64,000 nucleotides of DNA from a virus (taxonomy: Duplodnaviria > Heunggongvirae > Uroviricota > Caudoviricetes). The stretch lies in IMG/VR virus record IMGVR_UViG_3300045051_000014, one strand, 5' to 3'. The notes under the pieces were generated by a model, which worked only from the letters and a program-made list of their open reading frames with translations, did no database searches and was not told the origin of the DNA. The position numbers were made by a program, and so were the translations under genes. Within the stretch, counting starts at the first letter, position 1; every line of letters starts with the position of its first letter. Positions 1-64,000 of the stretch are shown here, piece by piece.

Positions 1-2
1 AT

Positions 3-404
3 CATGTGGATGCACTAATTGCTGTGCTAGAACGCGGTAAGATCGGTGAGCAATACTGCATCGGCGGTGGCACGCAGAAGACGAACATCGAAATCGCAAC
101 CTCCATCATCGGCTGTATCGGCGGTTAGTTCGAACAGATCGCGTTTGTCGAAGATCGCAAGGGACACGACTTCCGCTACGACATAGATAGTGATAAGCTC
201 TATCTCCACACCGGTTGGAAGCCAATACGTGCATTCCCGCGTGGACTTAGAGAAACTGTAGAATGGTATCGTAATAATATTGAATGGGTGAAATCATGCA
301 GAAGTGCCTCGGAATCATACTCGCAGGCGGCAAAAGCTCGCGCCTCTATCCCGCCACATTTGCTACGACCAAGCAAGTTCTCCCCATCTACGACAAGCCC
401 CTGA
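3..404 (+). pseudogene. rmlB: dTDP-glucose 4,6-dehydratase (RmlB) 3' portion; 5' end lies outside window; reading frame interrupted by in-frame TAG at 126-128
   Basis: Translation ...ERGKIGEQYCIGGGTQKTNIEIATSIIGCIGG*FEQIAFVEDRKGHDFRYDIDSDKLYLHTGWKPIRAFPRGLRETVEWYRNNIEWV matches conserved RmlB C-terminus (NIGG..., DRPGHDRRYAID, IRKTVEWY) on both sides of the stop. Confidence 0.6.
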
Positions 405-1183
405 TCTACTATCCCCTGTCAACTCTCATGTTGGCGGGGATTCGGGATTTTGTTGTAATCACTACGCCGGAAGAACAACAGGTCTTCAAGACGCTCCTAT
501 GGGATGCCGACGAGCGCATGGGCATCAACGTCCACTTTGCCGTACAGGACTATCCTCGCGGCATTGCCGACGCATTCAACGTGGTATCCAAGACCTATCC
601 CCAATTCGTTACCGAGTTCTCCAAGTTCGTATTGATCTTAGGGGATAACATCTTCTACGGCAGTGCTTTGAGCGAACTATTGGAAGACACCGTGGCAAGT
701 ACCCATGCCGCCTGTGTTGTCGCAAAAGTGAAAGATCCCGAAAGATTCGGTGTAATTACAATTGACGAGCGTTCGCAACCCATTGATATCGAAGAGAAAC
801 CAAAGCACCCTAAGTCTAATCTTGCTATAACTGGACTGTACGTTTTCGATTCCACCGTTTTCTACAGGGTCCGCGAACAGAAATTATCCCCTCGCGGAGA
901 ATTAGAGATAACGGATGTATTGAAAGATTACATGGTGAATGGTGATCTAAGAGTGGTTAGTCTTCTAAGAGGAATGATCTGGTTCGACACCGGTACCGCA
1001 GACTCGCTACTGGAAGCCGCTAATCTGGTACAGTCAATACAAAAACATCACGGATATATGGTTGGCAATCCACACGAAATCGCGTATAATAGAGGTTGGA
1101 TCGACCATGAATCACTAAGACTAACTGCGCAATTGTGCGAGAAGTCTGCATATGGTCAATACTTATTGGAGTTACTATCTTGA
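284..1183 (+). CDS. rmlA: glucose-1-phosphate thymidylyltransferase
   Basis: GIILAGGKSSRLYP, VLPIYDKPLIYYPLSTLMLAGIRD motifs typical of RmlA; alternative start ATG 296. Confidence 0.9.
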   Translation: MGEIMQKCLGIILAGGKSSRLYPATFATTKQVLPIYDKPLIYYPLSTLMLAGIRDFVVITTPEEQQVFKTLLWDADERMGINVHFAVQDYPRGIADAFNVVSKTYPQFVTEFSKFVLILGDNIFYGSALSELLEDTVASTHAACVVAKVKDPERFGVITIDERSQPIDIEEKPKHPKSNLAITGLYVFDSTVFYRVREQKLSPRGELEITDVLKDYMVNGDLRVVSLLRGMIWFDTGTADSLLEAANLVQSIQKHHGYMVGNPHEIAYNRGWIDHESLRLTAQLCEKSAYGQYLLELLS

Positions 1184-2484
1184 AACTGACACCTGAACAA
1201 CGGCACTTCTACATTCACGAACTCGCGAAAGAACTGCCGCCATGGGCGTATAACGCAGGCGCAGAGTTTGAACCGGGAAAGACTCCTGTGTATTACTCTG
1301 GTCCGTACATGGATCATCATGAGATTGAGGCAGCACTCAAGACATTCCTCACCGGCAAGTGGTTGGTGACGGGTGAAGAGGTCGCGAAGTTCCAGTGGAA
1401 GTTCGCACGCAAGTTTGGCGTGAAGTGGGCGCACATGGTCAACTCCGGTTCCTCTGCGAATCTGGTCATGATCGCCGCACTCAAGAGTTGGATGGGTTGG
1501 GACGAACATTCAGAAATCATCGTGTCGCCTGTGGGCTTCCCGACCACCATTGCACCTATCGTGCAGAACGGCATGAAGGCAGTGTTCGCAGACATTGAAC
1601 TCGACACGCTCAACTTCGACCTAGAAGATGTAGAGCGTAAGATCCGTAAGAACACGGTCGCTATCTTTGTCTCGCCTGTTCTCGGTAATCCGCCGAACAT
1701 GGATGAACTCAAGCGCATGTGCGACGATGCAGGCATTCTCCTGATCGGTGACAACTGCGACTCCCTCGGTACTAAGTGGAAGGGTAAGTGGCTGACGGAT
1801 TACTATGCCGCGTGGTCAACCTCCTTCTATCCCGCACATCACATGACAACCGGCGAAGGCGGAATGGTATGTTCAAATGACGAAGAAATCATCAAGCTTG
1901 CAAGACAGTTCTCATGGTGGGGAAGGGATTGTGTTTGCGTCGGCGCAGCCAATCTTAAGCCCTGCGGATCCTGTGGAAAGCGTTTCGACAACTGGCTCGC
2001 GCCTGACTATAATGGGATCGTTGACCATAAATACGTCTTCGCTCAGATGGGGTACAACCTCAAGCCGCTCGACTTTCAAGGTGCGATTGGTTCCGTTCAG
2101 CTAGACAAGTTCGATGAGATTCATCTGCACCGGCAGCAGTCCTACGACACCATTCGGGCTATCATCGAAACCTACGTGCCAGAAGTGACGGTAGTGGGTA
2201 ATCTGGATGAAGCCGAAGTCTCATGGTTTGGTGTGCCGATTCTCTGCGACAGTGCGGATGTAAAGACGCGCCTACAGGCTCACTTCGAAGCCAACAAGAT
2301 TCAGACGCGAAACTACTTCGCAGGCAACATTCTGCTTCACCCCGGCTACAAGCATCTAGACGACTTCAAGCGTTACCCTAATGCGAATCAGGCGTTGGAC
2401 CGCGTGTTCTTTGTGGGCGCAGCCCCGCACTACGGTCCTGAAATCTTCAACTGGTTTGAAACGGTACTCTCACAATGGACCTGA
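1135..2484 (+). CDS. PLP/PMP-dependent sugar aminotransferase/3-dehydrase, DegT/RfbH(E1)-like, with C-terminal Cys cluster
   Basis: YYSGPYMDHHEIEA...TGKWLVTGEEVAKF...NSGSSANL pattern of DegT/RfbH family; CxCx9CxxC cluster; start uncertain (overlaps rmlA end). Confidence 0.7.
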   Translation: MREVCIWSILIGVTILKLTPEQRHFYIHELAKELPPWAYNAGAEFEPGKTPVYYSGPYMDHHEIEAALKTFLTGKWLVTGEEVAKFQWKFARKFGVKWAHMVNSGSSANLVMIAALKSWMGWDEHSEIIVSPVGFPTTIAPIVQNGMKAVFADIELDTLNFDLEDVERKIRKNTVAIFVSPVLGNPPNMDELKRMCDDAGILLIGDNCDSLGTKWKGKWLTDYYAAWSTSFYPAHHMTTGEGGMVCSNDEEIIKLARQFSWWGRDCVCVGAANLKPCGSCGKRFDNWLAPDYNGIVDHKYVFAQMGYNLKPLDFQGAIGSVQLDKFDEIHLHRQQSYDTIRAIIETYVPEVTVVGNLDEAEVSWFGVPILCDSADVKTRLQAHFEANKIQTRNYFAGNILLHPGYKHLDDFKRYPNANQALDRVFFVGAAPHYGPEIFNWFETVLSQWT

Positions 2485-3329
2485 CCGTATTCGGGCATAC
2501 AGGATTCGTCGGCAGTCATTTCGTTCAGAGATACTGCCAGACGGACGACCTGTATCTGCCACCTCGCTATTCGCGTAGACCCAATCCATACAAGAAAACG
2601 GATATCCTATATCTAATCTCCACTACGCACAACTACCATGTGTTTGACGATCCGACTCTGGACGTTAAGACTAATCTGGTGGTGCTGACGGAAGCCCTAG
2701 AGTCTTGGAAGAACAACAATCCGGAAGGCGTATTCAACTTTGTGTCATCGTGGTTTGTCTATGGTGAACGGCATGGACTTGAACATAATAGGGCGGTGGC
2801 AGAAACCGCAGTATGTCGTCCAAAAGGTTTTTATTCTATCACAAAACACTGCGCGGAACAATTGGTAAGATCATTCGCAGAAACCCACAATCTGAGCTAC
2901 CGAATCCTACGGCTATGTAACATCCTAGGACCGGGAGACATGGGTGTATCTGCGAAGAAGAACGCGCTCCAATACCTGATCAATGAAATGAAGCACGACC
3001 GCCCAATCTCCATCTACGGGACGGGAGAGTTTACCCGCACCTACATGGACGTTCTGGATTGCGTCGAAGCCCTCCATCTAGTCATGGAAAAGGGTGAAGA
3101 GAACACCATCTACAACATCGGCACGGAACCGGCACAGAAGTTCATCGACCTAATCAAGACTGCCCATCAGTTGCTAGGTAGCAAGTCTGAGATTAACTAC
3201 ATCAAACCTAAGAAGTTCCATCAGCAGGTTCAGGTAGAGAACTTCTCCATGGACTGTTCCAAGCTTAAGAAGCTAGGATTTGAACCAAAATACAGCATCC
3301 TCGGAACGGTAGCCCGACTGTGTAAATAA
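2475..3329 (+). CDS. NAD(P)-dependent sugar-nucleotide epimerase/reductase (SDR fold)
   Basis: N-terminal Rossmann GHTGFVGSH; 284 aa; operonic with rml genes. Confidence 0.6.
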   Translation: MDLTVFGHTGFVGSHFVQRYCQTDDLYLPPRYSRRPNPYKKTDILYLISTTHNYHVFDDPTLDVKTNLVVLTEALESWKNNNPEGVFNFVSSWFVYGERHGLEHNRAVAETAVCRPKGFYSITKHCAEQLVRSFAETHNLSYRILRLCNILGPGDMGVSAKKNALQYLINEMKHDRPISIYGTGEFTRTYMDVLDCVEALHLVMEKGEENTIYNIGTEPAQKFIDLIKTAHQLLGSKSEINYIKPKKFHQQVQVENFSMDCSKLKKLGFEPKYSILGTVARLCK

Positions 3330-3356
3330 GCTAAATAGAGCATCAACCCTCCCACA

Positions 3357-4559
3357 GTGCGGAAGAAGATGCTCAAATTCAGCCAGTTCATCATAGAGAA
3401 TGTCGAAGACACGGCAAAACTCTCCCATCTGGAACACGCCGAAGACCATGTAATCAATGCCGGTTCTGCCGGTGTTCATCATGCCGTCCGGACGCTCGTT
3501 GGCGTTCACCATAAGCTTTTGGGGCATAACACCCCGGTCAAGCTCACCACCAAGTATGACGGCGCTCCATCCCTGATCTTCGGGCATCACCCGGAGTCTA
3601 AGAAGTTCTTTGTCGCTTCCAAGTCGGCATTCAACAAGACTCCTAAGATCAATTACACTCATGATGACGTAGACCGGAATCACGGTCACGCTCCCGGTCT
3701 AGCATCCAAGCTCAAGACCGCACTAGACCATCTTCCCAAGGTTACACCCAAGGGGCGCGTGTTTCAGGGTGACGTAATGTACACCAAGGGTGACGTTCAT
3801 TCGACGCAAACCCACCATTCCTTCAAGCCTAATACCATCAAGTATTCGGTCAAGAAGGATTCTCCGACCGGTCAGAAGGTGGAAAAGGCACACATTGGCG
3901 TGGCTGTTCACACCGAGTACAAGGGCGACGACCTCCATTCGCTCAAAGCTCACTTCGCTCCGGATACTTCCGACTTCAAGGATCATCCGGATGCTCACAT
4001 TATCGGAACCCACACTAAGGCTGATGCTGCGGACTATAAGCCAAAGGATCGTGTCAAGTTCTTCACCCATATCAAAAAGGCAAAGGACGCGGCTTCTGGT
4101 CAGTCTTTTGACCATCTTGATCACCCTGTCCGCGAACATGTCAAGACCTACATCAACCACACTGTTCGCACTGGAACTACTCCATCTGTCGGTGGACTCA
4201 TCAAGCATGTCGAGCAGAAGCACGAAGCTAAGAAGGATATGGTCAAAACTGATAAGTCTAAGCAAGCCATCGAAGCAACGAAACAGTCTCACCTATCGCA
4301 CATTGCGGCTCATAAGGAAGCTTTTGGGAACACTCTCGCGGTTCACAAGCACCTTCAAAACGCCAAGCACGTACTCGTCAAGGCACTCTCCAAGAGCGAC
4401 GAGTTCGACCACCACATCGGGGAAAAGGAATCGGGTCCGGAAGGACACGTTGCCATTGTGGGTTCTAAACCCACAAAATTAGTAGATCGTGGATCGGGTG
4501 GATTCGCCTCTGCCAACCTGAATGCCGGTGGAATCAAAGGCTTAAAGAAAGCTAAATAA
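3357..4559 (+). CDS. Lys/His-rich basic protein; possible covalent nucleotidyltransferase (ligase-like) fold
   Basis: 400-aa ORF; motifs in ligase order: KYDGAP (motif I-like), VFQGDVMY (III-like), EGHVAIVGSK..KLVDR (IV/V-like); otherwise low complexity K/H rich. Confidence 0.55.
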   Translation: MRKKMLKFSQFIIENVEDTAKLSHLEHAEDHVINAGSAGVHHAVRTLVGVHHKLLGHNTPVKLTTKYDGAPSLIFGHHPESKKFFVASKSAFNKTPKINYTHDDVDRNHGHAPGLASKLKTALDHLPKVTPKGRVFQGDVMYTKGDVHSTQTHHSFKPNTIKYSVKKDSPTGQKVEKAHIGVAVHTEYKGDDLHSLKAHFAPDTSDFKDHPDAHIIGTHTKADAADYKPKDRVKFFTHIKKAKDAASGQSFDHLDHPVREHVKTYINHTVRTGTTPSVGGLIKHVEQKHEAKKDMVKTDKSKQAIEATKQSHLSHIAAHKEAFGNTLAVHKHLQNAKHVLVKALSKSDEFDHHIGEKESGPEGHVAIVGSKPTKLVDRGSGGFASANLNAGGIKGLKKAK

Positions 4560-4590
4560 TACAGTTGGAAATTACCCACAGAGCGGTACA

Positions 4591-5865
4591 ATGTCTCACG
4601 CAACTTTCACCTTTGGACGCTTCAATCCGCCGACCGAATCCGGTCACGGCAAGCTAGTCTCTGCTGTTCAGGCTCATGCCGAGAAGACAGGCGGTAAGCA
4701 CTACATCTTCCCATCCCATTCTCAGGATCCAAAGAAGAACCCTCTGAGCCATGGTGACAAGGTGGGAGCCATGAAGAAGCTCTTCCCTTCGGCAAATATT
4801 GTATCCCACCCCGACGTAAAGAACGCAATTCATGCCCTCAAGCATCTTGAATCTAAGGGACATACACACGCAACGATGATCGTTGGTGATGACAGGGTGC
4901 ATGAATTCCACAAGCTACTCCATGCCTACAACGGCAAGGAATACAACTTCAAGAAGATCGAAGTCAAGTCCGCAGGACACCGCGACCCGGATGCAGAAGG
5001 CTCCGAGGGCATGTCCGCATCCAAGCTACGCGGTCTGGTCAAGAGCGGCAAGCGCGACGAGTTCATTTCCCATTACTCCGACAAGAAGCTCGGAGCCGAA
5101 ATTCATGACAAAGTGAAGGCAAACATGAGCGAATCCAAGGCGATGTTCATTCTCGGCGGTCCCGGTTCCGGAAAGGACTACGTGATCAACAATATCCTCA
5201 AGCGTTACGATCTGGTAGAAGTCCAGATGGATCAGATTCTCAACGGCGCAGTCAAGCCTCTGATCGAACAGGGTGTGGATCTTCTGATCAATGGTAATGC
5301 GGATAAGGATAAGATCATCCTTGTCAAGAGCATTCTTGAGAACTATTCGTTCTCACACACCATCGTTTCGGTTACTAATAAGGTGTCGCGTGAGCGCAAC
5401 GCCACTCGCGACCGTCCGTTGTCTGAGCAGACCCGCATTCGTAAGTGGTTGGATTGTGAGAACATTTCGCTGCCCAACTCATTCATCTTCAAGAACTCAC
5501 TCAACTTAGTAGAAGCTTCGAAGACCGAACTCAGCGATTTCCAGAATCAGATCGAAGCCTATCTCGGATTCCTCCAAGAGAACAAGTTCTACACCCTTGC
5601 CGAAGTCCTAGAGTGGGGAACCGATGAAACGGTTCGCACGTTTAAAGAAGCGACTCCCGGTGAGAGTGTCGTAGACACCAAACCAAAGCTTACCGTCAAG
5701 GCACTGCGTAAGCGTGGTGTAAAGGGTATGCCACCAAACGCATATGACTCTCGCGTGGGTGGAGTCCAGTATACTAACTACGCAGGTGGCGGTGCCTATA
5801 CGGGCGGCGCATTCGGCGGATTGGTTTCCAGCTATCAGCACGACAAGAATAAGAAGGTACTGTAA
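4591..5865 (+). CDS. fusion protein: N-terminal cytidylyltransferase-like (HxGH-type) domain + C-terminal P-loop nucleotide kinase-like domain
   Basis: FTFGRFNPPTESGHGKLV (PPAT/NMNAT-like T/HxGH), MSASKLRGL (ISxSxxR motif), later ILGGPGSGKDY Walker A of AK/Pnk type. Confidence 0.6.
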   Translation: MSHATFTFGRFNPPTESGHGKLVSAVQAHAEKTGGKHYIFPSHSQDPKKNPLSHGDKVGAMKKLFPSANIVSHPDVKNAIHALKHLESKGHTHATMIVGDDRVHEFHKLLHAYNGKEYNFKKIEVKSAGHRDPDAEGSEGMSASKLRGLVKSGKRDEFISHYSDKKLGAEIHDKVKANMSESKAMFILGGPGSGKDYVINNILKRYDLVEVQMDQILNGAVKPLIEQGVDLLINGNADKDKIILVKSILENYSFSHTIVSVTNKVSRERNATRDRPLSEQTRIRKWLDCENISLPNSFIFKNSLNLVEASKTELSDFQNQIEAYLGFLQENKFYTLAEVLEWGTDETVRTFKEATPGESVVDTKPKLTVKALRKRGVKGMPPNAYDSRVGGVQYTNYAGGGAYTGGAFGGLVSSYQHDKNKKVL

Positions 5866-5866
5866 C

Positions 5867-6889
5867 ATGTCTCAGAAAGCGTGGATGAACGCATACACCA
5901 AGGGATCGAAGGATATGCAGGCTCGGCTTGCCAAGATCCACAAGAACAATCCTGAGTTTCAGGATTTCGTCAAGAAGCACGGCTTCGGCGGCAACCTTTC
6001 CAAGAAGCAGTCTGAATTGCAGAGCAAGGGTTCTGTTCAGACGGTCAAGCCCGTCACACCCGCTTCGCCTGAGAAGAATCAGAACTTGGATCGTGAAGCT
6101 CTAATCAAGGCAGCAGCCGTTAAGTTGCGCAATCGTCGGCTTGCCAACTCTAATCGTGTGGCATTTGGCGGCGAATTAGGTGGAGACTTCTCCATGCATC
6201 GTGGTGGATGGCGGCGCTATTCCGAGTCCGTAGAAGAATCCGTTGCCGCTAACTTCCGTAAGATCGTTCCCGGTCTTGGAAAACTACAGGCAAAGAACCG
6301 CGCCATTGATCTAGACAATGAGCTAACGAAAGGCATTCAAAACAAGACCCTGACTCGCATACAGCGCATGGCAAAAGCAAAGCACATCGAACGTTTCGCT
6401 CGCGTGGCATCCGGTGAACCTGCATTTAAGAGAAATCCTGCTAACGGCTTCGGTGAGTCGGTAGACGAAGATATTGCCTACAAGGATGGCACGATTGCCA
6501 TGTACCGTGGTGGATGGATCGCAAAGCGTGATGGTAAGAAGATCGGCACCACCATGCCATCTGATAAGCACGCAAGGGAACTTTTAGATGCGACTCACAA
6601 GAGCCTCGCACAGAAGACCATGACGGCACTCAAGAGCAAAGCCAAGTCGGTCATGCAGGGATTTGCCGCACGCAAGTTGGCTACCGAGTCTGCCGCAAAT
6701 CGTCGGCGCATTCGTTCATGGGACTCAGCCGTTCTTCCTGTAGAACACGATCATCCCCTACATACAGAACACCCAAAGAAAAAGCTTGACGCTCTTAGAG
6801 CGGCAGGCAAACACGTAGAAGCACGCGAGCTAGAACGCTCATGGCTAAGAAAAGCAATGGCTAAAGCAAAGACGGAGAACTCAAAATGA
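5867..6889 (+). CDS. hypothetical Lys/Arg-rich basic protein with internal (M/I)xRGGW repeat
   Basis: long ORF, ATG after TAA of upstream gene, internal repeat AFGGELGGDFSMHRGGWRRY / AYKDGTIAMYRGGWIAKRDG. Confidence 0.6.
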   Translation: MSQKAWMNAYTKGSKDMQARLAKIHKNNPEFQDFVKKHGFGGNLSKKQSELQSKGSVQTVKPVTPASPEKNQNLDREALIKAAAVKLRNRRLANSNRVAFGGELGGDFSMHRGGWRRYSESVEESVAANFRKIVPGLGKLQAKNRAIDLDNELTKGIQNKTLTRIQRMAKAKHIERFARVASGEPAFKRNPANGFGESVDEDIAYKDGTIAMYRGGWIAKRDGKKIGTTMPSDKHARELLDATHKSLAQKTMTALKSKAKSVMQGFAARKLATESAANRRRIRSWDSAVLPVEHDHPLHTEHPKKKLDALRAAGKHVEARELERSWLRKAMAKAKTENSK

Positions 6890-7752
6890 GCAAGGCACTG
6901 AATGAACTCAAGAAGGCAACGATGGCATCCTATCTGTCCAAGGCAGGTGGTCGCGTGCGTTCCGGTACGAAGATTGGAATCGACTTTGAGAACGATGCCT
7001 ATCGTGACCTCAAGACGGTCAACCGTCATTCCGAATACAACGTAGACGGAAAGGAAAAGGATCCTGTGATCCGTGCCAAGGCTGAGAAGAGCATGAAGGT
7101 CAACACTGACCTTGCTAAGACGTTCAAGCGTGATGCTGCGAACCGCATCAAGGGTATTGCTCGCGCAGGACGCCTGTTGGCTAAGGAAGATACTGTCAAC
7201 GAAGCAGGCAAGAATCCTTACGGTCCCGGCTACAAGCTAATCGACAAGGACGGCAACGAACTCAAGGTCGGTCACAAGTTCATGCACACTTCGCATCACG
7301 AAGGCTCCAAGCCAGAGCATCACGAAATCACCGGATGGCAGTCGGGTGAGCAGCGTGGCAACTCTTCCTCTTCGGGTCGCGTTGCGGTCAGAGTCGGTAA
7401 GGGTAAGAAGGCTTACGACACCGAATACTTCCCTCATGTTTTCGGCATGAAGGTTGTCAAGGAAGATGTAGAGCCTGTCAACGAACTCAAGACTTCGACT
7501 CTCGCATCCGTCGCAACGAAGCGTTATGCACAGGCGCAGGCTGCACTCAAGGCAAAGGACTTCGGCGGATATGTCAAGGCAAAGGCTAAGTCCATCAAGG
7601 CAGCGGACGCAACCGTGCCTAAGAGTGGTTGGAGTCCAGAAGACGATGCCAAGAAGAATGAAGAAGTTGTGGTAGAATCTCCACAAGAAAAGTATCGCAA
7701 GATCAAGGAAGCCAAAGTCAAGGCAGCTTGCTCTTGCTCCAAGGGGAAGTAA
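6886..7752 (+). CDS. hypothetical Lys-rich basic protein
   Basis: ATGA overlap with upstream ORF; 288 aa, K-rich low complexity. Confidence 0.6.
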   Translation: MSKALNELKKATMASYLSKAGGRVRSGTKIGIDFENDAYRDLKTVNRHSEYNVDGKEKDPVIRAKAEKSMKVNTDLAKTFKRDAANRIKGIARAGRLLAKEDTVNEAGKNPYGPGYKLIDKDGNELKVGHKFMHTSHHEGSKPEHHEITGWQSGEQRGNSSSSGRVAVRVGKGKKAYDTEYFPHVFGMKVVKEDVEPVNELKTSTLASVATKRYAQAQAALKAKDFGGYVKAKAKSIKAADATVPKSGWSPEDDAKKNEEVVVESPQEKYRKIKEAKVKAACSCSKGK

Positions 7753-7753
7753 C

Positions 7754-8899
7754 ATGAGTCAGCTATTCACTAACGTCAGACCGGGCGATACCGTTCACTA
7801 CCTCACCCCACAGGGGCAGCGTGGTAAGGGCAAAGCCGTTCTCTCCTACGATACGCACGTTGTTGTGAATCGTGGTAAGGGACAGCCGCAGGTTGTCAAC
7901 GACAAGAACTATGTCAAGCATGAACGCAACGGCAAGGTCGTCGGCGCATTGCTGTCTCGCCTCAAGGAAGCAACGTGGCAGGGTGCCAACGATCCTTATA
8001 ATTGGGATCCGGTAATGCGTCAGCAGGTTTTCGCTGCCGCCGCGAAGAAGAACCGCGAGAAGCAGAAGGCAAAGGGTCAGCCTGTTCCTCATGAACTGGA
8101 AACTGGTCGTTCATACAAACCTAAGTACAATCCACCTCCTCGCCGTGGCACTGCCAACGAAGACTCGCATGACGCAGAGGGTAAGTCCGCTCGCGTTGCG
8201 AAGACTAAGCGACTCAAGAAGAAGCTGCACGAACTGAACACCAGTACGCTAGCATCTTATGTTTCTAAGGCTATTGCTGATCGTAAGAAGGCACAGGGCG
8301 GATTCGAAATGGCGGGTCGCATTCATACGGGCGAGCGCAAGAAGTATTTCCAAGACAAGATGTTTGCCAAAGTCAGCAAGCGCACGAAAGGCATTCAGAC
8401 GGCTGTGGGCAAGATTGCCAACAATCTGCCGCACGAACCACTCAAGGCACATGCCGATTCCGAGAGCGCAAAGCATGGTGGATGGAGCGGCATGGAAGCG
8501 CGTGAGTCTGAGTGGACCGCTAACATTCAAATGGCGAAGTCTTCGATCAAAACTCCAAGTGGTCACTACCTGATGCGCGATGGTCGCAAACTATCTGGTC
8601 CTCATTCACCAGAAGATGCAGTGAAGCACTACAAGGCTCTCAGTGCGCAGGGTACCGACACGAAGGGTGTGAAGATCGTTCATGTCAAGGAAACTCATTC
8701 GTTCGACGTAACGAACTCCCTGCTTTCCGAAGCCAAGGTGAAGGAAGCCGCAGCAAAGGCAATTTCCCTTTCCAAGAAGGCGAAGGGCAACAAGCATGTG
8801 GATACCGAACCCAAGCTAGATATACATGACAAGGGTGGCGGTGGACCGATGGGCGGTACGCATGAAGGACCGGAGGGTGGCGTCGATGCTAAGATTTAA
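7754..8899 (+). CDS. hypothetical Lys-rich basic protein
   Basis: 381 aa ORF immediately after previous stop; K/H rich. Confidence 0.6.
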   Translation: MSQLFTNVRPGDTVHYLTPQGQRGKGKAVLSYDTHVVVNRGKGQPQVVNDKNYVKHERNGKVVGALLSRLKEATWQGANDPYNWDPVMRQQVFAAAAKKNREKQKAKGQPVPHELETGRSYKPKYNPPPRRGTANEDSHDAEGKSARVAKTKRLKKKLHELNTSTLASYVSKAIADRKKAQGGFEMAGRIHTGERKKYFQDKMFAKVSKRTKGIQTAVGKIANNLPHEPLKAHADSESAKHGGWSGMEARESEWTANIQMAKSSIKTPSGHYLMRDGRKLSGPHSPEDAVKHYKALSAQGTDTKGVKIVHVKETHSFDVTNSLLSEAKVKEAAAKAISLSKKAKGNKHVDTEPKLDIHDKGGGGPMGGTHEGPEGGVDAKI

Positions 8900-9359
8900 G
8901 GAATATTTCACGGAAGAGGAACACATCGTCATTGATGTGGAGCCTACGTATACGCTTTCCAACATGGAAAAGGCGAATGCAGATCTTGATGCCGTGACCG
9001 AAGTTCCATTCGTCAACTCTGCGCTGTTTGTCAACGCAGTGCGTGGTACTCTGGAACGATATGGTGTCATTCTGCCTGCACACTCCAATATGCAGCAGCT
9101 TTCCATGGAAGGCGAGTGGGTCTATCAGCTAGGTGATTCCGGTCACTACGTCTACATGGTTCACAACCTGACACCAGATGGTGCGGTTGAGGGCTATGCT
9201 CAGATCGTGGATCAGGAAGAACTGGACGACCTCTCAGAACTTGGCATTCCAGAAACCATTGAACCAGAACAGCCAGATCGTACTGAACCTTCCGAGTGGA
9301 TGAAGTATCCAAAGGCACGTAGGGACGATGACTCAGGGAATGACGCAGAATACGCCTAA
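8886..9359 (+). CDS. hypothetical acidic protein
   Basis: ATG 8886 overlapping upstream stop; acidic C-terminus (EELDDLSELGIPE...). Confidence 0.5.
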   Translation: MLRFKEYFTEEEHIVIDVEPTYTLSNMEKANADLDAVTEVPFVNSALFVNAVRGTLERYGVILPAHSNMQQLSMEGEWVYQLGDSGHYVYMVHNLTPDGAVEGYAQIVDQEELDDLSELGIPETIEPEQPDRTEPSEWMKYPKARRDDDSGNDAEYA

Positions 9360-9364
9360 TACCT

Positions 9365-9748
9365 ATGGAACAACTTAATAATGATACTGTGTTGCTTTAC
9401 GCAATCAAAGCCTACGATAAGCTCAATTACGTAAAGTCTGAATTTGAAGAGGACTACAAGACATTTCGTTATGTCAAGAGACTTCTTCAACGATACCGGC
9501 AGTCAGGTGAGTTGAGAGAGAACTTAGTTCTCAATCATCTTAACCTGATCTACAATATGTTTGGGATTGAACCGGGAACCCGCTTACTATTCTTTAAGAT
9601 GGATGAGGCTGACTATGCAAGTCTCAAGACCTTTCTGGTCTACCTGAATACGATGCCTGATGTGGTGCATGGTATTGATGGAAGAGACATTCGTTCTTCG
9701 GATTATCCTGTGGATATGAGAATTGCTAATGTCTTAAGATCTCTTTGA
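9365..9748 (+). CDS. hypothetical protein
   Basis: 127 aa ORF, no recognisable motif. Confidence 0.5.
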   Translation: MEQLNNDTVLLYAIKAYDKLNYVKSEFEEDYKTFRYVKRLLQRYRQSGELRENLVLNHLNLIYNMFGIEPGTRLLFFKMDEADYASLKTFLVYLNTMPDVVHGIDGRDIRSSDYPVDMRIANVLRSL

Positions 9749-9813
9749 AATAACCCTTCAAAGAACCACACGGTTATTATACAGGTCGGAATTAGAACTG
9801 TCAAGGTCAAATC

Positions 9814-11808
9814 ATGGAAAAGTACAAATCAGTTTACCCAACTTTGCGACAGGCAAAAACTAAGTGGTCTAAGCCCTCTATTGTCGCCAAGCAGGGTGAA
9901 GGTCCGTCCCATGATTGGTACGAAATGATGAAGAAGGACGCTCGCGCCAAGCTAGCAGCATCCATTCATCAGGCGCATACTGGATCCATTCACAAGCAGG
10001 AACGTATTGTTCATGAGGGTAAGGTTCCTGTGTATGGTTTTTTGACGCAACTACAGAACATCCGCATGAAGGAAACCGGAGTGAAGAAGAGGAAGAACCG
10101 TATGACCAAAGACCCACGACCAACTGATTTCTCTCGTCCTGACCTTAAGGAAGAAGATAGAATCGGCAAGCAGACTCCTTCGGCTGAATCCATTGCGAAG
10201 AAGCACAACAAGGACATTGCCGAGATTCAGGCACAGATCGACAAGGGTATTAAGGTCGAGCGCGAACACACCAACTCAGACGCAGAGGCGCATGAGATTG
10301 CTCGCGACCATCTGGACGAGTTCCCTGACTACTATGATCGACTAGACAAGATGGAAAAGAAGGCAAAGAAAGATATGAAGGAAGGCTACGATCCCGAGAA
10401 GGAACAGATCAAGAATCGTATCGAAGCGCACAAGAGCGTGGCAGAGAAGATGGCAAAGGAACACGGCGAACAGTCAATGGAAGCCGCATTTCACCGTGCA
10501 CTAGTAAGGCGCTATCAGAAAGAGTTGGGTGAAGACAGCACACCGGTCAACGAAGCGACCATGGTGGGTAGTGGTCCTGACGCACAGAGACACGCAGACA
10601 AGTACATCACTCCATACGTGGGACAGAAAGAAACCCACACCTTGAAGAAAGATAATCAGCACATCCCTGCCAAGACCAAGGTTACGGTCCACGGTCACAA
10701 GGTTGTGGACGGTAAGTACCATGCTGTTGTTTCAGGTGGTGGTTCTTCCAAGAAGATCAACGTTCCATTCACACACGTTAACAAGCCGGTCGTCGCCAAG
10801 AACAAGGGTCTGGACTACGAAAGCAAGTTCGTAAAGACTCTGAACAAGCACGGTCTTATGTCTGGTAAGGGCGCAGGCTCAACATCTGGAAATGACTTCC
10901 ACCTAATCGACAAGAAGACGGGTAAGGTCCACCATGGTAAGGTTGCAGAACATGCCTATCAGGGTGAGTCTAAGAAAGATCTGTCTGCCGCATATGGTCA
11001 GGCATCCCTGTCACACCACCCGAAGAAGGGTTGGCACTTTAGCGACAAGGCGAAGGAAAGATTCCCACACTACACTGCTGCTATTGAAAAGGCAACGGTG
11101 ACGGTCGGAAAGACAAAGAAGCCACTGCTTAAGCATGTCAATGAGCAATTCGGTGCGCCACATCCTGTGAAGAAGTCCTCCCATAACGTGTACTCGGATC
11201 CAACCGATTTGCATCCCGCACACGCATACATGAAGGATCACCATGTTGACGTTCTTCATGTTGGAAGTCATGGCACATATCGCGCAGGACTTTCACACCA
11301 CAAGGACCGCACTCCACTAGGTCTTCCTAAGACTGAGGGTGAGGGTCGCTATCGTGTGCGCCAGAAGCATAGAAACTCTCTGACTGTTCAGTTCAACATT
11401 AAGAAGCTAGAGAAGTCTAGTGTTCATTTGGACAATCCAGAACACCTGAACGCCATCAAGAAGAAGCTAGGTCACTCTACTCTCAAGGAAGAGGTTGCCA
11501 ACTCTGTTGGTGGCGGCATGTCGCCAGTCATCGGTGGTGAGAGCAACATTCACGGCTTCGATCCTATCATGGGTAAGTCTTCTCGCCGCAAGACATTTGC
11601 AGGCAAGCAGGTATTCGTGGTTGATCCTACTACCTATCACAAAGCCTATCTCGGCAAGCGCAAGTACGAACACTACGAGAAGTATCTTGAGGGTTCGCCA
11701 TACTTCGAAGAGATTCGTGAGTATGGTCGCAAGAATTGGGATGAACCTATCATCCTACAGAACGAACAAACAGGCGCAATGGTGTACCTAAAATATGGAA
11801 GCAAATAA
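9814..11808 (+). CDS. large hypothetical Lys/His-rich protein
   Basis: 664 aa uninterrupted ORF, same compositional family as 3357-8899 block. Confidence 0.65.
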   Translation: MEKYKSVYPTLRQAKTKWSKPSIVAKQGEGPSHDWYEMMKKDARAKLAASIHQAHTGSIHKQERIVHEGKVPVYGFLTQLQNIRMKETGVKKRKNRMTKDPRPTDFSRPDLKEEDRIGKQTPSAESIAKKHNKDIAEIQAQIDKGIKVEREHTNSDAEAHEIARDHLDEFPDYYDRLDKMEKKAKKDMKEGYDPEKEQIKNRIEAHKSVAEKMAKEHGEQSMEAAFHRALVRRYQKELGEDSTPVNEATMVGSGPDAQRHADKYITPYVGQKETHTLKKDNQHIPAKTKVTVHGHKVVDGKYHAVVSGGGSSKKINVPFTHVNKPVVAKNKGLDYESKFVKTLNKHGLMSGKGAGSTSGNDFHLIDKKTGKVHHGKVAEHAYQGESKKDLSAAYGQASLSHHPKKGWHFSDKAKERFPHYTAAIEKATVTVGKTKKPLLKHVNEQFGAPHPVKKSSHNVYSDPTDLHPAHAYMKDHHVDVLHVGSHGTYRAGLSHHKDRTPLGLPKTEGEGRYRVRQKHRNSLTVQFNIKKLEKSSVHLDNPEHLNAIKKKLGHSTLKEEVANSVGGGMSPVIGGESNIHGFDPIMGKSSRRKTFAGKQVFVVDPTTYHKAYLGKRKYEHYEKYLEGSPYFEEIREYGRKNWDEPIILQNEQTGAMVYLKYGSK

Positions 11809-11811
11809 ATC

Positions 11812-12033
11812 ATGCAGTCAGCAGTACAAAAGAATCTATTCAAGTATCTCCCCAAGAATCTGCCCAAATCGGAAGAAAACCTAATAAAATCAATGGGTTT
11901 CGGTGAAAAGAATCTCCCCAAAAATCTATTCACGCAGGATCCAATCACGGCAGAAATCATCGAACTGCGCTCGCAACTCGCGGACGTAATGGATGAAATT
12001 AGAGATATGTCATGGGGTGAGGGTAAACTCTAA
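11812..12033 (+). CDS. hypothetical small protein
   Basis: 73 aa ORF, ATGA overlap with next gene. Confidence 0.4.
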   Translation: MQSAVQKNLFKYLPKNLPKSEENLIKSMGFGEKNLPKNLFTQDPITAEIIELRSQLADVMDEIRDMSWGEGKL

Positions 12034-12665
12034 TGTTCACTAAGCCAATGCTCTTTGCCATGTTTCCTAATTCAGCTAAGTCGAAGCTAGACCTCGACAT
12101 GTTGGTGATGGTACTTGACGATGCATTCACCAACGGACCTCTCAGGACGCTCAATCGCCGCGCATCATTCCTTGCGCAGCTTGCGCATGAATCTGGTCAG
12201 TTCACGGTAATCTCCGAGAACCTGAACTACTCGGCTACAGGACTACAGAAGGTATTCAAGAAATACTTTCCGACACCAGAACTCGCGAATGCCTATGCAA
12301 AGCAGCCGCAGAGAATTGCCAACCGTGTCTATGCAAATCGCATGGAGAACGGACCAGAAGAATCGGGTGACGGATGGAAGTACCGTGGGCGTGGGTTTAT
12401 TCAACTCACCGGCAAGCGAAACTATCGCCTTTGTGGGGCGGCGCTCGGTATTAACCTATTGGAAGACCCCGATTACGTATCGCGTTCGCCTATTGGAGCG
12501 ATAGAAACCGCCCTATGGTTCTGGACGGTCAATAACCTAAATACCTTCGCTGACCGTGATGATATCAAGGGTCAGACATTCAAGATCAATGGCGGAAGCA
12601 ACGGATTAGCAGAACGACTCAAATACTATGAAAATGCGAAGAGGGTCTTATCAGGTGGACAGTGA
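12033..12665 (+). CDS. endolysin, glycoside hydrolase family 19 (chitinase-like lysozyme)
   Basis: ASFLAQLAHESGQF catalytic motif of GH19 phage lysins; followed by holin/spanin genes. Confidence 0.8.
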   Translation: MFTKPMLFAMFPNSAKSKLDLDMLVMVLDDAFTNGPLRTLNRRASFLAQLAHESGQFTVISENLNYSATGLQKVFKKYFPTPELANAYAKQPQRIANRVYANRMENGPEESGDGWKYRGRGFIQLTGKRNYRLCGAALGINLLEDPDYVSRSPIGAIETALWFWTVNNLNTFADRDDIKGQTFKINGGSNGLAERLKYYENAKRVLSGGQ

Positions 12666-13078
12666 CCGAATCATCGAAGAAAAGAAAATCAGTAACGCGG
12701 TATCGCGAAGACTGGCTGGATCGCAAGTGGCGACCGGCAATGGGATGGATGTATCTGGTGGTATGTGTCACCGACTTCATCGTGTTTCCCATTCTTCATG
12801 CATGGTTTCAGTCTCAATACGGAACAGCAACGCTCGCATGGGATCCACTCACTCTTAAGGGCGGTGGATTGTTTCATGTAGCGATGGGTGCGGTTCTCGG
12901 TGTGGCAGCATGGTCGCGTGGTCAGGAGAAGATTACGAAATACCAGACCGGTTATTACAACCGTAGTGGAGTAGATGATGGGTATGGCAATGAATACATG
13001 GGCGAAGAAATTAGTGGGCATGACGAAGTGCCTGTGGAAAGTACGCAACCGAAGGAATTCTACAGATTCCGTGGATGA
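12662..13078 (+). CDS. holin candidate (2 TM segments)
   Basis: hydrophobic helices WMYLVVCVTDFIVFPILHAWF and LFHVAMGAVLGVAAW; position between endolysin and spanins. Confidence 0.5.
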   Translation: MTESSKKRKSVTRYREDWLDRKWRPAMGWMYLVVCVTDFIVFPILHAWFQSQYGTATLAWDPLTLKGGGLFHVAMGAVLGVAAWSRGQEKITKYQTGYYNRSGVDDGYGNEYMGEEISGHDEVPVESTQPKEFYRFRG

Positions 13079-13109
13079 TAGTCCACCGTCAGCATTAAAG
13101 GAACTCAAC

Positions 13110-13688
13110 ATGAAATTCTTCAATCCAGTAAGTCTAATTCCACCACAGTACAAGCTCGCGGCGTATATCGTCGCGGCAGTATTGGCAGTCAGCATTCTCT
13201 TTGGTGGTGGATTCAAGGTGGGACATACGTTCGCCACGAATCACTACACCGCAATCATTTCTGACATGGAAGCCGATGCCGCAAAGTTGCGTGCAGAAAA
13301 GGCAGAACTACAGGTTAAATTGACCGCCGAAATCGCAAATGTGAAAGAACGCATAATCACTAAATACGTGGACCGTGTGAAAGTCATCAAGCAGAAGGAG
13401 TATATCTACCGTGAACAAGCAACAAATAATGTCCCTGATCGCACTGAGCTTTCTAATGGTTGGGTGTACTTGCACGACTCCGCTGCCGGAAATACAGATG
13501 CCGACAGCACCAGAAGTGCTGATGCAACCGGCAGCGGAATTGAAGCCAATCAAGCCCTCGCAACCGTTACAGACAACTACGCCATTTGCCACGCAAACGC
13601 CGAGCAACTAACCGCGCTTCAAGAGTATGTCCGTGAAGTGCAACGAGTGGTTGCCCAAGCGAATGAAGCCCTAAGAAACAAGAAGTAA
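13110..13688 (+). CDS. i-spanin (Rz-like): N-terminal TM + coiled coil
   Basis: MKFFNPVSLIPPQYKLAAYIVAAVLAVSILFGG TM then coiled-coil; contains embedded +1 frame lipoprotein ORF. Confidence 0.6.
   Translation: MKFFNPVSLIPPQYKLAAYIVAAVLAVSILFGGGFKVGHTFATNHYTAIISDMEADAAKLRAEKAELQVKLTAEIANVKERIITKYVDRVKVIKQKEYIYREQATNNVPDRTELSNGWVYLHDSAAGNTDADSTRSADATGSGIEANQALATVTDNYAICHANAEQLTALQEYVREVQRVVAQANEALRNKK
13411..13611 (+). CDS. o-spanin (Rz1-like) lipoprotein embedded in i-spanin gene
   Basis: signal peptide with lipobox LMVGC, Pro-rich mature part; fully nested in a different frame. Confidence 0.6.
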   Translation: MNKQQIMSLIALSFLMVGCTCTTPLPEIQMPTAPEVLMQPAAELKPIKPSQPLQTTTPFATQTPSN

Positions 13689-13692
13689 AATC

Positions 13693-14076
13693 ATGGCAGA
13701 TGTAGATCAGAGAGTAGCAAACAACGAAGCCGCAATTAACAGACTTGATGTGGAATTGTCGGCATTGAAGGAAAAGGTTTCCTTCTTCAACGTCATCTAT
13801 GGTAAGTTCGATGTTACCCTAGGGAAGATACAGGAAATGATCGAAAATCGTAGATACGAAAACAACGAAGAAATCAAGGATGTGTACACACGCCTTGAAG
13901 CTTCGGAGCAACGCATTCTCACGGAAATGAAAGGAATCCGCGAAGAAATGAAGCGGCAGCACGACGAGTATCAGGCTAAGATTTCTGAGATTGACAAGTG
14001 GCGTTGGATCGTGGTCGGCGCAGCAGGCGTGGTCGGTTGGATTCTCAATAAGTTCTTCGGTTTGGGTGCCGGATAA
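13693..14076 (+). CDS. hypothetical coiled-coil protein with C-terminal TM segment
   Basis: 127 aa, C-terminal WRWIVVGAAGVVGWILNKFFGLGAG. Confidence 0.5.
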   Translation: MADVDQRVANNEAAINRLDVELSALKEKVSFFNVIYGKFDVTLGKIQEMIENRRYENNEEIKDVYTRLEASEQRILTEMKGIREEMKRQHDEYQAKISEIDKWRWIVVGAAGVVGWILNKFFGLGAG

Positions 14077-14116
14077 AGACTTGTAAATTAGCTCGCAGTG
14101 TGGTATCATACCATGC

Positions 14117-15151
14117 ATGAGCATCTATATTGATCGTAAGTACATCGGACTAATTCAATACCGATTAGAGGGTTTCGTTCAAAAGAAACCAGACCTCTAC
14201 AATTGCCGCTGCCCGTTCTGCCTCGACTCTAATAAGAGTAAGTCAAAGAAGCGCGGATACATCTACAAACTCCATGGCATCGAATCGTATGCTTACCGTT
14301 GTCATAATTGCGGTAAGTCTATCTCCATTGGACATTTGATCGAAGCCATTGACTCTAATGCATATAAGCAGTACGTCTTGGAGAAGTATACGTCAGGTGC
14401 TAATAAGCATTCACCCGTCGAGAAGCCGGAATTCGGCAGTCTGAAAGGAAATGCCGCAGAGTATTTCCGCAACCATCCAAAAAACCTAGGCATATCAAGT
14501 ATTTGCAGACTCCCTTCGGAGCATCCTGCAAGAACCTATATACTGAACCGACGCATTCCGGAGAAGTTCTGGAATGAAATCTACTACACCGACAAGTTCT
14601 ACGACTTCCTGAATGCCGACTTTCCTGATCATGGAAAGGAAGAGAAAGAAGTTCCCAACGATGCACGAATCGTGTTACTATACACGGATCGCGGTGGGTA
14701 TGTGACTCATGTGGCAGGACGCGCCATCGACCCTAATAATGGACTACGCTATGTTAGCATCAAAGTTTCGGACGTTGACAGAAAGATTTTCGGAGCGCAT
14801 CGACTTGATCTTAAACAACCCGCCTACGTGGTTGAAGGTCAGTTTGATAGCCTCTTTGTTGATAACTGTGTGGCAAGCGGTGACTCTAACCTTCTTGCTG
14901 TTGTGGATCACTTTGGGTCCGGTGATTGGACAGTAATATACGATAACGAGCCACGCAACAAGCAGATTGTGAAGGCTTTGGAATTGGCGATAGATAAGGG
15001 ATACAAGGTTGTAATCTTCCCGACCGATTTGGAACAGAAGGATATCAACGATATGGTTCTCGCAGGACATGACGCAATGGAATTGATTCGCGAGAACACT
15101 TACAAGGGTGCATTGGCAATGTTACGTTTTCAAAGGTGGAAAAGAGTATGA
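14117..15151 (+). CDS. DNA primase (zinc-finger + Toprim domain)
   Basis: CRCPFC...CHNCGK zinc ribbon; Toprim-like YVVEGQFDSLFVDN ... DNEPRNKQ acidic motifs. Confidence 0.6.
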   Translation: MSIYIDRKYIGLIQYRLEGFVQKKPDLYNCRCPFCLDSNKSKSKKRGYIYKLHGIESYAYRCHNCGKSISIGHLIEAIDSNAYKQYVLEKYTSGANKHSPVEKPEFGSLKGNAAEYFRNHPKNLGISSICRLPSEHPARTYILNRRIPEKFWNEIYYTDKFYDFLNADFPDHGKEEKEVPNDARIVLLYTDRGGYVTHVAGRAIDPNNGLRYVSIKVSDVDRKIFGAHRLDLKQPAYVVEGQFDSLFVDNCVASGDSNLLAVVDHFGSGDWTVIYDNEPRNKQIVKALELAIDKGYKVVIFPTDLEQKDINDMVLAGHDAMELIRENTYKGALAMLRFQRWKRV

Positions 15152-15822
15152 ATAAGATTGACGTTCTGAATGGCGGCTTTGTTCGCCTTGTGGATTCGAT
15201 GGGCAGCGACCTCTCTATTGTGCGCTCCGCTCGCGTATCCTACGATGCCGACTGGCGCGAAGGTGACGAACAGAAGGATGCGAAGCTTATCGCATACCTG
15301 ATGAAGAACCGACACACTTCGCCATTCGAATCGGTGACATTCACATTCGAAGTCAAGGCTCCTATCTTTGTGTTCCGTCAGTGGCACCGTCACCGCACAT
15401 GGGCATACAACGAAATCTCCGCACGCTACACCGAACTGGATGAAGGCTACTACGTTCCCGCAGTAGAGCAGATTACCACTCAGTCCAGTTCCAACAAACA
15501 GATGCGTACCAACGAACAGCATCCTCAAGCCGGATGGATGCGCCGCGAGATTGACGAACAGAATGAAGCGGCATTCACAACCTATCGAACACTCATTGCG
15601 AAGGGTTGCCCTCGCGAACTCGCACGCTCCGTACTTCCTGTCGGCGCGTACTCGCGTATGTTCGCATCCGTGAATCTTCACAACCTGTTCCACTTCCTGC
15701 GGCTACGGCTGCATGAGCATTCACAGTATGAAATCCGCGTCTATGCGGAAGCCATGCTACAGTTGATTGAGCCTATAGTTCCTGTAGCCGTAAAAGAATT
15801 CAAGAACACACTACAAGGATAA
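15136..15822 (+). CDS. thyX: FAD-dependent thymidylate synthase
   Basis: ThyX signature RQWHRHRTWAYNEISARY (RHRx7SxR). Confidence 0.9.
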   Translation: MEKSMNKIDVLNGGFVRLVDSMGSDLSIVRSARVSYDADWREGDEQKDAKLIAYLMKNRHTSPFESVTFTFEVKAPIFVFRQWHRHRTWAYNEISARYTELDEGYYVPAVEQITTQSSSNKQMRTNEQHPQAGWMRREIDEQNEAAFTTYRTLIAKGCPRELARSVLPVGAYSRMFASVNLHNLFHFLRLRLHEHSQYEIRVYAEAMLQLIEPIVPVAVKEFKNTLQG

Positions 15823-15825
15823 GTC

Positions 15826-17718
15826 ATGACTTCACGCCTACCCTCCATTTATCAGGATTACATTCATATCTCCCGTTACGCACGATTCCGTGACGATCTA
15901 GGACGGAGAGAAACATGGGATGAAACGGTTGACAGATATATCACATATTTTCAGAAATCATGTGATAACAACAAGAAGATTCCGTGGGAAGATCTTCGAC
16001 AGGGTATTCTGAATCTGGAAGCAATGCCGTCCATGCGTGCGCTCATGACCGCAGGACCGGCACTAGAGAAGGATCAGGTCGCAGGCTACAATTGCTCGTA
16101 TGCCGTCATCGACAATCCCAAGGTCTTCGATGAAATCATGTACATTCTGATGTGCGGCACCGGAGTCGGCTATTCGGTCGAGTCTCGCTACACGAACAAG
16201 CTGCCAGAGGTTCCAGATGAAATCCACGAAACAGAAACAACCATCGTCGTCCGTGATTCAAAGATTGGGTGGGCAACCGCATATCGCGAATTTATCTCTC
16301 TGCTCTATTCCGGTAAACTTGCTAAGTGGGATGTATCTAAGGTGCGAAAGGCAGGTGAACGACTTAAGACGTTTGGTGGGCGCGCTTCTGGTCCTGAACC
16401 TCTTGTCGATCTATTCGAATTCACTAGAAAGGTCTTCCAGAAAGCTAGAGGAAGAAAGCTTACAACGCTAGAGTGTTCCGACCTAGTATGTAAGATTGCA
16501 GATATCGTGGTTGTCGGCGGTGTTCGCCGCTCCGCACTGATCTGCCTGTCCGACCTGAACGATGACTATCTGCGTAATGCGAAGTCCGGTCAGTGGTGGG
16601 TTTCTGATCCGCATCGTCAGCTTGCAAATATCTCCGCAGTGTATGAGCGCAAGCCATCCATGGAAACGTTCATTCGCGAGTGGGTTGCATTGTACAACTC
16701 CAAGTCTGGTGAGCGTGGCATCTTCTCGCGTGAAGCATCACAGGCTGTTGCTGCGAAGTATGGTCGCCGCGACGAGAACGTTGACTATGGTACGAACCCA
16801 TGCTCTGAGATTATTCTGCGTCCTGACCAATTCTGTAATCTGAGTGAAACCGTGGCGCGTGCGGGTGACAGTCTTCCTGACCTTCTGCGCAAAGTTCGCC
16901 TTGCTACGATTCTCGGAACGCTACAGGCAACGCAAACTAACTTCCGTTATCTCTCTAAGCGTTGGAAGAACAACACGGAAGAGGAAGCTCTTCTCGGTGT
17001 GTCGCTGACTGGCATCATGGATCATCCTGTTCTGAATGGCAGTGCGGGTATCGAACTTGCAACCGAGTGGCTGACCGCAATGCGCGAAGAGGCTGTCAAG
17101 GTCAACAAGGAATTCGCGAAGATTCTCGGCATCAATCAGGCAGCGGCAATCACTTGCGTCAAACCATCTGGCACCGTGTCGCAGCTAGTCGATTCGGCTT
17201 CGGGTATCCATCCGCGCTATGCTCCGTACTACATCCGTCGCGTGCGTGGTGACAAGAAAGATCCACTCGCAGAGTTCATGGTATCGCATGGTTACACTGC
17301 GGAAGAGGACTTCTACGGCACTTCGCGTTGGGTGTTTGGGTTCCCCATCAAGGCACCGGAAGGCGCAATCGTCACGGCAGACGTAACCGCAATTCAGCAG
17401 CTAGAACTGTGGAAGGTCTATCAGGAACATTGGTGCGAACACAAGCCGTCGATCACGGTCTACGTGGGTGACGATGAATGGATGGAAGTCGGCGCGTGGG
17501 TCTATAAGAACATCGACACTCTATCCGGCGTATCCTTCCTGCCTCGCGACACCGGTACCTATCGTCAGGCACCGTATGAAGAAATCACGGAAGAGAAGTA
17601 CAAGGAACTGGCTGCGGGACAAAGCCTAGATATTGATTGGACGCAGTTCCGCGAGTTGACCGATAATACAGAGAGCGCAAAGACATTGGCTTGCTCTGCC
17701 GGGGTTTGCGAAATCTAA
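15826..17718 (+). CDS. ribonucleotide reductase, class II-like (single chain, ~630 aa)
   Basis: active-site GTNPCSEIIL (NPCxE), size and architecture of monomeric B12-type RNR. Confidence 0.75.
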   Translation: MTSRLPSIYQDYIHISRYARFRDDLGRRETWDETVDRYITYFQKSCDNNKKIPWEDLRQGILNLEAMPSMRALMTAGPALEKDQVAGYNCSYAVIDNPKVFDEIMYILMCGTGVGYSVESRYTNKLPEVPDEIHETETTIVVRDSKIGWATAYREFISLLYSGKLAKWDVSKVRKAGERLKTFGGRASGPEPLVDLFEFTRKVFQKARGRKLTTLECSDLVCKIADIVVVGGVRRSALICLSDLNDDYLRNAKSGQWWVSDPHRQLANISAVYERKPSMETFIREWVALYNSKSGERGIFSREASQAVAAKYGRRDENVDYGTNPCSEIILRPDQFCNLSETVARAGDSLPDLLRKVRLATILGTLQATQTNFRYLSKRWKNNTEEEALLGVSLTGIMDHPVLNGSAGIELATEWLTAMREEAVKVNKEFAKILGINQAAAITCVKPSGTVSQLVDSASGIHPRYAPYYIRRVRGDKKDPLAEFMVSHGYTAEEDFYGTSRWVFGFPIKAPEGAIVTADVTAIQQLELWKVYQEHWCEHKPSITVYVGDDEWMEVGAWVYKNIDTLSGVSFLPRDTGTYRQAPYEEITEEKYKELAAGQSLDIDWTQFRELTDNTESAKTLACSAGVCEI

Positions 17719-17734
17719 TTGACTGAGGTTTGTT

Positions 17735-18715
17735 ATGCCAAATTTTGTGACTAAGACGCTAAGAGCGGGTGGGTCAATCCACCCGCTCGTCATTCCACAT
17801 GCCCTAGGAACGAACGGTACCGGTCTGTTCAATCCATCCGTCTACAAGGATGGTAACGACCTATGGGTGAATGTGCGTCACTGCCAGTACACCATCTATC
17901 ATTCCGAGAAAAGCAAGTTCGAACACCAGTGGGGTCCGTTGTGCTACCTCTGTCCAGAGGATGACCTGACATTGACCACAACCAACTGGATGTGCAAACT
18001 CAATTCAGACCTTTCTATCGACAAGACGTATAAGGTAGACTTCTCTCGCTTCAATCAGCCGCCGAAGTGGGAATTCGTCGGTCTGGAAGATTGCCGCCTG
18101 TTCCGTTGGGATGGTAAGTTGTATCTCTGTGGCGTTAGGCGCGACACCACAACGAACGGTCAAGGTCGCATGGAACTATCTGAGATTCAGATGGTTGGTG
18201 ACACAATGACCGAAGTATCCCGCTACCGCATTCCGACTCCCGGCAACGTGGATTCGTATTGCGAGAAGAATTGGGTTCCGGTGGTTGACATGCCATACCA
18301 CTTCATCAAGTGGAGCAATCCAACCGAAGTGGTCAAGGTAGATGTAGAGAAGAAAACAACCGAACAGGTATTCATAGGAACTCATGTGCCTATGTGGTAT
18401 GATCTTCGCGGTGGCAGTCAGGTCATTCCGTTTGGCGACTATCGAATCACCATTGCGCATGTTCTGACTAAGTTCAACAAGACCGAAGCCGGTCGCAAGA
18501 ACGCGCAGTATCGTCACTGCTTTATCGTGTGGGATAAGGAATGGAACGTGGTGAAGTATGGCGCACTCTTCGATTTCATGGGTGCTGAGATTGAGTTCTG
18601 TTGTGGACTTGTGCAACATGGTAACGACTTCCTGATCACCTTCGGGTTTCAGGACAACGCAGCATATCTACTAAGAACGCCGCGCAAAGTGATTGAGGAA
18701 TTCATCAATGGATAA
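17735..18715 (+). CDS. hypothetical protein
   Basis: 326 aa ORF, RBS GAGG upstream; no recognisable motif. Confidence 0.55.
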   Translation: MPNFVTKTLRAGGSIHPLVIPHALGTNGTGLFNPSVYKDGNDLWVNVRHCQYTIYHSEKSKFEHQWGPLCYLCPEDDLTLTTTNWMCKLNSDLSIDKTYKVDFSRFNQPPKWEFVGLEDCRLFRWDGKLYLCGVRRDTTTNGQGRMELSEIQMVGDTMTEVSRYRIPTPGNVDSYCEKNWVPVVDMPYHFIKWSNPTEVVKVDVEKKTTEQVFIGTHVPMWYDLRGGSQVIPFGDYRITIAHVLTKFNKTEAGRKNAQYRHCFIVWDKEWNVVKYGALFDFMGAEIEFCCGLVQHGNDFLITFGFQDNAAYLLRTPRKVIEEFING

Positions 18716-19961
18716 GCTACAACTTGCTATCACAAAGTTCGCGACGGATCCTGAGAACGCAGAACTGAACTTCGAACTCGCTTTGCTATACGAAGAGATT
18801 CAGCAGACCGCTGCCGCTATCTCTTATTTCTCCCGCGCATCAGAACGCACACCCGATACGAACCTCGCCTACGAGTGTCTGTGTAAGGTTGGTCTGTGTT
18901 TTGAACGGCAGGGTCGCCGTGGCAATACCGTGCGCGGATTCTACAAGCACGCAATCTGCCTGATGCCGAAGCGCCCCGAAGCGTACTTCCTGCTATCGCG
19001 TTTCTACGAGCGAACCACCGACTACGTGAGTGCGTATCTCTATGCGCAGCAGGGATTAGAACTGGCAGACTTCAATCAGAAGCCTCTGCGCACTTCGGTC
19101 GAATATCCCGGCAAGTATGGTCTGCTCTTCGAAAAGGCAGTGAGCGCATGGTGGTGGGGTAAGTCGCAAGAGGCACGCGACCTGTTCCAAGAACTCAAGG
19201 GTTACGCTTCTGTCATGGATCAAACTCATTGGCAGGCAGTGCAGCGCAATCTCACTAGCTTGGGTGCCGGTCCCGTCGAACATGCGATTCGCCCATACAA
19301 CAAGTATGAGTATGCGCGTCTGCGTTACAAGTTCCCCGGCTCAGAAACGATTGAGCGAAACTACTCTCAGGTCTATCAGGACATGTTTGTTCTGGCAATG
19401 ACAGACGGCAAGCGCGATGGAACGTATGTCGAAGTCGGATCCGGCGATGCCACTCTCGGCAGCAACTCCAAGCTGCTAGAGGAATGGGGTTGGCGCGGCA
19501 TCGGCTTGGAGTGGAATCAGGAGTTGGTCAATACGCATTTGAAGTACCGCCGAAACACTGTGCTGAGACAAGACGCATTGCAGACGGACTACTCACTAAT
19601 CTGCGGTAAGCTTTGCGACGAGAAGGGAGTCATCGACTATCTACAGTTAGATTGCGAACCTTCCGAAGCTACGTACAAGATTCTCACGATGATTCCATTC
19701 GACACATACAAGTTCCGTGTCGTCACGTTCGAACATGATCACTATGTCGATATGACAGGTCAGTATCGTGAACTATCTCGCAACTATCTCAGATCGAAGG
19801 GTTACGTCATGGTGGTCAACGATGTATCACCCGACGAGAAGGCAACATTCGAAGACTGGTGGGTTAATCCGCAACTGGTTAAGCCGGAAACTCTTCTACG
19901 CATGAGACAAGTGACCGACAGCGTAACCAACATTAACAGGTACATGTTCCCAAATGACTAA
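18708..19961 (+). CDS. TPR-repeat protein with C-terminal methyltransferase-like domain
   Basis: N-terminal TPR-like helices; YVEVGSGDATLGSN glycine-rich SAM-binding-like motif. Confidence 0.5.
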   Translation: MDKLQLAITKFATDPENAELNFELALLYEEIQQTAAAISYFSRASERTPDTNLAYECLCKVGLCFERQGRRGNTVRGFYKHAICLMPKRPEAYFLLSRFYERTTDYVSAYLYAQQGLELADFNQKPLRTSVEYPGKYGLLFEKAVSAWWWGKSQEARDLFQELKGYASVMDQTHWQAVQRNLTSLGAGPVEHAIRPYNKYEYARLRYKFPGSETIERNYSQVYQDMFVLAMTDGKRDGTYVEVGSGDATLGSNSKLLEEWGWRGIGLEWNQELVNTHLKYRRNTVLRQDALQTDYSLICGKLCDEKGVIDYLQLDCEPSEATYKILTMIPFDTYKFRVVTFEHDHYVDMTGQYRELSRNYLRSKGYVMVVNDVSPDEKATFEDWWVNPQLVKPETLLRMRQVTDSVTNINRYMFPND

Positions 19962-21645
19962 TAAGATTGTTGACTTCTTCCCATACTACGATCCGACCGG
20001 CAGACAGGTCACGGAGCTACGCCTGCGCCTGTTCGAAAACATCGTGGACGAGTTCATCATCGTAGAAACCAATGTGACGCATAGCGGACTGCCTGCGCAG
20101 CAGGGACTAGAGAATCTGATTGACGAGATTGGTTTCCCCAAAGAGAAGATCCGCATCATCAAGCTAGACATTCCAGATGCGTCCGAACTGGATTCCATGA
20201 TCACGCAGATGGACATGTTGAATTGTTATGGTGGTAATGCGGCAAACAAGGAATCGGTTCTAGGTCGCGTGCGCGAGCGTCTACAGAAGGATGCCATTCT
20301 TAGCGTCTTCGAAGAGTATCCAGAAGACACGTTGTTCATTGTCAGTGATCAGGACGAAATCATTAATCCAGATTACATGCCATGGATCGTGTCTACGGTC
20401 AACCAGTATCCTCAGTACATTCTCAAGATCCCCATGGTGCAGCTTGCCGGTCGCGCAGATCTGAGAGTTTATGATGTTCTTACTAACAATCCTGTGCCGT
20501 GGAATACTTCCGTCAGTGTATTGAAGAAGAGTCATCTACGCCGTGTGTCGCCGTTGGGCATTCGTTCCTGCATTCAGAAGGTGTTCGAAACAATCTATCT
20601 CACTCTGGACGGTAACGTAGTTCAGGACGTTGGTTGGCACTTTACGTGGATGGGTGGTGCGAAGGAACGAGTCGCGAAAGTCGAAGGCTTTGCTCACCAT
20701 GACGATAAGTTCGACTTCCTTGTGACTGGTTCATACTCTAGTCCCGAAACGAAATCGGTGCTGTCTAACATGGTTCTGCGGGAAGGCTCAATGTCACCGT
20801 CCTGCAACAAGTTCGAAGTCCTACGTGACTACCCGAAGATGAATCTACCGAAGCTGATCTTCAAGCTACCTAGAGTGCGCGAGTATCTGCTTCCCAACCC
20901 ACCGATTCCATACGACTTCGATGAAGCCGTGAAGGAAATCGACATGGGTGGTCAGCCGGAAGTCTCGGCACGATTCGTCTATGATGAATTCGCATTAGAG
21001 AACACCTACGAGAAATACTGCCCTGTCAAGGACGGTGATGTAATCGTGGACATTGGCGCGAACATCGGACTGTTCCCGCTCACTCTCAAGTATCGCCACC
21101 CTCGGCGCGTCTACTGTGTGGAACCTTCTAATGGTCTGTTCGAAGTCCTCAAGAAGAACACTGCCAAGCTGCCGTTCCCTATCACGTATCTTCACTACGG
21201 TATCGGTGGTTCGACGGGCGAGAAGGAAATCACTAAGGACGATTGGATCTATGGTGAGCATGGCGCACCGACGTTCAAGACTAAGACGTTCAAGGATTTT
21301 ATTTCTGAGAACAACATCCACCACATTCACTTCTTCAAGATCGACTGTGAGGGTGGCGAGTACGATATCTTCACGGAAGAGAACTATGAATTCCTCACCC
21401 GAAATGTGGACTACATAACTGGTGAGTGGCATTTGGGTGGAATCGGCAATGGGGTGGAGAAGTTCATCAAGTTCAAGAACCTCTACCTGAAAGGCAAGAA
21501 CAACTTCCGCGTCTTCGAACCGTACCAGTTGAAGCGTGATATTACGAAGGACGTTCTGGACGATGCCTACGTGCAGAAGTATTTTGATTGGTGGGATCCT
21601 CGCGGCAATGGTGCGCAGTTTCTAATTTACATTGACCAACGGTGA
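19954..21645 (+). CDS. glycosyltransferase-like N-domain fused to FkbM-family methyltransferase
   Basis: VVDIGANIGLFPL...VYCVEPS matches FkbM MTase motif; 563 aa. Confidence 0.65.
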   Translation: MTNKIVDFFPYYDPTGRQVTELRLRLFENIVDEFIIVETNVTHSGLPAQQGLENLIDEIGFPKEKIRIIKLDIPDASELDSMITQMDMLNCYGGNAANKESVLGRVRERLQKDAILSVFEEYPEDTLFIVSDQDEIINPDYMPWIVSTVNQYPQYILKIPMVQLAGRADLRVYDVLTNNPVPWNTSVSVLKKSHLRRVSPLGIRSCIQKVFETIYLTLDGNVVQDVGWHFTWMGGAKERVAKVEGFAHHDDKFDFLVTGSYSSPETKSVLSNMVLREGSMSPSCNKFEVLRDYPKMNLPKLIFKLPRVREYLLPNPPIPYDFDEAVKEIDMGGQPEVSARFVYDEFALENTYEKYCPVKDGDVIVDIGANIGLFPLTLKYRHPRRVYCVEPSNGLFEVLKKNTAKLPFPITYLHYGIGGSTGEKEITKDDWIYGEHGAPTFKTKTFKDFISENNIHHIHFFKIDCEGGEYDIFTEENYEFLTRNVDYITGEWHLGGIGNGVEKFIKFKNLYLKGKNNFRVFEPYQLKRDITKDVLDDAYVQKYFDWWDPRGNGAQFLIYIDQR

Positions 21646-22325
21646 TAACAATGGATTACGTATTCAAAGATAGCTATGAGTTCACGACAGACTGGTTTAG
21701 CTCAAATGTGGTGTTGTGGAATGCGATTATCGCGAAGCATCAGCCTCGCCGCGTTCTTGAGATTGGCAGTTTCGAAGGACGTTCTGCCACCCATCTAGTA
21801 CAAGAGGTTAGAAAGTACCACAACGACCCGATTGAATTGGTCTGTGTCGATTCGTGGGAAGGTGGTGTCGAACATGCCGGAATCGACTTCAATTCGGTCG
21901 AAGGTCGATTCGACAGGAACATGCAGAAATTGGTGGATTCCACCTTTGATCTTTCTATCTGGAAGAAGAAGGGATTGTCACATGTCGCACTTGCCGAATT
22001 AATCATGGAGAATGCCGCGCCGTTTGATCTGGTCTACATCGACGGATCCCACATGGCATCTGACGTATTGCTAGACGCTACCATGGCATTCAAGTTGTTG
22101 AAGGTCGGCGGAATTCTGATATTCGATGACTATGAATATGGAACTCCCGAGCTTATGGATAAACCACATGAGCATCCGCACATTGCCATTGAAGCATTCA
22201 TCGAAGTGAATGCCAACAAGCTTGCGTTCGTACAATTCAAGTCAAAGGATGAATCCGGTAACGAAGTCAACCTTCGCGACCAAACAAGACTCTATCAGAT
22301 GTACCTAGAAAAGAAAGCCGACTAA
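21642..22325 (+). CDS. class I SAM-dependent O-methyltransferase
   Basis: VLEIGSFEGRSATHL (motif I) and LVYIDGSHMASDV...GGILIFDDY typical of Methyltransf_24/CmcI family. Confidence 0.7.
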   Translation: MITMDYVFKDSYEFTTDWFSSNVVLWNAIIAKHQPRRVLEIGSFEGRSATHLVQEVRKYHNDPIELVCVDSWEGGVEHAGIDFNSVEGRFDRNMQKLVDSTFDLSIWKKKGLSHVALAELIMENAAPFDLVYIDGSHMASDVLLDATMAFKLLKVGGILIFDDYEYGTPELMDKPHEHPHIAIEAFIEVNANKLAFVQFKSKDESGNEVNLRDQTRLYQMYLEKKAD

Positions 22326-22352
22326 ATATTCAATCATTCAAAGGAGTTTCTC

Positions 22353-22559
22353 ATGGCAGAACTAGAACGAGAATTGCACTGTGAGAATTGCGGTGGTCAT
22401 TGCCGCATCATCTACGATTCCGAACAGGTTCACTACGATCCCGAAACTTGCCCGTTCTGTGGCGAGATTGCCGGGACTGTTGTTGACGAAGATTGGGAAG
22501 AGTTCGAAGACGATGGACTAGGCGATGACGACGATGACAATGACTCTAATTGGAATTGA
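22353..22559 (+). CDS. small acidic zinc-ribbon protein
   Basis: CENCGGHC...CPFCGE, poly-D/E tail; RBS AAAGGAG. Confidence 0.45.
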   Translation: MAELERELHCENCGGHCRIIYDSEQVHYDPETCPFCGEIAGTVVDEDWEEFEDDGLGDDDDDNDSNWN

Positions 22560-23187
22560 TTATAGTCTGACTTGCCCTGCCGTCTGTGTCGCTAACAGTA
22601 AGAACTTTGACGACTGTTACTTCTACTTCCTGCATGAGAACAAGAAGCACCATGGGTTCACTTTCGAAGATCACATTCTAGGTGATCCTCATGACGAGTA
22701 CCTGACGGATCAGCAACGCTACGAGAACATTGCATCTTGGGTGCTGAACATCCTATCATCCTTCGACAAGGAATCGGTATACATACTCATTGAGGACTAC
22801 GCTTTCGCGGCAAAGGGACGAGTGTTCAACCTTGCTGAGAACTGCGGACTCCTCAAGTATCTCCTGTATAAGAACGGCTACAAGTTTGCTACCATTGCGC
22901 CTAGCGTCATTAAGAAGTACGCAACGGGCAAGGGCAACGCGAACAAGGAAGCCATGTGGCTTGCGTTTTTTGAATTGACCAACCGCGACCTTGTGGGTGT
23001 CTATGGTCCCAAGACCAGAACGCTTACCTCGCCGGTTACTGATATCATTGACTCCTACTATCTTACACGATGGATGCACGATAGCCTAGAAAACGAAGAA
23101 GAATCGGAGAAAATGAATCGTGGCACAAACAAAGCAAAACCAAAGCCAAAACCAAAGAAAGGAAAGCGAAGTGATAACCAATTGTGA
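22525..23187 (+). CDS. RuvC-like Holliday junction resolvase candidate
   Basis: N-terminal LIGIDYSLTCPAVCVA and later YILIEDYAF acidic motifs resembling RuvC fold nucleases. Confidence 0.45.
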   Translation: MTTMTMTLIGIDYSLTCPAVCVANSKNFDDCYFYFLHENKKHHGFTFEDHILGDPHDEYLTDQQRYENIASWVLNILSSFDKESVYILIEDYAFAAKGRVFNLAENCGLLKYLLYKNGYKFATIAPSVIKKYATGKGNANKEAMWLAFFELTNRDLVGVYGPKTRTLTSPVTDIIDSYYLTRWMHDSLENEEESEKMNRGTNKAKPKPKPKKGKRSDNQL

Positions 23188-23539
23188 TGCAATCGTTTTC
23201 GGCTCCTATCAACAGGAAGCCAATGTCCACACTATCATGACGTTCATGCAGTCCAAGCATGGTCACAAGGCAGAACCTCATGAGTGCGGACACCGATTCA
23301 ATATCGTGTTGTTTGATAAGCTAGAACCCGAAGAGAAGGACGTAGAAATCTTCACTGCCATTCTAGGCGACCCGAAGGGTTACGTCGAGCGCATGGGCAA
23401 GGCAGGATATCATGGTCTGGTAGTCAAGCAGAAGGCGTGCAAGGCAAAGGAAATCAAGGAAGTCTTTTCCAGAGTTCTTCATGGCTATGGCTTTGAAGAG
23501 AAACTAATTAAGAAGGTAATCCGCAAAACGGTGGTATAA
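23120..23539 (+). CDS. hypothetical protein (start uncertain; GTG 23171 or ATG 23237 possible)
   Basis: ORF overlaps upstream gene; RBS AAAGGAAAG before GTG 23171. Confidence 0.4.
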   Translation: MAQTKQNQSQNQRKESEVITNCDAIVFGSYQQEANVHTIMTFMQSKHGHKAEPHECGHRFNIVLFDKLEPEEKDVEIFTAILGDPKGYVERMGKAGYHGLVVKQKACKAKEIKEVFSRVLHGYGFEEKLIKKVIRKTVV

Positions 23540-23541
23540 TC

Positions 23542-24516
23542 ATGAAGCGATATATTGTGACGGGTGGCGCGGGATTTCTCGGCAGTCATCTGTGTGAACG
23601 TTTGATGGAACTGGATGAAACCTGTAAGGTATTTGCTGTAGATAACCTGTCATCTTCGAACGGTGACAATCTTCACAAGCTGCGCAAGTATGGCTACAAT
23701 CGTTTTGAGTTTGCTGAACTCGACGTATGCAAAGAGAATACGTGGTGGCAGTTGGATCATCATGGTCCCTTTGATGGCATCTTCAATCTGGCTTGCCCCG
23801 CATCCCCACCGTTCTATCAGAACATGCCCATTGAGACTACTCTCACTTGTGTACTAGGAGCGCACTATGCCTTGGAATACGCAACGAAATGGGGATGTAA
23901 AGTTCTCCAAACATCTACTTCGGAAGTTTACGGTGATCCAGAGGTTTCTCCTCAACCGGAATCGTACCGTGGCAAGGTCAATTGCTTTGGACCGCGAGCG
24001 TGCTACGATGAGGGCAAGCGTGCTGCCGAAGCTCTCTTCTTCGACTACCAGAAGCAAAGCGGTACAGATATTAGGGTGGTCCGTATTTTCAATACTTACG
24101 GTCCTCACATGCTTGCTAATGATGGTCGCGTGGTAAGCAACTTCATCATGCAGGGACTCAAGGGCGAAGACCTCACCATCTACGGTGACGGCACGCAGTC
24201 GCGTTCTTTCTGTTATGTCGAAGACCTGATCAACGCAATCATGATTGTCTGGAAGTCTAATTACAAGGCTCCGGTCAATATCGGTAATCCAAAAGAGTTC
24301 ACGATGCTTGAACTTGCGGAGAAGGTAATTAGAATTACAGGTGGTAAATCCAAATTAGTCTTTAAGGATCTGCCTACCGACGATCCTCTTCAACGCTGTC
24401 CCGACATTTCCCTAGCGAAATCATTGGGTTGGGTGGGACCGAGAATTGAACTTGACGAGGGGCTACGAAATACTGTACAATACTTCCTGAGTCGAGCATT
24501 ATCGACTAGGAGATAA
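23542..24516 (+). CDS. UDP-glucuronate decarboxylase-like NAD-dependent epimerase/dehydratase (SDR)
   Basis: IVTGGAGFLGSHLCERL Rossmann motif, catalytic YDEGKRAAE (YxxxK); length 324 aa like UXS/ArnA C-domain. Confidence 0.8.
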   Translation: MKRYIVTGGAGFLGSHLCERLMELDETCKVFAVDNLSSSNGDNLHKLRKYGYNRFEFAELDVCKENTWWQLDHHGPFDGIFNLACPASPPFYQNMPIETTLTCVLGAHYALEYATKWGCKVLQTSTSEVYGDPEVSPQPESYRGKVNCFGPRACYDEGKRAAEALFFDYQKQSGTDIRVVRIFNTYGPHMLANDGRVVSNFIMQGLKGEDLTIYGDGTQSRSFCYVEDLINAIMIVWKSNYKAPVNIGNPKEFTMLELAEKVIRITGGKSKLVFKDLPTDDPLQRCPDISLAKSLGWVGPRIELDEGLRNTVQYFLSRALSTRR

Positions 24517-24517
24517 T

Positions 24518-24763
24518 ATGAAGTATACTTACAGTGATCTAGTGAGCAAGCTGCGTGACGGCGTGCTGAACATTACCTTTGAGAAGGTTGACGGTACGGA
24601 GCGCACAATGCAGTGTACGCTGCGTCCGGAATATCTGCCGGAACAGTATCGCAACAAGGCACCCATGCTGACCGAGACTGCGCCTGAGACAATCTCTGTG
24701 TGGGACACCGAGAACTCCGGTTGGCGCTCGTTCCGCGTCGATAACGTTCGCGCAGTATTCTAA
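24518..24763 (+). CDS. hypothetical small protein; domain paralogous to C-terminus of ORF 38219-38959
   Basis: ITFEKVDGTERTMQCTL...WRSFRVDNV vs VTFTKADGSKRTMHCTL...WRSFRKERV. Confidence 0.5.
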   Translation: MKYTYSDLVSKLRDGVLNITFEKVDGTERTMQCTLRPEYLPEQYRNKAPMLTETAPETISVWDTENSGWRSFRVDNVRAVF

Positions 24764-25818
24764 TGGCTGTCAAGCAAGTCAGAACTCGGCGCGTCCATGC
24801 GCCGGTTGACCATGAGCCGAAGTGGACCGACAAGGCACTTCCGCAGCGCATTGATATCATCAAGGCGTTGAACTGGTACAACACGGAACGCGACGAGAAG
24901 GATGCTGCAAAGATCCTCAAGACGACTCCCGGCATTGCGCGTGAGTTCCTGACGCTTGCGTGGACAGTGCGCATGAAAGAGCGCGGCTTCCCTGTGCTGA
25001 AAGAATCCGAAGCGACGGTGCTACGGATGACGCACGCATTTCGCGAACGGCTGAAAGCTGCGAAGCCTGTACTGGTTGACAAGACCAACGTGGTTTCCAT
25101 TCAGGAACGCATTCAGGGTAAGACCAACGAAATCATTGGCGAAATGGAAGGCTTGATTGATGACTACGGAATCCGTGGTGATCACACTAAGCTGAATGCC
25201 TATCAGTGGATGGTGGACAACGATGTGAAGCCAATTCACGCCAATCGCATTGCCGACCATTTCCGCGAGTGCAGCAAGGAAGTCCTGCTTGCCGCGTCTG
25301 GTAAGGATGCGTTCCTCAAGGAAGCGTATCACAACTTCACCAAACCGCGCATTCTCAATCTGCTGCACACGTATGCCGCGATTGTCAAGGATGCGGAACG
25401 ACTTGCTGCCAATGCTTCCAAGCAGCGCAAGCCACGCAAGAAAAAGCCGGTGTCCTTCGAAAAGATGGTTGCCAAGATCAAGTACAAGGTCAAGGATGAC
25501 AGCCTCAAGCTGCAATCCGTGGATCCGGTCAAGATCGTGGGTGCCATTCAGTTGTGGGTTTACAACACTAAGACTCGTAAGCTAGGCGTGTACAATGCCG
25601 AAGACGAGTCGGGTTTGAAGGTGAAGGGAACCAGTATCAAGAACTACGTCGAAAGTACGTCAGTTTCGAAGACGTTGCGCAAGCCTGACAAGACCCTGCC
25701 GTTGGTGGTAGATGGCGGCAAGATCCAGTTGAGAAAGGTGCTAGATGGCATCAATTCGAAACCGATTAAGATGAATGGAAGAATTGGCAAGGACACCCTG
25801 TTACTCCGTGTTGTATGA
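24763..25818 (+). CDS. hypothetical protein
   Basis: 351 aa ORF, ATGG overlap with upstream stop. Confidence 0.6.
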   Translation: MAVKQVRTRRVHAPVDHEPKWTDKALPQRIDIIKALNWYNTERDEKDAAKILKTTPGIAREFLTLAWTVRMKERGFPVLKESEATVLRMTHAFRERLKAAKPVLVDKTNVVSIQERIQGKTNEIIGEMEGLIDDYGIRGDHTKLNAYQWMVDNDVKPIHANRIADHFRECSKEVLLAASGKDAFLKEAYHNFTKPRILNLLHTYAAIVKDAERLAANASKQRKPRKKKPVSFEKMVAKIKYKVKDDSLKLQSVDPVKIVGAIQLWVYNTKTRKLGVYNAEDESGLKVKGTSIKNYVESTSVSKTLRKPDKTLPLVVDGGKIQLRKVLDGINSKPIKMNGRIGKDTLLLRVV

Positions 25819-25834
25819 GTTTGAAATAGAACGC

Positions 25835-25996
25835 ATGGTCCGTGACAGGGATCTAATGCGTGCCGGTGGCAACTATCCTGCCGCAGACCGAATGCGGCAG
25901 GAGATTGAATCCATCGTGGATGGAAACTATCGGGTTGCCCTGTTGGACGAGCCGGAAGGCACCTTCTGGTACTGGACGACTTCGAAACCTAAATAG
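25835..25996 (+). CDS. hypothetical small protein
   Basis: short ORF, weak. Confidence 0.3.
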   Translation: MVRDRDLMRAGGNYPAADRMRQEIESIVDGNYRVALLDEPEGTFWYWTTSKPK

Positions 25997-26032
25997 AAGG
26001 TTCCTCAACCCTGCCTAAGAGGATTCCCGCCA

Positions 26033-26575
26033 ATGGTTAAAGTTCTCAGCAACCACATGAGGGGCGTAGATCGCGTCCTTCTTCGTCGTTATGCTAATTG
26101 GGTGCTTCGTAAATTCGTCCGTCCTAGCGTCCTGAACAAATCAACCATTATCATTAAGGTCATTACCGCAAACGAACTCACCGACCGTTCCGATTATTCA
26201 GACTTCACCGATGCGAAGGCATGGATGACGTATGATGGAATTGTGGACGGCAAGAAAAAGTTCACCGTGATCCTGAATGCGGCGCGTCAGGGTAAGAAGT
26301 CCAAGACACCGTGGGTCCGCATCAAGATGCTCATGATGAACGTCGGACATGAAATGATTCACATCAAGCAGTATCTCAACAACGAACTGTTTGACTACGT
26401 GGACGGCAAGGCACGTTACAAGGGACAGGTGTTCCACCTAGGTCACTCAGACGACCTAGAGAAGTATTTCGACTCCCCATGGGAAATCGAAGCCTACGGC
26501 AGAGAGTATGGATTGTACAAAGTGTTTGTACGTAAACTGAAAGATGAACTGAAAGAGAAGAACAAAAAGAAATGA
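26033..26575 (+). CDS. zinc-metallopeptidase-like protein (HExxH)
   Basis: MMNVGHEMIHIKQY motif. Confidence 0.5.
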   Translation: MVKVLSNHMRGVDRVLLRRYANWVLRKFVRPSVLNKSTIIIKVITANELTDRSDYSDFTDAKAWMTYDGIVDGKKKFTVILNAARQGKKSKTPWVRIKMLMMNVGHEMIHIKQYLNNELFDYVDGKARYKGQVFHLGHSDDLEKYFDSPWEIEAYGREYGLYKVFVRKLKDELKEKNKKK

Positions 26576-26778
26576 ATGGACAACGAATACCACTGCGCAA
26601 GGGTGAAAAACTCTTAACGTTTAAAAACAAGATAAACGGGATCGTCTATTACAGTACGAATCGCTATAAGCCCATGATCCATGAGGGTCAGGAAATGCTA
26701 CCTGTATTCCAACGTGCCGCGCCCCCAAATGCGCGGCATTTGCTTTTAGTGTCCAAGGCAGCATTAGAGCGCATCTGA
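26572..26778 (+). CDS. hypothetical small protein
   Basis: 68 aa, ATGA overlap. Confidence 0.4.
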   Translation: MNGQRIPLRKGEKLLTFKNKINGIVYYSTNRYKPMIHEGQEMLPVFQRAAPPNARHLLLVSKAALERI

Positions 26779-26910
26779 GCGGCTTTCAGCCCTCACCCGC
26801 TAGCCTAGGATACCCCTAAATTTGCGCCTCGCTACGGGCTTCCTATTGCGTCCTACGCAATTTAACAATAATTGTTCACGTTTCCGGATGCGTTCATGTT
26901 TACTGAACAC

Positions 26911-26985
26911 CGTAAGTCCTTGATTTATAAGGCTTTTATAGTGAACAAACACCCCTCTCGTAAGTCATTGATTCTTAAAGGGTTT
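26911..26985 (+). repeat. two copies of intergenic element CGTAAGTCCTTGATT-N6-AGGGTT
   Basis: cgtaagtccttgatttataagg (26911-) and cgtaagtcattgattcttaaagggtt (26960-26985). Confidence 0.6.
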
Positions 26986-27025
26986 CCTGTGTTGCGTATT
27001 TGGGTGGTTTTGATATGATTAGAGT

Positions 27026-27322
27026 ATGGAAAGCAAACGTAAGACCCCGCGACTGGAAATCAACCTTCCTGCGATTACCATTGGTGATTGCATCAAGGCG
27101 TTCGACTTCGAACCCTGCAAGGGTCGCCCCGACATGTACGTTGTCGGCATCGTGAAGGATATCGGTTGGATTCGCAACGAATACATCGGTTTCACGATTG
27201 ACTGCGTGTACGACTCTGTGGCAGAATCGGTGAACAAGCCGGAATACTCGCGAGTCGGTCAGACGGTCTATGTGCCGGTCCAGACTCTTTTCGATTACGA
27301 CGGTCGCGTGACGCGCATCTAA
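27026..27322 (+). CDS. hypothetical early protein
   Basis: 98 aa ORF downstream of repeated intergenic element. Confidence 0.5.
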   Translation: MESKRKTPRLEINLPAITIGDCIKAFDFEPCKGRPDMYVVGIVKDIGWIRNEYIGFTIDCVYDSVAESVNKPEYSRVGQTVYVPVQTLFDYDGRVTRI

Positions 27323-27323
27323 T

Positions 27324-27563
27324 ATGACTACTCCCGTTCTCAAGTTCGCGTCGGTTGCGGAAGCGGTTGCTCACTTCCACGCGCAGGGTTTCAAGACCGT
27401 GTTGGAAAACGCGGGTCATTCAAAGTGCCGCCTCATGATGAAGCATGGCGATATCATGGTCATTCGGCACATGGGTCTTCTTGACGTTGAAGCGCATGAA
27501 GACGATGGTTTCTGGCAAGACAAGCTCACCGATTGGGCGAGCGATGGCGCGGAGTTCCTGTAA
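27324..27563 (+). CDS. hypothetical small protein
   Basis: 79 aa. Confidence 0.45.
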   Translation: MTTPVLKFASVAEAVAHFHAQGFKTVLENAGHSKCRLMMKHGDIMVIRHMGLLDVEAHEDDGFWQDKLTDWASDGAEFL

Positions 27564-27772
27564 TGTCTACTGGCAAGTATGCGGCGTATGAATATCACGG
27601 TGGTCCGTATGACCGTGGCAGTGCGGATTACTACTATTGGCGTCCGCGTCACCCGCACAAGTATCCGAATGGTACGTACAACGGTCCCGAAGTCACCGAC
27701 CTGACTCCGGAAGAAATCGAAGCGTACAATGCCGGTTACGATGAATGCAATGATCGAAAGGATTGGGGTTAA
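27563..27772 (+). CDS. hypothetical small protein
   Basis: start ATG 27563 overlapping upstream TAA. Confidence 0.45.
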   Translation: MSTGKYAAYEYHGGPYDRGSADYYYWRPRHPHKYPNGTYNGPEVTDLTPEEIEAYNAGYDECNDRKDWG

Positions 27773-27776
27773 TACC

Positions 27777-27974
27777 ATGGCTGAAAATAATGCTCTCAAG
27801 CTTGCTTCCGCGAGCGATATCAAGACTCTCATTCAGTGTGATGCGGTGACTCATGCCGAAGCACTGGAACGAGTCGATGCAGTCCTTGCACGCAAGGTCA
27901 TGACTGATGGCAAGCGTGCGCGATGGAATCGACTGCGCGAGTGGATCGTCAAGGCTCAAACTGAGGCAGCGTAA
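27777..27974 (+). CDS. hypothetical small protein
   Basis: 65 aa. Confidence 0.45.
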   Translation: MAENNALKLASASDIKTLIQCDAVTHAEALERVDAVLARKVMTDGKRARWNRLREWIVKAQTEAA

Positions 27975-28165
27975 TGTCTAACGCGCCCACACCGTTGACC
28001 ATTCCGAAGGTCTGGAAGTTGCTCGACGCTGCACGTTGGATGCGTGACAACAACATTCCGCGTTGCGATGGTATGTCGCACGATGAATACATTGCGAGTC
28101 TGCAAAAGATCATATCAGACAAGTGCGATGAAGTGGACCGGCTGTTTAACAGGAATGCCGCGTAA
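27974..28165 (+). CDS. hypothetical small protein
   Basis: ATGT overlap chain. Confidence 0.4.
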   Translation: MSNAPTPLTIPKVWKLLDAARWMRDNNIPRCDGMSHDEYIASLQKIISDKCDEVDRLFNRNAA

Positions 28166-28365
28166 TGATTCTTAAGGGTAAGACGTTGAAGGGTAAGAAC
28201 CGCATTCGGGAGCATGGCACCGAATGGGAAACCCTTACGTCTTCGCCATCCGTGTTGTTTGACGCAAGACCGGGACCGTGGCTGTTTGTCGCGCCCGTTG
28301 GCAAGCCTCATGACGCACGATGGATTCACGCATTACACGATGACAATTTTGAGATAATCGGATGA
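28165..28365 (+). CDS. hypothetical small protein
   Basis: 66 aa. Confidence 0.4.
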   Translation: MILKGKTLKGKNRIREHGTEWETLTSSPSVLFDARPGPWLFVAPVGKPHDARWIHALHDDNFEIIG

Positions 28366-28712
28366 TCGCTGCACCCAAGGTTGGTTCACTCATTCGCGTG
28401 CAGACTAAGTTCGGTCTGCGCGAAGGCACTGTCGTCCCCAACGAAAAGTGGGAAAAGGCAGACACGTTCTGCATGACTGGCGACGAGCATATCCGCGTGC
28501 GCAATATCGCACTGGTCAATGTCGTCACCATAGAATACATCAAGGGTGCGCCGTCGCATGATGCGGTGCGTGCATTCCGCGTCAAGTCTACGGACAAAAA
28601 GCGCGAGTACATCGTGACGGTGCGCGGCAACAAGTTCGACTGCAACTGCACCGGTTTCACCTATCATCACAAATGCAAGCATGTCGAAGGCGTGCGAAGG
28701 AAAATCAAATGA
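28362..28712 (+). CDS. hypothetical protein
   Basis: 116 aa; C-terminal CNCTGFTYHHKCKH cysteine/histidine cluster. Confidence 0.5.
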   Translation: MIAAPKVGSLIRVQTKFGLREGTVVPNEKWEKADTFCMTGDEHIRVRNIALVNVVTIEYIKGAPSHDAVRAFRVKSTDKKREYIVTVRGNKFDCNCTGFTYHHKCKHVEGVRRKIK

Positions 28713-29578
28713 AAATTCAAATCATGAACGACCTCCATTTGGAGTTCGACAATCAGGGACCGGTCCTCGCACTTCCGGGTGGCGAAGTCCTTTTGCTTCC
28801 CGGTGACGTTGCCGTGGCAGACTATCTGCGCAAGGAACGCACGGACAAGATGGCGAAAAAGCATGAGCGGGTTGCGCGGGAATTCTTTTTCCACGAATGC
28901 GCAAAGTACGAGCGTGTCTATTACATCATGGGCAACCATGAGCATTACAATGGCATCTTCGATTACACGGTCGAAATCATGCGTGAGTTCCTACAGGGAA
29001 CGAACGTAACCATTCTGGATAACGAATGGGTTGACCTTGATCATAACTGCGGTTGGCAGTTGTTCGGCGGCACGCTCTGGACTGATTACAACAATCAGGA
29101 CTGGTTCGCGATGCACGCTGCGAAGGACAAGATGAATGACCACCATATCATCAAGAAACTCAAGCCGGTTGCGAATCCGTATGGCGAAATGATGGGAAGG
29201 TTCCTTCCTGTTGACGCTTATGCGGAACACAACAAGACGCTAGAGGCTCTTGAGAATGGCATCTATGACATGGCGCGAATCGACAGACCCACGATTGTCA
29301 TGACGCACCATGCGCCAACGCATCAGAGCATCATGCCGCAGTATGCGGGCGATCTACTCAATGCTGCGTATGCTAGCGACTTGAGCGAACAGATCATGAG
29401 ACTAAGCAATATTAAGTATTGGTTCCACGGTCACATGCATGACAGCATCGAATACACGGTGGGCGAGTGTCAGGTTAAGTGTAATCCTAGGGGTTACAAC
29501 TACTATGCGCTCAATCCTAATTTCAAGCAGCACTACGAATTAGATTTGTATGCTGACGCGAAACCTGATATACTGTAA
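28709..29578 (+). CDS. calcineurin-like metallophosphoesterase
   Basis: IMNDLHLEF (motif I), later MGNHEHY (GNHE) and GHMH motifs. Confidence 0.75.
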   Translation: MKIQIMNDLHLEFDNQGPVLALPGGEVLLLPGDVAVADYLRKERTDKMAKKHERVAREFFFHECAKYERVYYIMGNHEHYNGIFDYTVEIMREFLQGTNVTILDNEWVDLDHNCGWQLFGGTLWTDYNNQDWFAMHAAKDKMNDHHIIKKLKPVANPYGEMMGRFLPVDAYAEHNKTLEALENGIYDMARIDRPTIVMTHHAPTHQSIMPQYAGDLLNAAYASDLSEQIMRLSNIKYWFHGHMHDSIEYTVGECQVKCNPRGYNYYALNPNFKQHYELDLYADAKPDIL

Positions 29579-29601
29579 CCCTCTAATCGGAGAACTTCGT
29601 A

Positions 29602-30099
29602 ATGTCTAAGTCTAAGTGTAAGCCAATTGAAACAGATCCGTTCACCAATAATTCTGGTCATACTTTTAATCCCGGTGATCCGGCGATTGCGGTGACAAAG
29701 GGTTGGGGTTCCGCGAATCTGCGCATCGGCAAGTATCTCGGTGTGCGCTACTACCCGTCTTATTGGAACAAGGAAAAGTATCCGAAGGGTGCGCCTTGCG
29801 TGGTCATGGAAGTGGTGAAGTCTTCGAAGAAACTCGTTCATAAGGAAACGGGTGTGGACTACGACCATAAGGCAGAGAATGCCCTGTCGTATCCGAAGTA
29901 TCCTACCGCACGTTACAACACACCTGAATTCACGGCACAGTACGATGAATACAAGGCAGCGGTTACTGCACGCGGCGAGAAGATTGCGGAACTGCGTAAG
30001 GATTACGAGTACCGTGACTACAACTATCTCAGCCGCACGATGTTGCAGTTGAACAAGATTTATCCGGCAGACATTGCTCTGCGCGATGTGGTCCTCTAA
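29602..30099 (+). CDS. hypothetical protein
   Basis: 165 aa ORF, RBS GGAGAA. Confidence 0.5.
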   Translation: MSKSKCKPIETDPFTNNSGHTFNPGDPAIAVTKGWGSANLRIGKYLGVRYYPSYWNKEKYPKGAPCVVMEVVKSSKKLVHKETGVDYDHKAENALSYPKYPTARYNTPEFTAQYDEYKAAVTARGEKIAELRKDYEYRDYNYLSRTMLQLNKIYPADIALRDVVL

Positions 30100-30110
30100 G
30101 GGAGACTGTC

Positions 30111-30296
30111 ATGATGACTAAGGTTTTGGCTCTTATCGCTCTTGTTGTTCTGTTTCTGATTATCGGTCCTGCCCTGTTCATTTGGGGTACGAACGAACTT
30201 CTGGAACAGGCAGGATCGACGTATCAGATTCCGTGGAACTTCTGGACATGGCTCGCTGCATTTGTAGTCATGCCGAAGGTTTCTGTTAAGAGTTAA
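30111..30296 (+). CDS. small membrane protein
   Basis: two hydrophobic segments. Confidence 0.4.
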   Translation: MMTKVLALIALVVLFLIIGPALFIWGTNELLEQAGSTYQIPWNFWTWLAAFVVMPKVSVKS

Positions 30297-30301
30297 TCAA
30301 T

Positions 30302-30547
30302 ATGACCATCAAGCGCAAGTCTGAAATGTCAACCCGCCCCGTCATCGACTTGACGGGACCGGAAGGAAATGCATATGTCCTATTGGGGTATGCGCGTCGA
30401 TGGGGCAAAGAACTCGGCAAGAACACCACACTCATTCACAAGGAAATGACGGAAGGTGACTACCACAATCTAGTGCGAGTCTTCGAACGCGAGTTTGGTG
30501 ATTACTGCGATATCATCGGTGCTGATGAATTCGTGGACGACCTGTAA
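30302..30547 (+). CDS. hypothetical small protein
   Basis: 81 aa. Confidence 0.45.
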   Translation: MTIKRKSEMSTRPVIDLTGPEGNAYVLLGYARRWGKELGKNTTLIHKEMTEGDYHNLVRVFEREFGDYCDIIGADEFVDDL

Positions 30548-30786
30548 TGCCTTACGTAGAAGTGTATGTCGATTCTCAGGACGTTATTGACGACCTGACA
30601 GATGACGATATCATCGAAGAATTGCAGGGTCGCGGCTATGATTGCAGCACTCTCCAAAAGGATACGGTGGCAGTCGATATCAACAAGACCATACTGAAAC
30701 TGTATGAGTTGAAGCGGATCAATAGTCCGGAATTCGATGATGTGTTCACTGAGTTTGTTTACAATACGATAGGAAGGATTATATGA
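30547..30786 (+). CDS. hypothetical small acidic protein
   Basis: 79 aa. Confidence 0.45.
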   Translation: MPYVEVYVDSQDVIDDLTDDDIIEELQGRGYDCSTLQKDTVAVDINKTILKLYELKRINSPEFDDVFTEFVYNTIGRII

Positions 30787-30953
30787 AGAGAGTCGATTGG
30801 TTATTGCTTGCAGCGTGGGTAGCCTACGTGGTCTTTTTGGGACCATGGCTTATCTCCGCGCCAAGTTGGATCGCAGTTGGGTTAGGCTTTGGTCTACTGA
30901 TTGCGCTTGTGGTTGTCACGTTCAAGAGGTTTGGAAAGATTCATTATGAATAA
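30783..30953 (+). CDS. small membrane protein (56 aa, not in ORF track)
   Basis: MKRVDWLLLAAWVAYVVFLGPWLI...; ATGA overlaps. Confidence 0.35.
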   Translation: MKRVDWLLLAAWVAYVVFLGPWLISAPSWIAVGLGFGLLIALVVVTFKRFGKIHYE

Positions 30954-31842
30954 GCGTATTCTCGCCGCAGCCGTTATTGCTGCACTGTCCCTTTCGTCCC
31001 TGACGGGTTGCGATAAGGTTCCTGCCGGTAATGTCGGTGTGAAGGTCTATCTTCTCGGTAACTCCAAGGGTGTTGACGTTGAAGAACTGTCACCGGGACG
31101 CTATTGGATTGGCATCAACGAAGAACTCTATCTGTTCCCGACGTTCCAACAGAACTATACGTGGACGTATGATTGGGTGGACGACAACAACGACGGCAAG
31201 CGTGATCCGGATGAAGTAGTGGACGAGTCCATTGCTTTCCAGACGAAGGAAGGCTTGGGTGTCGCTGCCGATATTGGTATCTCGTACACCGTGGACCCGA
31301 CAAAGGTTTCGGTCCTCTTCCAGAAGTACCGTAGGGGTATCGAAGAGATTACCGACCTGTATCTGCGCAACATGGTCCGCGACACTTTCGTAAAGGTCGC
31401 AGGCTCACGCTCCATCGAAGACGTATACGGTGCGGGTAAGGAAGCGTTGCTCAAGGAAGTCGAAGACCGCGTTCGCGTGGAAGTCGCTCCGTTCGGTATC
31501 ATCGTAGAGAAGTTGTATTGGGCAGGTTCGCCACGACTTCCGCAGACGGTCATTCAGTCCATCAACGCGAAGATCGAAGCTACGCAGAAGGCGCAGCAGC
31601 GTGAGAACGAGATTCAGCAGACGAAGGCGGAAGCTGAGAAGGCAATCGAACAGGCGCGTGGTGAGGCTGAGTCTCGCCTGATCAATGCGAAGGCAGAAGC
31701 CGACGCGATTCGCATCAAGGGTGAAGCTCTTGCCGAGAATCCAAAGTTGGTTGAACTGTCGGCAATCGAAAAGTGGAACGGCGTACTGCCGACCATTACC
31801 GGTGGCGCAGTGCCTTTCGTTCAGGTTCCGCAGGGTAAGTAA
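30946..31842 (+). CDS. SPFH/band-7 (prohibitin/stomatin-like) lipoprotein
   Basis: signal peptide with lipobox LTGC; SPFH core then coiled-coil KAEAEKAIEQARGEAE. Confidence 0.8.
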   Translation: MNKRILAAAVIAALSLSSLTGCDKVPAGNVGVKVYLLGNSKGVDVEELSPGRYWIGINEELYLFPTFQQNYTWTYDWVDDNNDGKRDPDEVVDESIAFQTKEGLGVAADIGISYTVDPTKVSVLFQKYRRGIEEITDLYLRNMVRDTFVKVAGSRSIEDVYGAGKEALLKEVEDRVRVEVAPFGIIVEKLYWAGSPRLPQTVIQSINAKIEATQKAQQRENEIQQTKAEAEKAIEQARGEAESRLINAKAEADAIRIKGEALAENPKLVELSAIEKWNGVLPTITGGAVPFVQVPQGK

Positions 31843-32151
31843 TTGACCCCTGACCTGATCAACGGTCTGTTTGAACTGTGCGGGGCGGCATTTGTCGCCC
31901 TGCACATTCGGCAGATTCGCAGGGACAAGAAGGTGGCGGGAGTCTCTATTCCCGCCATCGTCTTTTTCACCAGTTGGGGATTTTGGAATTTGTTCTACTA
32001 TCCGCATCTGGATCAATGGCTCTCGTTTGCCGGTGGCATTGCGATTGTCATTACGAACATGGTGTGGGTTGGATATCTTCTATACTATTCGCGTAAGCCG
32101 AAGAGTGAACTGGAAGAGTATTACGATGAATACGATTGGAGTGATAGATAG
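31843..32151 (+). CDS. membrane protein, probable partner of SPFH protein
   Basis: 3 predicted TM helices; immediately downstream of SPFH gene. Confidence 0.55.
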   Translation: MTPDLINGLFELCGAAFVALHIRQIRRDKKVAGVSIPAIVFFTSWGFWNLFYYPHLDQWLSFAGGIAIVITNMVWVGYLLYYSRKPKSELEEYYDEYDWSDR

Positions 32152-32153
32152 TA

Positions 32154-32330
32154 TGAGCGGCAATTTCACAGTCTTGACTCCGGAACAGGAAGAGCGTCTT
32201 AAGAAATTAGAGACTTTCTACTATAAGGTGCGTCAGCTAGCCAATAGTTCTAATTTGAATCAGTATCCACTGATCTATCAGGCGCTATCGGAAGTTGACC
32301 CCAAGTGGAACGAAGGAAGTTCAAATTAGA
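32154..32330 (+). CDS. hypothetical small protein (58 aa)
   Basis: MSGNFTVLTPEQEERLKKLETFYYK... Confidence 0.4.
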
Positions 32331-32331
32331 C

Positions 32332-32360
32332 TTGACAAGTGATCAATTAGTCTGTATACT
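32332..32360 (+). promoter_or_regulatory. sigma70-like promoter TTGACA-N17-TATACT (drives Ro60 leader RNA)
   Basis: -35 TTGACA 32332-32337, -10 TATACT 32355-32360; spacer contains GATCAATTAGTCTG. Confidence 0.6.
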
Positions 32361-32742
32361 TATAGGCTAATGGGATGATTACAGCAAACCAAATAATACA
32401 GTAAGTCACTGGCATGGAGTTGAGGGTTCGCCCGAAGGCTCCCGTAAAGTGCCAGACAGCAGAAGTCAACTGTGTAAAATACGACTGGCTCCCGACGAGA
32501 TTCGGGATAAGGTTTGGAAGGCTCCGTAAAACTTCTTCATCCCGATTGTTTATGTTTTGAGACTTCATGCAGCAAACCCAATACTTTGATAGGTAAAAAG
32601 CGAAGTCTGGTTGAATGAGAGAATCGGTTCAGCAAACCAAATTCGCCGCGTAAGCGGCTTCAAAGAACTCCCGCAAGGGGAGTCCGTAAGGGACTATAAT
32701 CACTCGCGATTCTGTTTGTAATAGGTAGGAAGGAATAGTAAA
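32361..32742 (+). ncRNA. structured non-coding leader / candidate Y RNA-like RNA(s) upstream of TROVE (Ro60) gene
   Basis: no convincing ORF; three consecutive GNRA-tetraloop hairpins (gccgc-GTAA-gcggc 32635-48; tccc-GCAA-gggg 32659-70; agtcc-GTAA-ggact 32671-84), gcc-CGAA-ggc 32428-37, three copies of CAGCAAACC(C)AAAT. Confidence 0.45.
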
Positions 32743-34167
32743 ATGAACGCATCAGCAAAGAACGCATTTGTATCCGCAGCACTCTCAGTGCCGGTTGAGG
32801 CTCGTACTGAAAATGGTATGAAGGCTCAGAAGTCCACCATGTCCGCAATCGTAGACCTGTTCTACATCGTCGGATCTTCGCGTGGTAAGAATCTTTCGCG
32901 CCAGTTCGAATCGGCAATGCAGCAGGATGAAGATCTTGCGCTCCGTATCGCACTGTGGGCGCGTGACGCTCGCGGTGGTGCCGGTGAGCGTGAAGTGTTC
33001 AAGTTCCTCTTGACGCACCTTGAACAGTCGCGTCCGGACTTCCTGTTGAATTCGGGTTTCTTGGCAAAGGTGCCGGAACTCGGACGTTGGGACGACTTGC
33101 TCGTTCTGACTGAGCCACGCATCAAGGCGAAGGCATTCAACCTGATCAAGTCTGCGCTTGAGTCTGGCAACGGACTGTGCGCAAAGTGGATGCCACGTAA
33201 GGGCAAGATTGCGCGTGAGCTTCGCGAAGCATTCGGTATGTCGCCAAAGGCATACCGCAAGACTCTTGTTGGTCTTTCCAACACGGTTGAGCAGAAGCTT
33301 TGTGCGCGTGAATTCGACAAGATCGAATACTCGCACGTTCCTTCGCTCGCAATGTCGCGCTACATGAAGGCATTCTCCAAGAATGACGCAGAGCGTTTCG
33401 TTGCATACCGTGAGTCCTTGAAGAAGGGCGAAACGAAGATCAACGCGAAGGGTGTCTACCCATACGATATCATCAAGGCTCTTCGCCACGGTGCGGACTC
33501 CGCAGTGTGCGATGCGCAGTGGGATGCATTGCCTGACTACATGACTGACGCGAACGTTCTGCCTATGGTAGACGTTTCAGGATCCATGGAGTGTTCGGTT
33601 GGTGGCAACGCTAACCTGTCTTGCCTCGACGTTTCGCTTTCACTCGGACTTTACACTTCGGGACGTAACAAGGGTGCGTTCAAGGACATGTTCCTTACGT
33701 TCTCTGGCGACACGGAACTCAAGAAGGTCAAGGGTACACTCTCGCAGCGTATGGCTCAGATGAACTCTTCTGAGTGGGGCATGAACACGAATCTGCACAA
33801 GGCATTCGACCGAATCCTTGACGTTGCAGTAAAGGGCAACGTGCCACAGGCAGACATGCCAACGGTTCTGTTGATCATGTCGGACATGCAGTTTGACCAG
33901 TGTGCGAAGTACGATGACTCTGCTATGCAGATGATCGAACGCAAGTACGCTGCGGCAGGCTACAAGGTTCCTGTCATCGTGTTCTGGAACATCAGTGCCG
34001 GTGGCAAGGACAACTCGCCAGTATCCTTCAACAAGAAGGGTGTTGCGCTAGTCTCCGGTTGCTCGCCTGCAATCATGAAGGCTGTCCTCGCGGCAGACTT
34101 GGATGATATCTCGCCCGAGACAATCGTGCGCGATGCGGTCGCAATCCCACGGTACGACTACACCTAA
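32743..34167 (+). CDS. rsr: TROVE-domain Ro60-like (Rsr) RNA-binding protein with vWA/MIDAS C-domain
   Basis: 474 aa; HEAT-like TROVE region; MIDAS motif MVDVSGSMECSVGG; RBS AGGAAGGA; terminator downstream. Confidence 0.8.
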   Translation: MNASAKNAFVSAALSVPVEARTENGMKAQKSTMSAIVDLFYIVGSSRGKNLSRQFESAMQQDEDLALRIALWARDARGGAGEREVFKFLLTHLEQSRPDFLLNSGFLAKVPELGRWDDLLVLTEPRIKAKAFNLIKSALESGNGLCAKWMPRKGKIARELREAFGMSPKAYRKTLVGLSNTVEQKLCAREFDKIEYSHVPSLAMSRYMKAFSKNDAERFVAYRESLKKGETKINAKGVYPYDIIKALRHGADSAVCDAQWDALPDYMTDANVLPMVDVSGSMECSVGGNANLSCLDVSLSLGLYTSGRNKGAFKDMFLTFSGDTELKKVKGTLSQRMAQMNSSEWGMNTNLHKAFDRILDVAVKGNVPQADMPTVLLIMSDMQFDQCAKYDDSAMQMIERKYAAAGYKVPVIVFWNISAGGKDNSPVSFNKKGVALVSGCSPAIMKAVLAADLDDISPETIVRDAVAIPRYDYT

Positions 34168-34188
34168 AAGGTGGTATTACGCTAAATA

Positions 34189-34228
34189 AGAATCACGCAG
34201 GGCTATTTCGCTTTGCGTGATTCTTTTG
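34189..34228 (+). terminator. rho-independent terminator after rsr
   Basis: 11-bp stem agaatcacgca/tgcgtgattct followed by TTTTG. Confidence 0.55.
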
Positions 34229-34241
34229 CGAGCGCCCATGC

Positions 34242-34802
34242 ATGGACACCGTTCCACAAGTTCACACTCTTCTGAGCGTCTTCACGCCGGAAGAGTGTTC
34301 GCGCATTATCGCATTTGGTCTTAACGGACCACTGACTCCCGGCTATTCACCGGGAATGCGCATTGACCCCGACCGACGTTCCTCTTTTATTCGTTTCATC
34401 TATCCGGATGAAGGTACACATTGGATCTTTTCGCGCCTCTGGAAGACTCTAGAGCATTCGGGGTTTTCCGAAGGTATTACGACTCTTAACTTTGCTCAAT
34501 TCACTGAGTATAAGGCAGAGTACGGTGGTCACTTCTCCCTGCATCGGGATACGGAAGTTTTCTATCACGCCACGGATACTACGCATATGAAGCGCAAGGT
34601 CACACTTGTAATTCAACTTAGTGATCCGGATACTTACGAAGGCGGCGACCTTGAATTCGTGTACGGGAAGAATCAAAGTTTGTATGGACAACGATGCCAT
34701 GGTTGTGCTATACTGTTTCCAGCTAAGACGCTTCATAAGGCTAATAGAGTCACAAAAGGCGAGCGATATTCGCTAGTCGCGTGGTTCGAAGGTCCGAAGT
34801 AG
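34242..34802 (+). CDS. 2OG-Fe(II) oxygenase, prolyl 4-hydroxylase-like
   Basis: HRDTE (HxD) ... H...; KRKVTLVIQLSD..YEGGDLEF pattern of P4Hc domain. Confidence 0.7.
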   Translation: MDTVPQVHTLLSVFTPEECSRIIAFGLNGPLTPGYSPGMRIDPDRRSSFIRFIYPDEGTHWIFSRLWKTLEHSGFSEGITTLNFAQFTEYKAEYGGHFSLHRDTEVFYHATDTTHMKRKVTLVIQLSDPDTYEGGDLEFVYGKNQSLYGQRCHGCAILFPAKTLHKANRVTKGERYSLVAWFEGPK

Positions 34803-34860
34803 AATTAGAGCTTGGATGCCTATATACTCGGTGTTGCACCGCAGCAAAAAGGATGGTATA

Positions 34861-35127
34861 ATGGACAAAGGAAAACGTCAGCAAAGACTAATCCAAAAGG
34901 TCCGGAATCTATCGAAGTGGTTGAAACGGGAACGAGTAAAGGCAAAACGGTCAGGTGTCAGGTTCGGAATAGAGAATGAGAAGAATGCACACATTGAAGC
35001 GAATCACGGTAAACGTTGTTCTTGCGATTTGTGCTGTAATCCACGCCATTCAAGATTCCATAAAGGAACAGGACGCTTGACCCTCCAAGAGAGGAAAGCA
35101 AATGAGAAAGTTTATGACGAAGATTAG
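34861..35127 (+). CDS. hypothetical small basic protein
   Basis: K/R rich, CSCDLCCNPRH. Confidence 0.3.
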   Translation: MDKGKRQQRLIQKVRNLSKWLKRERVKAKRSGVRFGIENEKNAHIEANHGKRCSCDLCCNPRHSRFHKGTGRLTLQERKANEKVYDED

Positions 35128-35276
35128 TTACGAAGCGATGATGGTGTTTGCGTTGGTGGTCTGTGTGGCTACCGTCGCGGCAGCATGGTTACACGCATTC
35201 GGACACATGGGACAATAACAGGGAAGATCGAAGGTGGAAGCAGTCACCATATGACTGCGATTTGAGGATGAATAGT

Positions 35277-36218
35277 ATGAAGTTGAAAGTAATGTTGATG
35301 GTCGCGATGCTTGCCCTTTCGGGTACAGCATATGCCGGTCTTGACGTAGATGGTAATTGCGGTGTCGGCAGCGGCGCAGGGCAAGCCAAGTGCGTTAAGG
35401 GTGGTGACGGTGGTGGATCCAACGGTGGTGGTGGCGGTGGAAGTGCGGCAGTCGAATCGACTAACACGAACACCAATACGAACACGCAGCTACAGGGTCA
35501 GGTACAAGGGCAGCAACAGGCTGCGGTTGCCGTGATCGCTGTCGGTAACGGTGGTTCGCTTGGAACTCCTGATAGTCAGAGCGTAGGCACTCAGTCTACA
35601 TCCGGCACAGGTGGCGTCACGATTGCCGGTAACGCAACGGCTCCGTTCTCCAACGGCAACTACGTTGAGAATAACAGTCAGGTGGGTGACGTAACTTCTG
35701 GTGACGTAACATCTACGAACACTAACACTGCCAATGGTGGTGCCGGTGGTCAGGGTGGAACGGGTGGACAGGCAGTTTCGGCTGCGGTTGTCGAAGCGGG
35801 TGCCGCAAGTGCGGTAGTCGAGTCTGGTGCAGTCCAGTACACTTACACTGAGCGTCTACAGGCTCCGTCCATTGGTCAGGGTTCGTTCGCAATCGCGGGT
35901 TGCTCCGTTGCCGGTAATGCCGGTGGTAGCGGTCCCGGTTGGAGTGGATTCCTTGGCTTCGGTTTTACACCTTCGCAGTGTTATGACTTCATGCTCGCAC
36001 AGGCTTATCAGTCGATTGGCGAAAAGAAAGCCGTCTGCGATATCCTGCGTAACAGCAAGGCAGGCAAGCGTCAGGAGAAGCGTGGTATCGTTCTCCCTGA
36101 GTGTAAGCCAGAAGTAGTTGCAGTGCCGGTACCAGTGGTAGTCCCACCGGTTGACCTGTCACCGTATGCTACGAAGGAAGAATTGAACCGTGCGTTCAAG
36201 GCTTCACAGTCCAAGTAA
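35277..36218 (+). CDS. secreted Gly/Thr/Ala-rich low-complexity protein
   Basis: signal peptide MKLKVMLMVAMLALSGTAYA; (TN)5 repeat, poly-G; C-terminal Cys pair. Confidence 0.55.
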   Translation: MKLKVMLMVAMLALSGTAYAGLDVDGNCGVGSGAGQAKCVKGGDGGGSNGGGGGGSAAVESTNTNTNTNTQLQGQVQGQQQAAVAVIAVGNGGSLGTPDSQSVGTQSTSGTGGVTIAGNATAPFSNGNYVENNSQVGDVTSGDVTSTNTNTANGGAGGQGGTGGQAVSAAVVEAGAASAVVESGAVQYTYTERLQAPSIGQGSFAIAGCSVAGNAGGSGPGWSGFLGFGFTPSQCYDFMLAQAYQSIGEKKAVCDILRNSKAGKRQEKRGIVLPECKPEVVAVPVPVVVPPVDLSPYATKEELNRAFKASQSK

Positions 36219-36228
36219 CTGAAACAGG

Positions 36229-36260
36229 AGAGGGCGGGAGAAATCCCGCCCTCTTTCATT
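36229..36260 (+). terminator. rho-independent terminator
   Basis: 11-bp GC-rich stem agagggcggga-GAAA-tcccgccctct then TTCATT. Confidence 0.55.
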
Positions 36261-36436
36261 ATGAAAGATGAAAGATTGGAAATTCTTAGTGATTTGGTTA
36301 GGTCTGGTGTGCCTGTGGATTTCAGTCAAGCCATCGAAGTGATAGAGTATCAAGAGCGACTTAAGGCAACCAGAAAAATTACCAGATTAGAAAAGATCAA
36401 GAATTACTTCCGTAAAATTTATCATGAACAGACTTG
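36260..36436 (+). CDS. hypothetical small protein (58 aa)
   Basis: ATGA overlap with MazG start. Confidence 0.3.
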
Positions 36437-36801
36437 AAGAACTACTCATTATCCTTTCCGAAGAATGCGCCGAAGTACAGCAGGCAGCAATCAAGTGCGT
36501 GCGTTTCGGAAAGGCATCTACGCATCCAGATAGTTCTGAATCTAATCAATTGAAATTAGAACGTGAGATTGGCGACTTCATGGCAATGGTGCGATTGCTT
36601 ACCGAAGAATATAATCTCAATATGGACAACATCATTGAATCGGCTGACGCAAAGCTAATCAAGGTTGAGAAGTTCATGAAGAACAAAAAGGGATTGACTG
36701 CGCCGGAACTAGCCGAAGCATTCTCACACCGCACCCTGCCGCCTCTTTCAACGTCCGTTGAAAAGCCGCACCGCAGAAATCCCCGGCGAAAAACGCGGTA
36801 A
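36424..36801 (+). CDS. mazG: MazG-like nucleoside triphosphate pyrophosphohydrolase
   Basis: LEELLIILSEECAEVQQAAIK EExxE metal-binding motif. Confidence 0.75.
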   Translation: MNRLEELLIILSEECAEVQQAAIKCVRFGKASTHPDSSESNQLKLEREIGDFMAMVRLLTEEYNLNMDNIIESADAKLIKVEKFMKNKKGLTAPELAEAFSHRTLPPLSTSVEKPHRRNPRRKTR

Positions 36802-36804
36802 ATT

Positions 36805-36830
36805 TGTAAGTCCTTGATTTCCAAAGGGTT
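36805..36830 (+). repeat. intergenic element TGTAAGTCCTTGATTTCCAAAGGGTT
   Basis: same consensus, upstream of AAA ATPase gene. Confidence 0.6.
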
Positions 36831-36904
36831 ATTGTTATTGCTTAATCTTACCTCTTCCTGTAGACTTATCTTATAGGTTGATGATTTTAAGCAAGGAATA
36901 ATAC

Positions 36905-37789
36905 ATGCCGCGTGGCGTACCGAAAGCGGGTTTCCGCATGACAAAGAACCGAAAGCGTAACATGGGCAAGGGTGCCTCTGCCGCGTCGGTTGTCGCTGTC
37001 ACTTCTAATCCCATGTACCGTGAACCGGAAGTGCAGGAAACGGAAGACCAGATTCGGAACAAGTTGGAAGAGCGTTTCGCCGCTATGACCATGATGGTCG
37101 AAAGCGCGATTAAGGGTGACGTTCGCGCCATCATTTTCTCCGGTCCCGCAGGCGTGGGCAAGTCGCATGAAGTTCATGCGGCGTTGGAAAGGCTCAAGCC
37201 GTATCATACGATCATTCACGGTTTCGTTCGCCCGACCGGTCTGTACAAGACTCTGTACGAATACCGTCAGCCGGGATCAGTGGTTGTGCTAGATGACGCT
37301 GACTCCATCTTTGGCGACGACATTTCGCTGAACATTCTCAAGGTCGCGTGCGACACTACGCGCAAGCGTGAAATCTCTTGGCTGTCTGAAATCCGCATGG
37401 AAGATGAGGGTGGCGACAAGCTGCCGCGCAGCTTCGAATTCGAAGGCACGATCATATTCATTACGAATCAGGACTTCGACTACCTGATCGAAAAGGGTTC
37501 GAAGCTCGCTCCGCACCTTTCGGCTCTTGTGTCGCGTTCCATGTATCTCGACATGAAGATGCATTCGAAGCGTGACTACATCGTGCGCATCAAGCAGGTA
37601 CTTGAAAAGGGTATGCTGCGCGAGTACGGTCTGTCGGCAGTCGATGAAAAGGAAATCATGGACTTCATCACTTCGCACATGGACAACATCCGCGAACTCT
37701 CGCTGCGAATGGTGGTCAAGATCGCGAACCTCAAGAAGTCGCGCCCGACTAAGTGGCACTCGCTCGCTAAGGTCTTCTGCGTCAAGTAA
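36905..37789 (+). CDS. AAA-family ATPase
   Basis: Walker A GPAGVGKSHEV, Walker B VVVLDDADS. Confidence 0.75.
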   Translation: MPRGVPKAGFRMTKNRKRNMGKGASAASVVAVTSNPMYREPEVQETEDQIRNKLEERFAAMTMMVESAIKGDVRAIIFSGPAGVGKSHEVHAALERLKPYHTIIHGFVRPTGLYKTLYEYRQPGSVVVLDDADSIFGDDISLNILKVACDTTRKREISWLSEIRMEDEGGDKLPRSFEFEGTIIFITNQDFDYLIEKGSKLAPHLSALVSRSMYLDMKMHSKRDYIVRIKQVLEKGMLREYGLSAVDEKEIMDFITSHMDNIRELSLRMVVKIANLKKSRPTKWHSLAKVFCVK

Positions 37790-37790
37790 T

Positions 37791-38051
37791 ATGAATATCA
37801 CACAAGATGAAAAAACGAAGTTCATCGAACTTCTGAACCGTGCCGCGAATCGCATCATCACGTATGCGAACAAGAATCACCGACCGCATTCTGGTGGTGG
37901 CGACGAGCGGGATTACTACACGGCTGAAATGGAAACAGCCGATGAAAACGGAATTGAGTTCCGTTGCGAATTCAACGGCTCATGCCACTGTCACCCGGAA
38001 ACGGATTACAATTACATCACTCTTCCTTGGGAAGAGATTCTTAGGGACTAA
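37791..38051 (+). CDS. hypothetical small protein
   Basis: 86 aa; CHCHPE. Confidence 0.45.
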   Translation: MNITQDEKTKFIELLNRAANRIITYANKNHRPHSGGGDERDYYTAEMETADENGIEFRCEFNGSCHCHPETDYNYITLPWEEILRD

Positions 38052-38054
38052 CAC

Positions 38055-38204
38055 ATGTTCACAATCATTTCGACACTTATCTTTCTTTTGCTCATGCTCA
38101 TGTGGCGTAAGGACGATTGGCTCAATCTGCTAATCAAGTTCTCGCTCGCATTCATGACGGGTTGGGGTGGATATCTTATCTACTCTAATCAGATGTTCGG
38201 CTAA
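38055..38204 (+). CDS. small membrane protein (49 aa)
   Basis: two hydrophobic helices. Confidence 0.3.
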   Translation: MFTIISTLIFLLLMLMWRKDDWLNLLIKFSLAFMTGWGGYLIYSNQMFG

Positions 38205-38218
38205 CAGGAGTTTATATC

Positions 38219-38959
38219 ATGGGTACTCGCTCACTCACTTATTTTTATCAGGACGGCAAGCCGTTCTGTGGTTTCTACCGTCAGATGGATGGTTATCCGG
38301 ACGGGCATGGTGTCGAACTCGGTGAGATTCTTGCGCCGATTACTCTGGTCAATGGATACCAAATGCACATGAAGGCAGGCACGCACGCCAACGGTCCCGG
38401 CTGTCTTGCCGCACAGGTTATCGCTTCGCTCAAGAATGAGCAGGGGCTAGGTGGCATCTACATGATCGCACCGACTCCCGAAGAGGATTCGGAAGGTTGG
38501 CAGGAATATGAATATCACATCTTCCTCGACACGGTGGGTGAAGGTTTCAATTCGACGTTCGTTGGACGCATCGAATGCCGTGATCCGGAGCGTGTGATCT
38601 TCTCTGGTGACTTCAAGAGTTTCCTCAAGTGGGCGCGTAAGCCTAAGATGAAGGATGGCGAATACGTCCCGGTTATCGTACTGCCGACGAGCGGTGTCGA
38701 TATCACAAAGCACGCGAAGCCTGAACTCAAGGATGCGCTCAAGAAAGGTATCGTCAGTGTCACCTTTACGAAGGCTGACGGTTCGAAGCGCACGATGCAT
38801 TGCACGCTGAATGGCGAACTGATTCCGGAAGATAAGCGTCCGATTGGTAACTCCGTGCATCTGGTCAAGGATCCGGATCTGTTCAAGGTCTTCGATCTTG
38901 ACAAGCAGGATTGGCGTTCGTTCCGCAAGGAACGTGTACTGAACTACGAGGTAGTCTAA
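38219..38959 (+). CDS. hypothetical protein; C-terminal domain paralogous to ORF 24518-24763
   Basis: 246 aa; shared VTFTKADGSKRTMHCTL...WRSFR motif. Confidence 0.6.
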   Translation: MGTRSLTYFYQDGKPFCGFYRQMDGYPDGHGVELGEILAPITLVNGYQMHMKAGTHANGPGCLAAQVIASLKNEQGLGGIYMIAPTPEEDSEGWQEYEYHIFLDTVGEGFNSTFVGRIECRDPERVIFSGDFKSFLKWARKPKMKDGEYVPVIVLPTSGVDITKHAKPELKDALKKGIVSVTFTKADGSKRTMHCTLNGELIPEDKRPIGNSVHLVKDPDLFKVFDLDKQDWRSFRKERVLNYEVV

Positions 38960-38960
38960 T

Positions 38961-39125
38961 ATGAACGGTCCTGCATTGATCAAGTACGCACTCTACGGTG
39001 TGTTGGGTATGGAACTCGCATTCTCCGGTGTTAACATCATCGACAGTCCGTTCCGTTTTCTCGGCATCATCCTCACGGTGGTTGTGATTGAAAACCTCGG
39101 CATCATCCAGTCGCGGAGATTCTAA
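38961..39125 (+). CDS. small membrane protein (54 aa)
   Basis: hydrophobic. Confidence 0.3.
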   Translation: MNGPALIKYALYGVLGMELAFSGVNIIDSPFRFLGIILTVVVIENLGIIQSRRF

Positions 39126-39126
39126 C

Positions 39127-39375
39127 ATGACTGAGAAAAAGTATCCGCGCAAGTTTCGCCTGACGGTCTATCTTGCCGAAGGTGTCGATCCCATCAGGGG
39201 CAATCCCATCACGGTTAACGATGAATTCGAAGAGGCGAAATGGGGTTCCGCATTGCGAGACTTCAAGAGCATGTCTTATCTTGGGCTAACACAGGCTGAT
39301 GGATTTGGTGGTGTAGACAACATCTACATCAATCCGAAATACATCGTCGCTATTCGCCTCGCGGATGTAGAATAA
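39127..39375 (+). CDS. hypothetical small protein
   Basis: 82 aa. Confidence 0.45.
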   Translation: MTEKKYPRKFRLTVYLAEGVDPIRGNPITVNDEFEEAKWGSALRDFKSMSYLGLTQADGFGGVDNIYINPKYIVAIRLADVE

Positions 39376-39716
39376 TGAGCTACGCAATCGGAAACATCAT
39401 CTACGGCATTCCTCTTGATCTAGATGAAGAGGATCTTCCCGAAGACCACATTCTGCGCGAAGCGGTCGATGGTGAGTATGACGGGTTCCTATCCTATTAC
39501 TCAGGCAGCGGCGATATACCGGCAGCGTTTGGTGTGGAGATTGACTCATTCGATGAATGTTGTTTCTCCATCGACATTAGCAGTTTGCGTCTGGCACCGA
39601 CCGACGCGCAACTCCGACAGTACGAAAGACTGTTGGAACATGTCGATCAAGAGGTCAAAGCCGAATTAGAAAAATTTGGTGAGCCTCGCACATTCATCCT
39701 TTGGAGTACATCGTAA
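39375..39716 (+). CDS. hypothetical acidic protein
   Basis: 113 aa, ATGA overlap. Confidence 0.45.
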   Translation: MSYAIGNIIYGIPLDLDEEDLPEDHILREAVDGEYDGFLSYYSGSGDIPAAFGVEIDSFDECCFSIDISSLRLAPTDAQLRQYERLLEHVDQEVKAELEKFGEPRTFILWSTS

Positions 39717-39961
39717 TGAAACTACTTGACACCGCACAAACCAAATATCTCGACTCAATGGAGAAGCGTGCGTTCCCCGCGTGCTTCACCGGATCAAAAC
39801 AGTTTGAAGCGTGGCAGGAAGTCGAATCCATTGCACACACAAAGCCGCGTGCGCTCCCATGCCGGGACTGCGCGGTAGACTATCATAAGCGCATGGTCAT
39901 GGAAGGTCGCTGCGCATTGGCGGGAATCCCGAAGATCACCCGAATCATGGATAAGGCGTAA
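39716..39961 (+). CDS. hypothetical small Cys-containing protein
   Basis: 81 aa. Confidence 0.45.
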   Translation: MKLLDTAQTKYLDSMEKRAFPACFTGSKQFEAWQEVESIAHTKPRALPCRDCAVDYHKRMVMEGRCALAGIPKITRIMDKA

Positions 39962-39984
39962 CAGGAAGGCTCACAAGCCACGAT

Positions 39985-40062
39985 CCGAGGGTACCCGCTA
40001 CCCTAGCCTATCCGGACCCCAAAACCCGTCCTAGGGCTTCCTAGGCGGTCCTACGGGGCGCT
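39985..40062 (+). repeat. GC-rich ~80-bp module (ACCCGCTA..CCTAGG..GGCGGTCCTA) preceding the CGTAAGT element; paralogs at 26786-26880, 50330-50406, 58490-58579
   Basis: shared strings acccgctag, cctagg, gctacgggct, aggcggtcctag. Confidence 0.5.
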
Positions 40063-40136
40063 CGTAAGTCCTTGATTCTATTAGGGTTTTTACGGGTCAA
40101 ATAGCCCCTTCGTAAGTCCTTGATTTCGTTGGGGTT
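40063..40136 (+). repeat. two copies of CGTAAGTCCTTGATT-N6-(A/G)GGGTT element
   Basis: 40063-40088 and 40111-40136. Confidence 0.6.
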
Positions 40137-40197
40137 TTTCTTATTGCGTTATATCTCTTATCTTGCTAAGATGGTTATACAAGGTAAGGAAATAGAT

Positions 40198-40920
40198 ATG
40201 CTGAATCGCAAAGTCTCCGAATGGTCAAACACCGAATGCAAATTCGTGGATAAGGGTCGCGTGACTGAGCATGTCGGTCGCTCGCTTTACGTGGCGAACG
40301 AAACGGTCCAGATCATGTCGGACGTATGGGATACCGAAACGTTCCTGTATTCGATCCGCGACGATGGCACGCTTTCCCGCGATTGCGTCGGCTACTGCGA
40401 CAATCCGGAACTCAATCCGGTGTACGAAATCGACGCGACCGAAGAGGCGTTCGAACTCTATCGCGCCAAGCAGGAAGCGGACAAGTACGAATCGTTGGTG
40501 CATAACACCAATGCGGACTACGCGAATCCGGCATTCAAGGGTCGCGTTGTCAAGGTTGTCCGTGGGCGTAACGCTCCGGTCGGCAAGGTTGGCAAGGTTG
40601 TGGTCGTCATCGAACGTCCGTATGGCATGGGCTATCGCTCGGTCATGCGTCCGAAGCTCGGTATCGCGCTTTCCGCGAAGACGGTCGAAAAGGTCATGCC
40701 GAATGGTAAGGTCTTCCAGAACCATGCCGACATGATATGGGTTTGGGCGCACAATTGCGAAGTCGAAGTGCCGCAGACGGCAGACCTCGCGAAGTGCCGC
40801 CAGATGGCGCAGGATTTTGCGAAGTCTCAGGTGAAGGCGCTCCGTGCGCGTCAGGAAGAGGCGTTCAAGTATCATGCGCCGCGAATGCAGGGTTATCGTC
40901 GCGTAGTGGAATGGGCGTAA
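40198..40920 (+). CDS. hypothetical protein
   Basis: 240 aa; RBS AAGGAAA 7 nt upstream; downstream of repeated intergenic element. Confidence 0.55.
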   Translation: MLNRKVSEWSNTECKFVDKGRVTEHVGRSLYVANETVQIMSDVWDTETFLYSIRDDGTLSRDCVGYCDNPELNPVYEIDATEEAFELYRAKQEADKYESLVHNTNADYANPAFKGRVVKVVRGRNAPVGKVGKVVVVIERPYGMGYRSVMRPKLGIALSAKTVEKVMPNGKVFQNHADMIWVWAHNCEVEVPQTADLAKCRQMAQDFAKSQVKALRARQEEAFKYHAPRMQGYRRVVEWA

Positions 40921-41002
40921 AGCCTAAGAAAGACGGGCGAAAAGTTAAGCGGTTGATTGGCAAGGGATTTTTCGGGTTGACTTCTGACTAAATCTCTGTA
41001 GA

Positions 41003-41221
41003 ATGGTATACATGATGACGAAAAATGTGAAGCAGACGGTGCGCGAAGTCGCAACGGAACTTTCGATGCAGGGTTTCCTGCTAGAGCATGAAGTCACGTT
41101 GAAAGGCGATTGGGAATCGGCTAAGTTGGATAAGACCGTATTGTATGCGGTGGCATCCAAGTTGCAGGAACAAATCGCGGCTCTTCTGGTGGCGGCAGGA
41201 CAGGCAGAAAAAGATGCTTGA
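41003..41221 (+). CDS. hypothetical small protein
   Basis: 72 aa. Confidence 0.4.
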   Translation: MVYMMTKNVKQTVREVATELSMQGFLLEHEVTLKGDWESAKLDKTVLYAVASKLQEQIAALLVAAGQAEKDA

Positions 41222-41330
41222 CAGGATGACGGTTTGGATGTATGCTAATGAGGATGCGATAGTCTGTGTGATGGTCGCATTCGTATTAGGGATAATCTTC
41301 GCTCGGTTGGTCTGGTAAGACAAATTAGAC

Positions 41331-41359
41331 TTGACAGGGCTTCGATTAGTCTGTATACT
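41331..41359 (+). promoter_or_regulatory. sigma70-like promoter TTGACA-N17-TATACT, near-identical to 32332 promoter, upstream of tRNA array
   Basis: AGACTTGACA...GATTAGTCTGTATACT shared 10-mer flanks with the rsr promoter. Confidence 0.6.
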
Positions 41360-41438
41360 GTATGGTCTAAGGTAAGGTGCGGCACCGATTACTGCCGCAG
41401 GATTAGGTAGAAGGCGCAAAAAATATTTGCAAAATCGC

Positions 41439-41467
41439 TTGACTTAGAGAGATTTTTCAAGTAAACT
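41439..41467 (+). promoter_or_regulatory. sigma70-like promoter TTGACT-N17-TAAACT
   Basis: -35 41439-41444, -10 41462-41467. Confidence 0.45.
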
Positions 41468-41606
41468 GTGCTATATATTGTAGAGAGTGGATTCGCCGCT
41501 CCCGCTAGTCGGTAGGGTCGCAAAAGACCCCAAGCTGCCCCTCAACGGGTATGTGTAAAAGGCGAATGTTTGAAGTGGTAAACTTGGCTAGTCCCAAGTT
41601 TTTTTG
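41468..41606 (+). ncRNA. candidate small RNA between promoter 41439 and terminator 41579
   Basis: no ORF; internal hairpins (ggtc-gcaaaa-gacc; aacttgg..ccaagtt). Confidence 0.4.
41579..41606 (+). terminator. rho-independent terminator ending a ~135-nt promoter-driven transcript
   Basis: stem aacttgg/ccaagtt, loop ctagtc, T7 run. Confidence 0.6.
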
Positions 41607-41805
41607 CCCCTACGAAAAGTGGGGATGCCGCAAAAGGTTCTTTTACAATTAGAACAAATAGTGATTAAGGCGCACTTACTGCCTTGCGAGGACTTTTTGC
41701 TCGCTAAATTGTAAGGTAAATCACTTCCTGTCTTCGGATGGGCGTGCCTATCAAGGGTGCCATGACTACGTTAACGTCATCCCGCAATCGGTAAGCGGGA
41801 ACTAT

Positions 41806-41881
41806 GCAAGCGTCGTCTAACGGCTAGGATACTAGACTTTCAATCTGGAAGATGCGGGTTCGAATCCCGTCGCTTGCTCCA
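41806..41881 (+). tRNA. tRNA-Glu(TTC)
   Basis: manual fold: acceptor gcaagcg/cgcttgc, anticodon loop cTTTCaa, T-arm gcgggTTCGAATcccgt, CCA encoded. Confidence 0.75.
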
Positions 41882-42069
41882 ATTTTTCGGAGCGCGGTTA
41901 ATTCTCGCGTTCGAATACTGAGTCGGAAAAAGTCGGGGTTCAATTCCCTGTCATGCGCTTCGGTGTATGGTGGTGTAACGGCAGCACAGTTCCATTTGAG
42001 AGATTCGCGTCACCCGTCGCGACAAGCGAGGTCTGTAACAACAGGCTGAAATTACGGGTAATGAACAAT

Positions 42070-42145
42070 TCCGGGTTGACTAGAGTGGTAATAGCCGCGA
42101 CTGTTAATCGCGTATTCGTAGGTTCGATCCCTACACCCGGAGCCA
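42070..42145 (+). tRNA. tRNA-Asn(GTT)
   Basis: acceptor tccgggt/acccgga, anticodon stem cgcga/tcgcg loop ctGTTaa, T-loop TTCGATC, CCA. Confidence 0.75.
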
Positions 42146-42153
42146 ATTTTTAT

Positions 42154-42228
42154 GGTCCCTTGGTATAACGGCTATTATGCGAAGCTGTCTACTTCGCGAA
42201 ACGGGTTCGACTCCCGTAGGGATCGCCA
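42154..42228 (+). tRNA. tRNA-Asp(GTC)
   Basis: acceptor ggtccct/agggatc, anticodon loop ctGTCta, T-arm acgggTTCGACTcccgt, CCA. Confidence 0.65.
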
Positions 42229-42232
42229 ATTT

Positions 42233-42306
42233 GGGGAGTTAGTATAACGGGATTATTTCTCGCTTGCACCGAGAAGACAAGGGTTCGATTCCCTTACTCT
42301 CCACCA
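42233..42306 (+). tRNA. tRNA-Ala(TGC)
   Basis: acceptor ggggagt/actctcc with G3-U70, anticodon loop ctTGCac, CCA. Confidence 0.8.
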
Positions 42307-42311
42307 ATCAT

Positions 42312-42388
42312 GGGTCTGTCGTATAACGGCATATTATATTCGGCTCTTAACCGATAAGATTAGGGTTCGATTCCCTACAGACCCACCA
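42312..42388 (+). tRNA. tRNA-Lys(CTT)
   Basis: perfect acceptor gggtctg/cagaccc, loop ctCTTaa, T-loop TTCGATT. Confidence 0.7.
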
Positions 42389-42396
42389 ATTACTAT

Positions 42397-42481
42397 GGTC
42401 AAGTATACCGTTAAAGACGCGGAACCGGCTGTAACCCGGTTGTCTCAGACTGGCTAGGAGCGTTACCTAGATTGACCACCA
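42397..42481 (+). tRNA. tRNA-Tyr(GTA)-like, long variable arm, non-canonical T-loop AGCGTTA
   Basis: anticodon stem accgg/ccggt loop ctGTAac; variable hairpin gtc-tca-gac; T-stem ctagg/cctag; one acceptor mismatch. Confidence 0.45.
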
Positions 42482-42491
42482 ATTCATCGTC

Positions 42492-42567
42492 GGGTTCATG
42501 GCGTAACGGCGAGCGCATCGGGCTTTTACCCCGTAAGGTCAGGGTTCGAATCCCTGTGAACCCACCA
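42492..42567 (+). tRNA. tRNA-Lys(TTT)
   Basis: perfect acceptor gggttca/tgaaccc, loop cTTTTac, T-arm agggTTCGAATccct. Confidence 0.7.
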
Positions 42568-42571
42568 ACAT

Positions 42572-42666
42572 GTTCCTGTGGTGTAACGGCAGCACTCCAC
42601 TCTTATAAGGTGGCAATGGCGGCAGATTACCGCATGGTCTAGGTTCGAATCCTAGCAGGAACACCA
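42572..42666 (+). tRNA. atypical 95-nt tRNA-like gene, anticodon ambiguous (TAT or GAT depending on which internal hairpin is the anticodon arm)
   Basis: perfect acceptor gttcctg/caggaac + ACCA, canonical T-arm ctaggTTCGAATcctag, D-arm gtgtaacggcagcac, but two internal hairpins (ccact-cttataa-ggtgg and gcgg-cagatta-ccgc). Confidence 0.45.
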
Positions 42667-42673
42667 GAACAAT

Positions 42674-42748
42674 GCCGGTGTCATCTAATGGCGAAGATGG
42701 TCGCCCGATTAGCGACTCATAAGGGTTCAAGTCCTTTCACCGGTACCA
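42674..42748 (+). tRNA. tRNA-Ile(GAT)-like (C33 instead of U33)
   Basis: perfect acceptor gccggtg/caccggt, anticodon stem gtcgc/gcgac loop ccGATta, T-loop TTCAAGT. Confidence 0.55.
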
Positions 42749-42756
42749 ATTTATTT

Positions 42757-42833
42757 CGGGGTTTAGCTCAGTCTGGTAGAGCGTCTGCTTTGGGAGCAGA
42801 ATGTCAAGTGTTCGAATCACTTATCCCCGACCA
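42757..42833 (+). tRNA. tRNA-Pro(TGG)
   Basis: D-arm gctcagtctggtagagc, anticodon stem tctgc/gcaga loop ttTGGga, T-loop TTCGAAT. Confidence 0.7.
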
Positions 42834-42839
42834 ATTTCT

Positions 42840-42918
42840 GCGAGCGTGGCGTAACAGGCAAACGCGGCAGACTTAAAATCTGCGACATTTGTGAGTTCGA
42901 ATCTCACCGTTCGCACCA
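42840..42918 (+). tRNA. tRNA-Leu(TAA), class-I length (7-nt variable loop, no long arm), A73
   Basis: acceptor gcgagcg/cgttcgc, D gcgt-aacaggcaa-acgc, anticodon gcaga/tctgc loop ctTAAaa, T-arm gtgagTTCGAATctcac. Confidence 0.65.
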
Positions 42919-42927
42919 AAGTATAAT

Positions 42928-43002
42928 GCGGGTAAGGTGTTAATAGATACACGGCGGTCTTCCAAACCTCAGTTGTGGGCGCGATACCCACTACCCGCTC
43001 CA
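42928..43002 (+). tRNA. tRNA-Gly(TCC), T-loop CGCGATA
   Basis: acceptor gcgggta/tacccgc, loop ctTCCaa, discriminator U + CCA; resembles phage-type tRNA-Gly. Confidence 0.7.
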
Positions 43003-43131
43003 ATTTGCTCGTTGATCGGTGAGCCTGACGGCAGATCCGCAAATGTCAAATGCGTTGGTTCGCATTCCGGCTCTCTCCATACAGCGGGAGAGTATCGGGT
43101 AAGACGGTTCGATTCCGCAGCAAAACAATTT

Positions 43132-43207
43132 GTCCTCATAGCATAACGGAAAGTGCGTCGGGCTTCTACCCCGTTCGGTGTGGGTTCGATTCCTACTGAG
43201 GACACCA
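43132..43207 (+). tRNA. tRNA-Arg(TCT)
   Basis: perfect acceptor gtcctca/tgaggac, loop ctTCTac, T-arm gtgggTTCGATTcctac. Confidence 0.7.
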
Positions 43208-43213
43208 AATTAT

Positions 43214-43289
43214 GTTGGGTTAGTATAACGGCTATTACAGCAGTCTCCAAAACTGCACGATGGGAGTTCGAATCTCTCACCCAACGCCA
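43214..43289 (+). tRNA. tRNA-Trp(CCA)
   Basis: perfect acceptor gttgggt/acccaac, anticodon gcagt/actgc loop ctCCAaa, G73. Confidence 0.8.
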
Positions 43290-43301
43290 ATCACAAACAA
43301 T

Positions 43302-43379
43302 GGGACGTTGAAGGGAACTGGTATACCTTTCACGCTTAGAACGTGAAGCTTCTCGGTTCGAATCCGAGGCGTCCTACCA
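43302..43379 (+). tRNA. tRNA-Leu(TAG), class-I length, A73
   Basis: D aagg-gaactggtat-acct, anticodon tcacg/cgtga loop ctTAGaa, 5-nt variable, T-arm ctcggTTCGAATccgag. Confidence 0.6.
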
Positions 43380-43530
43380 ATGCATAGGTTGTCAACAAAC
43401 CTCAATAGACGTAAGAGAAAACCTTACGGTGATGAAATCGTGTTGAACGCACTCTTCATGCGTCATAGTCTTAAAGCGATAAGACAGGAGCGTTGTCTCG
43501 GATACGTAACCGGGGCGGCTATTCAACAAT

Positions 43531-43605
43531 GCCCTCTTAGTATAACGGAAAGAATACTTCGCTACGAACGAAGAGGTAGGGGTTCGATTCCCTTAGAGGG
43601 TACCA
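43531..43605 (+). tRNA. tRNA-Arg(ACG)
   Basis: anticodon cttcg/cgaag loop ctACGaa, T-loop TTCGATT. Confidence 0.7.
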
Positions 43606-43610
43606 ACATT

Positions 43611-43685
43611 GTCTCTGTAGTGTAATGGAAAACACGCAACTCTCCGAAGGTTGTAATTCAGGCTCGACTCCTGACAGGGACACCA
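43611..43685 (+). tRNA. tRNA-Arg(CCG), T-loop CTCGACT
   Basis: acceptor gtctctg/cagggac, anticodon caact/ggttg loop ctCCGaa. Confidence 0.65.
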
Positions 43686-43687
43686 AT

Positions 43688-43762
43688 GGTGATATCGTAC
43701 AACGGCTAGTACCGAAGTCTCATAAGCTTTTAATGATGGTTCGATTCCATCTATCACCACCA
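43688..43762 (+). tRNA. tRNA-Met or Ile2 (CAT), elongator-type
   Basis: perfect acceptor ggtgata/tatcacc (G1-C72 so not initiator), loop ctCATaa. Confidence 0.7.
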
Positions 43763-43768
43763 AATTAC

Positions 43769-43843
43769 GCCGAGTAAGCATTGCAAGCGATGCAGGGGTC
43801 TTGTAAGCCTCAGAATGCGGGGCAGTACCGCAACACGGCACCA
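43769..43843 (+). tRNA. tRNA-Thr(TGT), non-canonical T-loop GGCAGTA
   Basis: acceptor gccgagt/acacggc (one A-A mismatch), D gcat-tgcaagcg-atgc, loop ctTGTaa. Confidence 0.5.
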
Positions 43844-43848
43844 ACTAT

Positions 43849-43924
43849 GTAAGCGTGGCAGACCGGCAGATGCAGCAGGTTGCAACCCTGTTTTAAGTAG
43901 GTTCGACTCCTATCGCTTACTCCA
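43849..43924 (+). tRNA. tRNA-Cys(GCA)
   Basis: perfect acceptor gtaagcg/cgcttac, loop ttGCAac, U73, T-loop TTCGACT. Confidence 0.75.
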
Positions 43925-44020
43925 AACAAGCTGATGCGGGGTTCGACACCCCTGATGATCGCTAGAGGGTTGCAAACTTCTAACGACTAATGAAGGACGC
44001 TCATCGGCTCTAAACACAAT

Positions 44021-44094
44021 GCCCGATTCGTAAAATGGCATTACCTCGCTTTTACACGGCGAAGTTGGCAGTTCGATTCTGTCATCGGGTACCA
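44021..44094 (+). tRNA. tRNA-Val(TAC)
   Basis: acceptor gcccgat/atcgggt, D gtaa-aatggca-ttac, anticodon tcgct/ggcga loop ttTACac. Confidence 0.7.
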
Positions 44095-44165
44095 AACACA
44101 GCAAACGTTATGCGTTTCAAAGGGAGCGGCTGCAAAGCAAACTGGCTTCCACCAATTCAGACAAT

Positions 44166-44241
44166 AGCGGAAGGGTGAAACGGTTTACATTCTAGCCTCA
44201 TAAGCTAGAGACATTGGGTTCGACTCCCATGACCGCTACCA
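44166..44241 (+). tRNA. tRNA-Met(CAT)-like with imperfect acceptor (5 bp + AA/GA mismatches at 6-67,7-66)
   Basis: anticodon ctagc/gctag loop ctCATaa, T-loop TTCGACT, ACCA end. Confidence 0.45.
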
Positions 44242-44247
44242 AACAAT

Positions 44248-44328
44248 GTCCCAAAGAGAGCGAACGGAACGCCTGTTGCCATTGGCAATGCAAGCTAGCT
44301 ACGGTTTCGATGCCGTTGCGGGACACCA
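44248..44328 (+). tRNA. tRNA-like element, anticodon undetermined (possible pseudogene)
   Basis: acceptor gtccc(aa)/(gc)gggac + ACCA, aacgg D-loop, no clean 7-nt anticodon loop, odd T-region tttcgatg. Confidence 0.3.
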
Positions 44329-44333
44329 ATTAC

Positions 44334-44407
44334 GTCCGATTAGCTTAAAAGTGAAGCACCGTGCTGATAACGCGGAGAAGTAGGAGCATTACCTACATTG
44401 GACACCA
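44334..44407 (+). tRNA. tRNA-Ile(GAT), T-loop AGCATTA
   Basis: acceptor gtccgat/attggac, D gctt-aaaagtg-aagc, anticodon ccgtg/cgcgg loop ctGATaa (canonical Ile loop). Confidence 0.6.
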
Positions 44408-44512
44408 ACTACATTCAGCGCACAAACTCTTGCCATTTAAACGGGCGAGTATGCAGAGTGCGGTCCTGCGTCAACAGGGCGAAGCGATTTTGACGAATCG
44501 TAGACTGCGTGC

Positions 44513-44587
44513 GCCGCCATAGTATAATGGTCATTACAAGGTCTTGGTAAGACTTGAATCACAGTTCGATTCTGTGTGGTGGCACCA
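44513..44587 (+). tRNA. tRNA-Thr(GGT)
   Basis: acceptor gccgcca/tggtggc, loop ttGGTaa, T-arm cacagTTCGATTctgtg. Confidence 0.75.
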
Positions 44588-44592
44588 ACAAT

Positions 44593-44678
44593 GCGGAAGT
44601 AGCCTAGCGGTTAGGCACTTGCTTGCCAAGCAAGAGTGCGAAAGCCAAACGCGAGTTCGAATCTCGTCTTCCGCTCCA
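44593..44678 (+). tRNA. tRNA with anticodon GCC (Gly) but 86 nt with ~16-nt variable region
   Basis: perfect acceptor gcggaag/cttccgc, class-II-like D-arm gcc-tagcggtta-ggc, anticodon cttgc/gcaag loop ttGCCaa, extra agtgcgaaagccaaac before T-arm. Confidence 0.5.
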
Positions 44679-44679
44679 A

Positions 44680-45279
44680 TTAGCGTGGATCGTACCTGTA
44701 ATCAGAATGATACATGTTGACGATCCCGCGTCTTAGCTCAGAAGTAAGTTCAAGGTTAGGTATGAAGTTCGGCTTTTCGTTTTCAACGGGAATGTCGATT
44801 GCCATGCCGCCGAAGATACCAATGAGTTTTCTGGCTTCCGATTCGAAGTCATGAAAGTTGAGAACGTTCATGTTAGGATGATCAAACCAATCGGACTGCG
44901 GCTTGAAGCCAATAATGTCGGTGCGTTGAATCCTCTCTAGCAGACGATCCGGATGATTCATCTTATCTCTTAGATGTTGCGGAAGAGCGTTGTATGATTC
45001 TTCATCCAACGGTTCCGGCATACGAATACCAGTGAATGATTCGGGAAACAGTTTGATCAGGACGGTTCGATACGTGCGCAGAAAGTTGTACGCGGATACG
45101 AAACGTTCTACAGGGTCACGCCAGAAAGCGTAACCACTTGAATCTAAATACGCAGTGCTTGGAGTCTCATGCAGACTTCCGACATTCCTGCCGTAAGGTT
45201 TCAATAAGTTTCGAATGGTAGTCGAACCAGTTTTCGGCACCAGATAGAATGCGTGCTTGTTGTCATGACTAATGATCAT
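44680..45279 (-). CDS. sulfotransferase-family protein (PAPS-binding PKTGSTT motif)
   Basis: N-terminal FYLVPKTGSTTIRNLL resembles sulfotransferase 5'-PSB loop; only sizeable minus-strand gene, embedded in tRNA array. Confidence 0.55.
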   Translation of the reverse strand: MIISHDNKHAFYLVPKTGSTTIRNLLKPYGRNVGSLHETPSTAYLDSSGYAFWRDPVERFVSAYNFLRTYRTVLIKLFPESFTGIRMPEPLDEESYNALPQHLRDKMNHPDRLLERIQRTDIIGFKPQSDWFDHPNMNVLNFHDFESEARKLIGIFGGMAIDIPVENEKPNFIPNLELTSELRRGIVNMYHSDYRYDPR

Positions 45280-45439
45280 GCACGTATTTAGGGGAAGATC
45301 ATGAACTTCGAAAGAAACAGAGCATATTACTGGCGGCAGGCGCGAGCATGTTTCAAAGCCGGTTTCAAGTTCCTTCGAAGAGCAATCTTCCTTCCAAAAA
45401 GATAATGTCTCTTAAGCTAATCTAGTGAAAGCGCAGGTC

Positions 45440-45590
45440 TGAAAAGCCTGATAGGTTGGAGCGTAACCAACAGGGGACACCAGTTTCGGGATGTTTACAG
45501 CAAACCAAATACCTCGCCAAATCTGAGGGGCTGTCCAATGGGGACTGTGCGCTAGGGTTCGAATCCCTGCCTACTAGCACAACCATCCCG
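45440..45590 (+). ncRNA. tRNA-like / Y RNA-like module (ACAGCAAACCAAAT + T-arm-like GGTTCGAATCCC, no CCA)
   Basis: motif at 45497-45510; hairpins cctc..gagg, gtcc-aatg-ggac; TTCGAAT T-loop at 45557-45571 without matching acceptor. Confidence 0.4.
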
Positions 45591-45775
45591 TCTAATTGAT
45601 TGTCGCGTCACTGAAATTGAACGTGCGGACATATCGCAGCACTGAGGACATATGTTATTCCCCGCGTGGGCGAGCTTGGAGTCTTCTGCCGACAATCAAC
45701 TTTATAGAGTCAACGGATGAAATGACCTCCCTTGTGGTGCGGCAATAGCCGTATAAAAAATCCGTCGAATTCAAT

Positions 45776-45852
45776 GCACCGGTCTTCTAATAGGATAGGA
45801 AAACAGGTTCTCAACCTGTGCAATGACGGTTCGAATCCGTTCCGGTGTACCA
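45776..45852 (+). tRNA. tRNA-Glu(CTC)
   Basis: acceptor gcaccgg/ccggtgt, anticodon acagg/cctgt loop ttCTCaa, T-loop TTCGAAT. Confidence 0.65.
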
Positions 45853-45859
45853 AACATAA

Positions 45860-45934
45860 CAGGATGTAAGTCAACAGCAGACGACCTCGCTTGGAACGAG
45901 GAGGCAGTAGGGGCAGCACCTACCATCCTGACCA
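45860..45934 (+). tRNA. tRNA-Pro(TGG) second copy, T-loop GGCAGCA
   Basis: perfect acceptor caggatg/catcctg, anticodon cctcg/cgagg loop ctTGGaa. Confidence 0.55.
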
Positions 45935-45986
45935 ATTCATACTACATAGTAGACCATATGGACTACTTTGTAGTCCAAAGATCAAT

Positions 45987-46063
45987 GGTAAGTGTAGCAT
46001 AGTGGCTAATGCCCAAGACTGTGAATCTTGAAGACGCGGGTTCGAATCCCGTCGCTTACCCCA
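45987..46063 (+). tRNA. tRNA-His(GTG) with encoded G-1
   Basis: extra 5' G pairing with C73, loop ctGTGaa, T-arm gcgggTTCGAATcccgt. Confidence 0.75.
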
Positions 46064-46083
46064 AACACAAATGGAGCGAAACC

Positions 46084-46269
46084 ATGGCTGCGAAGAACGA
46101 TGTAACAGGTGATAGTATCAAAACTAAGACTGGCAATCCTGATGCGTATGCAAAGGGTTGGGATCGAATCTTCGGCAGTAAACGAACAAAGGACCGTACA
46201 CCTTCCGGTGAGCTTGCTGAACCGGTGCGCCGCAGGGCTGCGAACAAAGTACGGGCTAAGAACAATTGA
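46084..46269 (+). CDS. small basic protein (61 aa) nested between tRNA genes
   Basis: ATG with GGAG RBS 7 nt upstream; MAAKNDVTGDSIKTKTGNPDAYAKGWDRIFG... Confidence 0.35.
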   Translation: MAAKNDVTGDSIKTKTGNPDAYAKGWDRIFGSKRTKDRTPSGELAEPVRRRAANKVRAKNN

Positions 46270-46350
46270 TGGGTTGACGGTGCCGGTAACTGTCCCTAGT
46301 CTTTGAAACTAGTGCATTGCGCGTAGGTTCGACTCCTACCCCATCAGCCA
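46267..46350 (+). tRNA. tRNA-Gln(TTG) with enlarged D-loop and 10-nt variable region
   Basis: perfect acceptor tgatggg/cccatca, anticodon ctagt/actag loop ctTTGaa, T-arm gtaggTTCGACTcctac. Confidence 0.5.
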
Positions 46351-46616
46351 ATTTGCCTCTAGAGCAAAAACAACGAGTCATGTTACGTTGTAAAATAAGA
46401 ACATGCAACCATGTGCTGAAAGCAGACGGCTAACGTGCTGTCTCTCTAGCACCCACCGTTGTAGGTGGGAGTGCGGAGTGGAGTAAGAGTGGTGGTAGTA
46501 ATTGATTCCGAGATAGTTCAATAGGCAGAACAACCTCACGCTAAGAGGGAGACAGGGTTCGAATCCCACCGGAATTAGTGGCGCGGCTTCCAAGAATACC
46601 AAACGCGCCCAACTTT

Positions 46617-46690
46617 TCTCCTCTCGTCTAACGGCAGGACGCAACGCTCTGAACGTTGCTATCGTGGTTCGAATCCATGGGGGAGAGCCA
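46617..46690 (+). tRNA. tRNA-Gln(CTG)
   Basis: acceptor tctcctc/ggggaga, D gtct-aacggca-ggac, anticodon caacg/cgttg loop ctCTGaa. Confidence 0.7.
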
Positions 46691-46699
46691 AATTTAAAT

Positions 46700-46787
46700 G
46701 GAAGGTTGTCCGAGAGGCTTATGGACCCTGTTTGCTAAACAGTGGGGCGTTAAAACCACACAGGTTCGAATCCTGTACCTTCCGCCA
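46700..46787 (+). tRNA. tRNA-Ser(GCT), class II
   Basis: perfect acceptor ggaaggt/accttcc, G73, loop ttGCTaa, long variable arm, T-arm acaggTTCGAATcctgt. Confidence 0.7.
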
Positions 46788-46795
46788 AAACAAAT

Positions 46796-46883
46796 GGAAG
46801 ATTGACCGAGAGGCTTATGGTTCCCGCTTGGAAAGCGGTGAGATGTAAAAGTCACGCAGGTTCGAATCCTGCATCTTCCGCCA
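46796..46883 (+). tRNA. tRNA-Ser(GGA), class II
   Basis: perfect acceptor ggaagat/atcttcc, G73, anticodon ccgc/gcgg loop ttGGAaa, long variable arm. Confidence 0.7.
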
Positions 46884-47001
46884 AATGCAGTATAGGAAAG
46901 TATCCGAATCCAAGAGAGCCTATACCTCGCTGACGGATTCAGCCGCGCTACGTGTTGAAATGCACGGTAAAGCCGACGCGGACAAAAGTAATCGGCACAT
47001 T

Positions 47002-47075
47002 CGTCCCTTAGTATAGAAGCAATACGTTGCCTTGACATGGCAGAAAAGATGGAGCGTTACCATCAGGGACGACCA
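47002..47075 (+). tRNA. tRNA-Val(GAC), T-loop AGCGTTA
   Basis: perfect acceptor cgtccct/agggacg, D gtat-agaagca-atac, anticodon ttgcc/ggcag loop ttGACat. Confidence 0.6.
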
Positions 47076-47080
47076 ATTAT

Positions 47081-47168
47081 GGAAGGTTGGCAGAGAGGCT
47101 AATTGCCGCTGTTTCGAAAGCAGATGGGTGTAAAAACCACACAGGTTCAAATCCTGTACCTTCCGCCA
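47081..47168 (+). tRNA. tRNA-Ser(CGA), class II
   Basis: paralogous to Ser(GCT) gene (same acceptor and T-arm), loop ttCGAaa. Confidence 0.65.
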
Positions 47169-47173
47169 GATAT

Positions 47174-47250
47174 GCGAGTGTGATGTAACTGGCAAACGTG
47201 TTCGGCTCAAACCCGAATTTCTGTGGGTTCGAATCCCACCACTCGCACCA
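47174..47250 (+). tRNA. tRNA-Leu(CAA), class-I length, A73
   Basis: perfect acceptor gcgagtg/cactcgc, anticodon ttcgg/ccgaa loop ctCAAac, 5-nt variable, T-arm gtgggTTCGAATcccac. Confidence 0.65.
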
Positions 47251-47255
47251 ACTAC

Positions 47256-47332
47256 GCGCCTATGACGGAACAGGCATACGTCTAACGTTGAGAACGTTAG
47301 TTTTGTGGGTTCGAATCCCACTAGGCGCACCA
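47256..47332 (+). tRNA. tRNA-Leu(GAG), class-I length, A73
   Basis: perfect acceptor gcgccta/taggcgc, anticodon taacg/cgtta loop ttGAGaa, same T-arm as Leu(CAA). Confidence 0.65.
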
Positions 47333-47624
47333 ATTTACTGAGTCGAGCTAACGCAGGCAACTGAGGAAGTTCGCGACTCACGCAGGAATCGTGTGGGAGC
47401 CGAAAGGCGTCTTACCACCGTGATATAGTGAGCAACACAAACAGAGCGTGGGAAATTCCTGCCTATACGTTCGGGTTGTGGCAAAGATGAATGTTAGCAT
47501 AGAACAGAATCGCGGCTACGGACTCAGTAATTCGAAATAGCTAACCCATACGTGTCAAAAGGATATGTCCGAAACAAGCGTAATTCGAATGAGGCTTGTT
47601 AGACGGTGGGTTGGCGGTACCTAT

Positions 47625-47701
47625 ACCCTTGTAGTTTCAACGGACAGAACACCCCGGTCCTAACGGGTCCAATGCAGGTTCGAATCCTGTCAAGGGTACC
47701 A
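47625..47701 (+). tRNA. tRNA-Arg(CCT)
   Basis: perfect acceptor acccttg/caagggt, loop gtCCTaa, T-loop TTCGAAT. Confidence 0.6.
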
Positions 47702-47709
47702 CACATTAC

Positions 47710-47784
47710 GCCGCCATCGTATAATGGCTATTACGGATGTTTCGTAAGCATCCTATCTCAGTTCGACTCTGAGTGGCGGCACCA
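47710..47784 (+). tRNA. tRNA-Thr(CGT)
   Basis: acceptor gccgcca/tggcggc, anticodon gatgt/gcatc loop ttCGTaa, T-loop TTCGACT. Confidence 0.75.
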
Positions 47785-47787
47785 GTT

Positions 47788-47840
47788 AAATGTCCAGTAT
47801 AGTGTACAAATACCCCGGTTTTGTCCATTATAGTGTACAA
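47788..47840 (+). repeat. direct repeat GTCCA(G/T)TATAGTGTACAA x2
   Basis: 47790-47807 and 47823-47840. Confidence 0.5.
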
Positions 47841-47849
47841 GTCTATTAT

Positions 47850-47937
47850 GGAAGACTAACCCAACAAGGTTGGGACTCGCCTTGAAAGCGATGGGATGTC
47901 GAAAGGCATTGGGGCGCGATACCTCAGTCTTCCGCCA
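47850..47937 (+). tRNA. tRNA-Ser(TGA), class II, T-loop CGCGATA
   Basis: perfect acceptor ggaagac/gtcttcc, G73, loop ctTGAaa, long variable arm. Confidence 0.6.
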
Positions 47938-47944
47938 ATTTGGG

Positions 47945-48075
47945 GAAACGTCCAGCAAATCAAAATACTTTACTTGTAATAAAGCAAAACCGTTTCCCGC
48001 CGATTTGAGAAAGCGTACAGCAAACCAAAGCAATCCTCTGTAAAAGGACAGGATGGGGTTCGAATCCCCACGCGC
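47945..48075 (+). ncRNA. tRNA-like / Y RNA-like module (ACAGCAAACCAAAG + T-arm tggggTTCGAATcccca, no CCA)
   Basis: motif at 48017-48030; T-arm at 48055-48071; no D/anticodon arms. Confidence 0.4.
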
Positions 48076-48194
48076 TCCACCGTTCGACGGAGCAGTAGTG
48101 TAATGGTAGCACGGTAACGCAAAAAACGCTTTCTGCCCTTTCCTAAATAGTCCTATTCGGGACTATGTGGTAAATAGTCCCTTGGAGGACTATC

Positions 48195-48512
48195 ATGGCT
48201 ACCACAAAATTCTCCCCAATGACCATTCTCGGATCCATCATGTCGCTCGCAGCATTCGCGAGCCTTGTCATTGGATTCAATTCTTATTTCATGACCAAAG
48301 CCGAAGCCGACGAAATCATCGGTAAGGTGACACGGCAGCAGCAGGTGGATCGGGTAGAAACCGACCTCACTGTAATTGAATTAGAAATGAAGTTTCTGGA
48401 AGAGTCCCTCAAGGACGATCCCACCGACGAAAAGGCAAGAAAGCGCCTAGAATACCTAGAAGAGCGCCAACTGATTCTTGAGAAGTATCAGCTAGAACTT
48501 CAAAAAGAATAA
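48195..48512 (+). CDS. hypothetical protein, N-terminal TM helix + coiled coil
   Basis: 105 aa; GGAGG RBS embedded in second of two tandem hairpins. Confidence 0.5.
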   Translation: MATTKFSPMTILGSIMSLAAFASLVIGFNSYFMTKAEADEIIGKVTRQQQVDRVETDLTVIELEMKFLEESLKDDPTDEKARKRLEYLEERQLILEKYQLELQKE

Positions 48513-48561
48513 GCCTAAATAAGACACTCACTATTCGTTCCAATTGTAAAGGATCACCAAC

Positions 48562-49677
48562 ATGCTACGCTTCAAAGAACACCTGATTGAGAAAGAGATT
48601 GCGGAATACGCTTTCGTGTTTGAGGATTTTGTTGCCCTAGGCGAACAGTCCCTAGACGAAATGAAGCTGACCGATATCCCTGTCAAGGTAGAGGGTCCAA
48701 AGGTCAATCGTGACAAGACCCCACCTACGGGTGTTCCGAAGCCAGAGCAGAAGGGTGGCAACCACTGGCAGAAGCTCCGCAAGGGTGCTGCGTCTTATTT
48801 CTCTAAGTCTCCCGAAGAACAGAAGAAAGCGCAGGAACACGCCCACAAGGTTCTAGGTCACACAGCCCTCATGGGCGACGAGGCTTCCAACCCGAAGCTC
48901 GCTAAGAGTGGTAAGACGATGCCCGAGTTCCGTACTAAGGGACTCACGCTAGCACCGTCCACCCATTCTGGCATCGACGTATGCCCTAACGCATCGTCCG
49001 AGTGTAAGGCATCGTGCCTAGGCTCCGAAGCCGGTCGCGCACACATGGCAAAGGATGCGCGAGTCAAGCGTACCCACAAGTTGTTTGACCATCCAGAACA
49101 TTTCTATGCCAAGCTTGACTCAGAGATTTCCTCTGCGAAGAGCGCGGCACACAAGGCAGGGCAGAAGCTTGCAGTTCGCCTGAACGTTGCTTCCGACATT
49201 CCTCATGAGCATCTTGCTCGCGGTCTGTTCGACAAGCATAAGGATGTTCACTTCTACGACTACACTAAGATCACCGGAAGAGCGAACCACAAGAACAAGC
49301 CTGACAACTATCACCTGACGCTTTCTTCGACGGGTCTGAACCACAAGGAAAGCAACTGGTCGCATGTGCGCAAGCACCTAGACAATGGTGGTGTGGCAGC
49401 AATGGCATTCCACATCAATGCGAAGAGTCACGCAGGCAAGGCTACGGCACTGCCGACACACGTACACGATGAAGAGACAGGAAAGAAGTATAGAGTTATC
49501 GACGGCGACGAGCATGATCATCGTCACCTTGACAAAGCCTACCATGGTATCCCTGATCATGAGGGAGTCATTGCCGGTCTTAAGTTCAAGGGCGGCGAAG
49601 GCAACATGGAGAAGGCAGGCAACTTTGCAGTGAAGCATGAAGGCGGCATTGCGGTTGCTAAGAAGGGGCAGAACTAA
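48562..49677 (+). CDS. hypothetical His/Lys-rich protein
   Basis: 371 aa ORF. Confidence 0.6.
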   Translation: MLRFKEHLIEKEIAEYAFVFEDFVALGEQSLDEMKLTDIPVKVEGPKVNRDKTPPTGVPKPEQKGGNHWQKLRKGAASYFSKSPEEQKKAQEHAHKVLGHTALMGDEASNPKLAKSGKTMPEFRTKGLTLAPSTHSGIDVCPNASSECKASCLGSEAGRAHMAKDARVKRTHKLFDHPEHFYAKLDSEISSAKSAAHKAGQKLAVRLNVASDIPHEHLARGLFDKHKDVHFYDYTKITGRANHKNKPDNYHLTLSSTGLNHKESNWSHVRKHLDNGGVAAMAFHINAKSHAGKATALPTHVHDEETGKKYRVIDGDEHDHRHLDKAYHGIPDHEGVIAGLKFKGGEGNMEKAGNFAVKHEGGIAVAKKGQN

Positions 49678-49689
49678 TTTCGATTAGTC

Positions 49690-49718
49690 TTGCCTTTGTG
49701 GGCAAGGCATGATATAAT
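49690..49718 (+). promoter_or_regulatory. sigma70-like promoter TTGCCT-N17-TATAAT overlapping an inverted repeat
   Basis: preceded by GATTAGTCT; spacer tgcctttgtgggcaaggca is palindromic. Confidence 0.45.
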
Positions 49719-49744
49719 GTTCTTGCCTCTAATTTGAGGAAAGA

Positions 49745-50323
49745 GTGTGTTTTATGACTCCTAAGATTCTAATTGCAGACAGCGCAGGCAACCCTAAAGA
49801 TTGGGTTTCTCTTGACTACGCAACCCACTACCTCGCATCCGATAAGGTTGTGTGGCAGGCAGGTTCGATCATCAAGACCTACCGTGGCGGCTACAATGCT
49901 GCGACGGGCGAACGCTCGACTCTGGACATTCACTCCATCCTAGGTATTTCCGGTAAGCTGCTAGGCGACAAGTTCTTCACCAGAACTTCCGTCTACACCG
50001 ACCGTGAGATTCTCTACGCTCGCGACAGATACCTCTGCGCGTACTGTGGAGAAGAGTTCGATGCGTACAAGCTTACCATCGACCACGTAATGCCGCAGTC
50101 TCGCGGTGGACGTAACGTTTGGCAGAACTGTGTTACTGCGTGCAAGACATGCAACCACAAGAAAGCCGACCGCACGCCAGAAGAGGCGAAGATGAAGTTG
50201 CTGTATGTTCCATACGCTCCTAACATGTTCGAAAAGATGATTCTTAAGAACCGCAACATCCTTGCGGATCAGATGGACTTCCTCAAGGCTCGCGTCCCTA
50301 AGACCTCTAGAGTCTTCCTGTAA
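49745..50323 (+). CDS. HNH endonuclease
   Basis: CAYCG...TIDHVMPQSRGG...NCVTACKTCNHKK HNH/zinc motif. Confidence 0.7.
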   Translation: MCFMTPKILIADSAGNPKDWVSLDYATHYLASDKVVWQAGSIIKTYRGGYNAATGERSTLDIHSILGISGKLLGDKFFTRTSVYTDREILYARDRYLCAYCGEEFDAYKLTIDHVMPQSRGGRNVWQNCVTACKTCNHKKADRTPEEAKMKLLYVPYAPNMFEKMILKNRNILADQMDFLKARVPKTSRVFL

Positions 50324-50406
50324 GCCGTTCGGCAGGCTCCCTAGGCTACCCTACCGGTGCCTAGGTGCGCCCCGCTACGGGCTTTATAGGCGGTCCTAGG
50401 GCATAT

Positions 50407-50432
50407 CGTAAGTTGTTGATTTATAAGGGGTT
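50407..50432 (+). repeat. intergenic element CGTAAGTTGTTGATTTATAAGGGGTT
   Basis: consensus copy followed by TATAAT box and ORF 50474. Confidence 0.55.
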
Positions 50433-50473
50433 GAAACACTTGTGTTTTAGCCCCTTTTTGCTATAATGGTTGT

Positions 50474-50863
50474 ATGACTACTAAGCCTGTCTTTTGGATT
50501 CAGGGACTCCATATTACTGAGGGTCCGGAACTCCTGCGCAAGTGTTTCACCGAAACTCGTATCTGGCGCGGCAACGATCCGCGTCCGATTGTTCTCGGCG
50601 GCGACGGTTATTGGCAGTGGGGCGTTTCTGCGTACCGCAACAACCACAAGGGTTTTTGTTGGACTCAGGCTCTTCACGATGGTCTGGAAGGTTTCCATTC
50701 GACCATCTTTCACAGTGACCCCGACGCACGTTTTTGCGTGCATTCGGGTCATGCCGACTATGCTCACGTTGAGCGTATTTGGAATCTGGTCAACGAAAAT
50801 GTTGCAGTGCCAGATGATTTCCCCGACGAGTTCGGCGGCATCGGCAAGGCAGGAGTTTGCTAA
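50474..50863 (+). CDS. hypothetical protein
   Basis: 129 aa, TATAAT-like box upstream within repeated element. Confidence 0.5.
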   Translation: MTTKPVFWIQGLHITEGPELLRKCFTETRIWRGNDPRPIVLGGDGYWQWGVSAYRNNHKGFCWTQALHDGLEGFHSTIFHSDPDARFCVHSGHADYAHVERIWNLVNENVAVPDDFPDEFGGIGKAGVC

Positions 50864-50867
50864 GATT

Positions 50868-51317
50868 ATGGGAATTCTATATATTATCAGGGGTGTGTCT
50901 GGTTCGGGCAAGACGACTCTCGCGCAGAAGATGGCAATCGAAAAGGGTTGCCAGTATTTTGAAGCTGACATGTGGTTCGTGCGCGGCGACGGTGAATACA
51001 TTTTCGACGCTCGCGAACTGCCGCGAGCGCACCGGTGGTGTCAGGATCAGGTGCGCAATGAGATTGCGAACGGTCGGGATGTTATCGTGTCGAACACGTT
51101 CACCCGCGAATGGGAAATGCAGGAGTACATTCGCTGCGCTTCCCTTCACAACTATCACACGGTAGTCATTGAGTGCCGTGGACAGTATCCGAATGTACAT
51201 GGATTGACCGAAGAGGCAGTAGCGAAACAGGTAGCACGCTTCGAAAGCAATGACGAGATTCGCGCAAGGAATTCTCGTTATGACGATGGACACGTTACCT
51301 TTCTACTGAATGATTGA
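50868..51317 (+). CDS. P-loop polynucleotide kinase-like protein (Pnk kinase-domain-like)
   Basis: Walker A IIRGVSGSGKTTLA at N-terminus, ~150 aa; adjacent to RNA-ligase-like and phosphoesterase genes. Confidence 0.55.
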   Translation: MGILYIIRGVSGSGKTTLAQKMAIEKGCQYFEADMWFVRGDGEYIFDARELPRAHRWCQDQVRNEIANGRDVIVSNTFTREWEMQEYIRCASLHNYHTVVIECRGQYPNVHGLTEEAVAKQVARFESNDEIRARNSRYDDGHVTFLLND

Positions 51318-52203
51318 AATGCATGTGATAGACAGACAGTTGCGCGAGTTTGCTGAGTCCAATCCGGACTTAGTATCCGTTCGCGTTTCTCTTCGCTATC
51401 CGCGTCTGCGCGTAGTGAAGTACAAGCACAAGGTTTTCTACAAGTCTCTCTGGACTCCTGAGTTGTGCGAAATGCGCGGCTTAGTTGTCGATGAAGACTG
51501 GAACGTGATCGTGCGTCCGTTCCGCAAGATTTTCAACCGCTTCGAAAACGGCACCGACTTCCCATTGGATGCCGACGTTGCGGCTGCGCGTAAGGTCAAT
51601 GGCTTTATGGCAGGCTTGACGGTGGACGATGAATACGGAACGATTGTTTCGACAACGGGTTCGTTGGATTCGCCATTCGTTGCGATGGCTGAGAAGTATT
51701 TGCTGCCGTTGAAGGATCGCGGTCTGATCAACGGTGTGACCTATCTGTTCGAAATTGTGGACCCACAGGATCCGCATATCATCGAAGAGAAGGTCGGTGC
51801 GTACCTGATTGGTGCGCGAGCAGTCTGTTCGAAGATCACGCTCCTAGAGTGTGACTTGGACGAGATTGCAGCAGGAATGGGTGTCATGCGTCCCGAGTGG
51901 AAGCGTGCGCCGTTCGCTGAAATTGTCGCGGAGACTAAGGCTTGCAAGCATGAGGGTTTCGTGTGTTACGACACTTCGAACGGTCATGCGCTCAAGATCA
52001 AGTCTCCGTATTATCTAACTAAGAAGTTCTTTTCGCGGGTTCGACCAGAGAAGTTGACGGTGGATTGGCTACAGGCTAATCGCGGTAACTTTGATGAAGA
52101 GTTCTACGGATTGATCGACTATATCTCTGCAAGCCGAGACTTTTTCGTTGCTATGTCTCCGGAAGATCGGCGTGCATACATTGAGGATTATTTGTCACTA
52201 TGA
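51310..52203 (+). CDS. ATP-dependent RNA ligase-like nucleotidyltransferase (motif I KVNG)
   Basis: AAARKVNGFMAGL lysine-nucleotidylation motif variant; 297 aa. Confidence 0.45.
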   Translation: MIEMHVIDRQLREFAESNPDLVSVRVSLRYPRLRVVKYKHKVFYKSLWTPELCEMRGLVVDEDWNVIVRPFRKIFNRFENGTDFPLDADVAAARKVNGFMAGLTVDDEYGTIVSTTGSLDSPFVAMAEKYLLPLKDRGLINGVTYLFEIVDPQDPHIIEEKVGAYLIGARAVCSKITLLECDLDEIAAGMGVMRPEWKRAPFAEIVAETKACKHEGFVCYDTSNGHALKIKSPYYLTKKFFSRVRPEKLTVDWLQANRGNFDEEFYGLIDYISASRDFFVAMSPEDRRAYIEDYLSL

Positions 52204-52769
52204 CTGAACGTATTTGGTTTACGTCCGACACACATTTCGGACACAAGAACATTTTGAAGTTTTGCCCTGAGTCTCGACCGGTTAAGACCGTAGAAGAGCA
52301 TGATGCGCGATTGATTCGAAACTGGCAGGAGCAAGTCGCTCCGCAGGATCGCGTCTATCACTTGGGCGACTTTTTCTTCTGCAACGGCGACCGGGCTAAG
52401 AGAATTCTTGACCAGTTGCCGGGACAGATTCACTTCATTCACGGCAACCACGACAAGGTGATTTCGTCTAACCACGATATCCGCTCGCGGTTCGTATCCG
52501 TGTCTGACTACAAGGAACTGCGGATTGAGGAAATCAAGGTCTGCCTGTTCCACTTCCCTATCTACGAGTGGCATCACATCCACTACGGATCGTTCCACTT
52601 CTACGGTCACGTTCACGGTTCGGTACAAGTACCGGGTCGCGCAATGGACGTAGGTGTGGATACCCGTCCCGGTGGCGACATGAAGCTTTGGTCTTGGGAA
52701 GAGTTGAAGAGACTCATGCTCAAGCGTGAGATTCGTACCCACCACAACAACGTAAAGGTTGAAATGTAA
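52200..52769 (+). CDS. calcineurin-like metallophosphoesterase (candidate RNA 2',3'-phosphatase)
   Basis: WFTSDTHFGHKNI, YHLGDFF, IHGNHD motifs. Confidence 0.75.
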   Translation: MTERIWFTSDTHFGHKNILKFCPESRPVKTVEEHDARLIRNWQEQVAPQDRVYHLGDFFFCNGDRAKRILDQLPGQIHFIHGNHDKVISSNHDIRSRFVSVSDYKELRIEEIKVCLFHFPIYEWHHIHYGSFHFYGHVHGSVQVPGRAMDVGVDTRPGGDMKLWSWEELKRLMLKREIRTHHNNVKVEM

Positions 52770-53094
52770 TATGAGTCTTGATGTAAGTCTTGTTAAAGTG
52801 ATGCCAACCGAAATCTATTCGGACAACATCACCCATAATTTGAATAAGATGGCACAGGAAGCCGGATTGTATGACGCACTCTGGCGACCTGATGAAAACG
52901 GTCTTACGACTGCGGCTGATCTTATTCCATTTCTGGAAGAGGGATTGCGCAAGCTTTGTGCAGACCCCGCACACTATGAGCAATTCAATCCGGCAAACGG
53001 GTGGGGTAGCTACGTTGGTTTGAAGGTATTCGTCCGCGACTACCTAGAAGCCTGCCGTGCCAATCCGGATGCAAAAGTAGAAGTGAGTAGATAA
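52759..53094 (+). CDS. hypothetical protein
   Basis: 111 aa. Confidence 0.45.
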   Translation: MKCNMSLDVSLVKVMPTEIYSDNITHNLNKMAQEAGLYDALWRPDENGLTTAADLIPFLEEGLRKLCADPAHYEQFNPANGWGSYVGLKVFVRDYLEACRANPDAKVEVSR

Positions 53095-53095
53095 C

Positions 53096-53521
53096 ATGCG
53101 TAAAGAATTAGACGATGCATTGTGTGAAAAGTATCCCAAGATTTTCGAACAGAGACATTGGGATATGAGCAAGACCTGTATGTGTTGGGGATTCCCCGGT
53201 GACGGGTGGTACGACATTCTCGACAACCTTTGCGGTGCCATTCAGGACTATTGCGATAACGTGAAACGCTACGATGAAGAGACTAAGCTATTGGTTCCGG
53301 CTTGCAAGCAAGTTGTGGCAACACAAGTCAAAGAGAAGTTCGGTGAACTCCGTTTCTACTTCGAAGGTGGAAACGAGACTATTCATGGAATGATAACAAT
53401 GGCAACCTACATGAGCAAGCGCACCTGCGAAGAGTGTGGTAAGCCGGGAAAGATTCGTCCCGGTGGATGGGTTCGAACCCTCTGCGATAAGCACGCGAAG
53501 AGAAAGCATGTTCGTTCTTAA
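53096..53521 (+). CDS. hypothetical Cys-rich protein
   Basis: 141 aa, CEECGKPGK. Confidence 0.45.
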   Translation: MRKELDDALCEKYPKIFEQRHWDMSKTCMCWGFPGDGWYDILDNLCGAIQDYCDNVKRYDEETKLLVPACKQVVATQVKEKFGELRFYFEGGNETIHGMITMATYMSKRTCEECGKPGKIRPGGWVRTLCDKHAKRKHVRS

Positions 53522-53900
53522 TAAGAAAGACCTAGAGTACAGTTGGTTCTCCGGTACGGGTGCCGGTGGGCAGCACAGGAACAAGCACATGAATTGCTTG
53601 CGCCTCAAGCATGTCCCATCCGGCATTCAGACGACCGGACAGAATCATCGGGATCGAATCTCTAATGAGCGTGAAGCCATGGAGAAGTTGATCGCTCGCG
53701 TGCGCTCGTTCTATCATCCCGAAGTGCAGAAGGAACGCTTCCGCGCAAAGGAACAGGTTCGTTCTTATCGCGAGCCTGACAACATCGTGAAGGATCATGC
53801 ATCCGGCGAAGTGTTCTCTTACAAGGAAATCGTCTTAGATGCGGACCCCGAAGAATTAGAAAAAGCCATGGCAGCAAGGCGCAATGCGCTAAGTGCCTGA
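53508..53900 (+). CDS. peptidyl-tRNA hydrolase / ArfB-like class-I release-factor-domain protein (GGQ motif)
   Basis: SGTGAGGQHRNKHMN GGQ motif; ~130 aa like ArfB/YaeJ. Confidence 0.7.
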   Translation: MFVLNKKDLEYSWFSGTGAGGQHRNKHMNCLRLKHVPSGIQTTGQNHRDRISNEREAMEKLIARVRSFYHPEVQKERFRAKEQVRSYREPDNIVKDHASGEVFSYKEIVLDADPEELEKAMAARRNALSA

Positions 53901-53921
53901 TTGTTAAGCTAGATTACATGC

Positions 53922-53950
53922 TTGACTTTTCCATGAACATCGTGAGATAA
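53922..53950 (+). promoter_or_regulatory. sigma70-like promoter TTGACT-N17-GATAAT upstream of DNA ligase
   Basis: -35 53922-53927, -10 53945-53950. Confidence 0.5.
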
Positions 53951-53957
53951 TAGTAAT

Positions 53958-54848
53958 ATGAGTAAAACATTCAAACCGATTCTTGCCGGTAAGTTCGACG
54001 CAAGTAAACAGAAGTTTCCTGTACTCGCATCCGCAAAGCTTGACGGCGTGCGCTGCATCATCATCGACGGTGTTGCAATGTCGCGAAGCCTCAAGCCGAT
54101 TCCGAATGAATACGTTCAGAAACAGATCGGCAAGAAAGTCTACAATGGACTCGACGGCGAACTCATGGTCGGGTTTGTCGGCGGCAAGGATGTATACCGC
54201 AACACAGTCTCCGCAGTCATGTCCGAAGACGGCGAACCGAATTTCACCTTTTGGGTGTTCGACAAGGTTCCGCAGAATCCTGAGCGTGCAGACGGTTATT
54301 CAGATCGTCTAGACTCCATCAAGAAGTTCGACGGTGCGCCGCACATCAACGTGCTACCGCATACCCTGATCAAAGATATGGATGCGCTCGACAAGTTCGA
54401 AGCGAAGCAACTAGAGCGCGGCTTGGAAGGCGTGATTCTGCGTTCGCCGCATGGTCCTTACAAGTTCGGTAGATCGTCCACCAACGAAGGCACGCTACTG
54501 AAACTCAAGCGATTCGAAGACTCCGAAGCGACGATCATCGGCGTTGAGGAACTTCTGTCGAATCAGAACGATGCGAAGACCAACAAGCTTGGACACACTG
54601 AGCGTTCCTCACACAAAGAAAACATGGTGCCTATGGGTACGATGGGTGCGCTCAACGTTCGCGACCTCAAGACAAAGGTGGAATTCTCCATCGGCACCGG
54701 CTTCGATGCGGTCACAAGGGATACCTTCTGGAAGACCCGCAATACCGTCATCGGCAAGATCGTGAAATATAAGTATTTTGCAAGTGGTTCGAAGGACAAA
54801 CCGCGATTCCCGGTATTCCTTGGCTTCCGTGACGAGAGGGATATGTAA
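53958..54848 (+). CDS. ATP-dependent DNA ligase (small phage-type)
   Basis: motif I ASAKLDGVRCI (KxDGxR); 296 aa; promoter TTGACT-N17-GATAAT upstream. Confidence 0.7.
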   Translation: MSKTFKPILAGKFDASKQKFPVLASAKLDGVRCIIIDGVAMSRSLKPIPNEYVQKQIGKKVYNGLDGELMVGFVGGKDVYRNTVSAVMSEDGEPNFTFWVFDKVPQNPERADGYSDRLDSIKKFDGAPHINVLPHTLIKDMDALDKFEAKQLERGLEGVILRSPHGPYKFGRSSTNEGTLLKLKRFEDSEATIIGVEELLSNQNDAKTNKLGHTERSSHKENMVPMGTMGALNVRDLKTKVEFSIGTGFDAVTRDTFWKTRNTVIGKIVKYKYFASGSKDKPRFPVFLGFRDERDM

Positions 54849-54850
54849 TT

Positions 54851-55030
54851 ATGGACCCCGTAACAATCTTATTGTACATTGTGGCAATTCCGGTAGCACT
54901 AGGAATTGTCGCAGCAGTCCTATGGTTCATCTTTAAGTTATTCTGGATCATCGGTCTGATCGTCTTCAAGCTTGCGATTATCGCACTGGCAATCGCAGCC
55001 CTAGTTGGTCTAGGAATCCTGTTGACATGA
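54851..55030 (+). CDS. small membrane protein (59 aa)
   Basis: two TM helices. Confidence 0.3.
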   Translation: MDPVTILLYIVAIPVALGIVAAVLWFIFKLFWIIGLIVFKLAIIALAIAALVGLGILLT

Positions 55031-55476
55031 TCATCGAAATCCTAGCATGGTTCACCGTTGTTGGTCTTCCAATTCTAGGATTGGTGGCAATCTGGTTCCT
55101 TTGGCGAAAGCTTTTCCCAAAGACGGATGACGCACCCACACCACTCCACGATCTACGCTACGCACACACCGCGCCGCCGCCCGAATACGTGGAACCGACT
55201 GTCACCGTGACCACAACAAATGATACACCCGAATGGAATTCGATTGACGAGCAAAGCTTTATGAAGGAAGAGGAAGTAGACTGCCGTAAGATCGTAGAAC
55301 CGGGAACTCGCGTCTGGCGCGTCTATCGCAGCGAAGACCATAAGAACTGGATCGAATGCGAGCCTACACTTACGGAACGATCTGCGGTCAACTATGCGGA
55401 ATATGTCAAGAGCATGTATCCCGGCAATCTCGTACAAGTCACAGACCCTTGCGGGATCATTCTAATCCATGAATAA
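55027..55476 (+). CDS. hypothetical protein with N-terminal TM helix
   Basis: 149 aa. Confidence 0.5.
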   Translation: MIIEILAWFTVVGLPILGLVAIWFLWRKLFPKTDDAPTPLHDLRYAHTAPPPEYVEPTVTVTTTNDTPEWNSIDEQSFMKEEEVDCRKIVEPGTRVWRVYRSEDHKNWIECEPTLTERSAVNYAEYVKSMYPGNLVQVTDPCGIILIHE

Positions 55477-55942
55477 GGAACTCTGCAATCGCGTGCTTTC
55501 GCTTTGTGATTCGTGGACATGGAAGCGATACGATTTCCAGAGTCCATCGGGCATACCGTTCCACTATAGCGGCAGTGCTGTACGCAGAAACGATCCACTC
55601 TATAAGGAACTGTTGGACTATCTTCTACAGGTAGAACCAGAATTTGCGAACTACGATGTTTCCATATCCATCAACAAATATGAAGTTGGTGACTATATGG
55701 GTAAGCATCGGGATCGAATGCCAACACGACTGCGCACCTTTCTAGTCCAGTTGAGCGAACCTTCCTCTTATGAAGGTGGCGACTTGACGGTAGATGATAA
55801 GATCAGTTCAAGAGAACAAGGCGCGACCAACACATTTGATTCACAGGAAGTCTGGCACTCAGTAGGCAAAGTTCTAAGTGGAATTAGATACAGCATCGTC
55901 TTTTGGGGTTACAAGAAAGAGCTTGACAGTTCCACCGATTAG
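55469..55942 (+). CDS. 2OG-Fe(II) oxygenase, prolyl 4-hydroxylase-like (paralog of 34242-34802)
   Basis: HRDRMP (HxD) ... YEGGDLTV ... H. Confidence 0.65.
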   Translation: MNKELCNRVLSLCDSWTWKRYDFQSPSGIPFHYSGSAVRRNDPLYKELLDYLLQVEPEFANYDVSISINKYEVGDYMGKHRDRMPTRLRTFLVQLSEPSSYEGGDLTVDDKISSREQGATNTFDSQEVWHSVGKVLSGIRYSIVFWGYKKELDSSTD

Positions 55943-55951
55943 CTATATACT
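55923..55951 (+). promoter_or_regulatory. sigma70-like promoter TTGACA-N17-TATACT upstream of natV-nadV
   Basis: GCTTGACAGTTCCACCGATTAGCTATATACT; same GATTAG..TATACT architecture. Confidence 0.55.
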
Positions 55952-56001
55952 ATTAGGCAGAGGATAGACCTCTACCGTTTTTACTCTAAGGGAGCCTTAG
56001 A

Positions 56002-57063
56002 ATGACAAGCCAAACGCACATGTCCGTGTTCATCGGACGTTTTCAGCCGCCGCACAAGGCGCACATTGACACCATTCGGTACGCACTGAAATTCTCCGAC
56101 AAGGTGCTAATTCTAATCGGATCCGCATTCAAGCCATCCGACACTCGCAATCCGTTTTCTCATATCGAACGCAGTCACATGATCAAGACTTGCTTCGATG
56201 CTGACGTTCAAAAGCGTCTTATCTTCGACTATATCTCCGACCATCCATACAACGATCTTGCGTGGGTGAAGAATGTCCAGACTGCCATCGACAATGCTTA
56301 CTACAATAACTTCGGTTGGCAGGACAAGCAGGACATTACTCTGATTGGACACCACAAAGACGAGTCCTCTTACTACCTCGACCTGTTCCCGTCTTACAAG
56401 CAAGCCGAAATGGAAAACCTGTACGGTCTGGATTCCACGAACATTCGTGGACTCTGGTTCGCAGGCAAGGATGCGTGGAAGAACGGCAACATGAAACTGG
56501 TATCACACTCCGTTCCGCAGCCTGTCATGATTCATCTGAATGAAGTCATGAAGGAAGATCGCTACCAGACGCTAGTGAAGGAATACGAGTTTCTGCGCAC
56601 CTACAAGCTACAGTGGTCGCAGGCTCCGTATCCGCCAACCTTTGTCACCGCAGACGCAGTAGTGTCCTGCCTCGGTCACGTTCTACTGGTACAGCGCAAG
56701 GCTGCGCCGGGAGAGGGACTGTGGGCATTGCCGGGAGGCTTCCTCAATCAGTACGAAACGGTGCGTGAGTGCGCCGCTCGCGAACTAGAGGAAGAGACTA
56801 AGATCAAGGTGCCACCCGCACGGCTGCGCGGTTCGATTCGCACAGAGAAGCGATACGATCATCCCGGCAGAAGCCTGCGTGGACGCACGATCACCACCGC
56901 ATTCCACTTCGACCTCTTTGGCGAACGCTCGCTTCCGAAGGTCAGGGGTTCCGACGATGCTGCCGCAGCACGATGGTTCCCTCTCAACGAACTTGTTCGA
57001 CTACAGGACAAGATGTATGAAGATCACTACCATATCGTAACTGATCTTCTCGGCTTGGGTTGA
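56002..57063 (+). CDS. natV: bifunctional NMN adenylyltransferase / Nudix hydrolase (NadM-Nudix)
   Basis: FIGRFQPPHKAH (HxGH), Nudix box GGFLNQYETVRECAARELEEETKI. Confidence 0.85.
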   Translation: MTSQTHMSVFIGRFQPPHKAHIDTIRYALKFSDKVLILIGSAFKPSDTRNPFSHIERSHMIKTCFDADVQKRLIFDYISDHPYNDLAWVKNVQTAIDNAYYNNFGWQDKQDITLIGHHKDESSYYLDLFPSYKQAEMENLYGLDSTNIRGLWFAGKDAWKNGNMKLVSHSVPQPVMIHLNEVMKEDRYQTLVKEYEFLRTYKLQWSQAPYPPTFVTADAVVSCLGHVLLVQRKAAPGEGLWALPGGFLNQYETVRECAARELEEETKIKVPPARLRGSIRTEKRYDHPGRSLRGRTITTAFHFDLFGERSLPKVRGSDDAAAARWFPLNELVRLQDKMYEDHYHIVTDLLGLG

Positions 57064-57105
57064 AGATAGACTTCGACTCGTTTTCAAATGTTAAGGAGTT
57101 TAACA

Positions 57106-58475
57106 TGCGTACCAACTTACTACTAAACACAGACTCGTACAAGGCTTCCCACTGGCTCCAATACCCACCGGGAACAGAGTACGTCTATTCATACATCGAA
57201 TCTCGCGGCGGTCTTCATGACGCGACCGTGTTCTTCGGTCTACAGGCATTCATCAAGGAATACCTCACCGAATCCATCTGCCTCAAGGATATCTACGAAG
57301 CGAAGGAATTCTTTGAGGCACATGGCGAGCCGTTCCACTTCCACGGATGGAACTACATTCTGCGCAAGCACAATGGATATCTGCCGGTGCGTATCTCCGC
57401 GCTGCCAGAAGGAATGCGCGTGCCTGTCGGTACGCCGCTAGTCACCATCGTCAACACGGACCCTGAGTGCTTCTGGCTTACATCGTATCTGGAAACCGCA
57501 CTGCTTCGCGCAGTCTGGTATCCGACGACCGTTGCGACAATCTCACACTACATCAAGACGATCATCAAGCGCGAACTGGAAGACACTGGCGATGTTGCCG
57601 GTCTGCCGTTCAAGCTGCATGACTTCGGTGCGCGTGGCGTATCATCCAATGAATCTTCGATGCTAGGTGGCATGGCGCATCTGGTCAACTTCCAAGGCTC
57701 CGACACCGTAATGGGTATCGTCGGCGCGAAGCGTTGGTACAACGAGCCAATGGCAGGCTTCTCCATTCCGGCAGCAGAACACTCCACGATTACTACATGG
57801 GGTAAGACTCGCGATGGTGAGACTGCGGCATACGCCAACATGGTAGCCAAGTATGGTAAGCCGGGAACGATCTTCGCGGTTGTCTCCGACTCCTACGATA
57901 TCTACAAGGCGTGCGAAGAGATTTGGGGTGGAACGCTCAAGCAGCAAGTCATCGACTCCGGTGCGACTCTCGTAGTCCGTCCTGACTCTGGTGATCCGGT
58001 TGCAGTCACACTTCGCTGCATTCAGATCCTTGACGAGAAGTTCGGTCACACGGTCAACGCGAAGGGATTCAAGGTTCTCAATCACGTTCGACTGATTCAG
58101 GGTGACGGTGTGAACCCAAGTTCCATCGAAGCCATCCTGATGAACTTCAAGGCGCATGGCTACAGCGCAGACAACATTGCGTTCGGCATGGGCGGCGCGT
58201 TGCTACAGCACATGAACCGCGACACGCAGGAGTTCGCAATGAAGGCGAGCGCAATCCGAGTCAACGGCGAATGGCGCGATGTATCGAAGTCGCCAATCGG
58301 TCAGGCTTCGAAAAAGTCGAAGGGTGGACGGTTCACTGTAACATGGGACCGCGACGGTTGGCAGACGATGCCACTGGACGAGACTGTGGAGAATATGTTA
58401 AGTCCGGTCTTCGAAGACGGCAAGCTTTTGCGGGATACGTCTTTTGCACAGGTACGGTATAACAGCACCCTGTAA
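57106..58475 (+). CDS. nadV: nicotinamide phosphoribosyltransferase
   Basis: N-terminal NLLLNTDSYKASHW and overall NAMPT architecture, 456 aa. Confidence 0.85.
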
Positions 58476-58579
58476 GACTAATAGGAGCCGTCTGGCAGGC
58501 TTTTGGGGAGTACCCGCTAGGGTAGCCTAGGGTACCCCAAATAGCCCCAAAACGCCCTATAAGCGGTCCTAGAGGCACC

Positions 58580-58605
58580 CGTAAGTGCTTGATTCTATTA
58601 GGGTT
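58580..58605 (+). repeat. intergenic element CGTAAGTGCTTGATTCTATTAGGGTT
   Basis: consensus copy after nadV. Confidence 0.55.
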
Positions 58606-59034
58606 ATTGGGTCTAATCTAAGTTACTGATTCTTAAAAGCTTTTTCGTGTTGCATTCTCGGTCCAGTTTGATATACTGGTATTACAGAGTGAGGAAACGG
58701 ACATGAGTTAGTCGATAGGGTAACGGTTGCGTCTAGGGGTAAGTTGTGGTGACACCTAGATAGCCGCGCACAGCACCATGACCGGTTGCAGCAAAATGAC
58801 CCCGCTGTAACTGAGAAGTGTCTAGCCTAGACGGTAAATTGGTGGGGTTCGCAACTGGCACAAGGCGATAACAAATTGTGAAACTGCCCTACTCTGTAGA
58901 ACTGGATCGCGCCGTGCGGTCATATACAAGAGTCGAATATAGACTGCAACGGCGCACTTGGGAAGAGGATTCGAACGACGGCGGGACAGATGGTAGCTTT
59001 GTAAAGCACTGTCCCGCCGAATTTCAAACTGACT

Positions 59035-59451
59035 ATGGCTCACATGAATCAAGAACGCAAAGCGAAACTCTCTCCCGCAATCAAGGCGCATTGTGCCAAG
59101 TATGGCATGAAGGCTTCGATTGGCGTGCGTCATCACTCGACGCTCGTTGTCAACATCAAGTCGGGCAAGCTCGACCTCTGCCAGAATTTCTACGATACGC
59201 AGGCTGCGGAGTATTCGCGCCGCTATCCGCATCACCCGGCTATGGAACTGCCGAAGTCCATTCAGGTCAATCCGTACTGGTCGCATGAACATTTCTCAGG
59301 CAAGTGCCGCGAATTCATCGTCGGCTTGCTTAACCTCATGAACATCGGCAATCACGACAATTCCGACGCGCAGGTAGACTACTTCGATGTGGGTTGGTAC
59401 CGCGACGTTAACATTGGATCGTGGAACAAGCCTTATCAGGTGACTCGCTAA
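59035..59451 (+). CDS. hypothetical protein
   Basis: 138 aa; preferred over overlapping frame 58878-59288. Confidence 0.5.
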   Translation: MAHMNQERKAKLSPAIKAHCAKYGMKASIGVRHHSTLVVNIKSGKLDLCQNFYDTQAAEYSRRYPHHPAMELPKSIQVNPYWSHEHFSGKCREFIVGLLNLMNIGNHDNSDAQVDYFDVGWYRDVNIGSWNKPYQVTR

Positions 59452-59786
59452 TGAAAATCTACAATCGCAACGATGCGGCGGCTCGTAAGGTTCTTGCCAT
59501 TGTCAAGCGTCTGGCTAAGAACAGCAAGGATGATTCTTGTATCGTGGTTGAGTCCTATGTGAACTGCCGCGAGCAGGGTTTCGCCCTCGCATCGTGCGAC
59601 GACCGCAAGGTTGCATTCTCAGAATTCCGCCGCAGTGACGATATCGTTGTGTACACTGGCGCACGCGCTGACTTCGCTTTCAATACGAACATTCCCGGCG
59701 ATGAAGTCTACGAGTCTGCGCGATTCTTCCGCTACAATCAGCATGAAGCCGCTGCAAAGTTCATCGTCAAGTTTCTGGAATCGTAA
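59451..59786 (+). CDS. hypothetical protein
   Basis: 111 aa, TAATG overlap. Confidence 0.5.
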   Translation: MKIYNRNDAAARKVLAIVKRLAKNSKDDSCIVVESYVNCREQGFALASCDDRKVAFSEFRRSDDIVVYTGARADFAFNTNIPGDEVYESARFFRYNQHEAAAKFIVKFLES

Positions 59787-59996
59787 ATGATGAACATGAC
59801 CGAAAACAAACTCGCGAAGGGTGCATTCCTTTCGAAGCGGCTCAAGCAGTGCGTCATCAATGGCGTGCCGGAAGAGCAGGCTAACAACGTGTACGCGGGA
59901 TACTGTGAAGGTTTCCTGATGTACCTCGCAAACCGCTTTCCAGAAGTCCGCAAGGAAATGGAAGAGCGTGTTGCCTATGACGGGTTCAAGCGATGA
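59787..59996 (+). CDS. hypothetical small protein
   Basis: 69 aa. Confidence 0.4.
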   Translation: MMNMTENKLAKGAFLSKRLKQCVINGVPEEQANNVYAGYCEGFLMYLANRFPEVRKEMEERVAYDGFKR

Positions 59997-60268
59997 ATAA
60001 CCAGATTTTCAAATACGGTCCATTGCGGGTTCAGGAATACCCTGACGATTGGCAGCGACTCGATACCCCGGAGTTTTCCAAGTTTCTACACGTTGGAATT
60101 CAGAACGGCGAAGTCTACGCATGGTTCGAAGTCAATCCTCGCGCCGCGCAGGTACCAACCGAAGTGATCATCATCGGCACCGGTTGGGATGTTCCGGAAG
60201 ATGGTGAATATCTCGGAACCGTCATTGGTGCCAACGGATTTGTCTGGCATCTTTACCGGAAACTCTAA
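59993..60268 (+). CDS. hypothetical small protein
   Basis: 91 aa. Confidence 0.45.
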   Translation: MNNQIFKYGPLRVQEYPDDWQRLDTPEFSKFLHVGIQNGEVYAWFEVNPRAAQVPTEVIIIGTGWDVPEDGEYLGTVIGANGFVWHLYRKL

Positions 60269-60269
60269 C

Positions 60270-60482
60270 ATGAAGTCTTACGTTCTCCGTGCGGGTTCGA
60301 AGTATACTCTTGTTCAGGACACTCCTAACAAGAAGATCATCACACCGGCAGTCGCAGACCGCGACATTTCGTTCGACGGCTGCGAATTGGTGGAAGTGGA
60401 TACAGTCACAAAGATCCTGCACTTCCGCACCGGCAATCGGCACTATTATGCCAACAACTCCAACGTGAGTGTGATACACTAA
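60270..60482 (+). CDS. hypothetical small protein
   Basis: 70 aa. Confidence 0.4.
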   Translation: MKSYVLRAGSKYTLVQDTPNKKIITPAVADRDISFDGCELVEVDTVTKILHFRTGNRHYYANNSNVSVIH

Positions 60483-60709
60483 TGGACAGAAAGTTTAATG
60501 ATCTTCTTACGGCTGAATCACTCTCAGAAGAGTATGAGGCATGGTGTAAGAATTTCGTCAATCGCAATAACAACGATCTGCGCTTCGGGCAGTACATCTG
60601 GAATAAATACGGTATACTTGGGAAGTCCGCACCTGAGATATTTTACGCCGAAAACGTAGGTGATGCCTACTGGCGAATTGTGGACGTTTTGATCCAACAG
60701 GAAATTTGA
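60482..60709 (+). CDS. hypothetical small protein
   Basis: 75 aa. Confidence 0.4.
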   Translation: MDRKFNDLLTAESLSEEYEAWCKNFVNRNNNDLRFGQYIWNKYGILGKSAPEIFYAENVGDAYWRIVDVLIQQEI

Positions 60710-60909
60710 TCATGTCACGCACATGGAAACGGGATGATTCTGGTCGCAAGAATCAGGGCGATACTCTTAGAGATAAGAGGCGCAATAAGTATAAGAACAC
60801 CCACCGAGAAGATGCCGTAAATCCGGATTCGTATGATCGGATGAAATTGAATCAGGAGTTTCGACGTAACTCTAATTTCAATTATGGGCTTGACAGCGAC
60901 TCAGATTAG
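60706..60909 (+). CDS. hypothetical small basic protein
   Basis: 67 aa. Confidence 0.4.
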   Translation: MIMSRTWKRDDSGRKNQGDTLRDKRRNKYKNTHREDAVNPDSYDRMKLNQEFRRNSNFNYGLDSDSD

Positions 60910-60918
60910 TGCTATACT
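60890..60918 (+). promoter_or_regulatory. sigma70-like promoter TTGACA-N17-TATACT
   Basis: GGCTTGACAGCGACTCAGATTAGTGCTATACT. Confidence 0.55.
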
Positions 60919-60961
60919 GGCTGTGTTGATTTGATTTATCATTTGAATTTGAGGTTTTGTA

Positions 60962-61417
60962 ATGTCTAAGGCTACTAAGTATTTTGAACTCTTCTCGGCT
61001 CTCCGCGCAGGCGGCGACAAGGGCGTTTCCCCTGCCGCATTGCAGAAGGCAACCGGGTTCAATCAGGGTGCGCTTGCCGTGTACATTCACGCACTGCGCC
61101 ATCAGTTCGGTGCGGTCATCGAATCCGTCCGTAACGGTCGCACCGTGACTGCGTACCGGCTCACCAATGCCGACGAACTCGCATCCAAGATTCTGCCGAC
61201 TCGCAAGCCGCGCACCATCAAGGCGAAGGCTAAGACTTCCAAGGCTCCGACGCAGCCGCGCAAGGGTTCGATCCTTCGCACTGCCAAGGTTGAGAAGGTC
61301 ACGAAGGCTCCGATTGCGCGTGACGACGGTTCGATTCCGGTTCTCGACGCGGACCTCGACATTGCCGAAATCGGCGCGTCGGAACTTGACGACATTCGCC
61401 ACTCGCTCGGTATCTAA
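60962..61417 (+). CDS. hypothetical early protein, possible winged-helix DNA-binding N-domain
   Basis: 151 aa; strong promoter 60890-60918 upstream; K/A/P-rich linker. Confidence 0.55.
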   Translation: MSKATKYFELFSALRAGGDKGVSPAALQKATGFNQGALAVYIHALRHQFGAVIESVRNGRTVTAYRLTNADELASKILPTRKPRTIKAKAKTSKAPTQPRKGSILRTAKVEKVTKAPIARDDGSIPVLDADLDIAEIGASELDDIRHSLGI

Positions 61418-61556
61418 TCCATGAAGAATTGGCAATATTACGGTTTGCAATCCAACATCATGATTGCCTGTTCCTTTTCAGCCGATTGGACGGTTGCGAA
61501 GGCAGTGTTTCTCGCACTGGCAGTTCTGAACCTGTTCCTCGCGTGGACGACTCGCA

Positions 61557-61826
61557 ATGACTAATCTGCGCAAGGATGGTTTACCGGTAGTTCCCATTTG
61601 CATCGAATGTGAGCATTGGTACGATTCCGTGTTCGATTCATGTAACTCGCCCAATCGGGCGCGGGACTTCGACCCTGTATATGGCTATACGTACAAGTCG
61701 CTTCGATGCCGCGATGCGCGTGCCAGTAACGACCTGTGCGGCACTGCCGGTGCATGGTACGAGCCGCGCAAGCCGGAACCAAAACCGACGATTCGGCAGC
61801 GCATTCGACGGTGGCTTTTCAGCTAA
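61557..61826 (+). CDS. hypothetical Cys-rich small protein
   Basis: CIECEHW...CNSP. Confidence 0.45.
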   Translation: MTNLRKDGLPVVPICIECEHWYDSVFDSCNSPNRARDFDPVYGYTYKSLRCRDARASNDLCGTAGAWYEPRKPEPKPTIRQRIRRWLFS

Positions 61827-61856
61827 ATACTCTTGCCTAATACGGGAGGGTATGTT

Positions 61857-62024
61857 ATGATGAACCTAACAAGAGAATCCACCCACTACTTTATCGTGTC
61901 AAACATCTGGATTGCTACTGGCGTTCTGGCAACCCATATGCACGATATCCTGTTCGCAGGCGCACTAGGATTGTTCTGGTTCTTCTACGGCATCTGGATT
62001 AGTAAGAAGGAACGCGAAGAGTAA
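61857..62024 (+). CDS. small membrane protein
   Basis: two hydrophobic helices. Confidence 0.4.
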   Translation: MMNLTRESTHYFIVSNIWIATGVLATHMHDILFAGALGLFWFFYGIWISKKEREE

Positions 62025-62141
62025 GGTTTCATATGATTTTGATATTGCTGTTTATAGCAGTCATGGTGTGGGGCTGCGCAATGTGGCTCAAGCAGATTGC
62101 GAAAACCCTTGATGAAATCAAGGATAAGATGTGAGGTTGTT

Positions 62142-62585
62142 ATGAAGAAATTGATTGTAGTTGCCATTGCTGCCGCCCTGTTAAGTGGGTGTGGTCCTTC
62201 ACCCGAAGAAATTGCTTCAAGGGAACGAGCCGCCGAAGAACAAAAGCACAATCAGCGCAAAGCGGAGGCTATGGATGCTATCAACCGCGCACCCTTCCCA
62301 TGTGGTGAAATTGTGCGTCTTGAAGAAGATTTCGCAGACCGCGCCACATGTTCAAACGGCGAAGTCTATATTATCCGATATATCAATATGCCTGTCGGTA
62401 AAAAGGTTGCTATCAGTTGCTCCGCATTTGACAAGCCAGAATTCAGACGACTTATTGAGAAGTATGCGAATCGGCGCATCACAAAGGAAGCCTGTATTAC
62501 TGCCGCCAACCCATATGACGCATTCCAAACGGTAATGGTTGCTATGGGATATCGCGAAGATGCATATGGTAGATGGTCAAAGTGA
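62142..62585 (+). CDS. lipoprotein
   Basis: signal peptide with lipobox LLSGC. Confidence 0.5.
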   Translation: MKKLIVVAIAAALLSGCGPSPEEIASRERAAEEQKHNQRKAEAMDAINRAPFPCGEIVRLEEDFADRATCSNGEVYIIRYINMPVGKKVAISCSAFDKPEFRRLIEKYANRRITKEACITAANPYDAFQTVMVAMGYREDAYGRWSK

Positions 62586-62836
62586 CCCGCCGCGACGAAC
62601 TCATGACCCATGCTAACTGGCTACAAGAGCATGGGTATTACAAGCACATGTCTATTATCAGTTTGATTGATATGTTAGAGCGTAATCAATCGAAACTTTC
62701 TATGCAAAAACAGCCTGTCCAGATTCCGAATTCCCTATATAATAGAGTAGAATCTGGACAGGAAAGTTCGAATGAAGATGCCACAAATGGCTCGCGAGGG
62801 CAAGAATCAATACGGGAATCCAAAACCCAAGAGTGA
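62573..62836 (+). CDS. hypothetical small protein
   Basis: 87 aa. Confidence 0.35.
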   Translation: MVKVTRRDELMTHANWLQEHGYYKHMSIISLIDMLERNQSKLSMQKQPVQIPNSLYNRVESGQESSNEDATNGSRGQESIRESKTQE

Positions 62837-63296
62837 GTGCGATAGATGCCATGAGCATCTACCTGCGAACAAGTTCTCATACATCAAGAAAGAGAATCCA
62901 TCTTTGGGACGGCGCACGATCTGTAAGGCATGTTCAAGCGTCCGCGCCGAGAAAGAACGCGAGCGGCGCAAGTCTAATTGGAAATACAAACCTGCTCTAG
63001 CAATGCTCAATAACTCTAAGCAACGCGCCAAAGCCGCAGGCATCTTGCATTCCATCACGATTGATGATATAATCATACCTGATGTGTGTCCTATACTTGG
63101 AATTAAACTTGAGGTTGGGGATCGCAAGAACCACAACAACGCACCTAGTATTGACCGAGTTGACAACACCAAAGGTTACACCAAAGATAACATCATGATT
63201 GTATCTTGCCGCGCTAACATGTTAAAGAAAGATGCAACCATTGATGAACTGATTCAAATGGGTAAATATTTTGAACATATTTTTCCTAGACCGTGA
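62772..63296 (+). CDS. HNH homing-type endonuclease
   Basis: SIDRVDNTKGYTKDNIMIVSCRANMLK HNH_3-like motif; N-terminal Cys/His zinc motif. Confidence 0.65.
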   Translation: MKMPQMAREGKNQYGNPKPKSECDRCHEHLPANKFSYIKKENPSLGRRTICKACSSVRAEKERERRKSNWKYKPALAMLNNSKQRAKAAGILHSITIDDIIIPDVCPILGIKLEVGDRKNHNNAPSIDRVDNTKGYTKDNIMIVSCRANMLKKDATIDELIQMGKYFEHIFPRP

Positions 63297-63804
63297 TCCA
63301 CAAGTCGCAGCACGCTACCACTGCGATAAGCATGTTGTGAAATTAATTCTGGAATCTGCGCAGTTGCTTTCGACTGCGCATCGGGTTCTGGACGGCGACT
63401 CTAAGGGAGTGTTGCCTGATGAAAGAAATGAAGTTCTCTATAGAGCTACCCACCGTAATCACCCGTCTGCTGTATGGGTTAGACGCGAACTTGATCACTA
63501 TCGTTGGGTTCATGATCTACTATATTTTCTTATTGGTGAGTTCCGTTATCGCTACGGCAAGCCACACGCCACAGAGCGTCTACAGCCCTATCTTCTAGAC
63601 GCGCCGCAAAATATTCCTACGGACGGTCCTTTCATCATGGAGGATCCGCCTCAGTGTATGCCGGATGACTGCAAGGGTCCAGACACCGTGGCTGCGTACC
63701 GTACCTATTACGCAAAGCATAAATACCACATTGCCAATTGGAAACGGCGCGGCAGTCCGGAGTGGTGGAATGAAACGGTTCAAGGAATTCATAGCGGAAA
63801 GTAG
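63271..63804 (+). CDS. hypothetical conserved protein
   Basis: 177 aa; FFLDRDPQVAARYHCDKHVVKLILESAQLLSTAH. Confidence 0.55.
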   Translation: MNIFFLDRDPQVAARYHCDKHVVKLILESAQLLSTAHRVLDGDSKGVLPDERNEVLYRATHRNHPSAVWVRRELDHYRWVHDLLYFLIGEFRYRYGKPHATERLQPYLLDAPQNIPTDGPFIMEDPPQCMPDDCKGPDTVAAYRTYYAKHKYHIANWKRRGSPEWWNETVQGIHSGK

Positions 63805-64000
63805 TCTTCATGTCTTCGACATAGACGACACGCTATTCCATACGACCGCAAAGGTCCACGTAAAGAAAGACGGCAAGACCGTCCAGAAGCTCTCTTCGGC
63901 TGAGTATAACAGTCACTCGCTCCCACCGGGACACGAATATGACTATCACGAATTCCACTCAGCCCACAAATTTAACACCGAATCGAAGCCTGTCCACCGC
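63770..64000 (+). CDS. HAD-superfamily phosphatase (partial, 3' end outside window)
   Basis: HVFDIDDTLFHT matches HAD motif I DxDxT. Confidence 0.5.
   Translation, partial: MKRFKEFIAESSLHVFDIDDTLFHTTAKVHVKKDGKTVQKLSSAEYNSHSLPPGHEYDYHEFHSAHKFNTESKPVHR

Follow-up and report, generated by a model that had tools for sequence, protein, structure and literature searches.

Organization of the tRNA array

The window, i.e., the whole 64,000-nucleotide stretch of viral DNA analysed here, carries an array of 39 CCA-ending tRNA cloverleafs that occupies 6.1 kb of the plus strand (positions 41806-47937); the RNase P RNA-like, endonuclease, kinase and ligase genes described below are on the same strand. 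The elbow is of the usual U55/GG type in 31 of these genes and of an alternative type, hereafter alt-elbow, in the other eight. A conserved, minimal RNase P RNA-like gene devoid of the S-domain (47336-47529) lies inside the array, the gene of an HNH endonuclease (49745-50323) is situated just downstream of it, and further features on that side are genes for an AAA_33-type P-loop kinase (50589-51317) and for an RNA ligase of the Rnl1 family (51310-52203). A kinase and an Rnl1-type RNA ligase form the type of pair by which T4 repairs cleaved tRNA. The array region also contains real tRNA remnants (44166-44238 and 48009-48078), and the window encodes a DUF2828/DUF7788 protein labelled in PHROGs as RNA-binding. 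The anticodons of six of the eight alt-elbow genes have no second copy within the array, and Phe and Tyr are represented in the window by alt-elbow genes alone. Ile-GAT and Pro-TGG are represented additionally by canonical genes, at 42674 and 42757, respectively, and as duplicates the alt-elbow copies could be dispensable.

The alt-elbow genes

Seven of the genes had been named in a preliminary description made from the sequence, and their coordinates and T-loops were borne out by our own scan and cloverleaf parse; the list was incomplete, as it lacked the eighth gene, Phe-GAA at 45407, with the T-loop AGCGTAA. The acceptor stems, called perfect in that description, are so in six of the eight, the exceptions being the Tyr-like gene (G7·A66) and the Thr gene (A5·A68).

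The Tyr(GTA)-like gene (42397-42481) comprises the T arm CTAGG AGCGTTA CCTAG, a long variable arm, A73 and CCA. It is the worst-formed of the eight, called neither by ARAGORN nor by Rfam, and its 7-66 mismatch and weak, 3-bp D stem indicate that it may be defective. Homologues with a ..TTAAAGA.. D-loop and the same AGCGTTA T-loop are present in other viral contigs, and in the related viral contig L001 the slot is taken by a canonical tRNA-Tyr of only 58% identity. The Gly(TCC) gene (42928-43002; 38.3 bits with the Rfam tRNA model) has the D-loop TAATAGAT (A18 G19), the T-loop CGCGATA, A8/T14, and U73 followed by CCA. Its slot in L001 holds a canonical Gly-TCC (65% identity), and the Gly-TCC genes of Verrucomicrobial arrays have in common with it D-loops TGAGAGAT or TGATAGAT and T-loops CGCG(A/C)TA. 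The Thr(TGT) gene (43769-43843), with the D-loop TGCAAGCG, A8/T14, A73 and CCA, likewise has a canonical Thr-TGT (60% identity) in the L001 slot, while its T-loop GGCAGTA is also found in an Anabaena operon tRNA-Ile.

The Ile(GAT) gene (44334-44407; 48.9 bits), with the D-loop AAAAGTG and the T-loop AGCATTA, has a 92% identical ortholog at L001:5328-5398, in which an anticodon-stem change is fully compensated. The ortholog of Phe(GAA) (45407-45482; D-loop AATCTAGTGAA; 41.2 bits) at L001:6459-6531 has identical loops and compensated changes in the acceptor and anticodon stems. Pro(TGG) (45860-45934) has C1-G72, A73, the D-loop AACAGCA and the T-loop GGCAGCA; L001:6793-6864 differs from it at only two positions outside the T arm, which there reads GGTGG AGCGTTA CCACC, and this near-identity indicates that the difference is a patch restricted to the T arm. 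Val(GAC) (47002-47075; 43.9 bits) shares its D-loop AGAAGCA and T arm GATGG AGCGTTA CCATC with L001:8415-8485, whose acceptor stem is wholly different and still paired, and the T arm recurs in a tRNA with a CAT anticodon at L003:1818-1888. The last gene, the type II Ser(TGA) (47850-47937), comprises the D region ACC CAACAAGGTT GGG, a long variable arm, the T-loop CGCGATA, G73 and CCA, and its ortholog at L001:9316-9400 (95% identity) carries a compensated change in the variable arm.

Common anatomy and register

In all eight genes the T stem is fully paired (5/5) and closed by G53-C61, the loop has 7 nt, a discriminator base is present and CCA is encoded. The T-loop follows N54-G55-C56-R57-N58-N59-A60 in place of TTCRANY, with 54-58 combinations A·U (Tyr, Ile, Phe, Val), C·A (Gly, Ser) and G·G (Thr, Pro) and invariably A60. 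It is paired in every case with AG in the D-loop, where G18G19 is expected. TTC is absent from all eight T loops and from their vicinity, and no shifted register restores it; the outcome named in the preliminary description as refuting, a canonical TTC loop on re-folding, does not arise. RNAalifold applied to 12 such genes gave an unaided cloverleaf with the 7-nt T-loop in the register given here and with compensatory changes in 19 of 21 pairs, and this register of the T hairpin was also obtained in the single-sequence MFE fold of each of the eight genes. The T-loop pattern is far beyond chance; paired cells make up 94.9% of the named structure, shuffles give 58% and slid partners 33-45%, and none of 500 shuffles reached the observed value. 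ARAGORN detects one of the eight genes and four reach the threshold of the Rfam tRNA model, i.e., standard gene finders are mostly blind to this tRNA design.

Covariation of the D-loop and T-loop

The bases of the two loops change together. In counts that left out tRNAs matched by the search pattern itself, assigned positions 18/19 by whether the D-loop contains GG or AG rather than by a structure-based alignment, and came from mutually related sequences, so that independence is overstated, the viral loci comprised 910 tRNAs with U55 and GG, 30 with U55 without GG, 8 with G55 and GG, and 93 with G55 without GG, of which 89 had AG. The corresponding numbers for the bacterial loci were 41, 4, 36, and 366, and for an independent control, sampled by way of a canonical T arm, 299, 14, 0, and 7. 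The pairs at positions 54/58 were T/A in 895 tRNAs, A/T in 82, A/A in 31, and T/T in 1, and non-U54 was accompanied by A60. Thus, among more than 1,000 array tRNAs GG accompanies U55 and AG accompanies G55, 54/58 flips between U/A and A/U, and G19-C56 is kept. From this covariation we infer that an A18·G55 contact would replace G·U.

Conservation and occurrence in other genomes

Five of the eight alt-elbow genes are kept in the syntenic array of the related viral contigs L001 and L002, and another in L003; the loops of the orthologs are unchanged and their stem substitutions compensated. Identity elements are retained as well, namely G3·U70 in alt-elbow Ala (8/8), C1-G72 in Pro (25/25), G73 in Asp (28/28), Asn (30/30) and Trp (11/11), U73 in Cys (28/28), and the long variable arms in Ser and Tyr. 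The class spans nearly all isotypes. The spread of the design beyond the window, overlooked in the preliminary description, is considerable. About 80 viral contigs, out of the first 120 to match the T-arm pattern, carry the design, and the same T-loops were found again in more than 100 unrelated contigs. G55 has a share of ca. 2% in a control phage sample, as compared with 8/39 in the window array. In Verrucomicrobiota whole chromosomal tRNA arrays are of the alt-elbow (G55) type; they contain a TROVE/Ro60-like gene and YrlA-like RNAs, and in their Arg tRNAs the 19-56 pair is switched too, as is the 8-14 pair in some alt-elbow genes. In the trn operon of Anabaena PCC 7120, tRNA-Ile(GAT) has the D-loop GAAAAGTGA and the T-loop GGCAGTA, and tRNA-Glu(CTC) the T-loop TGCAACT. 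The operonic tRNA-Ile(GAU) has been reported to be aminoacylated in vivo, with an aberrant migration in acid gels that according to the authors is not distinguishable from misacylation, and the operon tRNAs were present in the polysome fraction (PMC8421152).

A probable compensated alternative elbow

The standard elbow is held by the U54·A58 reverse Hoogsteen pair and the G18·Ψ55 and G19-C56 contacts. The eight genes very probably encode genuine, working tRNAs built on a compensated alternative elbow, a reading drawn from comparative sequence data. The outer G19-C56 platform would be retained, the 18-55 contact exchanged as a unit from G·U to A·G, and the 54-58 pair exchanged for A·U, C·A or G·G together with A60, and, going by what is known of tRNAs, the stacking platform and the L-shape would survive. 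The elbow interactions, which the preliminary description supposed to be altered, would thus be re-wired and not lost, their AG partner in the D-loop having escaped its notice. The CCA-adding enzyme, RNase P, EF-Tu and the ribosome recognise tRNAs by shape and backbone, and for this reason the alt-elbow tRNAs should still undergo processing and charging and serve in translation. The suggestion that T54/Ψ55 modification may be altered pointed in the right direction as well; there is no U at 54 or 55, and neither m5U54 nor Ψ55 is possible. TrmA, TruB, TrmH and T-loop-cutting tRNases, readers of G-T-Ψ-C/GG, should not see these molecules. The alt-elbow genes of this phage share slots with canonical isoacceptors of close relatives and are exchanged as cassettes or T-arm patches, and thus behave as functional equivalents moving between arrays.

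That the genes are decaying pseudogenes, or that a mis-drawn register conceals a canonical T-loop, is very improbable. The misses by ARAGORN (7/8) and Rfam (4/8), the single acceptor-stem mismatches of the Tyr-like and Thr genes and the nearby true remnants (e.g., 44166-44238 and 48009-48078) could be read in that way, but conservation with compensatory changes, the D-loop covariation, the kept identity elements and the absence of TTC from a register recovered by both RNAalifold and MFE folding argue against it. For the class it is effectively refuted, being possible still for the Tyr-like gene alone; the view that these loops are not random decay is thus upheld, also by the published aminoacylation of the Anabaena tRNA-Ile(GAU). 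Somewhat less improbable, although still unlikely, are non-translational tRNAs or mimics acting as non-ribosomal amino-acid donors or as ligands or decoys of a Ro60-type RNA quality-control protein. They are brought to mind by the staphylococcal non-proteogenic tRNA-Gly, whose T-loop reads UGC/UGU for UUC and which is sparsely modified (PMC7826273), by the TROVE/Ro60-like gene and YrlA-like RNAs inside the Verrucomicrobial arrays, and by the PHROGs label of the DUF2828/DUF7788 protein. Against them speak the near-complete range of isotypes with their correct identity elements, the dependence of the array on alt-elbow genes for Phe and Tyr, the interchange with canonical isoacceptors in relatives, the ordinary-looking T stems and the Anabaena operon tRNAs carried by polysomes (PMC8421152).

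Why working tRNAs should have acquired such an elbow is a separate matter. An equivalent structure may have arisen neutrally in a mobile-array lineage and spread by recombination or homing, the phage acquiring cassettes, an account that we regard as a serious possibility, if short of an even chance. Same-slot alt-elbow and canonical isoacceptors are only 58-65% identical with neighbouring orthologs at 85-100%, tRNA-Pro differs by a T-arm-only patch, isotype-specific D-loops are shared with Verrucomicrobial and other arrays (e.g., Gly-TCC T(A/G)A(T/G)AGAT and Tyr GTTAAAGAC), the Phe D-loop AATCTAGTGAA is identical in the contig L069, and HNH endonuclease genes adjoin the arrays here and in Anabaena (PMC8421152). 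Simple neutrality, however, does not predict a design at ca. 2% in an unbiased phage sample and near fixation in Verrucomicrobial arrays, and stem-only similarity fails to separate alt-elbow genes clearly from canonical relatives, so that common descent is not demonstrated. T-arm DNA, the part of a tRNA gene that is conserved best, might be the target of array-associated homing endonucleases, altered T arms being immune to cleavage and the D-loop compensating in the RNA. HNH genes adjoin the arrays, T4 SegB is said to favour cleavage inside tRNA genes (PMC8421152), and the cassette and T-arm-patch differences of close relatives resemble conversion tracts; nevertheless, with no known cleavage site, no need of immunity for U54 and U55 changes in nearly all genes of a chromosomal array, and a cheaper way through variation at 57, 59 and 60, this driver is quite unlikely. 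An adaptive escape, compatible with the compensated elbow, is a tentative possibility, slightly less probable than the neutral account and well ahead of the DNA-level driver. It holds that elbow bases were altered to evade factors reading T-Ψ-C/GG, most likely toxins that cut tRNA or anti-phage nucleases that attack the T-loop or D-loop, which would leave a protected back-up tRNA pool. Normally invariant pairs (18-55, 54-58, some 8-14 and Verrucomicrobial Arg 19-56) are switched with their pairing potential kept, as if under pressure toward different but still fitting bases, whole Verrucomicrobial arrays are of the G55 type, and G55 is enriched ca. 10-fold in the window (8/39), where a kinase and Rnl1-type ligase pair adjoins the array. 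Moreover, the toxin CdiA-CT E479 cleaves the T-loop between T and Ψ (PMC9086364), and long tRNA arrays are induced by translational stress and help recovery (PMC8421152). On the other hand, no T-loop nuclease has been identified in this system or its host, protection would be only partial with 31 of 39 array tRNAs canonical, and close relatives fill three of these slots with canonical genes, which argues for near-equivalence over strong selection.

Comparison with known systems

The array resembles the published ones (PMC8421152, PMC4758250, PMC5966550) in being dense and one-stranded, with about 40 tRNA genes and encoded CCA, in its HNH endonuclease neighbour and in signs of horizontal exchange, and the Anabaena operon has its own alt-elbow members, Ile-GAT (GGCAGTA) and Glu-CTC (TGCAACT). 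It differs in residing in a large phage-like genome and in its one fifth of alt-elbow genes. T-loop and D-loop changes go unmentioned in these three papers, in which the term "T-loop" does not occur, and "G18" is absent from PMC8421152; no prior description of the alt-elbow design was found in the literature. It is a little-noticed yet widespread alternative form of tRNA.

The staphylococcal non-proteogenic tRNA-Gly is a natural bacterial case of G55, with no pseudouridine and very few modifications (PMC7826273), but it is limited to Gly, serves cell-wall synthesis and keeps U54, whereas the window genes represent eight amino acids, are changed at 54 and 58 too and look ordinary for decoding. 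The eukaryotic initiator tRNA (A54, A58, A60; PMC7912444) provides non-U54 with A60 in nature, and its exact loop, ATCGAAA, was met as by-catch in phage arrays. The initiator, however, keeps Ψ55 and G18 and uses A54·A58, while the window class, which is found in elongator isotypes, combines G55/A18 with A54·U58, C54·A58 or G54·G58. tRNA-Pyl and type II mitochondrial tRNAs are functional without G18G19 and the T-Ψ-C consensus (PMC7609411), the D-loop/T-loop contact being lost or re-routed and the loops shrunken. The window genes, by contrast, keep G19-C56 and have loops and stems of canonical size, with a covarying 18-55 partner. Zagryadskaya, Doyon and Steinberg (2003/2004) reportedly selected T-loop variants in vivo from randomised libraries and are said to have found that alternative 54-58 combinations support tRNA function given a purine-trap geometry. 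Those variants were laboratory selections in one suppressor tRNA, whereas the ones in the window are natural, recurrent across isotypes and coupled to a change in the D-loop.

The tRNA array and neighbouring genes

The window looks like a part of a large phage genome. Its ORFs lie on the plus strand nearly throughout and code for ribonucleotide reductase and nicotinamide phosphoribosyltransferase. No close relative was found among GenBank phages, megablast of a 20-kb segment giving trivial matches only. ARAGORN finds 32 plus-strand tRNA genes at 41806–47784, and our own scan, which required a 7-bp acceptor stem, a T arm (5-bp stem, 7-nt loop) abutting the 3' acceptor strand, and N73 followed by CCA, gives 39 CCA-ending cloverleafs at 41806–47937. 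With ca. 6.4 tRNA genes per kb, the region is a tRNA array unit, or L-array, defined as at least 20 tRNA genes at a density of at least 2 per kb (PMC4758250). It also bears the mobility signature, comprising an adjacent gene for an HNH endonuclease (49745–50323), just downstream of the array, and cassette replacement relative to the related viral contig L001. The HNH gene is followed by the genes for an AAA_33 P-loop kinase (50589–51317) and an Rnl1-family RNA ligase (51310–52203), a pair (50589–52203) resembling the T4 Pnkp/Rnl1 tRNA-repair pair. Distant blastn with the array returned only ordinary Ser and other tRNAs, and blastn with the Ile-GAT gene at 44334 gave no match.

Three tRNA genes of the array are oversized: tRNA-Ile(TAT) (42572–42666, 95 nt), conserved in L001 and bearing a long extra arm, tRNA-Gly(GCC) (44593–44678, 86 nt), and tRNA-Gln(TTG) (46267–46350, 84 nt), whose best Rfam match is tRNA-Sec (33.7 bits, below threshold). 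The only sizeable minus-strand ORF within the array (44680–45279, 199 aa) shows a weak match to Sulfotransfer_2 (E 3.7e-7). The gaps contain tRNA-like remnants or odd elements at 44166–44238, 46507–46574, 48009–48078, ca. 45497, ca. 48017 and 43000–43131, with Rfam tRNA scores of 36.7, 22.3 and 26.5 bits, and the motif ACAGCAAACCAAA recurs upstream of two T arms of canonical appearance. One gap element is possibly a tRNA-like RNA that lacks a D arm and has a GTA anticodon loop.

Eight tRNA genes with a non-canonical T-loop

A T-loop other than TTC is present in eight of the 39 cloverleafs: Tyr-GTA-like (starting at 42397, AGCGTTA), Gly-TCC (42928, CGCGATA), Thr-TGT (43769, GGCAGTA), Ile-GAT (44334, AGCATTA), Phe-GAA (45407, AGCGTAA), Pro-TGG (45860, GGCAGCA), Val-GAC (47002, AGCGTTA), and Ser-TGA (47850, CGCGATA). 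Seven of them had been named in a preliminary description, in each case correctly; Phe-GAA is the eighth member, absent from that list. The perfect acceptor stems also ascribed to the set hold for six genes and fail for the Tyr-like (G7.A66) and Thr (A5.A68) ones. The loops conform to the consensus N54 G55 C56 R57 N58 N59 A60, closed by the G53–C61 pair. The genes form the cloverleaf expected of a tRNA (acceptor stem of 7 bp; anticodon stem of 5 bp and a 7-nt loop containing U33; T stem of 5 bp and a 7-nt loop), only partly so in the Tyr-like gene, which has a weak D arm in addition to its acceptor mismatch.

The cloverleaf parse reveals no TTC in or beside any of the eight T-loops, and the register of these loops was recovered in three independent ways. 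Unguided RNAalifold on 12 such genes from the window, the related contigs L001 and L003, and Anabaena returns a cloverleaf with the T-loop in this register and compensatory changes at 19 of 21 pairs, and in the named structure 94.9% of cells pair, against 58% in shuffles and 33–45% with slid partners. Single-sequence folds form the same T hairpin in all eight genes. A shifted register hiding a canonical loop, proposed earlier as the observation that could overturn the finding, is thus rejected.

Gene finders largely pass over these genes. ARAGORN calls one of the eight, and the Rfam tRNA model RF00005 (gathering score of 29 bits) reports four, Ile (48.9 bits), Val (43.9), Phe (41.2) and Gly (38.3), and omits Tyr-like, Thr, Pro and Ser-TGA. 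The genes missed include the window's only tRNA-Phe and tRNA-Tyr genes, and because of this design the tRNAs of phage and array regions are under-counted by gene finders.

Coordinated change of the D-loop and T-loop

All canonical tRNAs of the array carry GG in the D-loop (e.g., AACGGCTA), and all genes with an alternative T-loop carry AG there (e.g., AGAAGCA, AAAAGTG, AACAGCA, TAATAGAT, TGCAAGCG), positions 18 and 19 being assigned by motif. Thus, G18/U55 appears to be replaced by A18/G55 as a unit, with G19 and C56 staying in place. Instead of the conserved G18 G19 and T54 Psi55 C56...A58, all eight genes have A18 G19 and N54 G55 C56, so that only G19, C56, R57 and G53–C61 are retained among the conserved tertiary positions. 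At positions 54/58 four genes have A/T, two have C/A and two have G/G, with A60 in all, and in the Gly (42928) and Thr (43769) genes A8/T14 replaces U8/A14. The A8/T14 switch also occurs in array tRNAs of the other viral and bacterial loci listed. Ten of the 12 aligned genes have G19–C56, and an alignment shift in Phe accounts for the remaining two.

Counted without the pattern-matched genes, and in sequences that are related to one another, the viral loci listed comprise 910 tRNAs with U55 and GG, 30 with U55 without GG, 8 with G55 and GG, and 93 with G55 without GG (89 of them AG); the corresponding numbers are 41, 4, 36 and 366 in the bacterial loci listed, and 299, 14, 0 and 7 in a control phage sample. 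The covariation of positions 18 and 55 is strong in these sequences. Positions 54 and 58 of the viral loci listed are T/A in 895 cases, A/T in 82, A/A in 31, and T/T in one.

[quoted passage not shown] Four of the genes have A and U swapped at positions 1 and 5, R57 is kept, and A18 would be available as the intercalating base; the other four have C.A or G.G, which sequence alone does not interpret. The alternative-elbow genes make up a ready-made natural compensatory series on the tRNA elbow for structural biologists.

Conservation and exchange in related contigs

A Pfam GP88 protein, whose gene lies immediately downstream of the array, was used to look for related sequences, and the search led to four IMG/VR contigs. 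L001 and L002 share 94% identity in the GP88 protein and a syntenic array, in which Ile AGCATTA, Phe AGCGTAA, Val AGCGTTA and Ser-TGA CGCGATA are kept with unchanged D-loops. Stem differences between these orthologs are compensated substitutions, and in Val the acceptor stem is wholly different and still paired. The tRNA-Pro(TGG) genes (45860–45931, and 6793–6864 in L001) are 86% identical, with 8 of ca. 10 differences inside the 17-nt T arm (GTAGG GGCAGCA CCTAC in the window, GGTGG AGCGTTA CCACC in L001), a pattern suggestive of conversion confined to the T arm or of very rapid change at that site. The slots of Tyr, Gly-TCC and Thr-TGT are occupied in L001 by canonical genes only 58–65% identical to those of the window, and the orthologs flanking these slots are 85–100% identical. 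The replacement of alternative and canonical genes in the same slots, together with the Pro T-arm patch, indicates an exchange between the two versions, as cassettes or as patches, at constant positions of the array. Loop-masked identity of the window's alternative-elbow genes to genes with the same anticodon is 0.68–0.81 for alternative-elbow and 0.60–0.79 for canonical tRNAs, molecules too short for tracing ancestry.

Distribution in viruses and bacteria

A search of IMG/VR with the pattern GGAGCGTTACC-N10-ACCA gave at least 120 loci. Of the 120 loci listed, ca. 80 contain bona fide CCA-ending cloverleafs with the alternative loop, almost always within arrays and beside canonical tRNAs. The 1,117 distinct cloverleafs of the IMG/VR loci listed also yielded, as by-catch, the loops ATCGTTA (A54/T58 switched, U55 and GG unchanged), TGCRANT (G55 as the only change, with AG in the D-loop), ATCGAAA (identical in sequence to the T-loop of eukaryotic initiators, found in phage Glu, Asp and His tRNAs), GGCAGYA and CGCGATA. 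The control phage sample, ascertained on a canonical T arm, gives a background of ca. 2% G55 and ca. 5% A54/U58 among CCA-encoding phage tRNAs, and the window, with 8 of 39, is roughly ten-fold above the G55 value. The prevalence figures are rough, being based on the matches listed in the viral and bacterial collections.

The same pattern was run on GTDB contigs, one genome per species, and about half of the matches listed come from Verrucomicrobiota. There, entire arrays consist almost wholly of G55 tRNAs with AG D-loops (14/14 in L125, 16/17 in L130, 16/16 in L209, 21/21 in L229, and 19/19 in L239), mostly with TGCRANT loops and some with the loop types of the window. Ordinary chromosomal genes flank the arrays, which lie on contigs of up to 5 Mb. 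By eye, the Arg-TCG and Arg-TCT tRNAs have TGA or TGG at positions 54–56 and A-pyrimidine in the D-loop, and in some of them the 19–56 pair is possibly switched to pyrimidine-purine. Long tRNA arrays are known in Verrucomicrobia and other phyla (PMC8421152); neither the T-loop nor G18 is mentioned in PMC8421152 or in the array surveys consulted.

A conserved 479-aa TROVE (Ro60-like) gene is embedded in these chromosomal arrays (L229 6271–7710; L130 2454–3893, minus strand; L185 4825–6264; L239 3130–4569, minus strand). Two YrlA-like (Y RNA-like) matches lie ahead of the gene in L229 (5534–5601 and 6074–6181; ca. 41 bits, E ca. 1e-6, below the gathering score), which makes the locus a Ro60/Y RNA module inside a tRNA array. 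The window encodes a 474-aa protein with the Pfam domains DUF2828 and DUF7788 (32743–34167; phrog_850, labelled 'RNA-binding protein' in PHROGs), with no PDB relative by sequence; a tie to the Ro60-like protein is not supported for this phage, the likeness to the Verrucomicrobial TROVE protein being a weak one in the vWA region (E 0.004) and the region upstream of the window array yielding no YrlA-like RNA.

An RNase P-like RNA within the array

Inside the array, at 47336–47529 on the plus strand, lies a 194-nt RNase P RNA-like gene scoring 48.2 bits with Rfam RNaseP_arch (E 2e-11), short of the gathering score of 84. Its core motifs CR-I GAGGAAGUUCG and ACAGAA are present, and the S-domain segment of ca. 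89 nt is swapped for ca. 15 nt. The RNA is conserved in five phage contigs, with counterparts in L001 and L002 (8864–9057), L003 (145–338), and the viral loci L005 (2424–2619) and L046 (5326–5508), with 17 compensatory pairs (RNAalifold), and its P4 pseudoknot covaries by eye (CGCGA/UCGCG and CGGGA/UCCCG). Literature searches yielded no account of an RNase P RNA encoded by a phage. Since the RNA also occurs in phage contigs whose tRNAs are nearly all canonical (e.g., L005) and was not found in Verrucomicrobial arrays by a sequence-only search, it shows no specific coupling to the alternative elbow.

Probable function and possible origin of the design

Judged at the level of sequence, the window genes are shown to be selected, well-formed tRNA genes with elbow nucleotides replaced in a coordinated way. 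Decay is a less likely explanation of genes that have their identity elements, discriminator base and 3' CCA in place (Pro C1–G72 and A73; Gly U73; Ser G73 and the long arm) and that provide the sole Phe and Tyr genes of the window and four further unique anticodons. In the whole class, Ala has G3.U70 in 8 of 8 genes, Pro has C1–G72 in 25 of 25, Asp, Asn and Trp invariably have G73 and Cys invariably has U73, and Ser and Tyr carry long variable arms. Non-translational roles are also less likely, and an indirect precedent for use in translation comes from the trn operon of the Anabaena PCC 7120 plasmid pCC7120delta (NC_003273). Its tRNA-Ile(GAT) (837–908 of locus L245, minus strand) has the D-loop GAAAAGTGA and the T-loop GGCAGTA and is not called by ARAGORN, and its tRNA-Glu(CTC) (3010–3084, minus strand) has TGCAACT. 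In vivo, 23 of the 26 operon tRNAs were detected and charged, tRNA-Ile(GAU) among them with aberrant gel migration, and operon tRNAs are present in polysomes (PMC8421152). The aberrant migration in acid gels may be related to the unusual elbow.

In such tRNAs the L-shape and the G19–C56 stacking platform would be preserved, and readers of shape and backbone (the ribosome, EF-Tu, RNase P, the CCA-adding enzyme) would still accept them. As a class necessarily without m5U54 and Psi55, modifications that could not be made on them, they would be lost as targets to base-specific readers of the T-loop and D-loop. Escape from such readers is an attractive function: a T-loop-cutting toxin exists (PMC9086364), a connection of arrays with translational stress is known (PMC8421152), and a tRNA-repair-type kinase and ligase pair is encoded by the phage. 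Nevertheless, most tRNAs of the window array are canonical and close relatives freely swap the two types, and an equivalent design that spreads neutrally is no less likely an explanation. Immunity to homing endonucleases at the DNA level, in an array with an HNH gene next to it, is less likely. Building on escape, one can propose, as a tentative and rather improbable scheme, a mobile 'stealth' class with a compensated rewrite of T-Psi-C and GG, ribosome-competent and evading T-loop and D-loop nucleases and modification enzymes, which would supply phages and stress-induced arrays with a protected back-up pool, possibly matured by the S-domain-less RNase P RNA of the array. The window genes and their relatives make it possible to test whether the tRNAs of mobile arrays include some that resist tRNA-directed attack.

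Comparison with known systems

G18, U54 and Psi55 are regarded as near-invariant outside mitochondrial tRNAs. The staphylococcal cell-wall tRNA-Gly shares G55 with the window genes (PMC7826273). However, such non-proteogenic tRNA-Gly has UGC or UGU at positions 54–56, whereas U54 is replaced in all eight window genes; the UGC type, frequent in Verrucomicrobial arrays, is absent from the window. Moreover, that tRNA-Gly is limited to the amino acid of a Fem-type transferase, whereas the window genes represent eight different isotypes. A54/A60 has a precedent in eukaryotic initiators (PMC7912444), and both GG and T-Psi-C are lost in tRNA-Pyl and mitochondrial tRNAs (PMC7609411). Unlike the lost-contact type of tRNA-Pyl and type II mitochondrial tRNAs, the alternative elbow keeps G19–C56 and the 18–55 covariation. 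Variants at positions 54–58 reportedly come from laboratory selection by the Steinberg laboratory on one suppressor tRNA. Full-text literature searches gave no description of phage or array tRNAs with A18/G55 or A54/U58, and none of the precedents named matches the combination of canonical dimensions, G19–C56, A18.G55 covariation, switched 54–58, all isotypes, and occurrence in bacteria and phages. The window and its relatives thus present a natural, recurrent and covarying alternative, A18.G55 with switched 54–58, found in bacteria and phages and in almost all isotypes.

Follow-up and report, generated by a model that had tools for sequence, protein, structure and literature searches.

Class-I tRNA-Ile(UAU) is found in Mycoplasma mobile, Lactobacillus and a few other bacteria, where it has anticodon UAU, A37 and A73 and reads AUA independently of TilS. 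The tRNA analyzed here has the same anticodon, the same two bases and, as proposed below, the same role. Charging of such a tRNA is reported to be difficult for the isoleucyl-tRNA synthetase (IleRS) of E. coli. This enzyme charges tRNA-Ile(UAU) inefficiently, its residue Trp905 stacks on base 34 and is conserved in species with tilS, and the single replacement W905R corrects the defect (PMC3575796). M. mobile IleRS has the corresponding Trp-to-Arg change (Arg865), which is described as its solution to UAU charging (PMC3575796). Thus the synthetase is adapted in M. mobile, whereas in the sequences reported here it is the tRNA that differs, i.e., it carries an additional arm with a GAU loop. The variable region of the class-I molecules is a normal loop of 4–5 nt, as compared with 25 nt and a GAU hairpin in the gene under study.

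Class II tRNAs (Leu, Ser and Tyr) have a base-paired extra arm, the loop of which is typically 3–5 nt. The present family also has a base-paired extra arm and keeps the tertiary core, including the 15–48 pair, but it is of another isotype with an Ile-like 12–23 pair, its arm has a conserved 7-nt loop, and its 3' linker is 5–6 nt as opposed to 1–2 nt. In H. volcanii, leucine identity is reported to depend on specific loop bases of the long variable arm (PMC9976931). This archaeal tRNA-Leu/LeuRS system is the closest analogue of the mechanism proposed below, although the enzyme and the amino acid are different and the arm loop there does not reproduce an anticodon. IleRS is in the same synthetase subclass as LeuRS, and to our knowledge nothing comparable has been reported for IleRS.

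Three other groups of unusual tRNAs are relevant. Allo-tRNAs are described as having an 8/4 or 9/3 acceptor/T geometry and G73 or U73, as accepting Ser or Ala or being inactive, and as having a D arm like that of tRNA-Sec, with a long stem and a tetraloop (Mukai et al., PMC5389517). Allo-tRNA(UAU) shares with the present family the long arm, the UAU anticodon and a presence in Acidobacteria and phages, and its compact tetraloop D arm is like that of the family types B–D described below, but the family has a 7/5 geometry with A73. The nematode nev-tRNA-Ile(UAU) also has a variable arm together with UAU; it is eukaryotic and is reported to be charged with leucine in vitro (PMC3333845, PMC4300185). 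Nuclease-evading phage tRNAs (T5 and others) occur in the same array setting and have non-canonical bases flanking the anticodon triplet (PMC10264068), but these are ordinary class-I tRNAs with point changes, and none of them carries an additional hairpin that resembles an anticodon arm without decoding. In the literature searched, from which most subscription journals are absent, we found no account of a tRNA-Ile(UAU) that has either a long variable arm or an arm with a GAU loop, and the literal hairpin sequences gave only unrelated primers.

The window, i.e., the whole 64,000 nt stretch that was analyzed, is part of a large phage genome and encodes a ribonucleotide reductase, NAMPT, a Ro/TROVE-like RNA-binding protein and a DegT aminotransferase; it also matches PHROG families. 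No close relative of it is present among 50,697 deposited phage genomes. ARAGORN, which had been suggested as a check in the initial annotation, predicts a 95 nt tRNA-Ile(tat) exactly at positions 42572–42666, the same interval that had been singled out as tRNA-like. The Rfam tRNA model (RF00005) scores 55.6 bits compared with a gathering score of 29 (E = 2.8e-9 for the window). The Rfam alignment extends from end to end (model positions 1–71) and places a 22-nt insertion in the variable region, which is 25 nt in total (positions 42614–42638). The features that characterize the Rfam tRNA family are all found in the 95 nt sequence: a cloverleaf, a 7-bp acceptor, a D arm with GG, the T-loop sequence TTCGAAT, and an anticodon loop of 7 nt that contains U33. 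The acceptor and T stems have 7 and 5 bp (7/5 geometry) and are fully paired. A single-sequence fold also gives the cloverleaf with both hairpins, with an energy z-score of -1.44 that is uninformative alone. The locus is a genuine tRNA gene. Its parts are listed in Table 1.

Table 1. Positions of the parts of the two-hairpin tRNA gene and of two related features in the window
Feature	Positions	Strand	Remarks and evidence
Whole tRNA gene	42572–42666	+	95 nt, CCA encoded; class-II-like tRNA-Ile(UAU); ARAGORN, Rfam, family HMM
Acceptor stem, 5' strand GTTCCTG	42572–42578	+	Perfect pairing with 42656–42662; 7/7 pairs covary in 52 relatives
D arm, stem GTGT/GCAC, loop AACGGCA with G18 and G19	42581–42595	+	Stem 100% paired in alignment A1
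Hairpin 1 (anticodon arm) CCACT-CUUAUAA-GGTGG, with U33 and A37	42597–42613	+	UAU at 42604–42606
5' linker of variable region, CAATG	42614–42618	+	Sequence; 2–5 nt in most relatives
Hairpin 2 (variable arm) GCGG-CAGAUUA-CCGC	42619–42633	+	GAU at 42625–42627; stem covaries
3' linker, ATGGT	42634–42638	+	Final base acts as position 48, Levitt partner of A15
T arm CTAGG-TTCGAAT-CCTAG	42639–42655	+	Sequence, Rfam alignment, alignment of relatives
Acceptor stem, 3' strand CAGGAAC (42656–42662), A73 (42663) and CCA	42656–42666	+	Sequence; A73 in all family members
Exact copy of the 17-nt D-arm string TGGTGTAACGGCAGCAC	41971–41987	+	Original is 42579–42595, which contains the D arm
Neighboring class-I tRNA-Ile(GAU)	42674–42748	+	ARAGORN; Rfam 46.3 bits; directly downstream

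The initial annotation described a tRNA-like gene with a perfect 7-bp acceptor, an ACCA end, canonical D and T arms, and two stem-loops where one anticodon arm is expected. All of these features are present in the sequence, and the observation is confirmed. The interpretation given with it is partly supported. Of the two explanations offered for the extra hairpin, an abnormally long variable region agrees with both programs, as ARAGORN and Rfam put hairpin 2 there; an insertion between the D and anticodon arms is disfavored, as ARAGORN and the covariance model both choose hairpin 1 as the anticodon arm. A clean covariance-model prediction as a standard class II tRNA had been named as the contrary outcome. 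In form this is what is obtained, in that the model score is good, but the class II isotypes do not include Ile(UAU), and the arm differs from those of Leu, Ser and Tyr tRNAs. An intron was also considered and rejected: the 7 nt of the anticodon loop are uninterrupted, the additional 22 nt are 3' of the anticodon stem, and no Rfam intron family is found. A relationship to tmRNA or tRNA-Sec was rejected as well, as was membership in the allo-tRNAs in view of the 7/5 geometry, A73, and the D arm of the window copy, which has a stem of 4 bp and a loop of 7 nt.

Near and distant BLAST searches with the 95 nt tRNA against 50,697 phage records show no relatives, and structure-anchored pattern scans of IMG/VR were therefore made. 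A forward anchor, CTTATAA-N(19–45)-GGTTCGAATCC, in which no part other than the UAU loop and the T loop is fixed, is present in at least 120 loci; in the matches listed, the gap lengths are not evenly spread but pile up at 30–32 nt (86 of 120), and nearly all are tRNA(UAU) genes with a second hairpin. A reverse anchor, CAGATTA-N(10–16)-GGTTCGAATCC, was used with viral contigs and also matches at least 120 loci, where 64 of the 71 new loci among the matches listed have a two-hairpin tRNA. The upstream loop of the members found in this way is NTTATAN, or CCTATAC in two sequences, and the anticodon is UAU in every readable one. When a scan spanning both architectures was made, the matches listed comprised 35 class-I genes and 85 long-gap matches, most of which belong to the family. 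Among these listed matches, the long form thus accounts for approximately two-thirds of phage tRNA(UAU) genes with these motifs and is roughly twice as frequent as the ordinary form. A scan of prokaryotes, with one genome per species, adds 45 loci.

With the viral and genome scans pooled, the family consists of at least 153 distinct sequences, and the discriminator is A in 153 of the 153 sequences extracted. It is defined by a UAU anticodon arm, a 7-nt variable-arm loop of the form nnGAUnn, a 3' linker of 5–6 nt and A73, all of which are present in the window copy. A profile HMM built from 51 relatives, with the window sequence left out, matches positions 42574–42660 at 59.7 bits (E = 1e-17). 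Other tRNAs of the window score 16.5 bits or less and align with a 19-nt gap at hairpin 2. The nearest relatives of the window copy, loci L149, L038 and L220, are near-identical to it in the variable region or share its acceptor, D and T arms. A family of two-hairpin tRNA-Ile(UAU) genes therefore exists and is widespread, with members in cultured phages, in many uncultured ones and in certain soil bacteria. The main finding is the conservation of the GAT hairpin, which defines a large family; this could not be seen from the single sequence available for the initial annotation.

An alignment of 52 sequences with a five-helix structure (A1) shows that 97.5% of the cells are paired, compared with 65% in shuffled sequences and 34–50% when partners are slid, and there are 395 doubly changed cells. 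Covariation is found in all five helices. Hairpin 1 starts one nt after the D stem and has a 5-bp stem with two-sided changes in 5 of 5 pairs; U33 is present in 51 of 52 sequences, and UAU and A37 in all 52. Hairpin 2 in the relatives has a covarying stem of 4–6 bp and a 7-nt loop with a central GAU. In A1, two-sided changes occur in 3 of 4 pairs of this stem and 97% of the cells are paired. The stem differs by lineage (CCGC/GCGG, GCCC/GGGC, GCAC/GTGC, GCTC/GAGC and others), and loops such as CAGATTA, TAGATTT, TAGATTG, CCGATTA, CTGATTA and CAGATAA all contain the GAT triplet. Among 63 unique long-arm tRNA(UAU) sequences that were collected without selection for hairpin 2, an nnGAUnn loop with a closing stem of 3 bp or more is present in 57, as compared with 1.3% of variable regions after shuffling. 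The second hairpin is under selection, and its GAU is strictly coupled to the UAU of hairpin 1.

The bases flanking the GAU are not those of a normal anticodon loop. There is an A at the place of U33 in 52 of 52 sequences and a U at the place of purine 37 in 51 of 52, whereas 97% of the 2145 tRNAs in the family loci have U33 and 98% have a purine at position 37. The final base of the 3' linker varies together with base 15, with A-U in 44 sequences, G-C in seven and one exception (the window copy has A15 and U), which shows that the Levitt pair 15–48 and the canonical tertiary core are maintained. The initial annotation left the anticodon as TAT or GAT. The conservation in relatives and the Levitt covariation resolve it to UAU, with U33 and A37 in hairpin 1 of the relatives; the GAT reading does not hold for hairpin 2, which has neither U33 nor purine 37 and represents the variable arm. 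It is an unusual variable arm, with a 7-nt loop of fixed sequence and a 3' linker as long as a complete class-I variable loop. Taken together, these structural and family assignments are made with high confidence.

The same data bear on whether the gene may be a damaged or chimeric pseudogene in which the second hairpin came from a chance insertion or local duplication. There is a D-arm fragment 600 nt upstream and the array has several odd tRNAs, as might be expected of such a gene. However, the stems are intact, CCA is encoded and the model score is high, and more than 150 distinct sequences, found in phages and bacteria that are unrelated to one another, share the architecture and show compensatory changes. 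The pseudogene explanation is contradicted by this conservation and was rejected as extremely improbable.

Minor isoleucine determinants reported in the body of E. coli tRNA are U12-A23, C4-G69 and C29-G41. The U12-A23 pair is present in 71% of the family, compared with 88% of tRNA-Ile(GAU) and 0–22% of the tRNAs for Leu, Ser and Tyr in the same loci. Of the three pairs, C4-G69 is present in the window copy, where the other two are G12-C23 and A29-U41. When isotypes were compared with the arm removed, the result was mixed: some subfamilies are closest to Ile(GAU) and the window copy is ambiguous. The anticodon and body of Leu, Ser or Tyr tRNAs are not found in the family, which has UAU, the Ile-like 12–23 pair and A73, and its A37 follows U36, the context for t6A. 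In its D stem, and to this extent in its body, the family resembles tRNA-Ile and not Leu, Ser or Tyr tRNAs.

These properties can be compared with a reading in which the long arm makes the tRNA a substrate for LeuRS, SerRS or TyrRS, and AUA is read as another amino acid. There are precedents in nev-tRNA-Ile(UAU) and allo-tRNA(UAU), as far as these are described (PMC3333845, PMC4300185, PMC5389517), and A73 is common to tRNA-Leu. Against SerRS is the presence of A73 and not G73, which is found in most tRNA-Ser genes of these loci. The 12–23 pair is Ile-like, the geometry is 7/5 and not 8/4, and the conserved GAU would be left without a role. Recoding of AUA is very unlikely.

A working elongator tRNA that decodes AUA without TilS, and whose variable arm provides a surrogate GAU for the host IleRS, is tentatively favored from the sequence comparisons. 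Hairpin 1 would be the decoding arm, and its UAU would read AUA; with a wobble U in place of C, lysidine formation by the host TilS would not be needed. The host IleRS would be expected to read G34-A35-U36, or L34 in place of G34, and to charge UAU tRNAs poorly. Hairpin 2 displays GAU, the major tRNA-Ile anticodon, on a short stem, and IleRS would recognize this triplet along with A73 and the Ile-like body and would attach isoleucine to the tRNA. The absence of U33 and A37 from the loop of hairpin 2 would fit recognition without decoding or t6A modification. The outcome would be a portable AUA decoder for any host, which would suit phages and mobile tRNA arrays. As a mobile element cannot alter the IleRS of its host, and as GAU is strictly coupled to UAU, a surrogate anticodon is the simplest reading of the arm. 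We infer that the tRNA is expressed and charged with isoleucine and that IleRS contacts hairpin 2.

The coupling of GAU to UAU, the Ile-like body and the A73 of all members are consistent with a surrogate anticodon. So are the prevalence of the long form, the location of the genes within sets that are apparently made for translation, and the precedent of determinants in the variable-arm loop of archaeal tRNA-Leu. Several points are against it. Class I synthetases approach the tRNA from the side opposite the variable region, and IleRS could thus recognize the arm only through a C-terminal domain that is flexible or if the two hairpins were stacked in another way. The window copy has G12-C23 and not U12-A23, AUA represents only 5% of the Ile codons in the window, and class-I tRNA-Ile(GAU) genes use the same type of loop as their true anticodon loop. 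In E. coli, t6A37 is reported to be a strong IleRS determinant (PMC9976931), but the mimic has U at this place. In addition, the arm is kept in Lactobacillus phages although the IleRS of lactic acid bacteria recognizes UAU, according to the title of a paper cited in PMC9976931. If a surrogate anticodon is correct, the family would represent, as far as was found, the first natural tRNA in which the triplet read by the synthetase and the triplet read by the ribosome are on separate arms. Decoding of AUA by mobile elements in any host, with neither TilS nor an adapted IleRS, would then be accounted for. The GAU arm would also be a new kind of identity element and, for synthetic biology, a ready-made means of codon reassignment with charging left intact.

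The arm may instead be a handle for fidelity or modification. It would stiffen the tRNA against reading of AUG by U34, or would attract or keep away a modifying enzyme for U34 or A37. Some solution is needed if, as reported, an unmodified UAU anticodon reads AUG in addition to AUA on E. coli ribosomes (PMC3575796). The confinement of the arm to UAU tRNAs agrees with such a handle, but stiffening does not need an invariant GAU triplet. We know of no enzyme that recognizes such a GAU loop. A role of this type is considered unlikely.

The hairpin 2 module is also found outside the family. It is the anticodon arm of class-I tRNAs at loci L203, L181 and L186 and in the window gene directly downstream (Table 1), where the arm is GTCGC-CCGAUUA-GCGAC, i.e., of the hairpin 2 type with C33 and U37. 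The module xCGC-CNGAUUR-GCGx is a real anticodon arm in four of the class-I tRNA-Ile(GAU) genes located with family members. These accompanying genes are enriched in C33, with 12 of 67 compared with 58 of 2145 for all tRNAs in the same loci. The presence of the GAU module in class-I anticodon arms suggests that the flanking changes may answer a separate pressure, e.g., a tRNA-cleaving defense. The variable arm might then be a decoy or shield against anticodon nucleases or toxins that act on tRNA-Ile(GAU), or the relic of a nuclease-resistant arm; the tRNA would still decode AUA, and the arm would be unrelated to charging. Phage tRNAs are reported to escape tRNA-cleaving defenses by changes in the anticodon loop (PMC10264068, PMC11555353). 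However, a decoy has no reason to be attached exclusively to UAU tRNAs, and the coupling is strict. Neither free-standing copies of the hairpin nor a nuclease that targets the GAU loop was identified. An anti-defense function of the arm is improbable, though it deserves consideration for the flanking bases.

At least four body types (A–D) are present in the family. Type A has canonical D arms and includes the window copy and loci L149, L038 and L220. In types B, C and D the D arm is compact, with a 4-bp stem and the tetraloop UGGU, and A73 is retained. Type B is 100% identical to a site in the cultured cyanophage S-SRM01 (Kyanoviridae), where it is located alone between hypothetical genes, and it also matches cyanophages S-SKS1 and S-CRM01; the sequence is unannotated in all three published genomes. 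Type A occurs in Lactobacillus phages, where it is annotated as tRNA-Ile in ENFP1 and 3-521 and is unannotated in LpeD and Lpa804. Because the genes are unannotated or carry plain tRNA-Ile labels, tRNA inventories and arguments from codon usage are incomplete for these cyanophages and Lactobacillus phages.

Approximately half of the 45 prokaryote loci are from Pyrinomonadaceae or other Blastocatellia (Acidobacteriota), some on contigs of 0.25–3.4 Mb. Family arrays overall have 20–30 tRNA genes, and the Blastocatellia copies are in chromosomal arrays of 20–26 tRNAs. One of the Blastocatellia arrays is flanked by ordinary cellular genes, which encode an AIR-synthase-like protein, MerR and a trypsin-like protease. 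In L229, also from Blastocatellia, an array of 26 tRNAs covers every codon box except AUU/AUC, and no other GAU-loop hairpin is found in the arrays of L229, L218 and L217. With no tRNA for AUU/AUC in L229, either U34 superwobbles or hairpin 2 itself decodes.

The second of these possibilities implies two working anticodon arms. A five-way junction would toggle the stacking of the UAU or the GAU hairpin under the D stem, and the tRNA would be charged via GAU and read AUA, or would decode AUU, AUC and AUA alike. Hairpin 1 is one nt after the D stem, as expected of an anticodon arm, and the 5-nt linker after hairpin 2 behaves like a full variable loop before the T stem. Each hairpin is thus in register with half of a normal tRNA. 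The use of the hairpin 2 module as a real anticodon arm in class-I tRNAs is in agreement with this, as are the L229 array without an AUU/AUC box and the lack of another GAU-loop hairpin in L229, L218 and L217. On the other hand, hairpin 2 has just 4 bp, with A at the place of U33 and U at the place of purine 37. Many arrays, including that of the window, carry a separate tRNA-Ile(GAU), hosts supply decoders of AUY, and U34 superwobble would equally close the AUY gap. Decoding by both arms is quite unlikely; if correct, one gene would fill the whole Ile box in minimal sets such as the 26-gene Blastocatellia array.

The tRNA array of the window is located at approximately 41.8–48.1 kb and consists of 32 genes predicted by ARAGORN plus several detected by Rfam alone. 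Several odd tRNAs are present in it. There are 36 AUA codons in 44 open reading frames of the window, and AUA codons are absent from the genes for the ribonucleotide reductase, NAMPT and Ro-like proteins. An RNase P-like RNA that was also noticed was compared by a regular-expression search over the collected loci and by one viral scan, which showed a chance match but no relatives. The initial annotation reported that the D-arm string is duplicated in a fragment at 41965–41985. The duplication is exact over 17 nt, although its position is a few bases from that given (Table 1). It is in a 188-nt spacer that no tool predicts to contain a tRNA and in which an Rfam E-value scan shows no match. The number of exact 17-nt duplicates of the D-arm string expected by chance is approximately 0.02.

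Hairpin 2 of the two-hairpin tRNA, the variable arm with a central GAU, has a counterpart in ordinary tRNAs. Four class-I tRNA-Ile(GAU) genes, one of them in the window, have true anticodon loops CCGAUUA, CCGAUUG or CUGAUUA (C33 and/or U37) closed by a stem of the form xCGC/GCGx. By sequence, this anticodon-arm module is the same as hairpin 2. C33 is also frequent in tRNA-Ile(GAU) genes that adjoin a two-hairpin tRNA, where the loops are UCGAUAA, CCGAUAA and ACGAUAA. Within the fetched loci it is present in 12 of 67 GAU tRNAs, as against 58 of 2145 tRNAs overall.

The four chromosomal tRNA arrays listed below have 20-26 genes each, mostly U34 and G34 tRNAs. The array in L229 serves all codon boxes except AUU/AUC. 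L229 and L217 each have one CAU tRNA that, with C1 opposite A72, resembles an initiator.

Coordinates of the features described
Feature	Location	Strand	Details
Ro60/TROVE-like RNA-binding protein	window 32743-34167	+	DUF2828 + DUF7788; PHROG 850
188-nt spacer, tRNA-Glu to tRNA-Asn	window 41882-42069	+	tRNA-like pieces
tRNA-Asp(GUC)	window 42154-42228	+	U37, loop CUGUCUA
tRNA-like cloverleaf, Tyr anticodon GUA	window 42396-42483	+	loop CUGUAAC
Class-I tRNA-Ile(GAU), hairpin-2-type anticodon arm	window 42674-42748	+	loop sequence
Same	L203 6372-6444		loop sequence
Same	L181 2861-2936		loop sequence
Same	L186 1900-1974		loop sequence
C33 tRNA-Ile(GAU)	L196, L205, L208, L222, L223, L227, L149, L168, L191		
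tRNA-Gly(GCC)	window 44593-44678	+	13-nt variable insertion containing GAAA segment
tRNA-Gln(UUG), 84 nt	window 46267-46350	+	6-bp D stem, 4-bp anticodon stem, small variable hairpin
RNase P-like RNA, 194 nt	window 47336-47529	+	Rfam archaeal RNase P alignment
Chromosomal tRNA array	L229 218-3522		Pyrinomonadaceae/Blastocatellia MAG
Same	L217 68-3185		Pyrinomonadaceae/Blastocatellia MAG
Same	L218 1613-7244		Pyrinomonadaceae/Blastocatellia MAG
Same	L203 4137-7973		Pyrinomonadaceae/Blastocatellia MAG
Two-hairpin tRNA, compact-D-arm subfamily	L273 1501-1588 = MW015081.1 32944-33031		Synechococcus phage S-SRM01

The family extends to S-SRM01, a cultured T4-like cyanophage, where the two-hairpin tRNA is solitary and unannotated, has hypothetical genes on both sides and is close to baseplate and tail-fibre genes. 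The compact-D-arm members in S-SKS1 and S-CRM01 are likewise without annotation. In alignment A1, which holds the canonical-body sequences, the first acceptor pair (columns 1 and 97) is a G1-U72 wobble in 26 of 52 members; in the window gene it is G1-C72.

The RNase P-like RNA is flanked by tRNA-Leu(gag) and tRNA-Arg(cct). The Rfam archaeal RNase P model covers it end to end with 40-48 bits (E ~1e-10), under the gathering score of 84. It retains the core-like motifs GAGGAAGUUCGC, AGAUGAAUG and AACAGAAUCGCGGCUAC, equivalent to conserved regions CR-I, CR-IV and CR-V, and is without most of the central region of the model, which is equivalent to the specificity domain. One possible reading is a minimal RNase P RNA whose gene lies within a phage tRNA array.

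The tRNA-like cloverleaf with the Tyr anticodon has a 7-bp acceptor stem (UGGUCAA/UUGACCA) followed by CCA, an anticodon loop CUGUAAC, a long variable region and an odd T loop, AGCGUUA; a normal D arm is absent. Neither ARAGORN nor Rfam calls it, and apart from it a tRNA-Tyr is missing from the window array. The 188-nt spacer, also with neither a tRNA nor an Rfam call, carries tRNA-like pieces in scrambled order: a T-arm-like GGGGTTCAATTCCCT, then an exact copy of the 17-nt D-arm string of the two-hairpin tRNA (41971-41987), then other hairpins. The tRNA-Gly(GCC), tRNA-Gln(UUG) and tRNA-Asp(GUC) of the window array are atypical as well, with the features given in the table; the tRNA-Gln(UUG) is matched weakly by the tRNA-Sec model. 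Four tRNA matches (36.7-48.9 bits, + strand) were missed by ARAGORN and found by Rfam only, at 42928-42999, 44166-44238, 44334-44404 and 45407-45479, the first of them solely in the Rfam E-value scan. The gene for the Ro60/TROVE-like protein lies on the upstream side of the tRNA array, approximately 8 kb away.

What the first reader, a model, noticed from the sequence alone, without database searches (positions are those of the whole stretch)
42840..47332. Four Leu-anticodon tRNAs (TAA, TAG, CAA, GAG) are class-I sized with 5-7 nt variable loops
Bacterial tRNA-Leu are class II with a long variable arm. These four genes (42840-42918, 43302-43379, 47174-47250, 47256-47332) have textbook cloverleafs, A73 discriminators and standard T-arms, yet short variable loops. 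The Ser tRNAs in the same array retain long arms. Either this phage uses unusual Leu tRNAs whose recognition depends on A73 and tertiary elements, or the tRNAs are charged or used non-canonically.
Basis: seen in the sequence. Interest (0 to 1): 0.75.

Follow-up and report, generated by a model that had tools for sequence, protein, structure and literature searches.

The report
Armless leucine tRNAs in a phage
The four leucine tRNA genes of this roughly 172-kb phage really do lack the long side arm that textbook bacterial leucine tRNAs carry, but they keep every other leucine hallmark, and the same armless type turns out to be common in phage and mobile tRNA gene arrays, so the case is real but not exceptional.

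Summary
ARAGORN and Rfam call four tRNA-Leu genes (UAA, UAG, CAA, GAG) at exactly the stated coordinates. They are 77-79 nt including an encoded CCA, with 5-7 nt variable loops and A73. The serine tRNAs in the same array keep 16-nt arms.

With the anticodon arm and variable region removed, the bodies are leucine-type. They have a 3-4 bp D stem, A14, A15, G18G19 and A20a, U48, a canonical T loop and A73. This is the identity set that E. coli LeuRS is reported to read, and the long arm is reported to be dispensable for that enzyme.

The genes are not unique. Equivalent short tRNA-Leu genes are annotated in cultured phages of Proteus, Salmonella, Aeromonas, Mesorhizobium, Gordonia and Prochlorococcus. 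In a pattern-selected IMG/VR sample they make up 21 of 66 tRNA-Leu genes in tRNA-rich loci. There are 196 of them in 120 bacterial genome loci, which are mostly tRNA arrays. In 37 family members 96% of stem positions pair and 17 of 19 pairs show compensatory changes.

A type I tRNALeu has been characterised biochemically in Streptomyces coelicolor. The most likely reading is ordinary leucine decoding after charging by the host LeuRS, with the arm lost because bacterial LeuRS does not need it. A counter-defence benefit is possible. Charging has not been tested.

A conserved mini RNase P-like RNA next to these genes deserves its own follow-up.

The parts
42840..42918 (+). tRNA-Leu(UAA) with type I architecture. 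It has a 7-nt variable loop GACATTT, a GCGU/ACGC D stem with A14 A15 G18 G19 A20a, and A73-CCA encoded.
   Evidence: ARAGORN; Rfam RF00005 60.2 bits
43302..43379 (+). tRNA-Leu(UAG) with type I architecture. It has a 5-nt variable loop AGCTT, G1-U72 and U7-G66 wobble pairs, an AAGG/CCTT D stem with an 11-nt loop, and A73-CCA.
   Evidence: ARAGORN; Rfam 31.9 bits. The same body type carries a GAG anticodon in L003 64-141.
47174..47250 (+). tRNA-Leu(CAA) with type I architecture, a 5-nt variable loop TTTCT and A73-CCA.
   Evidence: ARAGORN; Rfam 59.9 bits. The orthologue is at L001 8589-8665.
47256..47332 (+). tRNA-Leu(GAG) with type I architecture, a 5-nt variable loop GTTTT, an ACG/CGT D stem with the 11-nt loop GAACAGGCATA, and A73-CCA.
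   Evidence: ARAGORN; Rfam 55.6 bits. It is identical to L001 8670-8746.
46700..47168 (+). Comparators: tRNA-Ser(GCU) 46700-46787, tRNA-Ser(GGA) 46796-46883 and tRNA-Ser(CGA) 47081-47168. All are 88 nt with 16-nt variable arms and G73. tRNA-Val(GAC) at 47002-47075 lies among them.
   Evidence: ARAGORN
41806..47937 (+). The tRNA gene array that contains the four Leu genes. ARAGORN finds 32 genes at default settings. A relaxed ARAGORN threshold adds five in-array + strand calls, four of which coincide with extra Rfam RF00005 hits. The array covers 19 amino acids; no tRNA-Tyr is found in this window.

Best explanation
These are functional leucine isoacceptors in which the long variable arm of a bacterial-type (type II) tRNA-Leu has been reduced to a 5-7 nt loop, while the rest of the molecule stays leucine-type.

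Shown here: the genes fold as canonical cloverleaves, and they are conserved in relatives with compensatory stem changes. They carry A73, A14, A15 with U48, G18G19, A20a and a standard T loop. Together their anticodons (UAA, CAA, UAG, GAG) cover all six Leu codons, and the phage uses all six with the normal meaning.

Inferred: the host LeuRS charges them with leucine by reading the discriminator base and the D-loop/T-loop corner, as E. coli LeuRS is reported to do. They then supply leucine decoding during infection.

Also inferred: the arm could be lost because bacterial LeuRS does not use it. tRNA-Ser and tRNA-Tyr in the same arrays keep their arms because their synthetases do use them. The same outcome is seen across many phages and mobile tRNA arrays, and variable regions of 8-13 nt also occur. 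This fits relaxed constraint with a deletion bias in fast-evolving mobile tRNA genes, possibly reinforced by selection (see the first rival explanation).
For: Leucine-type body: in 34 viral or phage short Leu genes with a 17-nt D region, A14, A15, G18, G19 and A20a are invariant. U48 is present in 39 of 40 and A73 in 38 of 40. The sampling pattern fixed part of the D arm in at least one gene per locus, so this is partly by construction. Several members with other D stems show the same nucleotides.

Nearest-isotype test: with the anticodon arm and variable region removed, 19-28 of the 30 closest non-short tRNAs for each window gene are long-arm tRNA-Leu. The background share is 159 of 1584.

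Covariation in 37 family members: 96.3% of cells pair, 17 of 19 pairs have double changes, and the covariation score is 0.94 against 0.24 for shuffles and 0.21 or less for slid partners.

Conservation in relatives.

Codon evidence.

Variable-region length differs between otherwise similar genes: T5 tRNA-Leu(UAG) (V = 13) and Proteus phage 1 tRNA-Leu(UAG) (V = 5) share nearly the same acceptor stem and T arm and differ by a clean 8-nt gap. Variable regions of 8-11 nt also occur in the sample.

Specific to Leu: 0 of 47 Ser and 1 of 19 Tyr genes are short in the IMG/VR sample. Ser and Tyr stay long in the bacterial arrays, apart from one short Tyr call.

Literature: E. coli LeuRS needs A73, A15-U48, G18G19, A20a and the D/T contacts, and variants lacking the arm stay active in charging and editing (PMC9976931). 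A natural type I tRNALeu with a 5-nt loop is leucylated in S. coelicolor, and 5 nt is the minimum workable length (PMC6614811). The long arm matters for SerRS binding (PMC11541572).
Against: No charging or expression data exist for these tRNAs. In Fan et al. 2019 (PMC6614811) E. coli LeuRS did not charge the S. coelicolor type I tRNALeu(CAA). The authors regard Streptomyces LeuRS as the only prokaryotic enzyme known to charge both types, and they report that the E. coli LeuRS leucine-specific domain favours a large variable loop. That tRNA has C48 where the phage family has U48, but whether this explains the failure is unknown. The host of this phage, and therefore its LeuRS, is unknown. Only 64 kb of the roughly 172-kb genome was examined, so a phage-encoded LeuRS or accessory factor is not excluded. 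I did not find a long-arm orthologue of the window's own genes, so the deletion event in this lineage is inferred by analogy.
Confidence: 0.75

Rival explanations
1. The arm loss is an adaptive counter-defence trait and not just tolerated decay. Several bacterial toxins and anti-phage effectors recognise or cut the long variable arm of type II tRNAs. A leucine tRNA without the arm would still be chargeable but would escape such effectors. A complete armless set covering all six codons would keep leucine decoding going if host tRNA-Leu were inactivated. This reading is compatible with the best explanation for what the tRNAs do. It differs on why the arm is missing.
For: [quoted passage not shown] The abortive-infection toxin AbiEii appears to prefer class II tRNAs (bioRxiv 10.64898/2026.01.19.700257). 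tRNA array units are discussed as putative anti-defence devices (PMC12803027). In the IMG/VR sample short Leu genes occur only in tRNA-rich loci: 0 of 56, 4 of 46 and 21 of 66 Leu genes in loci with 1-3, 4-9 and 10 or more tRNAs. The window carries other genes of counter-defence type next to the array: a Pnk-like kinase with a T4 Rnl1-type RNA ligase, and NAMPT with NMNAT-Nudix.
Against: None of the papers read here describes a defence effector that acts on tRNA-Leu through its arm. MenT3 does not prefer tRNA-Leu. Many tRNA-rich phage loci keep long-arm Leu genes or mix both types. The intermediate variable-region lengths fit drift as well as selection.
Confidence: 0.25
2. The host LeuRS cannot charge these tRNAs. 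They would then act as decoys or sponges for tRNA-targeting enzymes, or would depend on a phage-encoded synthetase or cofactor encoded outside the window.
For: E. coli LeuRS did not charge the natural type I tRNALeu of S. coelicolor. About 108 kb of this phage genome was not examined.
Against: A decoy would not need four different Leu anticodons, strict retention of the LeuRS identity nucleotides, an encoded CCA, and compensatory maintenance of all four stems. Short Leu genes are present in phages of Salmonella, Escherichia and Proteus, whose LeuRS enzymes are close to the E. coli enzyme. None of the window ORFs scanned against PHROGs or Pfam matched a LeuRS. Engineered E. coli tRNA-Leu without the arm remains a substrate.
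Confidence: 0.08
3. The tRNAs carry Leu anticodons but are charged with another amino acid, so the phage recodes Leu codons.
For: Only that the class I size is typical of other isotypes that also have A73 (my own knowledge).
Against: The bodies are leucine-type, not Phe-, Lys- or Val-type. Leu codons make up 7.7% of 11,462 codons, and all six are used. In the RNR gene the TTG, CTT, CTC, CTA and CTG codons align with Leu in 67-91% of residues from 94 homologues.
Confidence: 0.03
4. The genes are decaying pseudogenes or gene-finder artefacts.
For: Leu(UAG) scores only 31.9 bits with Rfam and has two G-U pairs in the acceptor stem.
Against: Two independent tools call all four genes. They are conserved in relatives with compensatory changes. 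They are embedded in a same-strand array with 5-10 nt spacers and an encoded CCA.
Confidence: 0.02

Closest known systems
Type I tRNALeu(CAA) of Streptomyces coelicolor (Fan et al. 2019, NAR, PMC6614811)
   Same: It is a bacterial-context leucine tRNA with a 5-nt variable loop. It is experimentally leucylated, and five nucleotides including nucleotide 48 is the minimum workable length. A14 is important.
   Different: It is a single chromosomal isoacceptor that coexists with four type II tRNALeu. It has C48, where the phage family has U48 in 39 of 40 members. A73 is not used by the Streptomyces enzyme. E. coli LeuRS does not charge it. Here all four Leu genes are type I, they lie in a phage tRNA array, and they retain the E. 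coli-type identity set.
Canonical bacterial type II tRNA-Leu (for example E. coli; phage T5 tRNA-Leu(UAG), 85 nt)
   Same: The acceptor and discriminator (A73), the D arm (3-bp stem, A14 A15 G18 G19 A20a), U48, the T loop and the anticodons are the same. Phage T5 and Proteus phage 1 tRNA-Leu(UAG) share nearly the same acceptor stem and T arm.
   Different: The 13-17 nt variable arm is replaced by 5-7 unpaired nucleotides. Position 37 is A in at least 90% of the family, including members with NAG anticodons, whereas E. coli CUN-reading tRNA-Leu has G37 (my own knowledge).
Short-variable-loop tRNA-Leu in mobile tRNA gene clusters and annotated phage genomes
   Same: It is the same architecture in the same kind of genomic setting. 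One sentence in Behra et al. 2019 (PMC6582537) notes a cluster-encoded mycobacterial tRNALeu(TAG) with a short variable loop. GenBank records annotate 74-78 nt tRNA-Leu genes in Proteus phage 1, Salmonella phage S124, Gordonia phage Fryberger, Mesorhizobium phage Cp1R7A-A1, cyanophage P-RSM6 and Aeromonas phage 4_4572.
   Different: The window's phage has no close relative among cultured phages. All four of its Leu isoacceptors are armless, whereas several cultured phages mix both types.
Animal mitochondrial tRNA-Leu (type I)
   Same: It has a short variable loop, and A73 and A14 serve as identity elements (PMC9976931).
   Different: Mitochondrial tRNAs have degenerate D and T loops and a dedicated LeuRS. 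The phage genes have fully canonical elbows.

Membership tests
Canonical elongator tRNA (Rfam RF00005) | Cloverleaf with a 7-bp acceptor stem, 5-bp anticodon and T stems, U8, U33, G18G19, and T54-T55-C56 in a 7-nt T loop | tested here: met
   Rfam scores are 60.2, 31.9, 59.9 and 55.6 bits against a gathering score of 29. G18, G19 and the GTTC motif are invariant in the family alignment.
Bacterial tRNA-Leu (LeuRS substrate, E. coli-type identity set) | Discriminator A73 | tested here: met
   All four window genes end in A-CCA. A73 is present in 38 of 40 viral family members.
Bacterial tRNA-Leu (LeuRS substrate, E. coli-type identity set) | A14, the A15-U48 tertiary pair, and G18G19 with A20a in the D loop | tested here: met
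   The nucleotides are present in all four genes. In the family sample they are invariant, and U48 is present in 39 of 40. The pairing geometry itself was not tested.
Bacterial tRNA-Leu (LeuRS substrate, E. coli-type identity set) | Body sequence closer to tRNA-Leu than to other isotypes once the anticodon and variable region are removed | tested here: met
   19-28 of the 30 nearest non-short tRNAs are long-arm tRNA-Leu, against a 10% background share.
Bacterial tRNA-Leu (LeuRS substrate, E. coli-type identity set) | Long variable arm (type II architecture, more than 10 nt) | tested here: not met
   The variable regions are 7, 5, 5 and 5 nt. This is the anomaly itself. According to PMC9976931 the arm is characteristic of tRNA-Leu but is not an identity element for E. 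coli LeuRS.
Bacterial tRNA-Leu (LeuRS substrate, E. coli-type identity set) | Leucylation by LeuRS | not testable with these tools
   This needs an aminoacylation assay or charge-sensitive tRNA sequencing.
Type I tRNALeu (as defined by Fan et al. 2019) | A Leu anticodon combined with a short variable loop of at least 5 nt including nucleotide 48 | tested here: met
   the definition and length requirement come from PMC6614811.
Phage and tRNA-array short-arm tRNA-Leu group (delimited here) | A Leu-type D arm with a 5-7 nt variable loop ending in U and A73, located inside a dense same-strand tRNA array whose Ser and Tyr genes keep long arms | tested here: met
   Window. Relatives. IMG/VR sample. 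Bacterial arrays. Cultured phages.
tRNA pseudogene or tRNA-like decoy | Broken stems, loss of conserved nucleotides, and no conservation or covariation among relatives | tested here: not met
   96.3% of stem cells pair and 17 of 19 pairs show compensatory changes. Orthologues exist in L001 and L003.

The most novel reading that the evidence does not exclude
Armless (type I) leucine tRNAs are a general, selected hallmark of mobile tRNA sets in phages and tRNA arrays across many bacterial phyla. Because bacterial LeuRS ignores the arm, deleting it gives a leucine tRNA that is still chargeable but no longer recognised by host toxins and defence nucleases that grip or cut the long arm of type II tRNAs. 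A complete four-anticodon armless set, as seen here, would then make leucine decoding independent of the host pool. This would also mean the current review statement that tRNA-Leu carries a long arm everywhere except animal mitochondria needs revising.
Probability: 0.25. Interest if true: 0.7.

Novelty: new member of a known kind. Interest (0 to 1): 0.42.

Why it matters
For this window, the result turns an apparent anomaly into an ordinary, probably functional set of leucine tRNAs.

More broadly, the survey done here suggests that type I tRNA-Leu is far more common than the literature I could search implies. [quoted passage not shown] The only paper in the library that uses the term 'type I tRNALeu' treats it as a Streptomyces rarity.

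If phage type I tRNA-Leu is charged by E. coli-type LeuRS, this would sit uneasily with the report that E. coli LeuRS charges only type II tRNALeu. It would also give natural, portable, compact leucine tRNAs for studying LeuRS recognition. If the arm loss protects against arm-directed effectors, that would add a new route by which phage tRNAs evade immunity.

Tried and rejected
- **Close relatives among cultured phages.** Megablast of the whole array against 50,697 phage records found none, only 85% matches to single tRNA-Pro genes. Sensitive blastn with the tRNA genes themselves was what revealed the cultured-phage counterparts.
- **Phage T5 as an anchor.** I expected T5 to carry the short form, but it has an 85-nt type II tRNA-Leu. 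The S124-type sequence is in only three records.
- **Single-sequence MFE folding.** It does not return the cloverleaf for several of the genes. This is usual for tRNAs, so I did not use it as evidence.
- **MAFFT alignment problems.** MAFFT shifted three sequences that have an 18-nt D region and split the last anticodon-stem pair. I left that pair out of the covariation count, which makes the count conservative.
- **Long-arm orthologue of the window's own Leu genes.** I looked in other phages that share the RNase P-like RNA. The best matches were only 54-60 identical positions, which is not convincing.
- **Literature.** Nine searches found no paper describing armless tRNA-Leu in phages. The Schlafen, anticodon-loop-evasion and tRNA-dependent-lysogeny papers had nothing on this point.
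- **Phage-encoded LeuRS.** I considered it and set it aside. None of the window ORFs scanned matched one, but the other 108 kb of the genome was not searched.
- **Recoding.** Rejected on codon evidence.

Full report
**1. Checking the observation**

ARAGORN finds 32 tRNA genes on the + strand between 41806 and 47784. They include tRNA-Leu(taa) at 42840-42918, tRNA-Leu(tag) at 43302-43379, tRNA-Leu(caa) at 47174-47250 and tRNA-Leu(gag) at 47256-47332.

Rfam's general tRNA model matches the same four genes at 60.2, 31.9, 59.9 and 55.6 bits, against a gathering score of 29. The ARAGORN structure strings show:
- 7-bp acceptor stems, with G1-U72 and U7-G66 wobble pairs in Leu(UAG);
- 5-bp anticodon and T stems, and TTCGAAT T loops;
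- variable regions of 7, 5, 5 and 5 nt;
- the tail A73-CCA.

The genes are 73-75 nt before the CCA, which leaves no room for a hidden long arm. The three serine tRNAs found at default settings are 88 nt with 16-nt arms. A fourth, Ser(UGA) at 47850-47937, appears at a relaxed threshold.

**2. What the window is**

The window comes from a 172,269-nt metagenomic contig (JGI 3300044712). It has no close relative among 50,697 cultured-phage records. Its proteins include:
- a class II ribonucleotide reductase, closest to enzymes of Roseobacter and other phages;
- NAMPT with an NMNAT-Nudix protein;
- an HNH endonuclease;
- a Pnk-like P-loop kinase next to a T4 Rnl1-type RNA ligase.

IMG/VR holds relatives. 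L001 and L002 are identical to each other, and their flanking ORF is 94% identical in protein sequence to the window's. They carry the same four short Leu genes, three long-arm Ser genes and an 87-nt long-arm tRNA-Tyr. L003 (74% identity) has a short Leu(gag).

Between relatives the Leu genes differ by compensatory stem changes and by anticodon swaps on the same body:
- the 5' half of the window's Leu(GAG) is nearly identical to that of L001's Leu(UAG);
- the D arm of the window's Leu(UAG) resembles that of L003's Leu(GAG).

**3. Are they really leucine tRNAs?**

All four have the D arm typical of bacterial tRNA-Leu. This is a 3-bp stem (plus a U13-A22 pair in two of them) and a loop with A14, A15, G18, G19 and A20a. 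They also have U as the last variable-loop nucleotide (position 48), a canonical T loop, and A73.

I removed the anticodon arm and variable region and compared each gene with 1,788 distinct tRNAs from other loci. For each window gene, 19-28 of the 30 nearest non-short tRNAs were long-arm tRNA-Leu. Long-arm tRNA-Leu makes up only 10% of that pool.

The phage uses all six Leu codons, which account for 7.7% of 11,462 codons. In the ribonucleotide reductase gene, the TTG, CTT, CTC, CTA and CTG codons align with Leu in 67-91% of residues from 94 homologues. I see no sign of another isotype, a shifted anticodon or recoding.

**4. The trait is widespread**

*Cultured phages.* Sensitive blastn with the window's Leu genes hit annotated tRNA-Leu genes in cultured phages. 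The records and ARAGORN confirm class I size in:
- Proteus phage 1 (two genes of 77 nt);
- Salmonella phage S124 (Leu-TAG, 74 nt without CCA, lying between Ala and a 92-nt Ser-GGA);
- Gordonia phage Fryberger (78 nt);
- Mesorhizobium phage Cp1R7A-A1 (77 and 76 nt, next to an 83-nt one);
- cyanophage P-RSM6 (74 nt);
- Aeromonas phage 4_4572 (77 nt, next to an 84-nt one).

T5 itself has an 85-nt type II Leu(UAG) at the equivalent place, in the order Ala, Leu, Ser(GGA). T5 Leu(UAG) and Proteus phage 1 Leu(UAG) share almost the same acceptor stem and T arm and differ by a clean 8-nt gap in the variable region.

In those loci:
- 25 of 168 tRNA-Leu genes have a variable region of 7 nt or less;
- 0 of 47 Ser and 1 of 19 Tyr genes do;
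- short Leu genes are confined to tRNA-rich loci: 0 of 56, 4 of 46 and 21 of 66 Leu genes in loci with 1-3, 4-9 and 10 or more tRNAs.

It returned 120 loci from many phyla, including cyanobacteria, Acidobacteriota, Bacteroidota and Firmicutes. They hold 196 short Leu genes, mostly inside arrays of up to 33 tRNAs per 8 kb. Ser genes there remain long, and so do Tyr genes apart from one short call.

The fractions are therefore indicative, not a census.

*Covariation.* In an alignment of 37 distinct phage and viral family members:
- 96.3% of stem cells pair, against 59.5% in shuffles and 47% or less when partners are slid;
- 17 of 19 pairs show changes on both sides;
- the covariation score is 0.94, against 0.24 for shuffles.

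**5. What is known**

[quoted passage not shown] It also states that for E. coli LeuRS the crucial elements are A73, A15-U48, G18G19, A20a and the D/T-loop contacts, not the arm, and that variants lacking the arm remain active in charging and editing (PMC9976931).
- Fan et al. 2019 describe a natural type I tRNALeu(CAA) in Streptomyces coelicolor with a 5-nt loop (A44-C48). Its own LeuRS and human mitochondrial LeuRS charge it, but E. coli LeuRS does not. Five nucleotides including position 48 is the minimum length. The authors regard this as a rare case (PMC6614811).
- Behra et al. 2019 note in one sentence that a tRNA-cluster-encoded mycobacterial tRNALeu(TAG) has a short variable loop (PMC6582537).
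- Nine full-text searches found no paper describing the trait in phages.

**6. Most likely mechanism**

Shown here: these are structurally sound, conserved, leucine-type tRNAs without the arm. They cover all six Leu codons in a genome that uses those codons normally.

Inferred:
- The host LeuRS charges them through A73 and the elbow and D-loop elements.
- The arm is missing because bacterial LeuRS does not need it.
- Ser and Tyr keep theirs because their synthetases bind the arm. For SerRS. For bacterial TyrRS this rests on my own knowledge.

Variable regions of 8-13 nt also occur in phage genes (T5 13 nt, Mesorhizobium phage 11 nt, Aeromonas phage 12 nt). Both types are mixed within single genomes. 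This fits relaxed constraint in fast-evolving mobile tRNA genes.

The main caveat is the E. coli LeuRS result with the Streptomyces tRNA. The phage family differs from that tRNA in having U48 and the E. coli-type set. It also occurs in phages of Salmonella, Escherichia and Proteus. Only an aminoacylation assay can settle the question.

**7. Rival readings**

*Counter-defence advantage.* This is plausible but unproven.
- Septu and Retron-Eco7 cut the tRNA-Tyr variable loop, and T5 tRNA-Tyr escapes through a different loop.
- MenT3 anchors on the tRNA-Ser arm.
- AbiEii appears to prefer class II tRNAs.
- tRNA arrays are discussed as anti-defence devices.
- The window carries tRNA-repair-type and NAD-salvage genes next to the array.
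- Against it, none of the papers read here describes an effector that acts on tRNA-Leu through its arm.

*Other rivals.* The decoy, mischarging and pseudogene readings are disfavoured by the four anticodons, the retained identity nucleotides, the codon evidence and the covariation.

**8. Verdict**

The genes are new members of an already known but under-described kind. They are not a peculiarity of this phage.

**Side finding**

Immediately downstream of Leu(GAG), at 47336-47529, lies a 194-nt RNA that matches the RNase P model. It scores 40-48 bits, below the gathering score of 84, with E about 1e-10.
- It has recognisable CR-I, CR-IV and CR-V motifs.
- Almost the whole specificity domain is missing.
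- It is syntenic and 92% conserved in L001 and L003, with compensatory helix changes.
- A motif scan finds it in 19 IMG/VR contigs of 10-494 kb, mostly inside tRNA arrays on the tRNA strand.
- A search for phrases naming phage or viral RNase P found no paper on it.

Noticed in passing
window 47336-47529 (+); also L001 8864-9057, L003 147-336 and 16 further IMG/VR contigs (L253-L271): A roughly 194-nt RNase P-like RNA sits directly after tRNA-Leu(GAG). It matches Rfam RF00373 at 40-48 bits (gathering score 84, E about 1e-10 to 1e-11). It has CR-I-like GAGGAAGUUCGCG, CR-IV AGAUGAAUG and CR-V AACAGAAUCGCGGCUACG motifs, and the specificity domain is almost entirely deleted. Column identity among three relatives is 92%, and 6 of the predicted pairs show compensatory changes. 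A motif scan finds it in 19 viral contigs, mostly embedded in tRNA arrays on the same strand. It looks like a phage-encoded, catalytic-domain-only RNase P RNA. A search for phrases naming phage or viral RNase P found no paper on it.
   Followed up: partly
window 42572-42666 (+); L001 3574-3668: tRNA-Ile(UAU) is 95 nt long and has a 25-nt variable arm. This is the reverse of the Leu case: a normally class I isotype carrying a long arm. The arm is conserved in L001, with two compensatory pair changes in its stem (G-C to U-A and G-C to C-G).
   Followed up: partly
window 44593-44678 (+) and 46267-46350 (+): tRNA-Gly(GCC) is 86 nt with a 16-nt variable region, whereas the L001 counterpart is 74 nt. 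tRNA-Gln(UUG) is 84 nt with a 10-nt variable region and an unusually long D arm, and Rfam scores it as tRNA-Sec-like at 33.7 bits.
   Followed up: no
window 47002-47075, 42928-43002, 44334-44407, 45407-45482, 47850-47937 (all +): Several tRNAs in the array lack the canonical TTC in the T loop, and at least Val(GAC) and Ile(GAU) also lack a GG in the D loop. They are Val(GAC) with AGCGTTA, Gly(UCC) with CGCGATA, Ile(GAU) with AGCATTA, Phe(GAA) with AGCGTAA, and Ser(UGA) with GCGATAC. Most are missed by ARAGORN at default settings but found by Rfam or at a relaxed threshold. Other viral loci (L256, L265) have Leu tRNAs with TGCGA T loops together with AGC in place of GG in the D loop, which suggests co-varying elbow contacts.
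   Followed up: no
window 50589-51317 (+) and 51310-52203 (+): These are adjacent, overlapping genes just downstream of the tRNA array. One encodes a P-loop kinase of the AAA_33 type (PF13671, 52.8 bits). The other encodes a T4 Rnl1-type RNA ligase (PF09511, 30.6 bits against a cutoff of 28.3). The pairing resembles the T4 Pnkp and Rnl1 tRNA-repair system that counters anticodon nucleases; that comparison rests on my own knowledge.
   Followed up: partly
window 56002-57063 (+) and 57060-58475 (+): An NMNAT-like cytidylyltransferase fused to a Nudix domain lies next to a nicotinamide phosphoribosyltransferase (phrog_448, 532 bits). This is a two-gene NAD salvage module of the kind reported to counter NAD-depleting defences; that link rests on my own knowledge.
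   Followed up: no
alignment A1 (37 short tRNA-Leu), position 37; window 43302-43379 and 47256-47332: Position 37 is A in at least 90% of the short Leu family, including members with NAG anticodons (loops CTTAGAA and TTGAGAA). E. coli CUN-reading tRNA-Leu has G37 (m1G37, made by TrmD; my own knowledge). These phage tRNAs would therefore not be TrmD substrates.
   Followed up: no
L044, and L255, L258, L264 (IMG/VR contigs of 100-494 kb): ARAGORN calls tRNAs with a CTA (amber-reading) anticodon in these loci. In L044 the tRNA has a Leu-type body and was the best-scoring non-Leu neighbour of the window's Leu(UAA). L255, L258 and L264 also carry the RNase P-like RNA. These may be suppressor tRNAs of stop-codon-recoded large phages. 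In the bacterial genome loci, 9 genes with the Leu-type D arm were called tRNA-Asp(atc).
   Followed up: no
window 44680-45279 (-): This is the only sizeable ORF inside the tRNA array, and it lies on the opposite strand. It encodes a 199-aa protein with a weak sulfotransferase-family match (PF03567, 31 bits) and has no PHROG match.
   Followed up: no
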